A stretch of 64,000 nucleotides of DNA from Eledone cirrhosa (taxonomy: Eukaryota), in assembly GCA_964016885.1 (NCBI GenBank), contig OZ024743.1, positions 8,866,001 to 8,930,000 on the forward strand, given 5' to 3'. A program made the position numbers and the translations under genes. Within the stretch, counting starts at the first letter, position 1, and the number at the start of each line of letters is the position of its first letter. This document shows, in pieces, positions 1-64,000 of the stretch. The notes beneath the pieces are model-generated. The model saw nothing but the letters and a program-made list of their open reading frames with translations. It ran no database searches and had not been told where the DNA came from.

Positions 1-37
1 CCACCCTGGTGATATTGTTGAAGCTGGATCACTTGCA
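1..37 (+). CDS. SBNO: SBNO-like exon (partial): [12 protein letters not shown]
   Basis: Donor gtatgt at 38, phase 0. Confidence 0.85.
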
Positions 38-3000
38 GTATGTATCATATTTTGAATGTAAACTCTAAGGGAACAAAATTAAAACAAAAATATTTGTATC
101 CTCTATTTTTGTTTAAAGATATATTTCTTAGGCACAGGTGTGGCAATGTGGTTAAGGAGTTCACTTCGCAATCATGTGAATTATAGATATAACCCATCTC
201 GCCAGCTCCCACACAGACTCTGTCTACCCAGTTCCACTCACAAAGCATGGATCAATCCACAACTTTGGAAAATATACTTCCGAAGATGCTACACAGTGGG
301 ATACAGAACAGGAATTTCTTAACCACTCAACTATGCCTATATGTCTACAGTATTAACATATATCAAACAATTAAGTTGGGTTATATGTTTGCTGTAAGCT
401 AGATTTAACAACACACTTCAGAACATTTAATGGAACATTTCAGAACATTTAATATTTATGAGAAATTTTAGATTGGTAAAAATTTATATTGCTTTTATAT
501 CAGTTATATTTCTTTTGTAGTCATTATTACTTCCGGATGCTTGGTACCCTTTGACCAGTGTTTTTCCCCCTGAGAAGTTGAAAAGTGGACAATTAAGCAG
601 CCTCCAACTTGAAGGGATTCTCTATGCTGTAAGTAACCAAATCAGTCGCTTTAATAATCAATCATTATACCACCTCCCTGTGCTTATTTATTTAATTTAA
701 AAAAAAATTATATTATGAGTTTTAGTCATTAGATTCTGGCCATGCTTGGGCATGGCCTTTGCCATATTTATTGCATTTATATTTAGAAAAATTGAATCTG
801 CTTTCAATGATTACTATTTTAAATGTATGTGCATCAAACATGTGTGTGTGTGCGTATATATATTTTATCTTAGTGCACATATACCATGTTATTTCAGCAA
901 CTTTTTCCAGCATGAGCTATTTTGTTTCACTTCTACCTCTTCATTCTTTTAGTTGTGTTTGAGTGTATGTATGTGATAGATTTCTGCCTTTATGATGGTT
1001 TGTCTTTTTAATACACGTGCATACGAAATATAGAAGTAATTTATTAGCGTTGTATTGTTGAAATCAGGGGTTCATATTTGCTTATGCCACATTCCTAGTA
1101 ATAACATATTTTAGTTTCATCTGTGCATTCCTTGTTAGGAACACATGAAGTAAAAGAAGACTATGATCTGATGGAATATGAAGAGACTACTAATAAAAGG
1201 CTGTCATCCATTTAACCCTTTAGCATTTACATTACTCTATATATATTATTATAATTTTGTGGGAAAGGTTTTACCTCACTTAATATTGAATCTATGAGAT
1301 TTTGATATTATTTATTTTGGGAACAATACCTTAACATCAGCATAAGTGGGCATTTACGGCCGGTTTGAACAGCAAGAGGTAAGAGAATTCTGGCCGGATG
1401 CATCTGGTTTAAATGCTAAAGGATTAAACTGAAATAATAGTTTCAAGATTTGTATGATATTCTATGACTTATTTGCTTTTGTAGTGCCAGAAGCATCAAA
1501 CAGTCTTACCTAATGGGCACCGGGCTGGTTTTTTTATTGGTGATGGAGCTGGAGTTGGCAAGGGACGACAGGTGAGTATTATTATGTGACATTTTATTTC
1601 TTGTTTGAAATATTACCCTATCATTTCAGTTTATTTATTAATTATATTTATTTCCTTTTCATTGTTACTGTTTTTTTACATAAATCATTTTGCACTGGGA
1701 TATAACTGTTGTGATATTCAAATAGATAATTACAAAACATGATAAATGGCATAAGGTTTAGCAATTGTGGTTTCAACATTTCCTACTTTGTTGGAAATCG
1801 ATAACCTGTTTTATAGCAGCTCTTAGGAATATGTCTTGATTTTAAGATCATTCAACGCATTGCTACAAAAAATGTGAGTGGAGAAAACACATTTTCTATA
1901 TTTACTGGAAGAAAAATATATTGCGAATATATTGTTTTGATACTAGGCCATCTGAAATCAATCTGGGTTCTACAGTCACAAAGCTGCTTATTTTAAAGTG
2001 TTTATATTCATCTAAAATTTCCCATCATCATTTTATGTAAAGAAACATGTGTTCCAAACAGCAGCTTAATAATGATAGAAGTTATATTATTAAATCTCTC
2101 TGTATTGATTATTTTCTAAATTATTTGAAAATTATCGACAGTTTCTTTCATTAGAAATATGGTAACAAAAATGTTAATGCATTTAATATTTAACTACATG
2201 TGCTAAGAGGTATGTCAGAAACATTTTGAAATTGACATTAAATGTACTTAGCACTGGGATTTTACTGCCTTTTCTCATAACATATTTGTACTGTTTTAAT
2301 AATAATAATAATGAAATTATTGTGTAAAGTGCTGAGGTGCACTACAACTCGTCAAAGGTGCATGTATAGTACATAGAATAATACACAAATGTCAGGGAAG
2401 TGAACAGTGTATGAGTCATGATATACATGTGTGTATGTGTATGGAGAGGGAACATTAGCTGTAGTGTTGGTGGATCTTGGGAAGCAAGGAGGCCTTAAAG
2501 GATGCACTGTCTCGACAGCTAACAACTGATGCAGGTAGTTTGTTCCATGCTTCAGCAACTCTGAGCGTGAAAAAATGTTTCCGAAAGTCATAGGAGCTGT
2601 GCTGTTTTCTGACTTTGTGGGCATGCCCACGTGTGTTAGACACATGGAAATCAAAAAAGTACTCAGGGTTGTTGTTGGCAACATGGTTAACAATTTTGTG
2701 GGTGTTTACCAAGTCAGTTGCCAGGCGTCGGAGCTTCAATGTATCCATGCCCAGGGAAGCAAGGCGCTCAGAGTATGGTAGATGCCTGATGGAGGGTATT
2801 CGCTTGGTTGCACATCTCTGAACAGTTTCCAGGCGGTCAATGACTAGTACTTTGTATTTTCAGTTGTATTTTCAGTTGTTTTTCTTCTTTGGTTGAATGC
2901 AATATGAATTGAACTACAAACTTTGAATTTGAATAAGAAGGAAGACCATGTTTTTTGAAACGATATCTATCCAAAATATATAAATATAATTTAGAAAAAT

Positions 3001-6000
3001 GCTATTTATAATTAAGCCTTTAATCTTCTAATCCAGTGTATAATTTTTGATAAGTATGACTGAGTGGTTAAGAAGTTCGCTTTGAAATCATGAAGCAAGC
3101 ATTTTTACTATAACTTTAGTGCAAGTGAAATAGGGTTGATGGAAACAATGTGGAAACCTATCAGATAGGTCTAACCCATGCTAGCGTGGAAGATGGACGT
3201 TAAACGAAGATGATGATGATGATGTACCTGTAATTCAAAGAGCCAGTCTTGTTATTTATTATATTACACTGATTCTATCTGAGAATTACATTAACCCTTT
3301 AGCATTTACATTACTCTATATTTACTATTATATTTTCACGGTAAAGGCTTTATCTCACATAATATCGAAGCTATGAGATTTTGATATATATTTTGAGAAC
3401 AATACCTTCACGTCAGTATGAGCAGCTGGTTTGAACAGAAGGAGGTTAGAGAATTCTGGCTGGACATGGCTGGTTTAAATGCTAAAGGATTAAGGGTACA
3501 TATGTCTGTAGAATACTTCACTTGCACGTTAATTCACAAGTTGGACATTCAGTTGATGAAAGGAGTGACTGCTCATATTTAAAACTGACAGAAGATCCAT
3601 CATCATCATTTTTTAAGTATATTTATTATCTACATAAAAGTTTGACTTATGTTTTTTGTTTTTATTCCAGGTATCCGGTATTATACTTGACAACTACTGC
3701 CGGGGTCGTCTGCGACATATTTGGTTCAGTATCTCTGCAGATCTTGTTGTTGATGCCAGAAGGTAAGACTTTTTTTCCAAGGATTTTTGTTGTTATTGTT
3801 TCTTTGCTACCAGGGAAAACAGATATTAATGATGATGTTTTACTGTTTTAATTATGTGACTGTGTCCTGTTTATAAGAGGTACACCATATTCCTGTTTGT
3901 CATAAAAGGTGATTAAAAGAGTTGGTACTGACATCCAGCTGTTATACCTTGCCTCAAAAACGACCCTATGTCAAACCCTTGCTTTAGCAGGGAAAAACAA
4001 CCTCAAAACGTTTATTGTGTTGTTGTTTATTGTTTTATTATATGATAGCAGTGGGTTTAATCTATTATAAAAGAATTAAAATCTTCAATTTTCTTTATAT
4101 CATAATTGTAAACCCTAAAGTGATGGAGTGTTAGAAATTCTAGCGTCCTAAACTAAATGTTCTTCAATATTTATCTGTCAATAAAATAAGCCCCAGTCAT
4201 GTATGAATTGATCTATATCACTATACTCTCACTGCAAAAATATGTAGTTTTGTAATTATATAAGAAAAATACCATTATCATAAATCTCTTCATGTACATT
4301 GATTTTATTCGCATTTAAATTGATTAATCTATTTCTAGTAATGAGATTATGCAGTATTTTTAACATTGTCTTGGAGTCAATAATAAAGATATCAACCTCC
4401 TGTTGGATATATTTAACTCTTTTGATACCAACCCAGCCCAAACTGATTATGTGGCTATGAAATAAAGCCACCCATTTTAAAGGATTCTTATTTCAATTAA
4501 AATCTTCCAACATTGTATTATCTAAGAAGCATATGTTAAATTACAACCAGTAATGAAATAAGTGATCATTTTAAGAAACATCCTAAAATTCTTAATTAAT
4601 TAATTGAAATAGTGTATTTTATTAGAAATATGACCTCGAAAACGTTAATGTGGTTTGAAATGTTGTATACTAATCATTATAGATAGCTAATATTCTGAAG
4701 TTTAGAATCACATCTGACTGAGACAATTAGAAACTGGTCTGGGAATGAGTATTGCAGCTGCTTGTTATTTGCTACCAGGCACATAATGCAACTTGAACTT
4801 AACATTATATTCTTTTTCATTTTTTGAAATTCTCTTTCTGGTTTCAATGATTGGACTGTGGCCCTGCTGAGTCAATACTTTTAAAGGTTTTTAGTCAATT
4901 ATATCAACCCCAATACTGTTATTAGGTATTTATTTTATTGATATCTATTTAATGGCTAAGTCCACTAAATCAATTTATTGACCTACTTTCACTGATATAC
5001 AGGCACACATGAACACATACATTCATTATGTATATATCCTCTTCATTGCCTGTCTGGATTCCTGACAGAAGATAGGCTTTGCACAGCAATCTTCCAACAA
5101 ATTCTTTTCAATTGCTTCCATGTCATTCCTGACATCTTTAATTCTTTTCTATAGGTATCTGCTAGATGATTCTTGGGCCTTCGTTTTCCCCTTTGAATTT
5201 CAATCCATGGCATGCCTTGGCAAACATCCTTCTAGTTTGTTTTTAACATATAGCCTATCCATCTCCACTTACAGACAACTATTTGTTGGTTTATGGGCTT
5301 CCGTTTGACTTTGCATTAGAGTTACTTAAAATTTCTGGCTATATGACAGTTAAGCTCCTTTTGAGGCACATGTTTGTGAACATTTGGAACTTTCTGAGAA
5401 TATTTGTATTAGTTGCCATGACTCTGCAGCAAGATGAGATGATTTTAATGTTTCTTTTAAAAATTCTCAGCTTAATACATAAAAACTGTTTTTGTTTTCC
5501 AGACAGGCTCCAAAATTTTGAAGGCTAGACTCACTTTTCTACATCCCACTTCAATGTTTTCCTCTGTATCTTTAGTTGTGGACACCATGGTTCATAGATA
5601 CATAGGATTTCACTTAATAATTCAACATGTGATTTTTGATCATGACAGAATCATGGGCATCACATATGTCTTTCCGACATTAATCTAGTCTCTTTTTTAC
5701 TATCTCTAAATATATATACAAGACGTTTGTCTAACCCATACCAGCATGGAAAGACAAAGATGTTACTCATAGATATTCTTTAATTTAGTAAGAATTTTAG
5801 AATGTATTAAATGTGCTTTTGTAATTTTTTTCCAGAGATTTGCGGGATATAGGCTGCCATATTAGAGTGATAGATGGCTGCAATGAACTTGACAGAAATA
5901 CTAGGTAAATGCTGTTTTCTTTTTTATCCTTTCAAAATTAGCTGCCTTTTAATGCAATGAATTCATGTTTTACTATACTAATCATTATCGACATAAAACA

Positions 6001-7699
6001 AGAAGGATTAACACGTTTCATTCCAACTTTTATTTCCTAAATTAAGATGTTGCTAAGATGCTATAACATCGAATCTATAAAGCTGTACTGTTTTGTATTT
6101 GTTTTGCAGAGTTTTTGGATTGTCACCAGATTTTAAGGAAGGAGTTGTATTTAGTACATATGCAACACTTGTCTCTTCAGTTCAGAGAGGTGGTAAGTAA
6201 TTTTAATGTGTATTAATATTTCAAAGTATGTGGTTAGATCTTTATTAATATATTGAATATATGAAAAAGTTAACATTTTATCCAGAGAAAGCATTGGACT
6301 AATTTTTAATTTTTCATTCTTAGAAGACAAATAAATTAAATATAGTTTTGCAGAATGGTTAAGAAAGCACTTTATAAATCAGAAATATTGGTTGATGTAC
6401 AAAATTGTGTTAGTGTGGACATAAGAGGTTCGTTGGATGGAAATTTAGGTGAATTGTAGGACAAGAGCTAGCTGGAATGAGGTAGTTAGATCAGATCATA
6501 GAATATTTAGTTTTGGATGTGATACCACATGGCAGGAAGATAAGACACATATTTAGTCTGTTTGTCATTCTTTTACCGGTTTTAGTCGTTGAGTTGCCAC
6601 CATGCTTAGGCACCACTTTCAAGAGATTTTGTCAATCTTTCAAAGCCAGTACTTATTTCATTCTAGTATTTATTTCATTGATCTCTACTTTTTGTTGCTG
6701 TCCCCAGATTTTCTCAAGTTCTTGGATGAAAAGTTTATAACTACATATATAATTATTTGTTCATGATCCCTGAAATATTTATGAAATTTAATTCCCCTGT
6801 ATTGCATAAAGTACTGCATTGAGGCAATGTTGATATTATTATTTTTATTTATTGGAGAGCAGTAGTTTGACAGAATCATTAAAGCACTGGGAAAAAGTTT
6901 TTGCAACATGGCCCTTTATGCTCTGAGTTAAAATTTTGAGGTCAGCTTTGTTCTTCAACCTGAGAAAAGTACTGAGGTTGATTTAATTGATTTTCTCCTT
7001 CCCCCTTCCTCTAAATTACTGGCCTTTATGCCTGTGCTAGAGACTATTATTTGTTGGGCGATTGATTGACAGAATTGTTAGTACCTCGGATGAAATGCAT
7101 TGCAATATTTCATGAAAGCTCTCTACAGTCTGCTTTCAAATCCTCCTTTTCCTCCTTTCTCATTTTTTATATTAATTTTTCTCCTCTATTTTGCTTTTTC
7201 TATTTTTTCTGTTTTCTTGTTACCCAGTATCGTATCAATTCAGCTACCCACAACTCAGAAAATGTTTTTATGAAGTAACTTTTATTTGTATTGCAGCTCT
7301 ACGTGGAGGTAGACAAAGTCGATTGCAGCAACTAATAAATTGGTGTGGAGGAAAAGATTTTGATGGTTGCCTCATCTTTGATGAATGCCATAAAGCGAAG
7401 AATTTTGTTCCTGTAGGTATCATTTTTTAAAGAAAGTATTGCCTTTGTATGTCTTATTTAGTTCATTGAAGGTTTTATTTTTTCTCTATCGTAGCATTTT
7501 CTTTGTGAATTCTTGGAACATATATGAATTCATTAGGATTTTTTTTCATACTGGATTTTAGACATTTATCTGTAAATTTTCAAAACAAGTTTTTCCAATT
7601 TAGAGCAAGTAATTTGTTTGTAAAATGTTAATTATTAGGGATATCTTTTATAGTCTGAACAGTTAATTTAGCTGTCTTTGAGGTTTGAGTATAATAGTA

Positions 7700-7758
<59 letters not shown>

Positions 7759-10700
7759 ACATTCATTAAAAATTGTTTGTACTAAATCTAAGTCATATAT
7801 ACTTGATTGATTTATAAATAACACACATATCCATTAAATATTAAAGAATGATTTTAGTTATGAAACTAATTATTTTAATGTGAATTATAGTGATTTATCA
7901 TTGCAACAGATTGATTAAACAATTTAGATGGAGATAATATTTTGATTACGTATGTTCACCTTAAGTATGGAATGAAATCAAAGACATACTCTATTATAGA
8001 TACATTATACATTTATATTATTTGTATCATATGGCCAGTATGTGTGAAGGCATGTGACTGAGTGGTTAGAGAATTGGATTCACAATCTTGAAGTTGTGGG
8101 TTCGATTCCTGGACCGGGCGATGCGTTATGTCCTTGAGCAAGACACTTTATTTCACATTGCTCCTTCTACCTGGAGTTGTGACTGATAGATAGTATTAGG
8201 AATTGGAAAGACCAATGGAAACATTGTTTCCTCGTTCCGATTTGACGAAAGTTGATCGATTATTTGTATGACATTGTTAAAATCCAGAGCCTTTTCACTC
8301 CTGTTGGAGGAACCTCTACCTGGTTGGCCTCCACTGCTTCCTATCTCTGGCCATATTGGGCCATGCGGGGCTGAAGTATCAGGTCAGATCATTGCATCCT
8401 CTTGCCTTTTGCTGCCTTCATGTTTTTCTCTACTGCCTTGGTGTCCACTCTAACTCTAATAGTCCATCTGTTGTCTCTGAAGCGAAGGACATGGCCAGCC
8501 CAACTATGTTTGCATTTGATGGTCTTGATTATGTCTTTCACACCAGACTGCTGTTGAATCCAGGTGATGCTGAGCATGATTAGCTCTATTTTACGTTGGG
8601 CCACTGCAAGAATTTCTGCAGTGGTGGTGTATGACATGACTTTTAAATAAATAATTTCAATTAGTATATATATTACTGATATATGTATATATTATTGATA
8701 TATGTATATATTATTGATATATGTATATATTACTGATATATGTATATATTATTGATATATTTAAGTTGGGCAGTTATATTTAAGTTGGCACATCTAAGTT
8801 GGGCAGTTACTGTACTCTTTTTTTCACTCAGTCCTGTGCAGCCACATGCACTTTTCATCTGCTTGCTGATATTATGCTCACATAAACAAAATGTCCTGCA
8901 GCATAGTGGTTCTATGTTTGTTTAGTGGTATAAACCATACTTTAAAAGAACAAAAAAGTTCAAGTTGGCATCAGGAAGGGCCTTCCACTGTAGTAAATCT
9001 ACCAGAAAAGTTTAATTCAAAATTATGTGTTTGGTGGTAGTGGGGTGTGAGCGCGTGTAGACAGGGCAGACGTCAAAACGATGATGTGATAATGCTTGTG
9101 CTTAGTAGCCTGTAACTATTTATTAGTAAGGACTACAGAGTTAAATAGGAAAGGGCCCTTAACTCTTGGAGCTGTTTGGCATTTTAAACTTGATGAAGCC
9201 CATCTCTCTCCAGGTCAGACTACAGTCAATTTTTTCTAGAGAAGGGGGAGATAAATACATTACTTGAAAAGATAAAAGGCAGAGTTGGCCCTAGCAGGAT
9301 TTGGATTCCGAGCACAGTGAACTGGAACTAATACTAAGGTATTTAACTTGGCTCCCTAACGTATCTGCTAATTTGTCGTTTTAGTTAGATGATGGGTATT
9401 AAATGTAAATTAATATCACACATTCTAATCTTTAGAATTTATATATATATGAAAAACAATGGGATCATTGAAGTGAATACAATGGATCAATGTATGATTT
9501 ACTGAAGTCAAATAAAAGTTGACCTCTTGCATTCTAGTGTTGGGGACGATTCCATAAATACCTTGCAGAAGGTTCCAAATTCTGATGGTTCTATGTGAGC
9601 ATCAGAAGTTGAAGTCAAATCAGCAGAAGTCATCTCCAACAATGGAATCAAAGATTTAACCCTTTTGTGATCATATTTCTAATGAAATAGACTCTCTTAC
9701 AATTACCATATATACTCATAGGGTTTGGATTTTTGCTCATTTCTCAAACATAAAATAGGGATTGACTTATACTTGAGTATATATGGTAATTAATGAAGAA
9801 TTTTGAGTGATTTACTAAAATTATCATTTCCTTACTAAGATAGGAACTTGACATATGGTCCTTATAGAAATGGTTTTGTTTCACAGAACAAGAACTGGTA
9901 TTTGGCTGAGTTGTTCGAAATTTACATTCTAATTGCTTTTGTTAAACTTTACAAGATTAAAAAAAATCTAAACATGGATTCTGCTAATTTTTGAAATGTG
10001 GACTGAAATTTTAATAGTGTAGTTAATTTTCATTTGTAATGTTTTTCTTCTGTTGTAGGGCCGTGAGCATGCCAGTACTAAAGTTGCTAACGCTGTTATG
10101 ACTATTCAAAGGTAAATTGACATTTAATTTCTAGATTCACTGACTGACACACTATCAGAGAAGCATAAAGATAATAAGATAATAATTTATTACCTTGAGC
10201 TCAGTTGTGAATGCACCATGGTTAAATGGTTAAGGAGTTTGCTTCACAATCATTCGTTTCAGGGTTCAAACCCACTGTGTGGCATCTTTGGCAAGTGCCA
10301 TTTTCTATGGCCTTAGGTTGACCCACCATGCCTTGTGAGTGAAATTGGTTAGACGGAAATTGGCTGGAAGTCCATTAGATGGGCTGTATCTGTAATTTCA
10401 AAGGGTTAGCCTTGCCACACACTGTCATGCTGAATCTCTGAGAATTATATTAAGGATACACATGTCTGTTAAATGTTCAACCACTTACATATTAATTTTA
10501 TGTGCAGGGTGCTCCATTGATTGAACAACTGGAACACTCAACATCAAAACCCATGGAGGTCTATTCCATGAACTCAATAATATTGATTACAAATATCATT
10601 TGAAAGCAAGTGGCAAGTAGTTAGCATGTTGGGCTCATGATCATAAAGTTGTGTTGTTTTTGAGTAATACACTTCATTTCAGATTGCTGCAGTTTCATTC

Positions 10701-13700
10701 AACTGAAAATGTTTACCAGTGGCAGCTGGGGTTAGCCCTACAATGGAGTGACATCACATACCATTCAAAACTCTCATTCGCTTAATGTCCATGAAAATTG
10801 AATAAGTTCCAAGCTTCATCCAACTTGTGCAAGCATGAAAAAATGGAAGTAAAATAACTCTGACCCTAACAAATATCATTCTCAGAAAACAGCAATAGAA
10901 AACTATTGGGATTGATGTTGCATTTTTTATTTAAATTATGCTATTTTCTCTTGTGCTTACGTACAATTTTGAAGTTGGTGAAAATCGGCAAAATATTGAC
11001 TTAGAATATAAGCTGACCCCATTTTACCATCAATGTTTTGTTTGCTTTTTCACATATTTCTCAGCTTATACATAAACGGTAATCCTCTGATTATTTCAGA
11101 CTTCTTCCTAAAGCAAGAGTCATCTATTGTTCAGCTACCGGAGTATCGGATGTGAAAAATATGGTAAGATACTTTACTTTTATTTCATTTATTCCAACAT
11201 ATCTCCACTTATTTTGTTCCTTTGTCATCTTTGTGAGGTTTATTTTCTTGAGATCAACTTTTACCTGCTCTGCCCATGAATTTCTTGGTCTTCCTCGTCC
11301 ATGGCTTCCTTCCACTTTGAACTCACTTCATCATCCAATGGTCGTCATCCATATACAGTACATGTCTGCACCAGTGCACCCTTCTCTCCTGTGCGCTACA
11401 TCTAATTCCTCTTATGCCCATTTTTTTCTCTCAGCTCATTCATGCTTCATCATTTATGCACACTATCATTATATGTACAATAGATTCATGTCTCTGTAGC
11501 TTTTACATATCCTATGCATTGTATGCCGATATAAATAATGATGATGATTGTGTATGTTTGTCATTATCATCATCATTTAACGTCCACTTTCCCTGGTAGC
11601 AAGGGTTGGCTTTTTACAGATTGCTGGTACAGACACGTGATTCATATGGCTACTTTTTAGTAGTTCCAAGTGGAAGGAAGCTGCAGAAAAGGAAGATGGA
11701 TAAACCGTGAGCAAAAATGGATCGAAACTGATCTCAGAGGGCTGAACCTCACAGAGGTGACAAAGAAATGTAACAAATGGAGGAAAGCTGTTCTGGAGAA
11801 GATCTTTCCAACCCATGTAAACATGAAACAATAGATGTGAAAATATCAATAGCATCTTTATTGCTTTTTTCCATATAAAATTGTTGTTTTTTTTATAACA
11901 CATGCACCATTTTATCTTATTTTTTTTTGTATATTCTTTTGCATTATTTTAGGCTTTCATGGAGAGACTTGGGCTTTGGGGAGATGGTGCACCTTTTCCA
12001 TCTTTTGAAAACTTTTTGGATTGTATGTCTCGAAAAGGACTAGGTAAATTTTATATTTATTTATTTTTAAAGCAGATTTAATTTTTCATTAGGAAATATT
12101 TTACCATTTTGTTGTAATACTTTCCATTGACTTGATTTGAGACCATGTGCAGATTTTATTTAAATTTATCTTATTCTAACCATGAGGTGAAGAAAAAAAA
12201 AATGAACTGAACACTTCTTGCATGTAGCACATTAATGTGGACAAAAATTGGACATAAAAATGATGATGATGGAATAGTTACAAACCATATTAAATATAGA
12301 TTGCTGGCTTGGTATTAGAGAAGTCTGCCATGTGTGATATGTTAAGTAGTCACTTTAGTGTAAGACATTGCTAAAATTGAAGATGATTTGAGAATTGGAG
12401 GTAGTTCTTATGTGAAGTGATTCAGTTATTTTTTAACTACCATGTCAGTGAGGATAGAGCGGACCAATGCCCAAAGACACCAATTATGATCATTCCAGTT
12501 TTTATTCAGACATTATGTAAGACTACATTATCTTATGTGTGTTTCTTTTTTAATATACTAAGGTGAGATTTGAGAGTGATTCAGTGGCTATTACTAGCAG
12601 ATTGAGTGACCTCATAGAGGCTCCCCATTTTAGTAGAACAAGGCATTGTTGATCTATCTTAACCCTGTAGTATTTACATTACTCTATATTTACTATTGTA
12701 TTTTCAAGGTAAAGGCTTTACCTCACATAATATTGAATCTAAGAGATTTTGATATTATTTATTTTGAGAACAATAGCTTAACGTCTGTATGAGCAACTGG
12801 TTATGGCTGGGTTGAAGAGAAAGAGGTGTGAAAATTCTAGCTGGATACAGCTGTTAAAATGCTAAAGGGTTAATCCTTATCCTAATTACTTGTAGATCAA
12901 ATGCTTAAAAAATGAAAATAATAAGATCAATTCAGATGTTTAAAAGTTATTTTTTTTTTTACTAACATCCACTTTAACCTTTTCACACAGGTGCAGCTGA
13001 AATGCTTGCTATGGAAATGAAATCATCAGGAATGTATGTTTCTAGAGGCCTCAGTTTTAAACAAGCAGAGGTAAATTTACATTTTAGTTTTGATAGATTT
13101 TATATTTATTTACCATATTCTTTTTTTTTCGATTTATAATATTGACATTAATGCCCACATAGTTTAAAATACATCAGTTTCTTTAGATTCTGTGAAAGGG
13201 TGAAAGTCAAGATTATAATCTGTTCAAAATAAATAAATAGAGACGAACACGGATATATATAACTATGTGTTCAAATAACAAGGGAGAGAAACTGCCAGGT
13301 AGTTGTCATGGTAGGTTCGTATATCTCAATTTATCCTTTTGACTGAGTTCTGTAAACCATACTATTTTAGTCAGTATTTTATTCACCCTAGTGGTTTCTG
13401 TCCCTTGTGATTTGAACACATTTAGTTATATATCTGAATTCGTCTCTCTTTACTGTATTATAAGGCTCGGAAAAATTTTTTTCCTTGAGCTATTTTGATT
13501 ATCGGGAACTATTGTGAGTTTTTAACTCACTATATACTTTTGATAAATAAATATATAATATTAAAATGTGTGTGTGTGCGCACAGGCACACACACACACA
13601 TGCAAACAAACAATACATACATAAATACATACACACATATATAATATTTATTTCATTACATTTTATTTGAATGCATTGTCAGAAAGAAGGTGTTATTAAG

Positions 13701-16700
13701 TTTTAGTTAAGTAATAAGGTTAGGATTATCTCTTTGAAAAAAAATTGAACATTTTGATTTGTAACAGTTATATTGTGGGTTCATTTGGAGGTTGAACATG
13801 TTTTACATATGTTAAAAATTGGCACTGATAGCCTCATAAATATTAACAGTATTGTAGTTGGATTAGTTTACAAAAGATGAAGTCTTCATCCTATTGCTCA
13901 ATCACATACACACAGGTATATATACACCCAAACATATGTAGAACAGTGCAGGGGTTCCCATAGTAGTTGGTATCAATTCATATAGTTGATGGAACCACCC
14001 TGATGTTCAGTTGATCTTTGGACCTAAACCAGACATTTGTATAAGAAATAGAAATACATAAAATAATACAATATGCTTATACATGCTTCTGATTTATATA
14101 TGATTAATCTTTTTGTCTGTCTATTATATATTTTGTTTACTGATGTATTTATTTACTTATTTATTTATTGTACATGCATGGGGGTCAATGGGGGTTGGTT
14201 GTCAAAGATTTCATTAAGAGGATGAAAGTTTGAGGATGCTGGATATAGTAGGAAATCAAACGTGTACTTTTCTAATATCAACTGTTTGCCTGCAAGTATT
14301 TAGATATTTCTTTTTATTCTCTTTGACAGTTTATAACTGTAGAAGCAGAACTTACCACTGAACAAATGAAAACCTATGACATTGCAGCTTATATATGGTA
14401 TATCATTTTAGTTTTCATATTTTTACTTTGGTAATTGATGTTAATGATAAAAAATGTTTTTGGATTGTTAACCCTTTTGTTAAATTTTGTAAAAAAAATG
14501 GTATACAATAATTCCAATATACACACATCTCTCTCTATGTGTGTATATATATATATATACAGGACAATCCTTTCATCACCACACACACATATATAGATTG
14601 ATGGATGATAGTCTAGTCTCTGTATATTAATTAGTACTTATAGAGGTATAAAGTTGATGGACCAGGTCATGAAAGTAACAGAAAGAGTTATAGCACAGTT
14701 GATTAGGGACCGGGTGAAAATAGACGAGATGCAATTTGGGTTTGTACCAGGAAGAGTCACCACTGATGCCCTCTTCCTTGTGAGGCAATTACAGGAAAAG
14801 TACCTAGCTAAAAGTAAGCCACTCTACTTGGCATTTGTCGACCTTGAGAAAGCCTTTGACAGAGTTCCATGTGCTGTAATCTGGTGGGCTCTTAGAAAAC
14901 TAGGAGTAGATGAATGGCTTGTGAAAGCGGTACAAGCCATGTATAGGGGAGCAGTCAGCAAAGTTAGGATTAGCAATGAGTATAGCGAGGAATTTAGCGT
15001 ACAGGTTGGGGTCCACCAGGGCTCTGTTCTTAGCCCTCTCCTGTTCATCATAGTCCTGCAGGCAATAACGGAGGAGTTTAAGACTGGATGCCCATGGGAA
15101 CTCCTGTATGCTGATCTCGCACTTATAGCTGAATCTATGGTAGAACTAGAGAAGAAATTCCAAACTTGGAAGCAGGGACTAGAAAGAAAGGGTCTCAAAG
15201 TCAACATGACAAAGACTAAGGTCCTTGTAAGTAGACGAGAAAACAGAACCCAGATACCCTCAGGGAAATGGCCTTGCTCAGTATGTAGGAAAGGTGTAGG
15301 TATGAACTCCATTCTCTGCCCCAAATGCAAACAATGGGTACACAAGAGATGTAGCGGGATCTCAGGAAGCTTAACTAAGAATGTAGGCTTCACATACAGC
15401 AGCTGTGCTGGGACAGCAAGCAGCAAACAGCCAAGGAAACAAGCACCACCAAACTCTGGGAGGGCTCTGTAGAAACAGTAGACAGCTTCTGCTACCTAGG
15501 TGACCGAATTAGCAGCGGAGGTGGGTGTTCAGAAAGTACAATAACTAGGGTAAGAACGGGATGGAAGAAGTTTAGGGAACTACTACCACTGCTAGCTGCA
15601 AAAGACTCTCCCTCAAAATGAAAGGCAGACTGTATGATGCGTGTATACGAACAGCAATGTTACATGGTAGTGAGACCTGGGCGCTGTCTGTGGAAGACTT
15701 GCGTAGATTAGAAAGAAACGAAGCCTACATGCTCCGATGGATGTGTAATAGTAATATACGCGAATGGCAAAGCATAAATGAATTGAGAGAGAGACTGAGC
15801 ATAAGAGGAATCAAATGCTGTGTGCAGGAATGGCGGTTGCGTTGGTATGGACATGTGATACGTATGAAGGATGACAGCTGCATAAAAAGGTGCAGAGCAC
15901 TAGACGTCAATAGAAACCGCGGAGTGGGGAGACCCAAGAAGACCTGGGATGAGGTGATAAAAGCTGACCTTACTCAATTTCACCTCTCAAAGGCGATATG
16001 ACCGTGATTTCTTGCGCCACGCAGTAATACAGAAGACCCCCCCCCCACGGGTACAAGCTGAAGCATATAGACAATATGCCCCCCCCCCCCCACCGCAAGG
16101 TGGTCGTAGAGGCGCCACGGCAAAAAAGCACCCAGCCCACACTGTAAAGTGGTCGTGGAGGTGCCATGGCAAAAAAGCCCCCAGCCCACACTGTAAAGTG
16201 GACGTGTAGGCGCCACGGCAAAAAAGCCCCCAGCCCACACTGTAAAGTGGTCGTGGAGGTGCCACGGCAAAAAAGCCCCCAGCCTACACTGTAAAGTGGT
16301 CGTGTAGGCGCCACGGCAAAAAAGCCCCCAGCCCACACTGTAAAGTGGTCGTGGAGGTGCCACGGCAAAAAAGCCCCCAGCCCACACTGTAAAGTGGTCG
16401 TGGAGGTGCCACGGCAAAAAAGCCCCCAGCCCACACTGTAAAGTGGTCGTGGAGGTGCCACGGCAAAAAAGCCCCCAGCCCACACTGTAAAGTGGACGTG
16501 TAGGCGCCACGGAAAAAAAACACCCAGCACTCACTGTAAATGAGGTTGGTGTTAGGAAGGGCATCCAGCTGTAGAAATCATGCCAGAATCAGTTCTTGTA
16601 TGAGCAAGACAAGGTCACCCGACCAGACACTGCCCACAACAGGACAACCCGTCTAACCCATGCTAGCGTGGAAGAACGGACGTAAAACTGATGATGATCA

Positions 16701-18615
16701 TCATCATTATTTAACATCTGTTTTCTCTGCTAGCAAGGGTTGGCCAGGTGACCACAGATCAAGTCAATACTTTGTCAGAACAATTACTAACCAGTCAGGT
16801 CAGTTGCCACATCCTACTTACATATCATCCTGTATTCTACAGTGTCCTCTCAACCTTGGTGAACTTTCTATTGCTAGATCTCTATCACCACTTTACAGAG
16901 TGTATGTAGAGTGTTTTATTGTGGCACCATGATTGTTTTCATGCTCTTTTAGCAGACTTTCTACAGCTTAATCTTCTTTTTATCACCACTTTACAGAGTG
17001 TATGTAGAGTGTTTTATTGTGGCACCATGGTTGTTTTCATGCTCTTTTAGCAGACTTTCTACAGCTTAATCTTCTTTTTAACACCAACCACTTTACAGGC
17101 ATGATGTTGTGGTTAAGTGGCAATAGGTGTAAGAAAAGAAAGGAAGGGGGGATTACAATATGATGTCATGGGTGTATGATAAGTGGGATGGGCTTGAGCA
17201 GGGTGATATGAGAGAGGTGGTGTTGGGAGAACAATTACTAAAGAGCTATAACTTGTGTGTTGAGATTTAAAAGAGGTGGGAGTGTTTCTGAATAAAGTGG
17301 GGAGGTACAGTGATGGTAAGACTAGTTATTAAAACGTTATTAAAAAGATATGGTGAGGTAGCGGGGGCATGAATGGGTTAGGTCACACTCGTATTTTTTA
17401 TACTGGTAGGTGAGACTTCTCCAGTACCACATGTTGCTAATCTTTGCAATCCTTTGGCATCGTGTACTACCCTAATTTGCAGTCCTAACAGTCTTCGAAT
17501 TGTAACCACTTCACATATATAGAAATATATGTGCATGTATACTCCGTAAAATGTAAGAGCTGGTTCCATCATAAAATGCACCTAGTTTGCTCTCTAAAGT
17601 ATTAGTGCTGGTGCCAAGAAAAATGTAAAACGGATGTAAAACAGTGATGTATGACAGTCTTAGTCTTACTACATCATCACATAAGTAGATAATTCCTGAT
17701 AATGGAAACTGATTAACATGTTAGAAAAAATTGTTTTATAAAAAACTAGAAATACAAAAGGATAAAATTAGCAACCCAAATATTAGTTTCACCATTATTA
17801 AAATAATCACTCATTAAGCATATAACAATTGTGAATAATTGAAAAAATTATTTTGGACTTAGTTAGAAAAGTTACTAATTACTTGTTTGATTTTTCAGGA
17901 ATGAATTGCGGAAAGCATTATCTACTGCTCTTCATCGGACAAATTGTGGAAATAACAGAATATGGACACAGTATTGGTCTTCGCACCAACGTTTCTTTAA
18001 ACAACTTTGGTATGTACATTATCACTAGCATTGCTTTCATATATCTATAATGGCTATTAGGTTTGCTAATGTGTTGTTCCTTGAGCAAGGGACCTTACTC
18101 TGTTTGATTTAGTTCTTTTGGTTAAAGAGGAGCAGGACAGAAAAAAACAAACTTTTATCTTTTGCTGAGTAGTAGTTAGGGTAAAAGTATCCGGTGCAAC
18201 AAACAGAAAATTTCACCAATGCAAGAATGAGCAAATGTATGTAAAAGAAAGCGAGAGAGAATGGAATGGAATAGACTTTTGTTGGTTTCAAAGAGTGTTC
18301 CTGTTGTACAATCAACAGAGTAGCCTGTTTGTGAAATTTACATCCAAGTGGCTGAGCATTTTATTAACACCTGTACTCTTAATGCAGGGAGCTTTAGTGT
18401 GACAGTCTGATAAAAACGCATCCTTTGGATTACAGGTGCAGTTCATCCAATGAGCTTACCCATTTTCACTTACATACCTGAGGCTATGGTGAATGACAAT
18501 TGTCCAAGATGCCATGCACTGGGATTGAACACAAGACCTTATGATTGATTGCAAAGCAAGGTTCTTAACCATTCTGCCAGGCTGAGTCAACACAGTTAGC
18601 TATATGTACGTGTGT

Positions 18616-18663
<48 letters not shown>

Positions 18664-18994
18664 TCACCACCATCATCATTTTAGCAGGGAAAGCAGACGT
18701 TAAAACAATGATGATGATGATGATGGTATATATATATAATTATGATACTTGAAATGATATGCATCTCAGATATAAATCATAGTTAATTTCTGTAGCAACT
18801 CGTGCTAACACTCTTAGTCCAGGATTATTCCATGTGAAGTTTTATTGCCATCAGATTAAATGTGAATTTTTAATCTTTTCAGTATGGGAATGAAAGTTCC
18901 AACTATTATCCAAAATGCACAAGAAGCACTACAACAAGGTCATTGTGTAGTAATAGGTCTCCAAACAACTGGTGAGGTAAGATTCTTATTTCAT

Positions 18995-19047
<53 letters not shown>

Positions 19048-22000
19048 TATAAAGTATGTCCATAGAATCATTTGATAATATATATACATCATTTCCTCTC
19101 CCAATTAGCATAATTAACCACACAAAAAACCAATTAGACCAGGCTATAAGATTAAAAGGCACCTATGAAGAAACAGTAAATAAATAAACGATAGCAGCCT
19201 CTTCGCGGCCAACTGCTATAGAATATTTACTCAACATTTCAACAGCACGTGGAAATTAATTAAATATACGGTCAACTATACACAATTAGGTATAAAATTA
19301 AAGTTAGAAATGCTTATATACATACCAGGATTATGTCCCTACTCTTGGGTTTCGTTCTCATTTTGAGATATCCTATTAAGGATAAATCTCGAGCTTCGAA
19401 CTCGTCAGGAGACAAACTCGCTAGGACAGATTATTTTCTGAAGTGGCCCCCGCCAAACACGAATTCAAAATGGCTAAGGATTGTGACATGGCAGTGGTCA
19501 AGTCAGAAAGAGTGTGATTGGTTGCTTCCGGCAAGTGGGTTGGTTGCTAGAAAGCGCAGCACAATATTGCCCAAATTGCATCTCAACCTTATGGGAGATT
19601 ATTAAATATAAAGATTTACATATACACCAATTTTCTATGAAACATTGTATATGATTTTCAAATAATTTTGAAATTAATCAAGAATTTGGAAGGATTTTTT
19701 AAAGTAGCTAATTTTATCACTATTTATATAGTGATTGGAATATAACTTACCAAAAATTCTTACCTAAAATTATGATGGAAGGTTTTAACAACACTTATCT
19801 TTTCTTCAAAAATTTATTTGAATTCTTCATAAAATTTAAATAATATATTTTTATTTATAATCTAGAATCGAGCAAACAATACATGTTTATATTTTAAAAT
19901 TAAGTATGGGGAAAAATAAGCATGCGAATTGTAAAAACATAGAGTAGAGAGGATTTTTAAAACACACCAAAGAGGTGACAGCTTCTTGAGTACACTGTAC
20001 ATTCTTTAAAGTGGTTGGTGTTAGGAAGGGCGTCTAGCTGTAGAAACCATACCAAATTAGAATCATCATCATCATCATCATCATCAACGTTTAACGTCCA
20101 TGTTCCACGCTTGCATGGGTTTGGACGGGGGTATTCCCACTTGAGGCAAGAGTGATTGTCTTGCTCGCATAGGACTGTCTGGCAGGTTTTCTACAGTTGG
20201 ATGCCCTTCCTAACACCAACCACATTTACAGTGTGGGACTGGGAGGTTTTTACCGTGTTGCCTACACGGCCACATTACAGCGTGGACTGTGTGTTTTTTT
20301 GTCGTGACACCTACACGATCTCATTTGTTTCGGCCTGGATGTTGTGGCACCAACATAACTTTACATAGGAGGGGGTGGTGTGGATGGGGTGTGGGTGGTG
20401 GGACGGGGGTGTATTTTGTTACGGATGCCTACTGGCTGTAGTAGGTTTTACTATGTATTTAGGTAAGGCGGGTCTTCTCTATTACTGAGTACCGCCAAAG
20501 GTCTCGGTCCAGTGACATTGTCTTGGAGAGGTGTAATTGTGTGAGGTCGGAGTTTATCAGCTCGTCCCAGGATTTTCTAGGTCTGCCTATTCCGTGGCTA
20601 CCGTCTATCTTTATTGCCCTGCACTTTGTTATACAGCTATCGACTTTCATGCGCATCACGTGTCCGTACCAACGTAGCCTTCTCTCGAGTAAACAACATC
20701 TGATCCCTCTTATTTCTAATTTTTTCCTTAGTTCGTTTATGCTTTGCCGTTCACGTATATTACTATTACACATCCAGCGGAGCACGCAAGCTTCGTTCCT
20801 CTCTAGTCTGCGTATATCCTCTGCGCACAATGCCCAGGTCTCACTGCCATGCAACATTGCTGTTCATATGCAGGCATCATACAACCTGCCTTTCATTTTT
20901 AGGGAGAACCCTTTAGCGGCTAATAGTGGTATAAGCTCTCTGAACTTTTTCCATCCAGTTCTGACTCTAGCTACTGTACTTTCGGAGCACCCTCCCCCAC
21001 TGCTGATTTTGCCACCCAGGTAACGGAAGCTGTCCACTATTTCTATAGAGCCCTCTGCGCAATTGAAAGAGTTAGTATTTTGTGGGCACTCGCTGCTACT
21101 TATTGCACCAGAGCACCGCCCACATGTAAAATCTAAGTTCTTAGTTAGCTTACCTGTGATCCCACTACATCTTTTATGCACCCATACTTTGCATTTGGGA
21201 CATAAAATGGAGTTTCTACCTACGCCTTTCCTACACACTGAGCATGGCCATTTCCCGGAAGGGACCGCCGCCTTATTTTCTTTCCTACAAACTAGAACTT
21301 TAGTCTTAGCCAGAATGTATCTGTGTAACCCATCAGGGAGGACAGTAGTTCCACTTAACTGATTTGATCTCTAAGGATCCTTCCAACCCATGCCAGCAGG
21401 AAAAAGCAGATGTAAAAAATGTCATTGATGCAAACACAAATGAATTTTACAACATAGAATTAAAAAAGTGAGTTGTCAGATGTCAACTTTTTGATTCTGT
21501 GTGATATAAATCATCATCATCATTGTCACCTGCTTTTCCATGCAGGCATGGGTTGGACATGTTATAAACGTTCTGAAACAAGACTAGACAGAATGAAGAA
21601 CCATGTCTTGCTCATGCATTCCATTTTTAGCATGGTTTCTGAGTTAGATGCCCTCCCTAACACCAATCTTTGTTGTATAAATGATTTGCATCTTTGTCCA
21701 CTTTAAAAAATATCAACATGTAGTTATTTGAAAAATGTATGATGGACATACATCAGTAAGAAAATATTTAACAGTACTTGCTGTTATTTCTTTCTGTTCA
21801 CTTCCTGTTTGACTATACATGTTCCATTTATATATGCAACATATATGAAGGCGCATGGCTTAGTGGTTAGCGCATTGGCCATGCAATCGAAAGGTTGTGA
21901 GTTCAATTCTCAGACTGGGTGATGTGTTGTTTCCTTGAGCAAGACACTTTATTTCACATTGCTCCAGTTTACTCAGCTGTAGAAATGAGATGATAGGGAA

Positions 22001-25000
22001 TGGGGTCCTTATCATTCCACTGCAAAGTGGTCGTGGAGGTGCCACGGCAAAAAAGCACCCAGCACTCACTGTAAATGAGGTTGGTGTTAGGAAGGGCATC
22101 CAGCTGTAGAAATCAAGCCACAATCAGTTCCTGTCCCCCCCTTGCAAGCAGGGAAAAGCGGACGTAAAATGATGATGATTCTTTTAATCATCCTAATTTA
22201 TCATTAGACCTTTTATTAACATATTTCTAATGAGAGTCACTACCTATAATTTTCAAATTATCTTTAAAAAAAATCATATTTCCTGGTGTCAAAGATACTC
22301 TGATGTAAATCCACCCCCATTTTGAGTTGCTTAATTTTAAACAATCAGTCTTACATATATGATTCACATAACTTACATGATTCACATAACTTACATGATT
22401 CACATAACTTTTGGCTTCCAAGACTCGGTCAATTTTTTCAGACTTATTTTAGGGAAAAAAAACTGTCTTCCAACATTAAGAAATTCAGTAATCAAGAATT
22501 TGGAGAAGCTGGTATTTGGAAGAAAACAAAGGCTCTTACATAAAATTACAACGGAAGCATAAACACTTTAAAACAAACAAATTCATATTGTAGAACTAGG
22601 GGTGGTTTCAGTTCAGTATGAAATAGGTTAAATAATTTAGTTGGTATGAAATTACAAAGTCTTTTCTGAAATGTTTTAATGCAGTTTATAAATCTTTCCT
22701 CATTAATTTTTAGGCATCGTTGGAAAATGAACTTGGTCGAAATAAAGGTGTTTCTACTGGTTTTGTTTCTTTATGTCGAGAAATATTGACCCGGTTTATA
22801 AGAACTTATTTCCCTACTATGATTGAATGCGGGGTAAGCTTATTTACTGTACACACATCTATTTGTTTTGTTTCAGTAAACGTGTTACTGTAATTTTTGC
22901 ATTAACTCTTAACGTCTTGTAATGATTTAGTAGGAAATATATAAAAAATTTGTTAATTCAAATATTTGTACTATCTTTACTAGTGGATAGATATTACTAC
23001 TGTAATCTTTTACATTAAATAGGTGATTTATATAATTAAACTCAATCTAATTGTGCTCATCTCCAATTACATATAATTTTACTTTTGTTAGTTTTAAAAT
23101 GTAGACAGTTTCTAGAATACACAAATAAAAGATTTCTTTGACTAATGATAAAATTTAGAGCAAACTATATTAATTAGAAGAAAAAAAATTTTAAATGGTG
23201 TTATATGTAATTTTTTTTTACATTTCATAAAGATATATATTTGTGAAAATAATTAACATTGTCTAATTTGATTTTTTCTACAGATGAATGAAGAAAGACG
23301 AGAAGATGACTGGTGTAAAGAGGCCAAGTCTATGTTGTTGAAATATGCCTCTGAGATAGAATTACCAGATAGGTATAGCAATAAAAAAAATACCATATTT
23401 CCCAGTGTCGAAGACACTACTTGTTTCCTAAGATAAGTCTCAAAAATCTACCATGCGTCCTGGAAGCCGAAGGTTGTTTATTTTTTTTCAAATTTTTGGT
23501 TGTCAAAATTAGGGTGCGTCTTCGGCATCGGGAAATACAGTACTTATTTTACATTGAAGGTAACATTTAAGAGTATATCTGGTTACCTTTAAATGCAATT
23601 GTGTGTATTTCTTTTACAATCTTTGTTTGATACCATTTTACAAATAATCAGAAAAAAAAATTCCAGTAGTTATAAATTATGTATAGAATTTTCTGTGTCA
23701 CCAGTATGACCATTGAGCATTTAAGGACAATAATTTGTATCTGGATTTCAGTTTATAATGATATATATAAGGAATGGCAGATTGTTCTTGTTTAGTTTCC
23801 CACAGCTATTGTGGATACAATATTCTCAGACAAGCTGGTATCTCTTTTCCATATTTCATCAGACTTAAATAATTTCTATAAGTGGACTGGGTGCTTTGTT
23901 TTTCTCGTATAATCAGCAACAAGCTAGAATGTGACCAAGTCATATGATGGGTAATTTTGAAAATAAAAATAGTTTTCCCTCCCTTCTTCCCTTTGTCCCC
24001 TTTCATTTTTTCTTTTCTTCTTTTCTATTTTTTCTTTCTTTCTTCAGAGGGTTGTTGGGGCAGAGTCCTCAGACACACCTTCCAGAGTGTCCTATCTGAA
24101 GCAACTGTCTCCAATTGATCCACCTGGATCCCCAAGCGAGACCAAACTTAGCTCATAGTTGTTATTCAACCATCTTGCCAGTTGGCTTTGCCTATAAAAT
24201 CTGTTCAGTAATTCTTTCCTTAGACATTCTAATCACATATCTGTAGTATCAGAGCTGTAATCTCCCAAAGAAGTAGTGGTTCTACCTGGAGTGACTAACT
24301 GATCTCTGAGCTATGCACTCAGTCAAGTAACATTACTCCAAAAACCCTTTGGAGGAACCTCATTTGTGCCTTTTGTATTTGCAATCATATTCTTTCAGTT
24401 GTTAACCACGATTCATGATGGCGAGTTTGGTTTTTACATTTATCTTCCTTCTTCTGATGACTAAGTGCTCTATCTGGTGCTGATGACAAGAGCGATTGCT
24501 CTAATTATGGAGGAATTTCCTTGTTAAGCTTCTCTGATAAAGTCTATGCTATGTGCCCAGAAATTAGAGGTAGGGATACTGTTGAGTCCAAGCTAGCTCA
24601 CAAACAAGGTGGTTTTTGCTTCAGATGCAACACAGTTGACTAAACATTTACAATGCAGCAGGTCTTTGAGAAATTGTGGAAGTATTGCCAAGTAGTGTAT
24701 GCTTGTTTTGTAGACCTCGAAAAAGCATATGACTGTTCCATGCTGTGGAAGGTTTTGCAGGAATATGGGATCAGTGGACAACTTGTTGCTTTGATGTCAC
24801 TATATGATTGCTTTAGTATTTGTGTTTGGATAAATGGTGTTAAGTCAAAATTACTCAATGTGGTTGTTGAACTCTACAAATGGAGGGAGGGAAGGGATTT
24901 TACCTAAAAATTCCAATTGAACTATGTTGTAGAGAATAAACGCTATTGTATTAAATAAAATAAACTGCAAAACAAAATATGTTGGTGAGAGGTAATATGT

Positions 25001-28000
25001 ATGATTTGTATACATTGATAGATATATTATGAAACAAATGTACACACACACACACCCCAACATATATGTATGTATCATAATTATTTCTTACAGCCCTTTG
25101 GATAGTATTATTGATCAACTTGGAGGCCCAGAATCAGTTGCTGAAATGACCGGAAGACGTGGTCGTGTAGTACGGAGCAATGATACTGGATGTCCTCGTT
25201 ATGAACTTCGTGATAGTCTCTCATCTGGTTCCAGTTCAGAATTAGAAAGTTTGAATGTGAATGAGGTGATTATTCTATATGTAATAATTTCCACACTGTT
25301 TGTTGAATTTCTGCTGTTCAGATTGTATTTATTCTGTGTGTATCTGGTTTATTATATTCCTGCATGTTGTAAGAGGCAACTAAAAGAGTTGACTACAGAA
25401 TGGCTATCTGGCTGTAAAACATTGACTCTCCCCCAAAAGACTGCATGATTAATATAAAATGTTCTGGGCACCTGTAAATCTACCATTCTACTATATTATT
25501 CCATGACATTTTTTTTGAAAGGCTGTTTTTAAAAATAATATATCTTTCTAACTGCTACATCTTATCAACCAACACATTACTCTCTAGAGCCTATAAAAGA
25601 GCTGCAATAAAAGTCACTTGCTAGAAATAGCAGCCTAATCTCCCACAGATCTCACCCCAATGCCTTAGAAAATGACATTGGATGATGTGATACTGAATTC
25701 AATGCACATAGGAAACAGATGGAATGGTCACCACTGGAATTCCTTCGATCTGTGGCTTTCTTGATCAGAGCTGACTGGGTCTAAATAATAGTAACAATAA
25801 CAACAACATTACTTTCTAGTAATTTAAAATTAACCCATATAAAGTTGATAACCAACAGCTCCTCATTTATTATAAACCATCTTAACCAGCATAGATATTC
25901 AGTAAAATCTTTTTTCATTTCCGAGACTTGAATGAATATTCAATGTCTCACTAATTACCGATACTAAATGTTGACATCTCATTATATACCATGAGACATT
26001 GAATTGTCTTGCAGTTTTGTGCAACACATTTAAAGTGTAATTTAATTTATACATGTAATGCTTAGATTATTATAATTATTATATACACCTCAAAACTGAT
26101 TGTCCCCATTGCTAAAAGTTGCATATAATCTATAATTTCTTGTTTACAAATTTGTATGTTTTGATTGTTTAACATATGAACAACATGATAAAGTAATTGA
26201 TCAATATTTGTGAAAAAAGAATATTACAATTCACAATGACAGCTGGAAGTGATTTGTCAACTTAGCAACAATTAGCTTATATTTCAAAGATGTTATTAAG
26301 CATATAAAACCATGTATATAAATGGCATATATGCTGTGGCCTATATTAGTGCTGTGTCATAGTTAGCATACATCCTCGAAACTTGGATAGCAAAGCAGAT
26401 GCTTGCCTCTTACATGATGACTACAAGGCAGTCTGCACCAATCTCTATCCAAGAACATGATGGGTAAAAGATATGTGCAGTGTTTGCTGCTCCTTAATCG
26501 TTTTGCTTACATCTTGCTATAGATCTGTTTAACTTGGATATCTATTTGCCACACTAACTTGTTGCAATAGAAGCTTGTTTACAGAAACAAAAGTGGGTGG
26601 ATTTACTAGCATTAATTAAATCTTATTTAGGCACAAGGGTAGCAATTTTGAGGGTGGGGGAGTCGATTATTTTGATTCCAGTGCTTGACTGGTACTTAGT
26701 TTTATTGACCTCAGAAGAATGATAGGCAAATCTAATTCTGCTGCCTAAGTCAACTTTACCTATCATCATTGTGTGGTCAATAAAGTACCAGTTAAGTACA
26801 ATGTTATTGACTTTCCCATCCCTAAAATTGCTGGCCTTGTTCCTAAATTAGAACCCATTAATTAAATCTTTTGAAGTTGTACTTGTCTGGCAAGTGATTT
26901 GATTTGAAAATGTATTGAAACAAAAGCAACTACATCATGAAAGAGTCATTTTAACCATTTTTTAAAACTATGTCAACGGTCAGGTTACAAACTACCATGA
27001 AATAAATAATGTAAAGTCAGTTTAACATTTTTTGACTAAAATGACTCTTCTATGATGTTATTCAATTAAATCGTTCATTTTCATAAAGTTGTACACTTTG
27101 AGGTAAAATAATTTGACTAAATAATTGTGATCTTTCAGCGGAATAATTTCATGGAAGGAAGAAAGTTAGTTGCAATTATTTCTGATGCTGCTAGCACAGG
27201 TGAGAAATTGTTTCCATTCTATGATCATCATCATTTTATGTCCACTTTCCATGATGTCAAGGGTTGGATTTGTCATCGTAGTCTGAGACAAAACTGGTTG
27301 AAGAACCATTTCTACTCATAAGTTACATACATTGCATGGTTTCCATGAGTGGATGCCTTTCCTAATGCCAACTACTTTACAAAGTGTACTGCATGCATTT
27401 TATTGTGGCACCAGCACTACCATTTTACTGTATTAGGTGCATCTTATTTATTGTTGCATCAACACTACTATTTTACAAAGTATGCTGCATGCATTTTATT
27501 TTGCACCAGCACTACCATTTTACAGAGAATATTATGTGCAGTTTTTCATGGCATCAATCAGCACTAATACTTTACTGTGTATATTGGGTGCATTTTATCG
27601 TTACACTAACATTTTACAAAGTATACCGGGTGCATCTTATTGTGTCATCAGCACTACAAAGGTTGTCTTGCTTAGCCAGACAGAAGAGTCTTCTCTACCA
27701 TATATTCCTATATTATCTCTGTTCAATCACTGACCATTTTACAGTGTATGTTGGGTGCATTTTATGTGGTACCAACACTAGAGAGGCAGTCAGATATTTG
27801 ATGGGCACTAGGTCCTCTCAACCCTATGTTGTCTCATTGGGGAGGTGGGGACTACTGAATGCATTCAGTTTATCTACATTTTATTTATCTTAAATTAGCT
27901 ATATGTTTAATGATTTGGTCATGAATCAAATAACCTAAAAAACTACAAAAAAAAAAAAGAAATCACCACATCAATTAAAATATATGTATTTATGGACATT

Positions 28001-31000
28001 TCATTCCAAAACTTCATTCAATGCTGAAAGTCTACATCCAATGCACCTCTTTAAAAATCAATAGAACATAAATTATCAATAAAAATTAACACACACAATA
28101 AAAACAATGTAACAATTGTGCAATAAGCTAATAAGTTGCTATAAATAAAGTGAAAAAAAAATTGCTTTCGATTTATCATTTTGTCTATCTCTGGTTTGTC
28201 TTATTTGATGCATATTATCAACAGAAGGGTGTAAACGAAGGGAGATAATTTAGCGTAACATTTAAGGCATCATTACTCTTAGATCCATACAGAATTTGTT
28301 AAGGCAAACTCAAGCAACTTTTTGTTATCTTAGTTTTTGTTATTTTTGTATGTAAATCGTTTGTTGAAATGATTTCAATTGTTATCAAATTAATGGAAAA
28401 AATTGAAATTTATCTTTCACTCTGACAGGGACTGTCAGAAGCTTCTGAATAAAATTTTTTAAATAATGATGTTCATGAATATGCTTTTGTTCTGGCCCTG
28501 CCCCCTTTCACCAAGCTTAGTGCTAGGTTTGAGTTAATGTATTACTTTTTTTTTTTTTTTTTTTTTTACTTCTTATTTGATATTGTGGAGAAAATATTGT
28601 TTTTGTAGGAATATCATTACATGCTGATGTGAGAGCACCAAACCAACGACGGCGACAGCATTTGACCATAGAGTTACCTTGGAGTGCTGATAAAGCTGTA
28701 CAACAATTGGGCCGTTCTCATCGCTCAAATCAGTCAAGGTGAGTTGAATGACTAAGACTATATATTATCATTATCATCATCATCGTTGTTCGTAATTCTG
28801 CTTCCCACACTGTTATGGATAGGATGGGTTGTCATGTTCTGAAGCTAGATTGGTCAGGTCACCACATATTGCTTATATGCTTCATATTTCACATGGTTTC
28901 TCTGGCTGAATGCCTTTCTTAACACCAACCACCTTACAGAGTGTGCTGGATGTAGTTTTTTTGTGGCACCAATACCGCCAATTTATCAAGTGCGTGAAGT
29001 GTGTTTTATTGTGGTGCCAGCACTACCACTTTACAGAGTGGATTGGTTGCATTTAATCTTGGCAGCAGCTCAAGAGAGATTATCATATGATTGTCGAGAC
29101 TCATGAGTCCTTTTAGACTATATTGTCTCTGTTCAGTTGTCAGATTTATTTTTATTGTAAATATGGTGAGCGACTTGTGTCATGCACATCTTGTTTCTTA
29201 CTAAAGAGACATGTTTGCTATGTCATAGTTCAATTAACTATTGTTGTGCTATAGTTTTTGTAGTCATATTACACTTTAAGTACATTAACCTTTTTACTAT
29301 ATTTATAATAAGACACTACATATGATTTTGAAATCATTTGAAATATAGTCAAGAATTTGGAAGGATTTCGTAATATAAATAACTTTTTCATTAATAAGTT
29401 GGTATTTGGAACATAACTTAACAAAGGTTCTTACATAAAATTATTATAGATTGTTTTTAGATAAATATAAATACTTTAGATTAAACAGTTTTGTAATTGA
29501 GAGTACTTTCAGGGGGTATCAAAAGGGTTAACGTATAAGGTGAGAAATTAAAGATTTCAGCACCTCATGAACTAACATGTATTTTTCATATCTATTTCAG
29601 TGGTCCTCTCTATAAACTTGTAACCACAAATCTGGGTGGTGAAAGGCGTTTTGCTGCTGCCGTTGCACGCCGATTACAATCTTTGGGTAAATTATACTCT
29701 TACTTATTAATTTTTGTTGATTTTGACATTCTGTTGCCTGCCTCATTAAATCTAATCTAAAGAATTCTTTATTTTGTAAAAAAACTATTTTACCATGTAA
29801 GTTATATTAGAAGTGCAATGCTGCGTGGCAGTGAGACATGTGCAGTGAATGTAGAGGATATGTGAAGGGTGGAGGGAAACAGATTGAGCATGTTCCATTG
29901 GATGTGTAATGTTAGTGTGCTTGAATAATGAAGCATGAATGAGCTATAAGAAAAACTGGGGCATAAAAGGTGGAAGGTAGCTGTGGAAGAGGAAAACTGA
30001 GAAAGACATAGGTATAGGTAGTGAATGTTGATCTCAAGAACACTGGAGATGGCAAAGAAAAGTGGAGAGATGCTGTATTGCAGAGGACTCATCTAACCTA
30101 AAAAAAAAAACACATGTAAAAATGGTGGTAGATTCTTCATAATTATCATTTTGTACCTTTTTTTCCATGCATGGGCTTTTTTCATCACAGTTTCCTTCCA
30201 TTTGTGTTTCTTTGTTATTTTCTTTGTGAGGTTCACTGATTTGTAATTACTAATTAAGTGAAGTGGTACTTTTCTCATAATGAAAGTGAAAAATTATTTA
30301 ATGAAGATAGTTAACTAAATTCTGTTAATTAGAAATTGAATTAAATATAAATTCAAATATTTATAACTAGTAATGAGTAAACCTTCATTGATTGGGTAAT
30401 TAAACACTTTTCAGTTTACTGTAATAATAGCACCCTTGCTTTTCAGCATATAATTTCCTTCAATCTGAGGTTTCCTTATAATTAATAAATGTGTCATAAA
30501 TGGAGTCATGTTATATTCTACCTTGTTGTTTTTGATCCTCTGAGCATTAATTAAAAAGATATATATACAAATTTGCTGAAATATAGTTATAATTTGAATG
30601 CAAAGAATTATTTTAAGATTAGATATTTTTTTCTCCCTAAAATTTGAACATTTTATAATCTTCTAATTGTGTATTCAGTGAAATGTATTAGTAAAAAAAA
30701 TATTTTTGTTGTTTTTGATAGGTGCTTTGACTAAAGGTGATCGTCGAGCTGCAACTGGTGCAGATCTCACTGAATTCAACTTTGATACTCCATATGGACG
30801 TAGTGCTTTAAGAGTTATGTATCAATATACATGCATGGTGAGTAATGAGTTACAATACTTTATTTCTCTCTCTCCTTTTCATTTCTTTCTAATTAATTGT
30901 TTGGTTTTTTCCATTTTAATGAAATGATTCTAAAGTTATTTTTTATGGACTTTTGCAGTCTGAATTGGTTCCTGGTATAGCATTTAATTCTGTTAAACAA

Positions 31001-34000
31001 AATGTGGACACAATTGACAACTTCCATAAAATTCTGCAGGTTTGTTCATTTTCATTTTATAACATGAAGTCTGTTTTAAAAAGTTATTTTTTTTTTAAAA
31101 AACGTTCCATCATATTCTTATGTAAGAATGTTTATGTTCCAAGTACTAGTTTAATAATAATAAAGTTAGCAATTGTACAGAGTCTTTCCAAATTCATGAT
31201 TATTTTCAAATGGATTTGAAAACCATAGGCAATATCTTTTACTAGAAATATGGTAATGAAAGGATTAATAGTGAAGGAACTATTTATATATGAAGCAAAA
31301 TATAACATTAATTGGAAAGACAAAAAGAAGAGGAAAATATAGAGATAGTGGAGCCTAAGGTAAAGTCAAAACAACGACGAGAGTGGGCAAGAATATGTTA
31401 CTAAATGTTTGACAAAAGGGCTTTGACAATTAGGTAAATAACCATTTCGTTGTTTAACCAACTGATGCTACACTTGATTAATAATAAAAAGAACTGAAGT
31501 GAAACTCAACTGCATGCTAAGTCCGATGAGTTTCTTGGTTAGCCAATAAGCTTTTCAGCTGACCCTCATATAATAAATTTGGCATTGAGCATATCTGCTT
31601 GCTATTCTTGGCTTTGGTTTCTGAATTTATCGCCAGTTGTTTATAGTTAGTTTCTTAATAAACGTGCACTTTTTAAAAATGATATCATTATATTGAGAAA
31701 TTTAAATGATAATACTGTATATTTTCATTATTCCAGGATTGTTTAATTTTAATGGGAATCGTTGATATGGATCCAGTCAAATTTACAGTCCAGGTTAAGA
31801 AAGAAGATTTAGGCAATGTTGGTAAATTCCTCAACCGTATCCTTGGTCTTCCTGTGATGAAACAAAACCTGGTAATTAATACTATTTCTTTTGCTTTGAA
31901 ATAGAACGTTTTCTGTTTTTATGAAAATATATTTTAAGTGACTTCGTAAATTGGATAGCCTTGATAGATTTTATTTAAATAATTATTTCAAAGATGTAAA
32001 GTTGGTGAAGATAGAAGAAATATCAGAGAATTGTCATTGTTCAATGATGATATTAAGTTGTAGTAATCTCAAAGACAACAAAATTTAGCTATTTAAGAGT
32101 TTTATAATGAAAATTGGAATGATTGTGTTTGTGTTTTTCAACTAAAGAGCAACTGCAGCGTTCACTGACAATAACTGAGAGGGCTTCACAATGCCTAGTC
32201 TATAAGTTTTTGAACATCGATAAAAAGCTAACAGATTTTTAAAAGTTGTTAAGGCAAATAATCTAACAATACCAGATATGATACATGACTTACATTTATT
32301 GGAAAACAGTTAAAATCCTTTGGATTATTGTAACAGGAAACATTGTCTTCATTGTTCCCTGACATTTTCTTTTGTCTTACTTATTAAGCAATAGAATAGC
32401 TGTTGCAAGTTTTTAATTTCTGAGAGAGCACTCCAATGAGTGTTCTAGTTGATCTGATCAACGGAACAACCTGCTTATGAAATTAATGTGTGAGTGGCTG
32501 AGCAATCCACAGACACGTGCAGGGAGACCCAGTGTGGCACAGAATGTGACAAGGCTGTCCATTCAAACTCACTTTTGCCAGCTGAGTGGACTGGAGCAAT
32601 GTTAAATAAAGTGTCTTTCTCAAGGACACAATGCGCTGCTGGGAATCACACTGACAACCTTATGATTGTAAGCCAAATTGTAACCACAAAACTAAGTATT
32701 AATGTTATTGCCGTAAACATTCTGCCTCAGCTTTAGATATGCAGAGTTAAGACTTCTTTTTAGATTAAAAGAATGAATAAATGAATCTTTTTCTAAACCC
32801 ATCTCTTGATTTTTATTCCAGATTTTCAATTATTTTATCCAATGCCTGGAAATAACAATACAGAATGCTAAGAGAGAAGGAAAGTAAGTTTTCATTTTGA
32901 ACATTTTACAAGCAGGTGAATGTCTTCTGACATTTGCTTATCTTTATTATAAGGGTTCTCTTCTGTAATTTATGTGTGCACTCTAAATACGTAGAATAAT
33001 AATAAGAACTCAATACAAGGAAGCTGTTAAAACAGTTGCATTGAGTTCTAATTATTTTACGAATTCTAAGACATTCATGCTTCAAATTGGATATTTGAGA
33101 TAACTTTGTTGATACCTTTAGTAATTTTAGCTGCACCATCTTGGATATGTGCATAGTACAATGATCTACTTAATTGTTTTAGATTAATCAAGAGGTTGTG
33201 TAAGTATCACGACAAAAAGCACCCAGCCCACTCTGTAAAGTGGTCGTGTTGGCGACATGACAAAATAGCCAGCCCACATTGTAAAGTGGTCGCATAGGTG
33301 TCACGATAAAAGCACCCAGTCCACACTGTAAAGTGGTCATGTAGGTGTCACAACAAAAAGCACCCAGTACACACTAGAAATGTGATTGGTGTTAGGAAGG
33401 GCATCCAGCCATAGAGATCAGGCCAAGATCAGTTCTGTGTGAGCAAATCACGGTCTCCAACCTGGATCTCTCTCTACTGGACAGCACATCCTACCCATGC
33501 TAGCGTGGAAAATTGACTTTAAATGATGATGATAATAATAATGAAGCCTACAAGCCATCTAAAATTGTCAGCATAGTATTGGCAAACATTGACTAATGAT
33601 TTGAAGTGTTATAGTGTTTGAGGGCAGGAGTTGTTAATGTGAGATGGACTACATTGGTTTGTGATAAGTAAAAGTTTTGAGGTAAAATCGAGATCAAGAG
33701 CTGGTTGATCAGATTTGCTATGGTATATGTTAGCTTCATAATAACATACTTATTTTGACTTTCAGATATAATGAAGGTTTACTTGACATTACTGCCAGCT
33801 CAGTAGAAATGGTGGGTGAGCCTAAAGAAGTGTTTAAAGATTTGACCAAAGGAAACACTGTGACCAAGTAAGTTTCTTTTTCTGCCATTTAAAATTATTT
33901 CCTTTTTTTGTAAGGTCACAATTTCATAGACAGATATAGCTGACTGAATCACCCTCAATTTATGCCTACCACTTACATTATTAATCCTGGGATTTGGACT

Positions 34001-37000
34001 AAACACAAAAGGCATTTAGTCTACTGCAGTTTAAAATGATAATTCTACTGAAACTATATAACATAATAGGTTTCTAAAAAATTATTTTCTATCTTGAAAA
34101 TATCTAATATATATTTAGTTTTTCATTATGGAACCAAAAATATGTTCATTTGACATCTTTGTTTTTATTTATAATAATTATGCCTGGCTGTCGCATATTT
34201 TGGCAGCAACTGGTGGTGGTGTTCCATTCAAGTTAGGGCTATTGTTCTGATATGAATTCTAACTTTTTTTAACAAATCGTGAAATCTTTTTTCTTATTAG
34301 TGTATTTTTGAAGTTGTTGATAAGTCATCTGTGTATGTGGATTTCTAAGTATAAACACAGACAAGGAAGAAGGTGAAGGGAAAGACACTAATATATTACT
34401 AGCCTTCTCAGTGCTTACTTGATCCCTCAGTTTAATCCTTTGAAAATATTCGTCTTTAGTGTTTAACAAATGTCCTGCTACCAGTTTAATTTCCATTGAT
34501 AATCAATCGTTGGTAATAACGATTAATTCCCTTGGCTTATATACTTGCACAATGCAGGCACCTTCGTTTGAGAGTAGCTGTTACCACAATATGTAATGCT
34601 AGAAATTTTCTGCATTTTTACATTTATTTTTTTTTTTATAGTTTAACATATTTTAAAGAAATACTAGGCAGAAATACTACACCTTTGAAGTTATAGGGCA
34701 AAACAATCAAACAGTTGTTCATTGTGTATTTAAAAAATATTTATGTAATTTTCTATTAAAACATAAAAAATTATGAGTGACAACTGAAAATGATTTAGTA
34801 CAGAATTGACCAAAGATGATGGAAGAGGAAATAAAAGCCAAGGGGTTATTAAAGAGGGGATGCAGATGATAAGGCAAAATGAAGAAGCTTGTCATAGGGC
34901 TGACAAAGCTAATCTCTGCTTCAGCAGGAGAAAATTCCCTTAAGATGTTTGTTGTTGTAAAGGAAGCAAGCAAGTAAATATATATTGGTTTATGATAAGT
35001 GAAATATTCGTAGCCATGTTGAGTTAGTTTAGAAATAGTAATTTTTATGACATTGATTTATACAATATAATATTGTTTTTCATGTTATTTTGTTGGTGTT
35101 GCACTGACATTTGGAAGAAAGGTCAATAAGGTTTCCTTGCCTTTCACTACCTAGTAGAACATTTGACATAAAAGTAACCTAGAAATGAACCAGAATGATT
35201 TCACAATTAGGGTCCAGATTAAATACAATGAAATTATACCAATCATTAATTGACCAATGAAAAATGAGCTGCTGTTATATAATATGAAAGGTTGCATGAA
35301 AAAACACTTAGTAAGAATAACCTCAGAATGCTATTGATCAGAACAGATATATTGTATATATTATTGATCTGAGATCTTAACTAGATTTAACTATATTTCT
35401 AATGAAAGAGAATTGCCTTGTAATTTTCCTTAATTTTTAAAATAATCAAGAATTTAGAGAGATTTATTAAAATAACTAAATTTCTCATTATCAAACTGTT
35501 TGGAGTATAACTTTACTAAGGTTCTTACATAAAATCATAATGGAAAGTTTTTGAAATAAACAGTGCTGTACCATAGAAACAAGTAGCTTCTTATGGATTG
35601 ATATTAAGAGTTAACTAGATAACTGTATAATATCAGTGTTCTAAGATATTAAGCAGTAATGTGGATTTCACTGAATGCTGCTTTCTTACATTGATGCTTT
35701 AAGGTTTTATTAATGAGATGAGAAAATTAAAAGTGTCCATGTACATGTCTTTTCCAAAGACATCACTAATATAAGTCAAGTGAAATGATATCAGCTGTGG
35801 TTTAACCCTTTTGATATCAAACTGCCTATTCTACAAAACAAAACTTTTTTTTTAAAGTGTTTATATTTATCTAAAATAACTCCCATTATAATTTTATGTA
35901 AAAGCCTTTAAGTTTTGTTCCAAACACTAACTTAATATTGAAAAGGTTTGTTTTATCATTAACCATTTAGCATTTATATCAGCTGTATCCAGCCAGAATT
36001 CTTTCACCTCTTTATGTTCAAACCGGCCATAACTGGCTCCTCATACTGACTTTAAGGTATTGTTCTCAAAATGAATAACATCAAAATCTCATAGATTCAA
36101 TATTATGTGAGGTAAAGCCTTTACTCCTAAAATACAATACTAAATATAGAGTAATGCAAATGCTAAAGGGTTAAATCCCTTCAAATTTTTGATTATTTTC
36201 AAAATGATCTGAAAATCATAGGCAATATGGAAAGAAAAGGGTTAAAGTAATAAAATCATAATCATCATTATTTTTTATCATTTTATTTTATGAATCTCTT
36301 TGGTCCACTGGTCCCATGTTTATCATTATTTCTATCCATTTCTTAGATTTTTAAATATATCCAAATTTAATATTTGTAATTACTGGAGTTTTGTTTCCTT
36401 TTTAGGCTTGTTGTGTTGAATGTTGACCGAGGAATGAAGTTCGAACAAGCTTTAAATATGTACGAGAATCATAAAGGCAAAGCTGGCAAGGCTGGCTTTT
36501 ACCTTTCAAAGGGTCAGCCATTTGGTCGCAAACTTTGTTTGTTGGCACTATCCAAAGACAATTCAAAAAATATCTTCAAAGTAGTCAGGTTTGTTCAATT
36601 ATTTCTGTAATTTTCTTTTTTAAGACTTTCAGAATGGCTACCATGGAAACTTATGTTAATGTGTTTGTGTAATTTACTAATAGAGTATCTATCTAGGGCG
36701 GGTAAAATACCCGAGATCCATGGACGAGTTCTCACCAGTGTTCTCTGTCATTCATCATCGCCACCATCTCCTGCATCTCCCAGAGGCCAGTTCTGTCCTT
36801 AGGGCATAAAAATATATCATCCTTGGACTCCCTCTTTTAGTGTGTCCGTGTAGGAGCTGCCACAGGACCAGTGAATTCAGTGTCAACACTGAATGTCAGT
36901 GAGTTTGTCCAGCTAACCACACTTCAGTGTTACTTTCGAGCTGACTTTTGGGAGGCTCCTGTACAGCTCTGAGTTCTTCATCCTCAGTGTATACTGATTA

Positions 37001-37310
37001 ATGTTCAGAGCCATCCTCAGGAGCAGTCTAGTTGTTATGTTAGAGTATCACAGTGTAAAAAAATAATCAACTCTTAACTTCTTACAATGATTTAGCAGAA
37101 AATGTGTAAAAATGGGTTTGTTAATTCAAATGTAGTATTTTTACTTTTATTATTTTGCTGGTTTCAGCCATTAGACTGAGGCCATGCTGGAGTACTGCTT
37201 TAATTTAGTCCTCAGTATTTATTTTTTCAAGACTTGTACTTTATCAATCTCCTTTTGTTGAATCAGTATGCTATGGGACATAAACATAGAAACACACACA
37301 CAATCACATT

Positions 37311-37359
<49 letters not shown>

Positions 37360-37804
37360 AATATGGGAAGAAGGATACTGCGTGGTTGCACATGGGTTAC
37401 ATATTATAAAATTAGTCCCTCATCAGTGATTTGCCAACCGTCATATATATATATATATATATCATCATCATCATCGTTGTTTAATGTCCATTTTCCACGC
37501 TTGGTGTTAAGAAGGGCTGCCAGTAATATAAACCACGCTAAGAAGGGTTGAGAGGAGCCTTTAGTGAAGACACAACAACCTCTCCAGTGCTGATGCCACA
37601 AAGAATACACCCAGTACACCGTATAGTGTTGTTGGTGATTGCAAGAACATCTAGCTTAGAAACCATGTAAAAAAAATATATATATATATATATCCCTTTA
37701 AAGTGTGTTATTACTCTGAGGTCTATTCCTTGTCGAGTGCTTGGCTGCACTGCTGAAGGCATTCGTTGGCTTAGCTGCTGATCGAACTTCGAATATGCTG
37801 TACT

Positions 37805-37839
<35 letters not shown>

Positions 37840-40264
37840 ATTGAGGGGACACTTCCATTGTGTCAAAAGTATGGCAACCTCTCTAGTGTTGGTGACACTA
37901 TAATCACATCCAGTCCACCCTGCAAAGTGGTTGGTGATAGGAAGGTCACCAAGCTGTAGAAAACCTGTCAAATGAAGGGTGCTGCAATAAAATGTGCACT
38001 GCATTCTGTCAAGTGCAAGATAGTGGCTACAATTGAGTACTGAATAGGATTGTGACAACCTGCCTAACCTTGCTAGCAGGGAAAGTAGACATTAAATGAT
38101 GATGATGATATACGATCATCATCACCATCACCACCATTTTACGTCTATTTTCCACATTTGCATGGGTTAGACAGGTTGTCAGGTCAGATGATCACATCTT
38201 GCTCATGAGTTTTTGCAGTTTCTGTTTTCCAAAGTTGCATGGTCAGATAGGTATGGAAATTTGTAGTATTAGATAGACTAAAGACTTTATTATTTAATGT
38301 AGTGCTGTCAATTATGCTAAAAATATTGTTCTGTGTACATAGTTAATTAACTACATAATAATTAGTTATCCCTCTTACATAAGTGAGTTTATTATTGTTC
38401 TATATTTTTCTATATTTTTTTTTGGCTGTTGTTTTCATGCAGTACAGGATGTTAAGAGTTGATACCATTTATAAAAAGTTGGTTTACTTATTCAGTGCTA
38501 GGAAGTGAACAGGTGTTCTTATGCATACTATGCCAATCCTTACATATACTAGCAGAAATACCACCCCTGGGTGGTTTTCTGCTAGCATGTGTAGTGTGCA
38601 TATTAATATTATACACAACTATATATGCATGTAGATATGATACGTCAAATAAAATCGTAATTGACAATATGCACAGAAATTGAAGGGGGACTGGGTTACA
38701 CTCTCTTTTGTAATCAATAAAGTAATCCACGATACATTTAAAAAAGACTATATATATAAACTGCATTACAGCAAAATGTTATGAAAACGAAAAAAGGAGA
38801 AAATTAGCGACAGAAATATAAATTTTATATAACAATGCAAATATATGAATGTTTATATAAGCGATGTGATATAGTGTATGGCAAAGTGTTATAATAACTG
38901 GAAGGGTTGAGATTTGAAAATTTTAGAAGTGAATCTTAAAATAAGCAATCATTATATAAGAATATTTATATTTAATCAAGAGCTACAAAATTAAATAGAT
39001 AAATTACATTATATTCATTCATGATTTATTCAAAGTAATCCAACTTATTTTAATGTGTTCAGAAAAAATATCCATGACACAGTCTTGCAGTTCTCCTGTG
39101 GATTGGCAGTATCGGTAGAGGGTCGGACACCATGCTTTGTAGCATAGAGTTACGTCCCTTTATGGTCTGGGTTCAAATCCCGCCGAGGTTAACTTTACCT
39201 TTCATCCTTACATGGGGGGTCGATAAAATAAAGTACCTGTAATGCACTGGGTAATTGCTGGCCTTGTGCCAAATGTAGAAACAATTATTTATAAGATATA
39301 AGGGCGGTGGATTGGCAGTATCGGTAGAGGGTCGGACACCATGCTTTGTAGCATAGAGTTACGCCCCTTTACGGTATGAGTTCAGATCCCGTTGAGGTTA
39401 ACTTTGCCTTTCATCCTTACAGGGTCGATAAAATAAAGTACCTGTAATGCACTGGGTAATTGCTGGCCTTGTGCCAAATGTAGAAACAATTATTTATAAG
39501 ATATCATTGTTGTCATTTAACCATTCTCATATTTTAGAGAGAATTTCACTTCAAAATCTATTGAAACAGAATAAACCTAATTGGCATATAACAAAATCAT
39601 TCTGTTAACTCTGAAATTTACTCTTTTTGATTTTTTAGTGAACTATCACATCACTACCACCGCTACTGGCACCAACACTGTCACCTTCACTTTCACCATT
39701 ACCACCCCTCACCATCTTTTCATGATCATATGTGCTACTTTTAGTTTGCTTTCTTTGGCTGGATGCCTTTCTTAAGGCCAACCATTTTACAGATATATAT
39801 ATATGATAGGGTGTGGTAAAAACCAGGTAGACCATAACCCACCAGAGTACTTGATACTTGGGGTAGTAGAGTGGGTAATATGAATCTTTATATATATATA
39901 TATATATATATCTTGGGAGTGTAACTTGGGGTTACTGTAGGTTCACCCGGGTGAGCACTCGATGTTTAGGTTCACTTCTGTGTCGAGGTGTAGAGCTATT
40001 GGCAGTATCGGTAGAGGGTCGGACGCCATGCTTTGACGCATAGAGTTACGGCCCTTGCCATTCTGAGTTCAAATCCCGCCGAGGTTAACTTTGCCTTTCA
40101 TCCTTACGGGGTTGATAAAATAAAGTACCAGTAATACACTGGGTAATTACTGGCCTTGTGCCAAAAAGTAGAAACAATTATATTGAAAAGATAACAAGGA
40201 CGATTGGTTACTCCTTCATTACAATAAATGTAATGAAGGAGTAACCAATCGTCCTTGTTATCTT

Positions 40265-40311
<47 letters not shown>

Positions 40312-43300
40312 TGAGAGAGAAATTAGCTGACAGCAAAGAAATGTGATGAATATTGACAAATTCAATGCTATCCTTTGTTATACATCTAAATAGAGGAAAT
40401 GTAGAGTTATGAAATGGTGATAGTGAAAGACAGTTTTATAACTTGAATGTGGACTGATGAAATGTCATTCCTTACACAGCTTGCATAGTATAATGAATAG
40501 TAAAGGGGTTCTAAACAACATAGCCTATGTTTTATATACATTCTATTTTGTTTGAAATGTTAAGCTATGTTTTAATTGAAATATATAATTGCAGTAATAT
40601 TAGTAGCTAGTTGTTTTGTGAAGCTTCTTGTTAGTAATTGGGATAATCTATTTCGAAATATCAGATTTTCTGCCTGACATTTAATGCATTCATTTGCCAT
40701 AATTTAGAGTATATTTGCTTCATTGATATTTCTGGAAAATATTTTGCCCTGAAACATTGGTTGAAAATATTTCAGGTAGTAAATAGTTTACTACAGTATC
40801 TACAATCAAACTAATGTCCTATAATCTACTGAGTTAGTGGATAACATTGAATACATTGCTTTTATATGAAATATTAACTGCAATGGTTTTCTGTTGCTTT
40901 CTCCAGAGTTAATACTCTCAAAGCTAATACAATGTGCTGGCATGGTTGTGTGGTCAAGGAGTTTGTTTTGTAACCATGCGGTTTCAACTTCAGTTCCACT
41001 ACATGGAACCTTGGGCAAATGTCTTCTACTATAACCTCAAGTTGACCAATATCTTATGAGTGGAATTTGGTTGATAGAAACTGTGCAGAAGCCTGTCACG
41101 CATGTGTAAGTGTATGATGTGGGTGTTTTAAATATTGTACCTAAAACATTGAATCATTAACTGAATATGTGTGAGCAGGGTGTAAAGTTTATTATATATA
41201 TTATTATAGTATATTAAAGTATATCCGTCCAAACCCATGCAAGCGTGGAAGATGGACGTTAAACGATGATGATGATGATGATATATATGTGTGTGTGTCT
41301 GAGTTTGTTTATGTCCTGTAACTTAGTAGTTCGATAAACAGATTAATGAAATAAGTCCCAGATGGGGCCCTAGCATTGCTGCAGTCTAATGACTGAAAGC
41401 AGTAAAAGAATAAAAGAAAGAAGAATCTCCTAGTACCTACATCAGTTAGCAAGTGTGATTGTATATTTACCATTGACTTTCCAAATAAAGGAGTAGTATT
41501 CTATTTTAGACTAGGCTAACTGCAACTCTCAAAAAACCTTTTTTATGTCTAACTCTTTACCATTGGTGTATTTTCATTAATCAGGCCCAATACTGGTGTA
41601 TCAGCATTTGAAATGGAAAAATCAGACTTACATGCAAAATATTCAAAAATTAGCCTCATCGAAGCAGGTAAATAATATTTTTTATTTCTGTATACCTCTA
41701 GATGTGATCAATGTTTGTAATAAGTGATTAATTTTCATGTGTTGATCATTTTTGTACACTGTTTATATTTCTTTAACATATTGTCCATTCCATTGTTCAT
41801 TCATGCTGTTGTTGCTATATTTCATCATCTGAAAATAGGTTCATATAGCATTAATTCATCTTTTATATAAGTGTCTACTTCAGGACCATGCTAAACCATT
41901 GTATCATATTCCTGTCAAGGTATATATTTAAGATTGCCACTCCATCACAATTCATGTCTGAGTGGTTTGCTATAGGGAGGACTTGTAAAACCCTTTCTTT
42001 CCCCAATAGGAAGGGCATCCAGCTATGTCCAACACCTCATGTCACATCCAAGCTTGTATAAATTTATTGACAAAATACAGAATGTGTTTGTGTTTTGTGG
42101 TATGTGTGTGACTTTTTGGCGTAACTGATTGAAAGTCTGATTGAGTTAGTATAAATGATTCAGCGTACTAGTATAAGTTGAGCAGCAGCACCATCATCAT
42201 CATCATCATCATTTACTTATCTATGCTGGCATGAGTTGTATGGCTTGTCATGGTCCAAGTCAATTCTTATTAGGATTTCCTGCCCTCTTAGAGGAGTCAG
42301 AGACCATATCTTGTCAGTTGTTCCATTTTTGATATGCCTGACTACAGTTGGATACCTTTCCTTATGCCAATCACTTTACAGAGTGTACTGGGTGAATTTT
42401 ATTGTAGTACTGGCATGAGAGAGGTTATCTTTTTTTCAACAAGACTAAAGTATCCTCTCTACTGTATATTGTTTCCATTTATTTACTGGCACCAAGAGAT
42501 TGCCTCGTCCTTCACAAGACAATAGAACCCACTCCCAGTATTATCTCAGTTCAAACATCCCTTTTCTGTCCCATAGAACTATGTAGAAAGTGGTATTTTC
42601 TATCACATAAGCAACACACTGCATTGCTGTCTCCAATCACAAAGTTAATGTGGTGGGAGAAAGAAGGGTTTATAGAAATGAACTAGAGGGATTGGGGTGA
42701 GAGGATGATGTTTGTACTCGTTAGCTTTGGCACAGGATGGTTTGAGTTGGCTCCAACCAGTGCATTCACAGCATAGCAAATAGAGACTGCCCATGCACAG
42801 CAATCACAGATGGCTGACATAGATATTGTCAGTCAATCACATTGCCAATTGGTTGACACCATATATGTGAGGACTACATATTGGCTCACGATCTTATCAT
42901 GCCCATCCATGTTTTGAATTGTGTGCTTTGCTGATTATGCCAACCCATGAGTTCACCTCATGAGTGGCAGTGTGAGTGACCAAACCAGTTGATGTGCCTT
43001 TTGAGTAGTTGTTGAGGTGAATTGATTTGGCACTAATGATGAGTTTTGGAGTTTTGCACAAAATCCAATGTGTGAGCATTGAGGATTTGGTGAATGTAAA
43101 AGTGATAAAAAACCTCCAGCTTGTGTAAATCTGTTGCTCTCATTGATCACATTGTGCAACCATAGAGGAAGATGGTGCAAATCAGTACTCAATAGATGTA
43201 GATTTTTGTGGCGAAATAGATCTCTGACCTAGGACCTGAGTTGGCCTTGAAGTCAACAACATAGTACATGCATGATTGATGTGGACATCTATCTTATCTT

Positions 43301-46300
43301 TATTTTATCTTGTGGCAGTAAAGATGGTGTTAAGATACTTGAATTGATTGATAACTTCCAGAATCGCACGATTCAGTATAATGGGGATCCTTTATCCTCT
43401 AGTATATGGTGAGATGCCAGGAGATTAATGCCTTCATCTTGGTTGCATTGATCTCTCATGTCAACATCTGCGTACACGTTGAGTCATCAACTACTGATTG
43501 AACATCGACATAGTTATGACCAACTATTTTCAAAGTTATTGGCATAGTCAGGGTCAGAGACCCTGATGTCTCATCTCATAGCCATGTCTGGGAAATCCTT
43601 TAGGCTACGTTCTACAATTCAGTTGATGACATAATTGATCTATGTTGGAAACAAAACATAACCCTGCCAGACACCTGAGTGAATTTCTCTAGTTTTGGTA
43701 TCACTGTAGCTGGACAGCTGGGGGGGGTTAAGCTTCCTAAAAGTTGTTCCATATGGCAAGTGCAACACAATCACCTCTGTAGGACAAATGCTCCTCCCAT
43801 GCATCCTTGTCGCCACACTGGCGCTACTTAATAGGGTTGGGTGTGAAAGACTGTTCACCTAAAAATTCCAGAATGTGTTTGCTCTGAGATCTGGCAGCTA
43901 CTGGTAGCACTGGCCTCTGTATCTGCAAGTTTCTTTTGGAATGTCTCCATCTTCTATTAAATTGAAATCATGTCGGTGCTGTTGATATTTAACAGCGAAG
44001 AGTGCTGCTATAAATCACACTGTCTCAAAGTGTGTATGCTTGTACCTGGAGATCTGCAAAAATTGTATCTCCAATGAAACCCCAGAGGCAGCGTATTGGA
44101 GAAGTGCTTGAATAAGAGAGTAATAGAAAAGGGCTTAGTGGGGAGATAGAGATAAAGAGAGATGTTAGAGGATGATTATATATATATATATCATCATCAT
44201 CATCACCGTTTTAGTCCGTTCTTCCATGCTAGCATGGGTTAGACGGGTTTTCCTGTTGTGGGCAGTGTCTGGTTGGCTGACCATGCCTTGCTCATACAGG
44301 AACTGATTTTGGCTTGATTTCTACAGCTGGATGCCCTACCTAACACCAACCTCATTTACAGTGAGTGCTGGGTGCTTTTTTCCGTGGCGCCTACACGTCC
44401 ACTTTACAGTGTTGGCTGGGTGGTTTTTTGCCGTGGCATCTCCACGACCACTTTGCAGTGGGAGGGTGTGGTGGCATATTGTCTATATGCTTCAGCTTGA
44501 ACCCATGGGAGATCATGGTCGTGTGTCATCGCCTTTGAGAGGTGTAATTGGGTAAGGTCGGCTTTTATCACCTTATCCCAGGTCTTCTTGGGTCTCCCCA
44601 CTCCGCGGTTTCCATTGACTTCTAGTGCTCTGCACCTTTTTATGCAGCTGTCATCCTTCATACGCATCACATGTCCATACCAACGCAACCACCTCTCCTG
44701 CACACAGCATTTGATTCCTCTTATGCTCAGTCTCTCTCTCAATTCATTTATGCTTTGCCGTTCGCGTATATTACTATTACACATCCATCGGAGCATGCAG
44801 GCTTCGTTTCTTTCTAATTTACGTAAGTCTTCCACCTTCAGTGCCCAGGTCTCACTACCATGTAACATTGCTGTTCGTATACACGCATCATACAGTCTGC
44901 CTTTCATTTTGAGGGAAAAGCCTTTTGCAGCTAGCAGTGGCAGTAGTTCCCTGAACTTCTTCCATCCCGTTCTTACCCTAGTTATTGTACTTTCTGAACA
45001 CCCACCTCCGTTGCTAATTCGGTCAACTAGGTAGCAGAAGCTATCTACTGTTTCTACAGAGCTCTCCCAGAGATTGGTGGTACTTGTTTTCTGTGGCTGT
45101 TTGCTGCCCCAGCACAGCTGCTACATGTGAAGCCTACATTCTTAATTAAGCTTCCTGAGATCCCACTACATCTCTTGTGTACCCATTGTTTGCATTTGGG
45201 GCAGAGAATGGAGTTCGTACCTACACCTTTCCTACATACTGAGCAAGGCCATTTCCCTGAGGGTATCTGGGTTCTGTTTTCTACTCTACTTACAAGGACC
45301 TTATATATGGAGGCACATGGCTTAGTGGTTAGAGCATTGGCCTTGCAATCGAAAGGTTGTGAGTTCAATTCTCAGACCAGGTGATGTGTTGTTTCCTTGA
45401 GCAAGACACTTTATTTCACATTGCTCCAGTTTACTCAACTGTAGAAATGAGATGATAGGGACTGGGGTCCATATCATTCCACTGCAAAGTGGTCGTGGAG
45501 GTGTCACGGCAAAAAAAGCACCCAGCACTCACTGTAAATGAGGTTGTTGTTAGGAAGGGCATCCGGCTGTAGAAATCAAGCCAAAATCAGTTCCCATCCC
45601 ACCCTTGCAAGCAGGGAAAAAGCGGACATAAATGAAATGTTAAAATGATGATGATGATATATCAGTTCTTAATCAGAGCTACCGATCTCTCAGATGAGTT
45701 GGGGTTGGTATCTTGCAGAGTATATCAGGTGCGTTTCTGTGGCGCAGCACTAGAGAGGTTGTGCTCTTGACACAGCTAAAGAGTCCTCACACAACATTAT
45801 TTTTCTTGGTTTCTATGGTTTGATCTCCTTCCTAACCAATCTTTTTACAGGGTGTACTGGGTGTGTATTATTGTAGCACTAGCACTAAGGAGGTTGTTTA
45901 TTGGTCATGGACTTGACTAAATAGCCTTCTCAACCTTATGAGGGCTGGAATAGGATGTATCCTAAGGTAAGGGTCAATGGGGCGGAATGACAAGTATAAT
46001 ATCGTGGGTGTATTATAAGTACGGTGGTGGTGGGTGAGGGTAGAAGGGGTTAGAAAGTATGTTAAGTTTGTAAAATAGGTGTGATGGGATTTGGCGAGGT
46101 GATAAAATGGACTGGATGCTGATAAAGAACAGCTACTAATGATTTATGATTGATGCTTTAGGATTTAAACAGGATGGAAATGGTCCTATGTAGTGTTAGG
46201 GTAGGGTGTACAGTGATGGTGAGGATAATTATTATTGTGCATATATTGGAGGCACAGAGACTCATGTGGATGGGTCTGGTCACACTTTTATGCTGGTAGT

Positions 46301-49300
46301 CAGGTCTACTCCAGCACATTATGTCGTTAATCCCTACAGCCCTTTGTCATCTCCCATAAAGTTTAGTCTTCACTATGTCATCCCATGTCTTTCTAGGCAT
46401 GCCTCATCCATGAGTTCCATCCATTAAGATTTCTTTGCACTACTTTATACAGCTGTCATTTTTCATATCCATCACATGTCAATACCAGCGCAGTCTTCTC
46501 TCTTGAACACTCCATTCAATTCCATTTATCGCAAGTTTTTCTCTCAACTTACCTCTGTTCTGATGATCATGCATACTAACATTACACATCCACTGTTTAT
46601 TTCTCCTTTATGTCTGCTGCATACAAAGTCTATCTTGTGTTAATTTGCCTGTAACCCCACTATATCTCTTGTGCATCCATATATTACACTGTATACACCT
46701 TATGGAGTTTCTCCCCACTCCTTTTCAAGATATCAAATAAGGGCCATTTCCCTGGCAGTATCAGAGTTCTGTTTTTCTAAAATACTGAGTTTTTGCTAAG
46801 TTTACTATTAGATCTTTCGATTCTAGATGTTTCTCCCATGTTTGGAATTTCTCCTCTAACTCTTTCATGGATCCAGCTATAACAACTAGATCATTATCAT
46901 ACAGGAGCTATTATTATGTCTCTAATCAGTTGTGCTATAAACCTTTCAGTAACTTTCATAATCTGTTCTATCAACTTGATTTCTCTATATATGAATGACA
47001 CTATCCTCAGGCACATAAATATATGTATGTATGTGTGTATGCATATATATATCATCATCATCGTTTAACGTCTATCTTTCATGCTAGAATAGGGGAAGCA
47101 GAATACACTACCAGGAAGCTAGTAGAGAAGCTAGGTGACAAAGTATACTTAGCAAGGAGGGAAGCAGAAAATTAAAAAAATTAAGCATTTTTTACTATGT
47201 GAGGTATTCAGGATTGTGAGGCAGTGTGTCGGAAAATTGTGATGTTGTTGGGGAGAAGTGTGTCTGAGATGATAATGGTGCACTTGCCCTAACTGATGTT
47301 GAAAATAAGGTAGCATGGAAGAGCCATTATGAAAGATTACTGAATGAGGACAATGCATGGGATGAAGATTGTCTACCTCAAGTGGACTCAACAGAGGGAC
47401 CAGCTGTACAAGTCAGTAGCAGTGTAGTAAGGAAATTAAGGATATGAAGATGGGGGGAAAGCAGCTGGATGATTGGGGAAAGTTGCCTAGATGCTGAAAA
47501 CATATGGAATTGTGGGTCATATCTTAACCAATTAATGCAAAATGGTGTCATACCCAATGACTGGCATAGCATCATCATCATCATCATCATCATCATCAAC
47601 TGCTACAATGGCAAAGGAGATGCACTAGACAGAGAAAACTATAGAGGTATCAAATTGATAGACTAGGTCATGAAGATCATAGAAAGAGTTATAGTACAGC
47701 TGATTAGGGATCGAGTTAACCTACGTGAGATGTTGGGTTTTGTGCCAAGTAAAATTATCACTGATACATTCTTCCTTTTGAGGCAACTGCTGGAGAATTA
47801 CCTAGCTAAAGGTAACCCCCTCTACATGGCATTTGTTGATCTGGAGAAAGCTTTTATCAGAATCCCTTGTTCCATAATCTGGTGGGTTCTTAGAAAACTT
47901 GGGGTAGATGAGTGCATTGTGAAGGCAGTACAAGCCCTGTATAGAAGAGCAATCAGCAAGGTTAAGATTAACAATGAACAATGACTATAGTGAAGAATTT
48001 AGCATGCAAGCAGTAGTTCATCAGGACTCTGTTCCTGGCCCTTTCCTGTTTATTAACGTCCTGCAGGCTATAAAAGAAAAGTTTAAGACTGACTGGCCAT
48101 GGGAACTCATATACATAGAATATCTAACCTTCGTAGCTGAGTCTATGGCAGAATTAGAGAAGAAATTCCAAACCTGGAAGCATGGCCTAGAATCAAAAGG
48201 TCTTAAAATCAACTTGGCAAAGACTAAAGTCCTAGTAAGTAGAAAGGAAAACATTGCCCAGATCCCCTCAGGGAAATGGTCTTGCTTAGTGTGCAGGAAA
48301 GGAGTAGTAGGTAGAAATTCCATCCTATGTCTCAAATGCAAACTATGGATACACAGGAGGTGTAGTGGGATCTCAGGCAGGGAAGCAAAGAATGTGGGTT
48401 TTGTATGTGGTTGATGCACAGGAGCAGTAAGTAGCAAGAGCTCTCTGAAAACAAGCTCCTTTAAATGCCCTGATTTTGACCTGATGCACCAAATTGTAGA
48501 AAACTGATTTGATTGTTTGAATTCATATAGGAGAACTATGTCTAGCTAGTAAAGTAGTGACTTGTTGGGATTAGCTGGGATTAAGCTGAACCTTGAAAGA
48601 TATTCCAGCTTTGACCATCCTGTCCTTTTGTATATCATTCCCTACTAACGTTTGTGTGTTTTTTACTAACATTTATTGTCAGCATATCTATAATCAAAGA
48701 TGTTTGAGCCATAACAATTCCCTTGTTATTGATGTTATTTATTCCTTTGCTCATTTTCTTATTGAAGGAGACTTATATAATCAGACTTTACATCCTTGAC
48801 GATGTCTCTTTTTTCTTTTCCAATAGACTTAAAGTATTTAGGACTACAGTATCCAATGTGTCTTTCTTAACTATGAGACTGTAGGGTGTAATTCTAGTGA
48901 AGCTTGCCTACTATTTCTAATGTCAATTGACCACATTAACTGATATTCCAAGGGTTGACTTGCCACTTTATGACATCTACATTTTGATGTTAATTGCAGT
49001 GTGCTTTCTCTCTGTCTGTGTGTATGTGTGTTTTGGAGTGAACAGTAGTAAGCGATTTCATTGGTTGAAAAGTGAAGCAATATTGATGTGAACATACGTC
49101 TACTTTTGGTTCTGTACATTCACTGTACGAACAGAAGGTAGTTCAGACGGAAACAATTTTAGTTTATGATATATATCATCATTATTCTGTTATATTTTTT
49201 ATTCTTTTATTGGTTTCAGTTATTAGGCTGTGACCATATTGCAGCACTGTCTTGAAGGAGTTTAATAAATCATACTGACCCCAGTATTTATTTCTAAATT

Positions 49301-52300
49301 TGGTACTTATTTGATTGACCTCATTTTGTTGAGCAACTCAGTTACAGGACATATATATTGATGGACAGTCGTGCACATTATACCATAATCATCATCATCA
49401 CCATTTAATGTCCATTTTTCTACGCTAGCATGGGTTAGATGAGTTGTCCTGTTGTGAGCCAAGCCAGATCAGATGACCGTGTTTTGCTCATACTGAATTG
49501 ATTTTGGCTGGATGCCTTTCCTAATGTCAACCACATTCACAGAGTGGACTGGGTGCTTTTTGTGATGACGCCTACACGACCACTTTACATTGTGGACTGG
49601 GGGGCTGTGGTGGTGGAGGTGCATGTGGATTGGAGAGGTAGATCTAGGGTTGGGCACCTAGTGCTATTCGTACACATACATCATACAATCTGCCTTTCAT
49701 TTGGAGGGAAAAATCTTTTCTAGCTAGCAGTGGTAGTAACTTGTTACCTGTGAATGTTTGTTACTGCTCCTGTACAACAGCCACAAGTAAAACCTACATT
49801 CTACATTCTTAGCTAACCTACCTGAGATCCCACTACATCTCTTGTGTACCATAATTTACATTTGGGACAGAACCTTTTCCTACACACTGAGCAGGGCCAT
49901 TTCCCAGAAGTTATTAGGGCCTTGTTTTCCTTACTACTTACTAGAACTTTGGTCTTTGCCAAGTTGACTTTAAGACCATTTGATTCCAGGTTATACTTCT
50001 GTGTCAGGATAAGCTTCTGTAGTTTCTGTCTACCAAATTTCACTCACAACATGAAGCTGTAATAGGTGACACTTGCCCAAGGTACTATGCAATGGGACTG
50101 AACCTAAAACCACATGGTTGTGAAGCTAACTTCTGAACCACACAGCCATGCCTGTGATTATACTTACACTTTATCTTATTAAACAGAGATTTATTAAATT
50201 TACAATGTACTGTTAGGTTGGTAGGGATTTCACAGAGACTGTATGTCTTTGCTTGAGATTTTGAAGAAAGTTATTTGAAATATAAAAAGAAAAAAATTTA
50301 AATGATAAAGTTTGTCAATATATAACAAAGAAAACAAGAGAGAGTATTGTGTGAATGAAACATTGTCAGACAATGAAATTTTTATTGAAATTGAATCAGT
50401 AGTAGAGTTAGCAGTAGTAGTAGTATTAGTAGTAGTTATTGTAGCATTTAGTAGCATGTAAGTGGTATTAGAAATAATATGTGCAATAAAATGACATACA
50501 AAAGTCATAACATTGGCAATAAAATATTGAACAACCCTTATAGATTCATTCTTATAAATGTGGGTTACCTGCTGACCACCACTACTTCACTCACAACACT
50601 CAAAGGCCATTCACAGCTGTTGGTGGAGGGAAGATTGGTAAAAGTGAATGAGAGGAAAATGGAACTAAATGGAATAAAATCTTTCTATAGTATATTTGAA
50701 AAATATTTATTTCAAAGTTATTTATTTTAATTCTTCATCCTATTTTAATTGCATTTCTGTTATACTCTTAAGTATTTCTATCACACAATCACTTTGATAA
50801 TTAATCTCTATTTGTCAATGTAAATTTCTTCATCTTTTCTGAGTCTTCTTTGATGTTCTTTTCTTCAAGATATTTAAATTAAAATAATTTTTTATTCATA
50901 ATTCTGAAATCACTGTAAAACCTAGCCTTAATTTCACTACTAACTGCTTTGAAGTTTTAATAGTATGGGTTGTTAGTTCAGGAACCTATTTGATCCTGTT
51001 GTTGGACAGGCAACTGAATGAAAGAATGACTAAAGTAATTCAATTAATTTCTACAAATTGCTATGTTCTCAATAATTATAAAGTCCCATTCCTCTTTTGT
51101 ATTATTTTAGACTTAAGTTACTGAATCTGTAAGCTCCTTATCTATTTATTGTTTTGAATGTGTTTTTTATTTGCAAACTTTATTCCTAGTAAACTCTGAA
51201 ATTTTCAAAGTATTTTCTGATATTCTTAATTAATACCTATTAGTTTATAGACTTTGGTAAAGGTTACTATGTTTTCAAGTAGTCCTTTTATATAAATATC
51301 TCCACATTAGAGTTAAGACTGAATTTTCAAAGACATTATTTATTTGATCTCTTTTATCTAAAAGGAAATTTCATTAAAAGAACTCAGCTAAAATTTAGAA
51401 ATCCTTAAATATTACTATTTTAATTTTAAACTTTATTGATGCATTTTTTATAATTTTTTAAAATACAAATATGTAAGTATTGAGAGGAAATGGGTTAGAA
51501 GAGAGTATTAATAACCCGCATAATTGGACCCTTTACTTTTTGCCTTATTTAGATTTAATTTCTTAATCCACAAGATTCTACACTGAAGCATAACTCATTA
51601 AAATAATTTATAATGCTAATATTTCCATTAACGCAATATTATATTTTGCTTTAAGACTTGCTTTTTTCTAAAAATTTTCAAAGAATTTTAATTTATAAGA
51701 AATCTTATTAATTACCATTATTTTCAAATTATTGTTATCATTATCATTATTATTATTCCATTATATATGAGATAAAGTTCTCTTTGTGATGTCATTTGTT
51801 ATGAAAAGTTAGTGCTTTAATCACTTGAGGCATATTTCCTTTCAAACTTTACCCCCCACCTATTTTTGTTGATACCAACATCGGAATGAAATAATATAAA
51901 AAGGTCCACTATATGATCTATACAATGTTTAATTTAGGTGGGTGAGTGCATTATCTTAATGCATTAAATAAACCATGTCTAATTCTATCTGCAAACAAAA
52001 CTTTATAAAATTCTTTCACATGTAAAAAAATTAAATTTTCTGTTTTAGAAATTAAAAAAAAAAATCAACATTATTGAAATTAATTCAGAAAATAATAAGC
52101 TATAATAAAAGTAGCTGGATTAAAAGAAAATTGAAATAACCATAGCAGTGATTGTGAATGTGGTGTGATTGTTTCATATTTTCCAAGATCATTCCATTAG
52201 TGTTTTTGAAATTTTTTTATCACGTTTGTCTTATTGGCTTGGCCATGTACTATTTTCACTTTGAATATGGTCTTGTATGAAATGTCATGATCAGCAGCTA

Positions 52301-53560
52301 TCTGTATCATTTACAGCAGAATCAATAATAAACATAATTTGAACGGTGACAAACCATATTTCGCACTCATTCACAGATTCATACCTTTCTTTTTGTTATT
52401 TGTTCTTTCTCTCTTTGAAACAGAAATAATCACTGTGTGTATGTGTGTGAGTGTGTGTATGTCTACCTGTGTGTACACATATGTTTGCATGTGTGTTATT
52501 CTATTCTTAAAAAACATTTGATTCTTTCTAAAGAAAAAATGACATTTGAATATTGCACCTATTGCAACTGAAGCATTGACAAGACAAAATCCTTTTCAAA
52601 CAATTGCTCACTCTCTAAAACCTTTATTGTATTTTGCCTTCTATGAAGCCTTTCAAATACAGTTAATGCTTTTATTAAACAACATAATATAGCTTCCGAG
52701 TTGCACTTAAGACATTGCTGTAATATGAAAATGATATCAATGTAATATTGTAAGCATTAAGTTGACCCTTTTTTTCATGTCTATTGGAACTGAAGTATGA
52801 AAATGTATGTTTTGCAAGTAAATATTATTGTTACAACTGCAATGAAATTTCTTTTATTTCAATATTCATCAGTTAGATGTTAACTTTTATTACTTTATTT
52901 CTTTTAAAGACAGTTCTTGACAAAGAGTACATTTAAATAGACATTTATGAGAAAAAGTTTGATAAGTTTAGGGAGACATTTTATAAGGAAAACTGGTAGT
53001 AATATAACCTGCATATTGTTTAGCCTTTAAAACAAAGCAATATTGCAGTGGTAGGTATGTGCATTTAATTATTACTCCATACAGAGTGATAGATGTGTTC
53101 AACATATTGACAAAATTTAATTCACTACAACTAACATGTTTGAAAAGTTAACACCAAATTTCAGCAGATAGAAATTGGGTTCTTGTCAGTATTCAGTGGA
53201 CATGCCTTCTAGATAGACAACAGGGTTATCCTCAGAGGTATTCTTGTATATTACTTATTCTCCTCTTTTCAACACATTTTGCAAAGGACTAAATTATTGC
53301 TTATTTTATGTTATTTCTGCAAAGTTTAAATTGTGCGTTTTTTCCTTTGTGTTCACAGGAAAAGTAAAGAAAAGCCAATTAATGTTACACCCTTAACTTT
53401 TAATGTGCAATTTCATAGAGAGAAAAAAAGGAGACATTTTAGTTACATTTATGCACTATACTTAACAATTTTAATTTACTTAATCTTTCATCAGAAGTAT
53501 CTTTCAATCATTTCTGCTTATGAATCAAATACTTATTTGAGAGAGGAGCCCCACCCCATC

Positions 53561-53591
<31 letters not shown>

Positions 53592-56500
53592 GACAACAAC
53601 TTAATCTTATATATTTAACAATTGCAACAGAAAAATAAGATGTTTCTTATGAATTCTTTAGATGTTTGGTATTTACCTCTTGAAGGAAAGTTTTTTTTTC
53701 TTTTTGGCATATCTGAGATTCTTCTCTTGTGAGAGCACACCGACTGATACTGTTAAGAATAAGCCAAGTTTCTCTTTGAATTGAACATTAGTTATGTTAA
53801 ATTTTCCTTCCTCTCATCCATAAGACTATTGCACATTGGTGATTTACTGTTTAATTAAACTACTGTTTGTTAAGTTTACTTATTACATCTGCCTCTCTGT
53901 CAGACTGAAATTGCGCATAATGTACATGAATTGTTTTTTTTTATTTTTGTTCCTTAAAAAAAAAACAACAACATAAATGGTAACAACTGATTGTTTGAAT
54001 CAATTGTTATTACACAGTTTATGATCCACTATACACAGCTACCACAGTACAAAAGAGAAACACTGAAAAAAAAGAAGTATTTTTTAAAATTTATTTTTTA
54101 TTTTTGACTCGATTGTCAAATTCTAAATCTCCTGCTTTCACTTGAGGATGTAGAAAAAGGCAGATTTAACTTAATTTCCAATATTTGTCTTTCTGATTTA
54201 AAGATAGCTTGACCTTAATAATAATAATAATGATAATATTAAATAATAGTTTGTTACACCATGCACTTTTTGAATTTTTATTTTTCATATTTTAAATATA
54301 ATTTTTGTGAACTATATCAGAAGTTGGAATGTTCATCTTCTGTTTTGCTGGAGAAGGATAATAGAAAGGAAATGTCCTTTGTGAAGCTAACTCTCACTGG
54401 AATTATGTTATGATTTTCTAAGTTTGTAGTTTATGACACAGCCATATTGAGCCCTTCATTAATCTACTGTGCACTGGTTGTATTCATTGTGTGCTCTGTA
54501 AACTGTCCTATTCAGAGAATATTTCTATCTAGTAGGAAGAATGACATGAAAATATGAAGTCTTAGTTGCATTTAAGTTTTCTTATATCACTACCAAATTA
54601 GAACTTTTTAGTTTCCTTTCAGCAAATATTTATTTTAAAAAATATTTTTGACAAGTAAGCTCCTCCTTATTGCTGTTAAGTTCCAATGACTAAGATTATC
54701 AAAATGTAACACATCTGCCTGATTATAGTTAATCCTCAAAGTGAAATTGGATTGTGTGGCAGGTCAACAAGATACAAGTGAGCCAATTCTTTGACATATT
54801 ATCACACTATGCAATTGGTTTTGCACTTTAGAATAAAAATAATAAAACCAAAACAACAGTGACAAGAAAAATTACAGTCTGAGCATTGAAATAGTAAAAA
54901 GTATAAATGAATTGTCTATTAGTGTTTATTGCTTTCACTGGAAAAGTTCCAAGTTATGTACAAATAATCAAATTAATAAAAAGGCATGTAAAAACATTTA
55001 ACTACTGATGTCAAAATTGTTCAAGATTTCGTGTAAAACATTTTTATTTTGAAATTATAAATATTTTTCATGTTATAATATATATAGAATTAGTTTTATT
55101 TTTGATGTTGGGATAAAGATAAAAAGTTTAATGCTTTGGGTAGATTTAAAAACATTGGGATTAAAAATGGGGGGAATAGTTTAAAATACTTTATTTTTTT
55201 TTTTTAAATAAAATTTGGATACCGTGTAGAAATTTATTAATGATGTTATCTCATTTAAAAAGTCTTCTATTTTTGTCAATGAAATTGATATAATAAGTAG
55301 ATCTTAAATTAGTAAAATTAAATTTACAATCTAGTAAAAACACGTGCTATTGTTGCAGGTGCTTTGGAATTTACATATATTTATGTATAGTTGTATATTT
55401 ATACATAGACATATGAATCGAGAGGATGGATGTTCTATCTACAAGTGCATACAATTATATCATATACATTAAGACAATGTCTATAATAATCTGAAACCAA
55501 CGGTATAGATTAAGAGCAGGCATTTATGGTCAATATTATTATTTCTATTGACTTTTACTCCTCTTTATCAGATGTTTGTATTTCAGGTTTATAAAGCAAG
55601 CATATTTGACTAGTGACATCAGCAGACAACATCATTGAAACTAGATATTCCGTGTAAATTTTGATTCGTAGTTCTTCATCTACTGAGCTATGAAAATTAT
55701 TGCTTCTCGAATGAGTACTGTTATTGCTTGTCGAATGGGAACTATAATAAAAAGATATCCCTGAAGAGCAGAATTTATTTTTAAAATTTTTTCTTTTAAG
55801 TTAAGAGCGAACTTTTCAGTTTGGAACAAAGCGACATTCTTGTTCATTATAATAAGCACAGCCATGTTAACTTAACATAGGTGCTTTGAGAAAGTTGAAC
55901 ACATTTTTTCAGTCAATATATATCGATGTTCATAACAACTTTTATAATCGATGTTAATTACAATTTCTCATCATTAGTTTAAATTTTAACATTTTCTTCA
56001 CCTTATTTTATCTTTTTTTTTTGTATATATTTCTCTGTAAAATAGTCACAGAGTTCACCAGTGGAAGAAGAAATTTTGAACACTCTTTTTATTGCTCAGT
56101 GAATATTTAGTGGCAGTCTCATATTTTATATCAGCATGAAAATATATTGCTATAACATTTGTATATTTTTGCTGTACACATATGTATCCAGAGAGGTCAT
56201 AATCTGTAAAATAAGACATCAAAGCAAAGATATATAAGGCCAGCTAAGGCTTATTAAAGATTTTACAAAGACAATTTTCAGCAGAGAATATCCAATAAAT
56301 TGTAGATTTTTAAAAGACAATACTTTTTTTTAAATACTTTTTATATAGAATTAATTTTTAAAAATGTACAGTGTTAATTTTCATAAAACATTTTTATATT
56401 GCTTTGAATTTAAACTTTTATTTTAATATTATTTATATCTTAGGACTTTTTAAAAATTGGTTTCTCCTCCTTTCACTTTAGATTATTTCATATTCTGTAT

Positions 56501-59500
56501 ATTTGGGAAACTTTTATTTCTTCTTTGTTTTAAGAAGTTATTTAAAAAAGAAATATAGTGTATTTTCATTCTAGTGTTTACTTGTTCCTCTCTATTTATT
56601 TAATATGTCAATAACTTAATTTATCCAAATCTTATATTAAATTATTTTGCTTCTATATTAACATTTTTCTTGGTCTATTTTTACCCCCTCTTATTATTAT
56701 TATATTATTTTCTTTGCAAGTTACAATTGAATTTCTTCAATTTCACTCATCAGTTTCCTTTTTCCAAATCTTTCAGTTCAATGCCTACATTCTTTATTTA
56801 TCAAGTTCTTATTTTAGGAATTTCTCAGCATTTCAACTTTTAGACATTTCAATTGTCAACTTAAACAGGGAGGGATTTTATTTCATCATTTTTCACTGAT
56901 TGCCTTTTTACAGTAATTTATCATGTTTAATAGATAATTTAATTTCAATTTATATATTTTAAAACTATTGTTTTTCTTCTGTTGATTAAAAAGAGATCAA
57001 TGAGTCAGTGGTCATATTGATTTAAAAAAACTCTGATCATTTAATATTTAGTTTGAGTTTGAATGTTCAATCATTAGTGCTTATCATATTTTCAATTATG
57101 GAAGACTCTTTTTTATTAAATCTCTTTTAAAGATTGCTACATAAAGCTAGTTTTGCTTATTAATTAGAATACATTAAGATTATATTATTGTGTCCAGAAG
57201 AGAAACCATTGTGGTCTTAGATATAATTATTGCTGTAATTTCAACTTATCTCACCTCTTATCATGTAATATACTTGGACAGGGGGAAAAATTGTCACTCT
57301 TTTTCTGTAAATGATCCATTACAAAATTCTTTTGTGACTTAATGAGTCAAATACAACATTTTATCATTTCTCTCATCTCGAGGAAGTAAACGAAAACAAA
57401 TAAAAAGAAACCCCCAAACAAATAAAAAAACAATTCACAAATGGAAAATAAATGGTTTTTGTTATTGTTGTTAACAATTTAGATTTCATCTACATTTGAC
57501 CACATTAAAGTGTCTAAGAATATAACAAAGACATTCATTAAAATCTCCCATTCATTATTATTATGAACTCAATGGAAATATTTTGAGTTTGATTGATTCT
57601 GGTTCTTTGACATGTTAATGAAATTTTTAAATCAAAGTCATTTGAAGCTAGCTAATCATTAATAATAAGGGCTAGCTTCTTATTTAAAATATTTGATAAT
57701 TTCTCCCCTTCCCCACTCCACTTACGTAAATTGAGCAAGCTATGATTTAAAAAAAAAGGGTGAAAAAGATAGTATTATATGGTCACCATGTTTAACGATA
57801 AACAGAATGAGTGTTATTCCAACCGTAACAAGGATAATAGCAATAACAATGGGTTAGTGTTGTCTAAGGTCATGCATGGAAGTTAGCAAAGAGCAGGAGG
57901 AATGAAAATTGCAGTTACCTATGTCAAATTATTATTAGTATTATTATTGATCTTATTTTGTTGTTGTTATTATTAGTATTATTATTATTATAGGCTGGTG
58001 CAGGGTATTTTAATGTGTTCTAGAAATTTTTATAGAAAATGATTAAGAAAATAGTCTTTGATGAATTATTAATTTTTTTTTTTTTTAAATGTTTCATTTT
58101 CCCAATTGAGAAATAAGTTGAACTTCAACTTATTAATCCTGTGTATATAAGTAGGTACTTTAGCTGTTAGTGTGTGTACCTAACAATGAAACATGTCATC
58201 TTAGTAACATTAGCTAATAGTAAAACACTTAAGGAGAGTCACCTCATCTGTTAACTATCTCAGCGGTTAGTGTACCGAGTACATCAGTTGTTAGTAAACA
58301 ATTAATCATATAAAAGTTTTCAGTTGAAAATTAAATTAGAAGAAACTTCAAATTATTTTTTTTCATATATTTTCGTGACACACAGAATGTGTATATGTTC
58401 TCATATAATTTTAAACAAAAAAGCAATTAGTATATATCTTGGGATGTGGCTATTGATGTGGACTGGTGATAATTTTTTTTAAAAAGAAAATTTCTCTTTT
58501 GATCTACACTACTGGTCTTACAAATGAGCTGGTGTCTTACTGTCTTACACAGGAAAGTACCAGCTAATATAATAATAATAATAATAATAATAATTAGTTG
58601 TGGACATGTTAGACTTTGGAATTAGGAAAAGTGATTAATTGTCATTTGAAATTTGATTATAACATCTTGTCTGTCTCTTCAGTTAGCAATAGAGATGGCC
58701 AAGTTAGCCAGTAGATATTGTTTCCTTGAAGGAGGAGACAAAGATGAAAAATAGACAAGGAAAGCAGTGGGGGAAAATACCCTGAAAAAAAAATAAATGT
58801 CAGTTTATAATTCATATTCTGTGACTATTTTCTTTTTTTTTTAGTGTTCAGTCATTACTATTAGTAGGTTGGAGTTATTGTGATTTTCATGTATTCTCTT
58901 GCTCAAGGAGAATTAATGTTTTGGGTTTTACTTTTTCTTGTGCTTCTGCTTCCTCATATTGCAGCCTCAATACTTTGACAGAATCACCATGTAAATTATT
59001 TTTATATTCTATTATCGTTGTTTTCCCTCAACTTTCACTTTTTTTTTCGATTTGATTTTGTTTGAATTGTTTTTGTTTTTTTACCCTTTCTTTCTTTTTT
59101 TTTTTTAAATAATTACCAGGATTGTTTTCAGATTCTTTGCAGCAAGGGTTAATTGGTATTGTCAACATGACAAGAGAGAGTTTGAAAGAGTGAGTGAGGG
59201 GAGAAAAAAAGAAAAGAGATGTGGTTGTATTTTGATAAAGTACCTTTTAAATCTTTTTTTTTTTTTTTTTTTTTTTTTTTGCACTTTGCTTTGTATTACT
59301 GGACAGTTGAACCCAGGTGGGCTTAATATACTCTGCTGCATTACCATAAGTTGTCTTCAGTCTGCCTAGAAAGAAAGGATATAAAAAATATGATCAAAAC
59401 TATATTGATTAAGATTAATTGCATTGGTTGTATATATTGTGAAATTGGAATTTTATAGGAAAGATTTCATTATTGTCTCAGATTTTCTCTTCCTTAATTA

Positions 59501-62396
59501 AATAGTATAGGAATTGTTACAATGTTTAAAGTATACTGTTGGATGTGTGTGCATGCAGCATAGCCAGATGGTTAAGAAGTTCACTTTGAAATTGTTAGGT
59601 TTTGTTTTTGATCCCACTGCATGGCATCTTGTCAAGTCAACCAAAACTTTTTGAGTGCAAATGGGTAGATGGAGACTGTTGGGAAACCTATCGGATGGAC
59701 TGTACCTGTGAAAGGGCCAGCTTTGTCGCACACTTCATCACACTGAATTTCCCTCTATTGAACAAACAACTAGAATACATTGTTGAAACTGATTGAGGTT
59801 CATTCCATTGAATGTGCTTAATGAAGAGTGCTATGCAGTTTGTTTATCTTGGATGAACATATATCACTGTAGTAATTAAGAGAGGGAATGGGTGTTTGTG
59901 GATTAGTGGTTGTAGTGTGTTGGTGAGTGAATATTTCCCAGTCAATAGTGAACAAAGTGTTTTGAACTTACGACTAAAGATGCAATTCATATTCTTTCAG
60001 GATTTCCTTAATATGAAAATATACTAAAGCTTATTGAATAAATATCTTTATAATTAAATAATAATTAGATATTTGTTTCTTGCCTTTTTAGCTTACCTTG
60101 TCTTTATCTCTTTTTTAGAAAAGGCGTGGCAGGAACAGCATGAGGCAACTGAGGATCACTGCATGCATGGTAGGCTGTGTCGGAACCGTGGAGCTTGTAC
60201 AGGTTTTGTTCATCTCTTCATCAGCTAAAACATATAACAACATTTTATGGTTTAATTTGCTTAGAACATTTATTAATGAATAAAACAGTTTTTCTTATGC
60301 TTAATGAGCAATCAGAGATATGAGGGGACATAGATAAGGTACACATACAATCTGAATTAAGATATCATTGTCTGAAGGAATTAATTTATCGCTGAGTTTT
60401 TACTATTTTTAAAGATTTTATTTAAAGATATTTTGTAATCTACAATGATTACGTAAGGACCTTAGATTTAATTGTATGACTACATGTGCATGTATGTGGA
60501 GGGAGAGAGCTGATATTGTTTCATAGTCTATGAAGTTTATGGCTACTCCAAATATTTCAATAATTATTAGTTTGGATATCTGATTAAAAGAATTTCTATT
60601 GGATATATCTTTCTAACAAATTATATACGCACTTAGGAATTTTAAGCAAAAATAATTTCATTAACATAAGTTGAAGTTGTGTAGTAGATGTAGTACTATT
60701 AATAAGTAGTAGTAGTAGTAGTAGTAGTAATAATGATGATAATGATGCTAATTTTATGAATATTACCAAATGAAAAACTAAATTTTTCCACCTTTTCTTC
60801 AGTTGGAAGTCGGTGTTATTTTATGCATCTCCTATGTGGGAGTATTATAACCCTAATGTCAGTTTTGGAAGCAGTTATTGCTCGTCACTCATATCAAATG
60901 CACCTCAGGTAGGTAGCAAAATTACTTCTATAAACTATCAACTATTATCTATTTTTATTCAATATTTATTTCTGATGTTGAATAATTTAGCCCCCCCCTC
61001 CCCATTTTTGACATTTTATGCAGTAATTTTTATTTGCCATGAGTTTTATTTTTTTTTTCATTTTTTTCTCTTTCTTTCAGATTTGATTGTGAAAGAAGGT
61101 TGATTGAAATAATGAAAGTCTGTTCAGAATGTAATGTTGTATGACTGAATTGTTGATATCATTACTCGTTGAATGAGAATATCATATTATAAATGAAAAT
61201 AGTTAATAATATAATGATGTTAGTCTAACTAGTAACTGCTTAGATAATGCTGCAGAGATCATATACAAGCTACTTTCTGATTGTCTTTAGTTCAGATGTT
61301 ATCTGAAATATATTTTAAAATAATTTTTCATCCTCATCATTCTTATAGCTGTTGTCATCATTTTAACAAAACTGGTTTGGATGAGATTGGTATATAATGC
61401 AATGTCCCCAAAGTTTAAGTTTAATGCTACAAATTATAGTTTACTTATCCATTCACAAAACTTGACAGTTTAAAATTGACTATATTTATATATTTTCTCT
61501 TTTAAAGTAAAGCCGAGTCTTCCATTCGAGTTGTACGGATTCAACTTAACAATGGCGAGCGTGTTGTTGGTATCCGTTACCCAGAACGTCTCATTGGTGA
61601 GGTTGAGAAAGTTCTTAGAGAACATCAGCTTGTCAATCAGTTGCAGATGATGAATAATAATGTAAGTATATATTGCTATATAAGTTGCCTTATTTTCTAA
61701 TGAATTTTATTTTTCTGTTGTCTTACTGTATATTTTTGTTTTTGTGCTCGATTTTCTGTTGAATTCTATTTTTGTTTTATATTCCAGTCAACGATGCAGT
61801 CCAATGACACCGTTATACCAAATTTTAATTCTTCATCAAACAAGTTGATCATTGAAGCTGCCTCTCCAGTGATTCCCAAATACGTTAACAAGGCATTCAC
61901 TCCACCATTTAACATGAACTCATATTTAAAGTCTGGTGCACGTAGTCACACGATGCCATCTTCAATAGGCAGAACTACTTGCAAAGTGAGACAGATGGAA
62001 CAAAATCATCTGGTCAATGATTCCAATAATCAGCTTATGCCATATAATAGTGCACCAGCACAACATTCCCTATCCATTGCTAGCAGTACTACAAGTAATA
62101 ATTTCAATAAAGGGGTGTCTTGTAGCGCTATTTGCAGCAGCAGTGAGAGTGGTATTGCTAGTAATGCTTACAAAGTAAATATGTCCCGAAAACGGCGCAT
62201 GAACAACTATTACAGTGATAATTGCATTGATATGAATCGCAATTGCAAGCAACAAACTCTTGTGTCTCTCTTTACTAAAAATCGGCTGGAGGCTCCACTA
62301 GTAACTTGCCAGAAGTGTCCAGTATGTAACATGAATTTTGAGTTGGGCACTAGTAATGATCAGATCAATTCTCATGTTGATAACTGTCTTTTGTAA
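1..62396 (+). CDS. SBNO: Strawberry notch (SBNO/Sno) family SF2 helicase-like protein, divergent paralogue; spliced, 31 exons in window, 5' end upstream of window
   Basis: Exons join in frame via GT-AG introns to give [35 protein letters not shown] (Walker A)..FDECHKAKN (DExH)..[119 protein letters not shown], all hallmark Sno motifs. About 1174 codons, stop TAA at 62394-62396. Confidence 0.95.
521..628 (+). CDS. SBNO: SBNO-like exon: [21 protein letters not shown]
   Basis: tttgtag acceptor, gtaagt donor, 108 nt. Confidence 0.92.
1212..1427. mobile_element. piggyBac-like MITE family A (~215 bp)
   Basis: TTAA-CCCTTTAGCATTT...AAATGCTAAAGGA-TTAA; homologous copies at 3291, 12659, 35959. Confidence 0.8.
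1485..1571 (+). CDS. SBNO: SBNO-like exon: [16 protein letters not shown] (Walker A)
   Basis: tgtag acceptor, gtgagt donor, 87 nt. Confidence 0.95.
2297..2843 (-). mobile_element. CR1/L2-group LINE, 5'-truncated 3' fragment
   Basis: Minus frame [38 protein letters not shown] is a CR1-type ORF2 C-terminus; (ATT)n tail. Confidence 0.85.
3291..3493. mobile_element. piggyBac-like MITE family A, inserted at a TTAA inside a SINE
   Basis: TIRs plus TTAA duplication; flanks rejoin to gagaattacattaagggtaca as in the uninterrupted SINE near 10440. Confidence 0.8.
3671..3762 (+). CDS. SBNO: SBNO-like exon: [17 protein letters not shown]
   Basis: ccag acceptor, gtaaga donor. Confidence 0.93.
5035..5290 (-). 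mobile_element. Degenerate RTE LINE 3' fragment
   Basis: Minus-strand remnants of WRWIG..AMDW..GKRRP C-terminal motif. Confidence 0.5.
5836..5904 (+). CDS. SBNO: SBNO-like exon: [15 protein letters not shown]..
   Basis: ccag acceptor, gtaaat donor, phase 2-2. Confidence 0.92.
6110..6192 (+). CDS. SBNO: SBNO-like exon: [17 protein letters not shown]
   Basis: gcag acceptor, gtaagt donor. Confidence 0.92.
7297..7412 (+). CDS. SBNO: SBNO-like exon: ..[24 protein letters not shown] (Walker B/DExH)
   Basis: ttgcag acceptor, gtaggt donor. Confidence 0.93.
7703..7758. repeat. (TA)n(TG)n microsatellite
   Basis: Directly visible; other (TA)n tracts near 18625, 18996, 37325, 37810, 39889, 40268, 62631. 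Confidence 0.95.
8046..8165 (+). mobile_element. tRNA-derived CORE-like SINE (5' part)
   Basis: A/B boxes (tgactgagtgg..ggttcgattcc) followed by tccttgagcaagacactttatttcacattgctcc, same family as 21847 and 45309. Confidence 0.75.
8190..8640 (-). mobile_element. Degenerate RTE LINE 3' fragment
   Basis: Minus frame [20 protein letters not shown], an RTE ORF C-terminal motif. Confidence 0.7.
8664..8760. repeat. 20-bp AT-rich minisatellite (~5 copies)
   Basis: tatatatta(t/c)tgatatatg repeated. Confidence 0.85.
9704..9788. mobile_element. Tiny Tc1/mariner-like MITE
   Basis: Perfect 14-bp inverted ends TACCATATATACTC / GAGTATATATGGTA (including TA). Confidence 0.6.
10059..10111 (+). CDS. SBNO: SBNO-like exon: [18 protein letters not shown]
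   Basis: tgtag acceptor, gtaaat donor. Confidence 0.9.
10213..10560 (+). mobile_element. tRNA-derived SINE
   Basis: tggttaaggagtttgcttcacaatc..ggttcaaacccact..ttggcaagtg; homologous to 130, 3055, 40935 and 59545. Confidence 0.7.
11100..11163 (+). CDS. SBNO: SBNO-like exon: [21 protein letters not shown] (motif III)
   Basis: ttcag acceptor, gtaaga donor. Confidence 0.93.
11953..12043 (+). CDS. SBNO: SBNO-like exon: [15 protein letters not shown]..
   Basis: tttag acceptor, gtaaat donor. Confidence 0.93.
12659..12873. mobile_element. piggyBac-like MITE family A
   Basis: TTAACCCTGTAG...GCTAAAGGGTTAA; internal sequence homologous to 1212-1427. Confidence 0.8.
12991..13070 (+). CDS. SBNO: SBNO-like exon: [23 protein letters not shown]
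   Basis: acag acceptor, gtaaat donor. Confidence 0.93.
13239..13447. mobile_element. Foldback/MITE-like element with ~60-bp imperfect inverted arms
   Basis: agagacgaacacggatatatataactatgtgttcaaataacaaggga.. pairs with ..tcccttgtgatttgaacacatttagttatatatctgaattcgtctct. Confidence 0.65.
14330..14397 (+). CDS. SBNO: SBNO-like exon: [17 protein letters not shown]
   Basis: gacag acceptor, gtatat donor. Confidence 0.9.
14639..16698 (+). mobile_element. RTE-clade LINE, 5'-truncated and inactivated (RT + PHD-like finger + C-terminus + 3'UTR VNTR)
   Basis: [38 protein letters not shown] (one Asp of YADD deleted); frameshifts near 15470 and 15610; [14 protein letters not shown]; (TGA)n tail. Confidence 0.93.
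16096..16545 (+). repeat. 49-bp tandem repeat, ~9 copies, within the RTE 3'UTR
   Basis: ccacggcaaaaaagcccccagcccacactgtaaagtggtcgtggaggtg starting at 16115, 16164, 16213, 16262, 16311, 16360, 16409, 16458, 16507. Confidence 0.95.
16883..17079. repeat. 98-bp direct tandem duplication
   Basis: tatcaccactttacagagtg..cttctttt at 16883 and 16981, nearly identical. Confidence 0.9.
17899..18009 (+). CDS. SBNO: SBNO-like exon: [20 protein letters not shown]
   Basis: ttcag acceptor, gtatgt donor. Confidence 0.93.
18883..18976 (+). CDS. SBNO: SBNO-like exon: [17 protein letters not shown]
   Basis: ttcag acceptor, gtaaga donor. Confidence 0.93.
20062..21312 (-). mobile_element. RTE-clade LINE, 5'-truncated
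   Basis: Minus ORFs 20864-21238 (C4HC3 finger, FRYLG) and 20459-20857 (LRWYGHV..GRPRKSW); (CAT)n tail at 20062. Confidence 0.92.
21847..22179 (+). mobile_element. Full-length tRNA/CORE-like SINE with RTE-derived 3' tail
   Basis: tRNA-like head, CORE-like tccttgagcaagacac..cagctgtagaaatgag, one 49-bp unit plus RTE 3'UTR, (TGA)n; nearly identical to 45309-45658. Confidence 0.85.
22358..22409. repeat. 18-bp tandem repeat x3
   Basis: atgattcacataacttac. Confidence 0.85.
22714..22833 (+). CDS. SBNO: SBNO-like exon: [20 protein letters not shown]
   Basis: tttag acceptor, gtaagc donor, 120 nt. Confidence 0.9.
23284..23372 (+). CDS. SBNO: SBNO-like exon: [17 protein letters not shown]
   Basis: tacag acceptor, gtatag donor. 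Confidence 0.88.
23391..23542. mobile_element. Tc1/mariner (Tc2/pogo-like) MITE
   Basis: TA-CCATATTTCCCAGTGTCGAAGACAC vs reverse complement TA-CTGTATTTCCCGATGCCGAAGACGC. Confidence 0.7.
24050..24870. mobile_element. Degenerate RTE-like LINE fragments in opposite orientations
   Basis: Plus 24653+: [13 protein letters not shown] (RT); minus 24050-24420 resembles a decayed ORF C-terminus. Confidence 0.55.
25094..25265 (+). CDS. SBNO: SBNO-like exon: [25 protein letters not shown]
   Basis: tacag acceptor, gtgatt donor. Confidence 0.93.
26932..27058. repeat. Imperfect ~25-bp inverted repeat (MITE-like)
   Basis: acatcatgaaagagtcattttaacca / tgactaaaatgactcttctatgatgt. Confidence 0.55.
27139..27199 (+). 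CDS. SBNO: SBNO-like exon: [20 protein letters not shown]
   Basis: ttcag acceptor, gtgaga donor. Confidence 0.93.
28609..28738 (+). CDS. SBNO: SBNO-like exon: [28 protein letters not shown] (helicase motifs V/VI)
   Basis: tgtag acceptor, gtgagt donor. Confidence 0.95.
29285..29531. mobile_element. piggyBac-like MITE family B
   Basis: TTAACCTTTT...CAAAAGGGTTAA; related copies near 1940-2177, 4400-4647, 9657, 19630, 35377, 35802. Confidence 0.65.
29601..29686 (+). CDS. SBNO: SBNO-like exon: [23 protein letters not shown]
   Basis: ttcag acceptor, gtaaat donor. Confidence 0.94.
29800..30130 (+). mobile_element. Degenerate RTE LINE 3' fragment
   Basis: [26 protein letters not shown] homologous to the 15618 ORF. 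Confidence 0.65.
30722..30837 (+). CDS. SBNO: SBNO-like exon: [17 protein letters not shown]..
   Basis: gatag acceptor, gtgagt donor. Confidence 0.94.
30959..31039 (+). CDS. SBNO: SBNO-like exon: SELVPGI..FHKILQ
   Basis: tgcag acceptor, gtttgt donor, 81 nt. Confidence 0.85.
31737..31871 (+). CDS. SBNO: SBNO-like exon: [24 protein letters not shown]
   Basis: ccag acceptor, gtaatt donor. Confidence 0.93.
32822..32883 (+). CDS. SBNO: SBNO-like exon: IFNYF..AKREGK
   Basis: ccag acceptor, gtaagt donor. Confidence 0.92.
33200..33540 (+). mobile_element. RTE 3'UTR fragment with ~4 diverged 49-bp units
   Basis: aaaagcacccagcccacactgtaaagtggtcg repeats, then gttaggaagggcatccag..cccatgctagcgtggaa..(TGA)n. 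Confidence 0.8.
33766..33867 (+). CDS. SBNO: SBNO-like exon: YNEGLLDI..
   Basis: ttcag acceptor, gtaagt donor. Confidence 0.92.
35802..36245. mobile_element. piggyBac-like MITE B with MITE A (35959-36174, reversed) nested at TTAA
   Basis: Outer TTAACCCTTTTG..AAAAGGGTTAA; inner TTAACCATTTAGCATTT..AAATGCTAAAGGGTTAA. Confidence 0.75.
36406..36588 (+). CDS. SBNO: SBNO-like exon: [21 protein letters not shown]
   Basis: tttag acceptor, gtttgt donor. Confidence 0.92.
39098..39504 (+). mobile_element. Head-to-tail dimer of a ~200-bp tRNA-derived SINE (Meta-domain-like core)
   Basis: Two copies of ggattggcagtatcggtagag..gttcaaatccc..gcctttcatcc..ggtcgataaaataaagtacc..tagaaacaattatt; a third copy at 39998-40181. 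Confidence 0.8.
40185..40267. repeat. Perfect 39-bp inverted repeat with 5-nt loop
   Basis: 40185-40223 is the exact reverse complement of 40229-40267; loop ataaa. Confidence 0.95.
40935..41100 (+). mobile_element. tRNA-derived SINE
   Basis: ggcatggttgtgtggtcaagg..ttcagttccact..ccttgggcaaatgtcttctactat. Confidence 0.7.
41585..41667 (+). CDS. SBNO: SBNO-like exon: [12 protein letters not shown]
   Basis: tcag acceptor, gtaaat donor; completes conserved RPNTG. Confidence 0.92.
43100..44000 (-). mobile_element. Highly decayed RTE-like RT remnant
   Basis: Minus frame [14 protein letters not shown] resembles the RT motif GVRQGCVLSP. Confidence 0.45.
44191..45301 (-). mobile_element. RTE-clade LINE, 5'-truncated; close relative of 14639-16698
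   Basis: ORF 44404-44907 differs from ORF 15618-16001 at 12 of 127 aa; two 49-bp units; (CAT)n tail. Confidence 0.93.
45309..45658 (+). mobile_element. Full-length tRNA/CORE-like SINE with RTE tail
   Basis: Nearly identical to 21847-22179. Confidence 0.85.
46290..46990 (-). mobile_element. Degenerate, internally deleted RTE LINE
   Basis: Minus remnants of [29 protein letters not shown] and LRWY. Confidence 0.65.
47090..48470 (+). mobile_element. Older RTE LINE copy (RT region, many stops and frameshifts)
   Basis: [22 protein letters not shown]; FVDLEKAF; PHD-like CLVC..CLKC..HRRC. Confidence 0.88.
49385..49990 (-). mobile_element. Deleted RTE LINE fragment
   Basis: [26 protein letters not shown] plus RTE 3'UTR and (CAT)n. 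Confidence 0.75.
49991..50155 (-). mobile_element. tRNA-derived SINE (left boundary of the repeat-free block)
   Basis: Reverse complement of caggcatggctgtgtggttcagaag..ccttgggcaagtgtc. Confidence 0.7.
50190..50195 (-). terminator. Candidate polyadenylation signal (AATAAA) of the antisense transcript
   Basis: Plus-strand tttatt at the edge of the repeat-free block, about 35 bp from the flanking SINE. Confidence 0.4.
53294..57234 (-). promoter_or_regulatory. Cluster of 9 miR-137 seed-match sites (AGCAATA/AGCAATAA)
   Basis: Plus-strand TTATTGCT at 53294, 54667, 54926, 55697, 55721, 56089, 57227 and TATTGCT at 56145, 56397. Confidence 0.6.
59545..59795 (+). mobile_element. tRNA-derived SINE (right boundary of the repeat-free block)
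   Basis: tggttaagaagttcactttg..gatcccactgcatggcatcttg; homologous to 10213-10560. Confidence 0.7.
60119..60202 (+). CDS. SBNO: SBNO-like exon: [19 protein letters not shown]
   Basis: tttag acceptor, gttttg donor; Sno C-terminal Cys/His cluster; phase matches across the 18.4-kb intron. Confidence 0.9.
60803..60908 (+). CDS. SBNO: SBNO-like exon: VGSRCY..LLCGSII..
   Basis: ttcag acceptor, gtaggt donor. Confidence 0.9.
61508..61661 (+). CDS. SBNO: SBNO-like exon: ..[20 protein letters not shown]..
   Basis: aag acceptor, gtaagt donor; matches the Sno C-terminal 'RL..G.RIVG' motif. Confidence 0.9.
61788..62396 (+). CDS. SBNO: SBNO-like last coding exon: low-complexity tail, NLS, PIP-like box, UBZ-type C2HC zinc finger
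   Basis: ttccag acceptor, 609-nt open frame ending [26 protein letters not shown]-stop. Confidence 0.88.
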   Translation, partial: STMQSNDTVIPNFNSSSNKLIIEAASPVIPKYVNKAFTPPFNMNSYLKSGARSHTMPSSIGRTTCKVRQMEQNHLVNDSNNQLMPYNSAPAQHSLSIASSTTSNNFNKGVSCSAICSSSESGIASNAYKVNMSRKRRMNNYYSDNCIDMNRNCKQQTLVSLFTKNRLEAPLVTCQKCPVCNMNFELGTSNDQINSHVDNCLL

Positions 62397-62622
62397 CAGG
62401 CAACCACAACTAACTCATTTTTTTTAAGTTATTCAAAAATTGAGAGAAAAAACAATGAAAAAAAGAAGGAATGGCACATTTTTGTTGATTTTAGTATTGA
62501 AGGATACATACGTAAATAAACATAACACTTATATAACATTAAATACTAATTTAAATTAAAGTCTTTGCTGTTGTTTCTTTATTTTTGTATTTTGTTGCTT
62601 TTCTTCACCTTGATACTGCTGA

Positions 62623-62689
<67 letters not shown>

Positions 62690-64000
62690 ATATATGAGAG
62701 AGAGATTGTATGGATGCTGGGACAAATTAATGTAACAAATGAAGCAAAAAAGGACACTTCTCAAATATATTTCTTTTGTTTTAACTTGATGCAATTGTTT
62801 CTAAGGGAATCTTAAGAAAATTTGGTTACATTTGTTTTTCATGTTCTTCATCAGTAAATGTTGATTTTAAATTATTTGAATGGAATGTAGACTGTGATTT
62901 CGAAGTTTTATTGAAATGAACTATTTCTTTTGATTTAGTTGTGTCTCAAGTTAGGTTCCACCTTAGTGGATTTAATGTTGCCTCAAGTTAGTTTTCATAC
63001 TATAGAATTTTGAATTTGTTCTAGAATCTTGCAAGCCAATTTTTTTTTCTCAAATTAATGGAAACATTTTGATTGGGTGCTACTTGCTGTAATGCTATAA
63101 TTTGATTGTTGGGGCAAGTTTGTTAACGTAATTTGAAACAATGTTGTAAAGCTGGAGGATAGACATTTGTATGAACTATGTAAAGCAAAAAATTGATAAG
63201 GTAAAAAATATATACATAAATAGCAATCTGCTAAAACATTGGGAAGTTTACTTTATGAAGCAAGTCATACTTTAACTCTTAGTGCAACTTTATCAGAACT
63301 AATTCAAGTATATTAAACTTTGTTTGCTGAGCTGATTAGTTGTCTGATTACTGAGCATAGGGTTGATTTGACTCAACATGTTACAAGTACTGCATTGGTC
63401 AATACACTAAACTTTTGCAGTTCTACCTCCTTAAATATAAATAAGTATCATTTATAATCACATTTCTCTAAGGTAATGAGTGAGAGCTCTTTGTAATTAA
63501 ACACTGTTTAACAGGTTTGTTGTGCTGCGTTGAAGCCTTCTCTAAGCTAGGAGAAAGTAATTTGAAGTGATTCTAAAGCACATTTTTAGATTACTGCAGC
63601 CAGGCATGGCGTCTACATGTGATAGCTGGTGTACAACAGTTCATTTTATATTTAATTCATCATGCATATGCCTCCATCACTAAAATTCCACGTTGATAAC
63701 TATATTGTAATTTGTATAATATAATTTTAACGTTACAATATACTAACAGAAAATACTGGGAGATTTTCTGTTAGTATAATGTGTGAATGTGTATACAACT
63801 ATGAAAAATAAAAACTATATTTTTGATGTGTTAATGGTATGAACTCACATTGTCATATTTTATTTAACTTGATGCAAAAATAAATACATAAAATAGAATA
63901 AGAAAACATTACAGCAATACAATGGGAGGAAACATAATAATAATATCACTGATGTCACAAGTGTGTGACAAAAGAACTCTGAGAGACTATTTATATCTAT

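Follow-up and report, generated by a model that had tools for sequence, protein, structure and literature searches.

The largest intron of the SBNO homologue in the Eledone cirrhosa window (the whole 64-kb stretch of DNA analysed here, to which all coordinates refer) contains a gap of 9,415 bp, 50153-59567, that takes up its 3′ half and in which self-BLAST of the window found no repeat copy. This repeat-free block is genuine. It is probably constrained non-coding DNA, a view supported by the exclusion of transposons, the unusual size of the intron and the absence of coding sequence. Our best single guess, a tentative one drawn from sequence features, is that the block is an antisense terminal exon or 3′ untranslated region (UTR). 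Intron size, the low probability of the gap, the abrupt left edge, the splice acceptors, a cluster of A-runs and the lack of coding sequence speak for this reading. Against it stand a strand asymmetry with the sign of SBNO, 33 undepleted AATAAA motifs, strong plus-strand acceptors, peptide readings without relatives, a blurred right boundary, and an inferred length of 9 kb, ∼25 times the median octopus 3′ UTR (350-380 nt).

The host gene lies on the plus strand, where 30 exons were rebuilt into a single open frame; 1111 of 1157 aligned residues are identical to SBNO1 of O. sinensis. The block and its surroundings are laid out as follows:

41668..60118, plus strand: largest SBNO intron, 18,451 bp (median of the 29 introns, 988 bp)
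41668..50152, no strand: transposon-rich left part of this intron, with LINE fragments, SINEs and satellite; 83% of 300-bp windows exceed 36% GC
50013..50152, minus strand: SINE at the left border of the block; the GU-rich run downstream of an AATAAA comes from its head
50153..59545, no strand: AT-rich non-coding block, 27% GC, with no 300-bp window above 34% GC
59546..59759, plus strand: old SINE bounding the block on the right, 62-64% identical to other copies in the window
60119-60202, 60803-60908, 61508-61661 and 61788-62396, plus strand: last four SBNO coding exons

The initial annotation had placed the block in the largest SBNO intron with the last four exons to its right, and both placements hold; the second-largest intron measures 4,996 bp. 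After removal of repeats, the intron retains 14,388 bp, where the median intron has 809 bp (log-scale z of 3.6), five times the content of the next intron.

The same annotation had reported no SINE, LINE or MITE between about 50155 and 59545 and a SINE on either flank. The two flanking copies were recovered, the gap was confirmed with window-derived repeats, and none of 68 LINE-peptide matches falls inside the block. The next longest gaps in the window are 4,545 and 3,639 bp. Repeats were defined solely from copies within the 64-kb window rather than from a RepeatMasker library, and a sensitive search with these copies gave 20 short matches on the block and 22 on a reversed-block control. At 9,415 bp by window-derived repeats, as opposed to a genome-wide library, the block is also of the size class of vertebrate transposon-free regions (at least 5 kb). 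A GC change point at 50148-50188, within ∼40 bp of an AATAAA with an upstream UGUA, marks a sharp left edge, where the share of GC-rich 300-bp windows falls abruptly from 83% to 0%. The right boundary is blurred: GC stays low and repeats stay sparse up to the end of the window, and 59770-61790 is also 27% GC.

A gap of this length is improbable under every model that was tried. The probability of a maximum gap of at least 9,415 bp was 0.00003, 0.001, 0.006 and 0.03 when insertions were merged at 50, 150, 300 and 600 bp, respectively, and 0.014 under a log-normal distribution, the best-fitting of four gap models. Four of the six fitted or simulated nulls, together with the clustering variants, put it at about 0.001-0.03, and none of the eight models exceeded 0.03. 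These values bear on the plainest alternative, that insertions have by chance missed a stretch of old, neutral, AT-rich intron, given that transposons cluster and long gaps do occur. Heavy clustering lifts the probability to 0.03 per window, and a genome scan covers many windows; the repeat definition comes from one window only. The 27% GC of the block equals that of short repeat-free SBNO introns (26-27%), and composition tests find no difference between block and intron besides GC. We nonetheless consider neutral DNA unlikely, in view of the gap probabilities in eight of eight models, the abrupt loss of GC-rich windows at the left edge and the fivefold excess of non-repeat sequence over the next intron.

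A large repeat that went unrecognised, or an insertion (a retrocopied UTR, mitochondrial DNA or a segmental duplicate) too recent to have acquired transposons, would account for the distinct, uniform composition and the sharp left edge of a block that was judged without a genome-wide repeat library. It is very improbable: neither a direct or inverted edge repeat of at least 10 bp, nor a poly(A) tail following the AATAAA at 50190, nor a transposase or reverse transcriptase frame was found. A retrocopy or mobile element was rejected on account of the missing terminal repeats, target-site duplication, poly(A) tail and element ORF. A nuclear mitochondrial insertion was likewise rejected, as none of 11 long mitochondrial-code frames matches a mitochondrial protein family and the three mitochondrial tRNA-like calls compare with a mean of 2.05 in 20 shuffles.

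Another candidate is constrained regulatory DNA, enhancer-rich, transposon-free and non-exonic, with the acceptor and poly(A) motifs present by chance. Such DNA would account for the repeat gap as well as the size of the intron with no need for a transcript, and the motifs at the edges are each weak. Enhancer clusters, however, need not exclude all insertions across 9 kb, and CpG in the block is low (observed/expected 0.20), with one small cluster near 55.3-55.9 kb. Vertebrate transposon-free regions are mostly non-exonic, with 14% of their bases in exons, but they are enriched at genes for transcription factors and usually stretch to the 5′ side, whereas this block is near a 3′ end (PMC2241635). 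A conserved intronic element of a squid gene acted as regulatory sequence when deleted (PMC13652810). We regard regulatory DNA as possible but doubtful.

No coding exon was found in the block on either strand, nor any minus-strand coding exon in 49900-64000, so any exon in the block would be untranslated. Pfam searches of 16 standard-code frames returned nothing above cut-off, and none of ten block frames matched in a protein collection. Two of the six acceptor readings were searched in large protein databases, the 2- and 7-residue ends being too short to search. The 38-codon frame after 59365 gave two candidates, none at E≤10; the single match of the 33-codon frame after 58781, a repetitive unnamed protein, was rejected as not credible. 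Frame 55558-55758 gave 11 candidates and no relative in the large databases. A scan of the block against JGI metagenomes produced two short matches, of 16 and 22 residues. In the window no Rfam family reached its gathering score, the best E in 57500-59600 being 0.69, and Rfam may miss octopus-specific miRNAs. Among 412 windows scanned for structure, eight fell below z -2.5, with a mean z of ∼0 on both strands. Hairpins at 58663-58746 and 55360-55425 reach z near -3 when folded alone, which is not unusual for a scan of this size, and they were rejected as miRNA evidence.

The features relevant to a minus-strand exon lie towards the two ends of the block:

59365..59390, minus strand: acceptor proposed in the initial annotation, 11.0 bits, seventh among 3,601 minus-strand AGs; exon start 59365
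58781..58806, minus strand: minus-strand acceptor with the highest score in the window (15.8 bits) and a CTGAC branch-point motif; exon start 58781; candidate alternative or second acceptor
59111..59119, minus strand: candidate donor after 59117, 8.2 bits
58000..59365, minus strand: A-run cluster, with 7 of the 12 block runs of at least 8, including A27 at 59254-59280
58663..58746, no strand: imperfect hairpin that folds with z of about -2.8 on one strand and about -2.7 on the other; no Rfam match
50190..50195, minus strand: AATAAA with upstream UGUA, final among the 33 that the block carries on this strand; unremarkable in context, a candidate for a distal poly(A) signal

The acceptor at 59365 had been called strong. 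The site exists, with the score given above, but it ranks seventh, and three better-scoring minus-strand acceptors (58781, 53952 and 54062) lie inside the block. Two of the three frames after 59365 do stop early, as AD* and QTEDNLW*, leaving the 38-codon frame. The rival acceptor at 58781 is 584 bp further in, and paired with the donor at 59117 it could define a putative 335-nt intron. Four of the seven best minus-strand acceptors of the window fall in the block, two of them (59365 and 58781) at its right end; the chance of finding one like 59365 no more than 200-400 bp from an edge is 2-16%. Both right-end candidates score like real SBNO acceptors, which span -0.9 to 16.1 in leave-one-out scoring, but comparable decoys turn up on either strand. 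Some plus-strand acceptors are strong too, with 14.7 bits at 58845 and 12.9 at 52910, so acceptor-like sites come cheaply in this homopolymer-rich DNA. The A-runs crowd into the last 15% of the block, just after the acceptors (7 of 12; P = 0.0006, with the boundary chosen after looking).

At the left edge, the AATAAA at 50195-50190 and its upstream UGUA are present as first described; the motif is nevertheless one of 33, and the GU-rich run downstream is partly SINE. An upstream UGUA accompanies 8 of the 33 motifs, this one is tied 25th-26th for downstream U/G content, and the clearest GU-rich run (50147-50138) is inside the left SINE. Minus- and plus-strand AATAAA stand at 33:16 in the block versus 69:35 in SBNO introns, with no depletion. 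The AT skew (-0.075 versus -0.056 in unique intron) has the same sign as that of SBNO introns, and the slope for strand asymmetry is 0.64 (95% CI 0.02-1.28). The strand asymmetry of the block follows SBNO's own strand.

This asymmetry, together with T-runs on the plus-strand side, would be expected of an RNA derived from SBNO itself, either a long alternative last exon entered through a left-edge acceptor such as 51111 or a slowly spliced half-intron. Plus-strand AATAAA are half as frequent as those on the minus strand, the acceptor at 51111 scores 10.0 bits, and just downstream an intron-read-through isoform is annotated in three octopus species. However, the AATAAA ratio is identical in ordinary SBNO introns, the best left-edge plus-strand acceptor is ∼950 bp into the block, and none of seven SBNO protein-cluster members ends after exon 41585-41667. 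We judge an SBNO-derived RNA unlikely, on a par with neutral DNA.

A word search of sequencing runs with 50200-60100 as query returned 24 matching rows and no run recorded as RNA. Twenty rows, from three other organisms, share 0.09-0.11 of the query words and were left out of the evidence; three runs of ∼1.4 billion letters share 0.99 and possibly come from the sample used for the assembly. The remaining run, X24, comprises 88 million letters from a different sample of the same organism and study, is unstranded and of unrecorded kind, and shares 0.96; its size suggests a transcriptome. As 92.6% of the query words lie wholly left of 59365, X24 likely also covers sequence to the right of the acceptor (binomial P <0.0001, or 0.01-0.07 if SINE words come from other copies). 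Unspliced SBNO RNA would look no different, and we treat the run as a lead only.

In the antisense reading, an RNA on the minus strand would enter from the right, and the block would form its long, untranslated terminal exon or exons. The transcript would need to cross the last four SBNO exons (60119..62396), would be spliced in at 59365 and/or 58781, and would terminate at one or more of the 33 AATAAA, of which the final one lies near 50190. Selection on such an RNA would likely purge insertions from the block; they would be tolerated only past its 3′ end, producing the pile-up of transposons left of 50153. The proposal of a minus-strand terminal exon survives as a reasonable leading guess for a constrained, non-coding block, while its exact boundaries are left unsupported by the letters alone, given the ordinary poly(A) signal and the stronger acceptor at 58781; an exon of precisely 59365-50190 is unlikely. 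Should the antisense RNA exist, the 3′ UTR of a protein-coding neighbour would be a rather better guess than a lncRNA.

The arrangement is of a known kind: overlapping convergent genes, long neural 3′ UTRs and transposon-free regions are all known. Among overlapping genes in human, mouse and fly, the convergent antiparallel class is the most frequent, and it includes nested or embedded antisense exons (PMC2330155); the block resembles such pairs in a predicted opposite-strand untranslated 3′ end inside an intron near the host's 3′ end. It differs in that the partner is predicted and that the overlap, of at least 12 kb, would interleave the two genes, placing four SBNO exons in the partner's intron. 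Octopus genes use canonical poly(A) signals, ∼4,800 have tandem sites and the longest 3′ UTRs occur in neural genes (PMC9699675). Like these long neural 3′ UTRs with tandem poly(A) sites (PMC9699675, PMC9712504), the block is AT-rich and non-coding, has many canonical AATAAA and was likely missed by annotation, but it is ∼25 times the reported median length. As with vertebrate transposon-free regions (PMC2241635), more than 5 kb is free of transposons in a transposon-rich genome, although the block is below the 10-kb class, comes from a single species and lies at a 3′ end, not at the promoter of a developmental regulator. Our literature search for strawberry notch in octopus found no paper on this locus, and the searched supplement files of PMC9712504, PMC9023564, PMC9068888 and PMC9476566 list no SBNO neighbours.

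An effect on SBNO itself can also be envisaged. Isoform X2, annotated in three octopus species, reads through into the intron after exon 60119-60202. A neighbour's neural 3′ UTR of at least 9 kb might run back through the last four SBNO exons into the largest intron, interleaved tail-to-tail, with antisense transcription or dsRNA switching SBNO to X2, which lacks ∼290 C-terminal residues including a UBZ-like zinc finger. We think this quite improbable. Intron retention next to an intronic element recalls transcriptional interference by nested genes (PMC3192792), but the retained intron lies downstream of the block, and its donor, the weakest of the SBNO gene at 3.6 bits, suffices to explain retention without any partner gene.

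If the antisense RNA is real, it would be an unannotated multi-kilobase octopus 3′ end missed by standard gene models, and 3′-biased single-cell counts could credit reads to the wrong gene. The surprise would be modest unless the overlap proves to control SBNO isoforms. More broadly, if the reading is true, transposon gaps can reveal hidden untranslated exons in SINE-rich cephalopod genomes.

The window is octopus DNA, filled by a single plus-strand gene. Its 30 exons, from 521 to 62396, form one open frame. One exon is 97% identical to strawberry notch homolog 1 of O. sinensis, a protein with the Pfam domains AAA_34, Helicase_C_4 and SBNO. Across the joined frame, 1111 of 1157 aligned residues are identical to this protein, and the gene is referred to as SBNO. 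The 29 introns have a median length of 988 bp. The rebuilt structure places four exons to the right of the largest intron, as the initial annotation had proposed.

Features of SBNO
41668-60118, plus strand: largest intron, 18,451 bp (second largest, 4,996 bp)
62310-62393, plus strand: C-terminal Cys/His motif, weakly matching UBZ_FAAP20, a UBZ-type zinc finger (under the cut-off at E 0.002)

The Cys/His motif is kept in three named Octopus proteins despite a last exon only ~80% identical. A candidate 18-nt microexon (61081-61098, plus strand), between exons 60803-60908 and 61508-61661, has a very strong acceptor (15.9 bits), a moderate donor (5.2 bits) and six in-frame codons with no stop; it is missing from the O. 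sinensis reference protein; a neural microexon and a decoy are both possible readings. An AATAAA at 63807 (63802-63830, plus strand), directly preceded by a near-perfect hairpin (~63738-63777), has UGUA upstream and U/G-rich sequence downstream, motifs that make it a plausible SBNO poly(A) site.

The right half of the largest intron contains an AT-rich block (50153-59567, 9,415 bp) with zero repeats by self-BLAST, though repeats were marked throughout the window; a repeat here is a family with two copies inside the 64-kb window, other families being invisible. The next longest gaps are 4,545 and 3,639 bp. When all repeat copies of the window served as queries in a permissive search, the block received 20 short matches and the reversed block 22; none of 68 LINE-peptide matches fell inside the block. 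For window-derived repeats, the earlier claim of a transposon-free block is thus borne out.

Repeats in the window
~50013-50152: SINE copy flanking the block on the left (self-BLAST)
~59546-59759: SINE copy flanking the block on the right
14612-16749, 20462-21370, 44404-45384, 47640-48436: LINE fragments that carry RT and PHD-like domains (RVT_1 E 2e-28)

SINEs are the dominant octopus repeats, according to excerpts of PMC9068888. Elsewhere in the window, the LINE copy at 44.4-45.3 kb is broken by a SINE-like stretch, a 49-bp satellite adjoins LINE ends (16100-16540 and 44355-44460), and a 200-bp element is duplicated head-to-tail (39098-39506 and 39998-40273), with a third copy nearby and a perfect inverted repeat (~40187-40267) right after the last copy.

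If insertion is uniform, a gap this long has a probability of 0.00003, 0.001, 0.006 or 0.03, depending on whether adjacent repeats are merged at 50, 150, 300 or 600 bp; fits of four distributions to the remaining 39 gaps yield 0.014 (log-normal, the best fit), 0.0008, 0.00001 and 0.00001. Set beside these values, a neutral gap appears rather improbable. GC content is 27% in the block vs 32% in unique DNA of other introns (P 5e-6, 500-bp pieces), 300-bp windows above 36% GC make up 83% of the largest intron's left part and none of the block, and a GC change point falls at the left edge (50148-50188). A CpG cluster (55343-55949) holds 11 of the block's 34 CpGs within 0.6 kb and lies next to an AT-rich hairpin and to a minus-strand frame of 81 codons that has no detected homologue.

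A scan of 49900-64000 with SBNO-trained splice and codon models picked up the final four exons of SBNO; no further coding exon comparable to these emerged on either strand. Pfam returned nothing above cut-off on 16 frames, three frames had no credible relative in large protein collections, Rfam gave 0 matches at gathering score and ARAGORN found no tRNA. A mitochondrial origin was rejected: 0 of 11 long table-5 frames match a mitochondrial family, and 20 shuffles gave a mean of 2.05 mt-tRNA-like calls, against 3 in the block. Because there is no edge repeat of at least 10 bp and no poly(A) tail following the left AATAAA, neither a mobile element nor a retrocopy is likely; an unrecognised insertion is highly improbable.

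The initial annotation read the block as a minus-strand terminal exon with a giant 3′UTR, opening at a strong acceptor and closing at a poly(A) signal, or as a lncRNA. Both edge signals exist yet are weak. The acceptor at 59365 scores 11.0 bits, within the range of real SBNO acceptors, and ranks 7th of 3,601 minus-strand AGs, with three better inside the block; an 11-bit site falls within 200-400 bp of an edge by chance in 2-16% of cases. Plus-strand decoy acceptors reach 14.7 and 12.9 bits.

Candidate splice sites
58781, minus strand: top acceptor of the whole window, 15.8 bits, CTGAC branch motif
after 59117, minus strand: candidate donor, 8.2 bits

Since these two could pair, bounding a possible 335-nt intron, an end made of two exons is no less plausible than a single exon. 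A long imperfect hairpin (58663-58746), 35 nt downstream of the 58781 acceptor, has pre-miRNA-like length (z ~-2.8) and no Rfam match. At the left edge, the block's minus strand has 33 AATAAA motifs, 50195 among them, and 8 of the 33 have upstream UGUA; in downstream U/G content the motif at 50195 ties for 25th-26th, and the obvious GU-rich run (50147-50138) is the head of the flanking SINE. The one real merit of this AATAAA is its position: no other stands between it and a sharp compositional edge.

In plus-strand T-richness the block resembles SBNO introns (AT skew -0.075 vs -0.056); its GC skew is lower, not significantly (0.034 vs 0.061, P 0.17). Projection onto intron asymmetry gives a slope of 0.64 (95% CI 0.02-1.28), with 0.27 in the left half and 1.17 in the right. 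Asymmetry lends the minus strand no support; nor does it exclude that strand, since RNA made only in soma would leave no mutational trace. Minus-strand A-runs of at least 8 cluster after the acceptors (7 of 12 within 1.4 kb, a boundary picked post hoc), which we read as similar to a 3′UTR start; the sole in-window comparison is SBNO's A-rich first 80 bases. One sequencing run (kind unrecorded, no strand information) contains most of the stretch, which modestly raises the odds of an RNA and lowers those of a clean 59365 boundary. A metagenome scan for the right-hand neighbour gave no usable match, and the published octopus supplementary data searched hold no entry for the locus.

Selection against insertion probably explains the block best, because the outsized intron's extra DNA is non-transposon, ends abruptly and is non-coding. 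The block is long enough for the vertebrate transposon-free class (at least 5 kb), whose members are mostly non-exonic (excerpts of PMC2241635). Regulatory DNA is nonetheless an unlikely reading, as scattered enhancers fit a continuous 9-kb exclusion less well than an untranslated exon, which, given selection, we judge likely. For such an exon the minus strand is favoured, because not one of the seven proteins in the SBNO cluster stops ahead of the block, the best acceptors lie at the block's right end, and opposite-strand overlaps are the common class while same-strand ones are selected against (in the portion of PMC2330155 consulted). The first point also counts against plus-strand SBNO RNA, which is rather improbable. 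Multiplied together, these three judgements leave a minus-strand untranslated exon under selection against insertion as a tentative reading, somewhat short of an even chance. What was first observed is partly confirmed, and its reading as a minus-strand exon partly supported; the exact single exon is doubtful.

Octopus 3′UTRs have a median of 350-380 nt, canonical signals and frequent tandem sites, with the greatest lengths in neural genes (excerpts of PMC9699675); octopus 3′ ends required long-read extension, and cleavage sites were assigned as far as 60 kb downstream (excerpts of PMC9712504). SBNO isoform X2 (1217-1221 aa; O. sinensis, O. vulgaris and O. bimaculoides) lacks the SBNO C-terminus and ends by read-through into the intron after exon 60119-60202, where window positions 60203-60228 (plus strand) supply eight matching codons and a stop. 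The donor there, at 3.6 bits, is weaker than any other of the gene, which suffices to explain the read-through; interference from an antisense partner, as described in part of PMC3192792, could also cause it. The block is real, non-coding and probably constrained, and its RNA putative: selection against insertion would have kept clear a predicted untranslated exon of a minus-strand RNA, and our best guess is that the block acts like a convergent overlapping 3′ end of a known kind.

Follow-up and report, generated by a model that had tools for sequence, protein, structure and literature searches.

The choice between H and T isoforms of acetylcholinesterase (AChE) through alternative 3' exons and polyadenylation is standard (PMC5388418, PMC3045457). 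H-peptides have been described as widespread and non-homologous in invertebrates, with a cysteine, small residues and a hydrophobic end among their listed features (PMC3045457). In known H/T systems one catalytic core is joined to alternative last exons, which code for either a GPI signal or a peptide that forms tetramers, and the octopus locus described here is built in the same way. In the mollusc Lymnaea, miR-137 acts on the 3'UTR of CREB2, a tested one-site target, and is needed for long-term memory; our locus shares with this case a molluscan neuronal miR-137 and a seed match in a 3'UTR, here a candidate UTR (PMC5834643). In O. vulgaris, Mir-137 shows broad neuronal expression (PMC9699675, table S5), and the conserved 8-mer elements reported from octopus 3'UTRs in the same paper resemble the sites below in being canonical 8mer matches, here to this neuronal Mir-137. 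A further likeness is to CDR1as/ciRS-7, in which many sites for one neural miRNA lie opposite another gene's strand and exceed permuted controls (PMC4165365). Judging from sequence, we consider it probable, by a modest degree, that miR-137 represses a GPI-type AChE isoform via sites in a long 3'UTR and spares the T-type isoform.

The window, i.e. the whole 64-kb stretch of DNA that was analyzed, holds the Strawberry notch (SBNO) gene on the plus strand, with 30 exons that were located by tblastn of protein P0001 and that form a spliced frame. The sites lie in one of its introns, adjoining a coding exon:

41668..60118, plus strand: SBNO intron holding the site cluster (18,451 nt; the longest of 29 in the window, the next being 4,996 nt)
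60119..60200, plus strand: SBNO coding exon of 82 nt (tblastn of P0001; open spliced frame), wholly within an AChE exon of the opposite strand

The 5' half of this intron is 53% repeat-masked and the 3' half 8%, a lower repeat content than at any of 40 random 10-kb loci (17-100%). The repeat-poor block extends to about 50300 and is single-copy, barring an old repeat near 59545-59760. The excess of G over C found along the SBNO body is lost at 52.4-57.4 kb (656:669 versus 4646:4017, p=0.005), a weak hint of opposite-strand transcription over that interval. An Rfam scan of the window gave 0 matches, and Pumilio, ARE, CPE and Musashi-type motifs showed no strand signal. No nested protein-coding gene was found at a score >22 by an exon scan of 45k-60.1k, a scan that is insensitive because it also missed the H-type AChE exon described below, and no Pfam match was returned for four candidate ORFs, among which is the AChE exon proper. 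The short SBNO isoform X2 was rejected as a source of the block, as it reads through after the exon at 60119.

Within 53294-57234, TATTGCT occurs nine times on the plus strand (7-mer starts 53295, 54668, 54927, 55698, 55722, 56090, 56145, 56397 and 57228), seven times in the 8-mer form TTATTGCT, in agreement with the counts of the initial annotation. That annotation had put the copies in the remaining ~60 kb at about seven; our recount of the rest of the window is eight. The reverse word, AGCAATA, is absent from the interval and occurs eight times in the whole window. The expected number, given earlier as roughly 0.5 per 4 kb from base composition, came to 0.53-0.79 under window-trained Markov models of orders 0-4 (P 5e-9 to 1.6e-7), in which TATTGCT ranks first among the non-homopolymer 7-mers of the interval. 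The claimed enrichment withstood correction for all 7-mers, since any word was equally extreme in 1 of 1500 simulated 4-kb sequences (Markov order 2). Because other words reached similar P values in unmasked flanks, a null was built from real DNA: 664,000 bases of the same genome, comprising the window, 200 kb of flanks and 40 scattered 10-kb stretches, of which repeat masking leaves 283,694 (~284 kb) in 168 overlapping 4-kb windows. TATTGCT was the top 7-mer cluster of this masked null (3.3e-7; runner-up 4.4e-6), a single-cluster significance that is inflated because the window was chosen out of very many. A word of similar P within the window, CATTTTA, stems mostly from a degenerate tandem repeat. 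Across 180 CG-free permutations of TATTGCT, TATTGCT alone attains nine per 4 kb, and the nine sites are not a tandem repeat, with the exception of those at 55697 and 55721, which are one duplicated 24-nt unit. The cluster is thereby confirmed as real and beyond chance. Strand bias, which the initial annotation took as independent support for minus-strand transcription, is 9:0 (p=0.004) when counted in the interval chosen by hand and 9:3 across the whole repeat-poor block (p=0.15), with opposite-orientation copies flanking the interval at 53036, 57839 and 58685, so that taken alone it is a weak argument. Genome-wide, a two-site pattern gave five matches, an estimated near-chance level; they include this locus and one microsatellite, and the four besides this locus are not comparable unique-sequence clusters. 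The seven loci returned by a metagenome motif scan included none homologous to this one.

One mir-137 hairpin is present in the genome (Rfam RF00694 search, 75 bits, over the cut-off). Its 3' arm starts with TATTGCT, and the reading of the word as a miR-137 seed complement holds for this genome's own hairpin: all nine sites are perfectly complementary to miRNA nt 2-8, the mature 5' end being predicted. A miRNA start shifted by 1 nt would also be served, with nine of nine sites at least 7mer-A1 and five of nine 8mer. Distances in the following list are from the stop codon of the H-type AChE exon.

57227..57234, minus strand: miR-137 8mer site, nearest the stop codon (2,881 nt)
56397..56403, minus strand: miR-137 7mer-m8 site, matching miRNA nt 12-15 at offset -1
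56145..56151, minus strand: miR-137 7mer-m8 site, seed match
56089..56105, minus strand: miR-137 8mer site, matching miRNA nt 12-16 at offset +1
55697..55744, minus strand: two miR-137 8mer sites in a tandem 24-nt duplication, each matching nt 12-15 at offset +1
54926..54933, minus strand: miR-137 8mer site, seed match
54667..54674, minus strand: miR-137 8mer site, seed match
53294..53301, minus strand: miR-137 8mer site, farthest from the stop codon (6,814 nt)
52551, 52560, 53041 and 53827 (span 52551..53833), minus strand: four extra 6mer matches (nt 2-7), all TATTGCA on the plus strand

An A stands opposite nt 1 in seven of the nine cluster sites versus 33 of 111 background seed matches (p=0.006). 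A match to miRNA nt 12-15 accompanies four of the nine and none of the 111 (p=1.5e-5; three of eight with the duplicate removed, p=2e-4), a result that is partly post hoc because the 4-mer was first noticed by eye and then tested; it was the only one of 12 tested miRNA 4-mers to stand out. Three of these four sites have an offset of +1 (the fourth, at 56397, has -1), and offsets of 0 or +1 have been reported as optimal for 3' pairing beginning at nt 12 (PMC8940178). The energy of the whole duplex does not improve on background (-10.5 versus -10.2 kcal/mol, p=0.31), and site accessibility is ordinary (0.54 versus 0.47+/-0.23). The 6mer matches are in weak excess (four seen versus 1.1-1.4 expected, p 0.02-0.05); we presume that TATTGCA could also be read as a miR-92 word, and a mir-92 search of the genome gave no match.

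An exon scan of the flank revealed an acetylcholinesterase-like exon downstream of the window on the minus strand, in a gene convergent with SBNO, and its identity was confirmed by homologue and cluster look-ups. Between this exon and the window lies the best genome-wide match to PF08674, the tetramerisation family, which at E 0.16 does not pass the cut-off, in a T exon that closes with its own stop codon. The T exon is one of two alternative last exons, 37 kb past a shared donor; the H-type exon is 71 kb past the same donor, 34 kb beyond the T exon:

60115..60224, minus strand: alternative last coding exon of AChE (H-type), 36 codons, stop TAA at 60117-60115, acceptor AG at 60226-60225

This exon corresponds to the distinct 36-residue tail of an O. 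vulgaris protein (P0014, CAI9719658.1, 608 aa), which is identical at 33 of 36 positions (92%) to window positions 60225-60118 on the minus strand. When the genome was searched with P0014, its exons fell at C4:9049509-9051047, 8997330-8997530 and 8926118-8926237, in order and all on the minus strand, and the exon coding for residues 1-513 is 87% identical in this genome. The shared donor, in phase 1, joins in frame with the acceptor at 60226-60225 by canonical GT-AG over ~71 kb. P0014 matches PDB acetylcholinesterases at E 1.6e-175 with the triad S225, E351 and H472 aligned, and its H tail aligns with the C-terminus of PDB 5ydj. The tail has a Cys at 9 and Thr-Ser-Ser-Thr at 10-13, by eye a small-residue omega candidate, and its hydropathy rises to 2.9 over the last 15 residues; the T tail is negative throughout. 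The H-type exon is thus predicted to encode a GPI-anchor-type signal. The eight members of the Octopus AChE cluster comprise one with the H tail, three T-type, one read-through and three truncated forms; no other protein with the H tail was found among cluster representatives, and two unrelated repeat proteins matched. Alternative forms in the O. vulgaris genome annotation were added by PASA transcript updates (PMC10700109), and it is from this annotation that P0014 appears to stem. The H-type isoform itself is already in public annotation, labelled 'isoform X2', and the exon is probably used in this species as well. A predicted acceptor at 58781, a candidate start of the last AChE exon, was displaced by the annotated H-type exon. 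In two Octopus annotations, SBNO and AChE carry consecutive accession numbers.

The SBNO exon lying opposite has a GC content of 0.55, the highest of the 30 SBNO exons. The 24 nt of the H-type exon outside it read GFVHFFFS on the plus strand in three Octopus species and GFVHLFIS here. Annotations of those three species assign them to a read-through SBNO isoform, which may be real or may reflect mis-stranded AChE reads.

The seed matches lie 2,881-6,814 nt past the H-type stop codon, and two features bear on whether the mRNA extends that far:

52400..60114, minus strand: putative long 3'UTR on the mRNA for GPI-type AChE (low repeats, single copy, lost skew)
57118..60114, minus strand: AATAAA-free stretch from the stop codon to just beyond the first site, the first AATAAA being at 57117-57112

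In the AATAAA-free stretch, 4.0-7.4 copies of the hexamer were expected; zero copies were seen in 1, 0 and 19 of 1000 simulations (Markov orders 1-3) and in 4 of 130 real tiles, and the stretch is the window's largest minus-strand AATAAA gap. Because the signal is absent between the stop codon and the first site, the UTR of the H-type exon probably runs over the sites, and it is likely that they fall in a long 3'UTR of H-type AChE mRNA. One ATTAAA, at 58014 within the gap, could end the UTR earlier. AATAAA is frequent beyond 57117 (18 copies between the first and last site), so that sites 2-9 would need longer poly(A) isoforms. Such distances from the stop compare with a median octopus 3'UTR of 350-380 nt (PMC9699675). 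Splicing from a predicted minus-strand donor at 60096, 20 nt past the stop, to a strong acceptor at 58781 might excise 1.3 kb of the UTR; a further donor is predicted at 57254. No miR-137 7mer site occurs in the 3.7 kb behind the T exon, and the T-exon UTR was rejected as carrier of the sites, its frame ending 36 kb away across repeat-rich DNA. The initial annotation had proposed a putative antisense exon serving as a multi-site target 3'UTR or a sponge. That proposal is partly supported: the predicted minus-strand transcript can now be named as H-type AChE, a sponge or a stand-alone exon is unnecessary and disfavoured, and the 3'UTR option fits a last AChE exon 2.9-6.8 kb upstream on the minus strand.

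With the nine sites probably in the tail of the GPI form and none in the 3.7 kb behind the T exon, miR-137 would turn down the GPI form and leave the T form alone. The H-type exon, antisense on an SBNO coding exon, would be spliced to the shared AChE core. In neurons, Argonaute-miR-137 would bind several sites of the long UTR and lower the amount of GPI-type AChE mRNA, with no effect on T-type mRNA. The number of sites would be tuned by tandem polyadenylation, which decides which of sites 2-9 the mRNA takes in, and neurons rich in miR-137 would move from the GPI-anchored dimer towards the T-type enzyme. Binding, anchoring and repression are proposed here by analogy with established miRNA and AChE biology. 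We offer more tentatively, as an idea on balance doubtful, a broader view in which miR-137 acts as an isoform switch for octopus cholinergic tone. It would silence GPI-anchored AChE via a nine-site, polyadenylation-tunable 3'UTR and spare the tetramer form, and an anchor signal antisense to an SBNO coding exon would tie the two convergent genes through shared codons and a possible sense-antisense duplex open to ADAR editing.

Other readings of the cluster must be weighed against repression of the GPI-type mRNA. The sites could belong to a separate minus-strand non-coding RNA, either an antisense lncRNA or a circle of AChE UTR exons, that serves as a miR-137 decoy while the H-type AChE mRNA ends earlier. 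Central mismatches with 3' pairing, the one duplicated site and the splice sites predicted within the block on the minus strand (60096, 58781, 57254) would suit a decoy, and Lymnaea has an antisense lncRNA that is under miRNA control (PMC12589416). However, splice scores of similar size also occur at non-exon places on the plus strand, and the coding last exon that lies immediately upstream, not separated by any AATAAA, accounts for a transcript without a new gene. The density of ~2 sites per kb (nine in 3.9 kb), against 71 sites in CDR1as (PMC4165365), falls short of the tens of sites at high density looked for in a sponge, and circRNAs are reported as low in octopus (PMC9699675). We regard a decoy as unlikely, and give the same low standing to the view that an AT-rich word clustered by chance in intron DNA and was singled out from many windows, the AChE UTR being short and unrelated. 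Multiple testing here is large and hidden, the five two-site matches in the genome are estimated to be near chance and the duplex energy is ordinary, but the word forms the top cluster in masked real DNA, and the nt 12-15 match, the AATAAA gap, the repeat depletion and the minus-strand last exon upstream all stood outside the first selection.

A DNA element, in the form of transcription-factor sites within an enhancer of the intron, or a motif for an RNA-binding protein on the plus-strand SBNO pre-mRNA would agree with a repeat-poor, constrained-looking block and with the copies in opposite orientation at 53036, 57839 and 58685. We hold it to be quite improbable: apart from the nt 12-15 match of miR-137 type, the flanks differ among sites; by eye, just one or two of the nine sites agree with the consensus words for Cdx/Hox13, C/EBP or heat shock; and YGCY is not enriched. 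Lowest in standing, and in our view scarcely credible, is the notion of diverged, miR-137-like microRNA genes on the plus strand, in which each word would be a 5' end. The words do have same-sense identity to mature miR-137, and one site folds as a weak hairpin (z -1.99). Yet the best fold reaches -18 kcal/mol, against -30 in the genuine mir-137 hairpin (z -3.18), the window has no Rfam match, the genome has a single mir-137 locus, and the 1-nt offsets suit targets rather than paralogues. A microRNA gene cluster with a stable precursor hairpin at each seed was rejected, the folds being weak.

Repression of the GPI-type AChE mRNA, our preferred reading, gives a neural microRNA of deep conservation a target that is isoform-specific and open to test, and would link miR-137, which another mollusc needs for long-term memory, to acetylcholine clearance in octopus. 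The layout is unusual in that the GPI-signal exon makes use of the opposite strand of a coding exon belonging to another gene, which offers a concrete route for the repeated 'invention' of H-peptides; antisense isoforms of this sort are easily dropped by filters or mis-assigned in annotation. Cloning work on octopus AChE and older biochemistry on its forms may bear on novelty. Within the non-subscription literature that was searched, and to that extent only, no paper was returned on miR-137 together with AChE, or on an AChE-SBNO overlap, the sole co-mention (PMC3984890) being unrelated and PMC5736919 adding nothing further.

Compared with the systems described so far, the locus combines known kinds: a multi-site miRNA target, H/T exon choice and antisense dual coding. 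Unlike the H-type exons of known H/T systems, the one found here is 71 kb from its donor and antisense within another gene's coding exon, and a multi-kb candidate UTR with an array of miRNA sites lies behind it. The octopus 3'UTR survey, as described in PMC9699675, left out antisense transcripts, and the sites here are antisense to SBNO. CDR1as carries its 71 sites on a circle, whereas the nine in 4 kb here most likely belong to a linear mRNA tail (PMC4165365). Lymnaea CREB2 has one miR-137 site, in contrast to nine at this locus, where the predicted target is an isoform of a transmitter-clearing enzyme (PMC5834643).

Beside the cluster of miR-137 seed matches (TATTGCT on the plus strand) in the inferred 3'UTR of the minus-strand acetylcholinesterase (AChE) gene lie four TATTGCA words (window 52551-53833; 0.6-0.7 expected), two of which read TATTGCAC. 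Judged by sequence, these are candidate miR-137 6mer sites or candidate sites for a miR-92-type seed, which we presume TATTGCA to match; mir-92 was not found in the Eledone cirrhosa genome by Rfam search. A low-complexity look-alike of the cluster occurs elsewhere on C4 (G000:C4:241754928-241757974), with 14 TATTGCT in 0.7 kb within a GTT-rich simple repeat.

AChE residues 1-513 are encoded by a single large exon (G000:C4:9049509-9051047, minus strand), after which come three introns, roughly 52, 37 and 71 kb long, and the last three exons and the 3'UTR of Strawberry notch (SBNO) lie within this gene span on the opposite strand. Splicing of the AChE 3'UTR could be possible at donor/acceptor sites obtained by splice-site prediction:

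60096, minus strand, predicted splice site
59365-59117, minus strand, predicted splice sites
58781, minus strand, predicted splice site
57254, minus strand, predicted splice site

An old dispersed repeat near 59545-59760 would sit within such an intron. The SBNO introns recurrently carry a dispersed repeat family, whose 49-nt tandem units adjoin reverse-transcriptase (LINE-like) ORF fragments:

16100-16540, 33190-33375, 44355-44460: 49-nt tandem units
14.6-16.0k, 20.5-21.4k, 44.4-45.4k, 47.7-48.4k: ORF fragments

Three Octopus species have an annotated short form of SBNO (isoform X2) that continues past the exon's donor (window 60119-60228, plus strand), exactly over the antisense AChE exon. 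Unstranded AChE reads may have given rise to this isoform as an artefact; alternatively, it may be a genuine truncated SBNO lacking the zinc-finger-like C-terminus. That terminus is a short C-x2-C ... H-x3-C motif (window 62300-62396, plus strand), which may resemble a ubiquitin-binding zinc finger.
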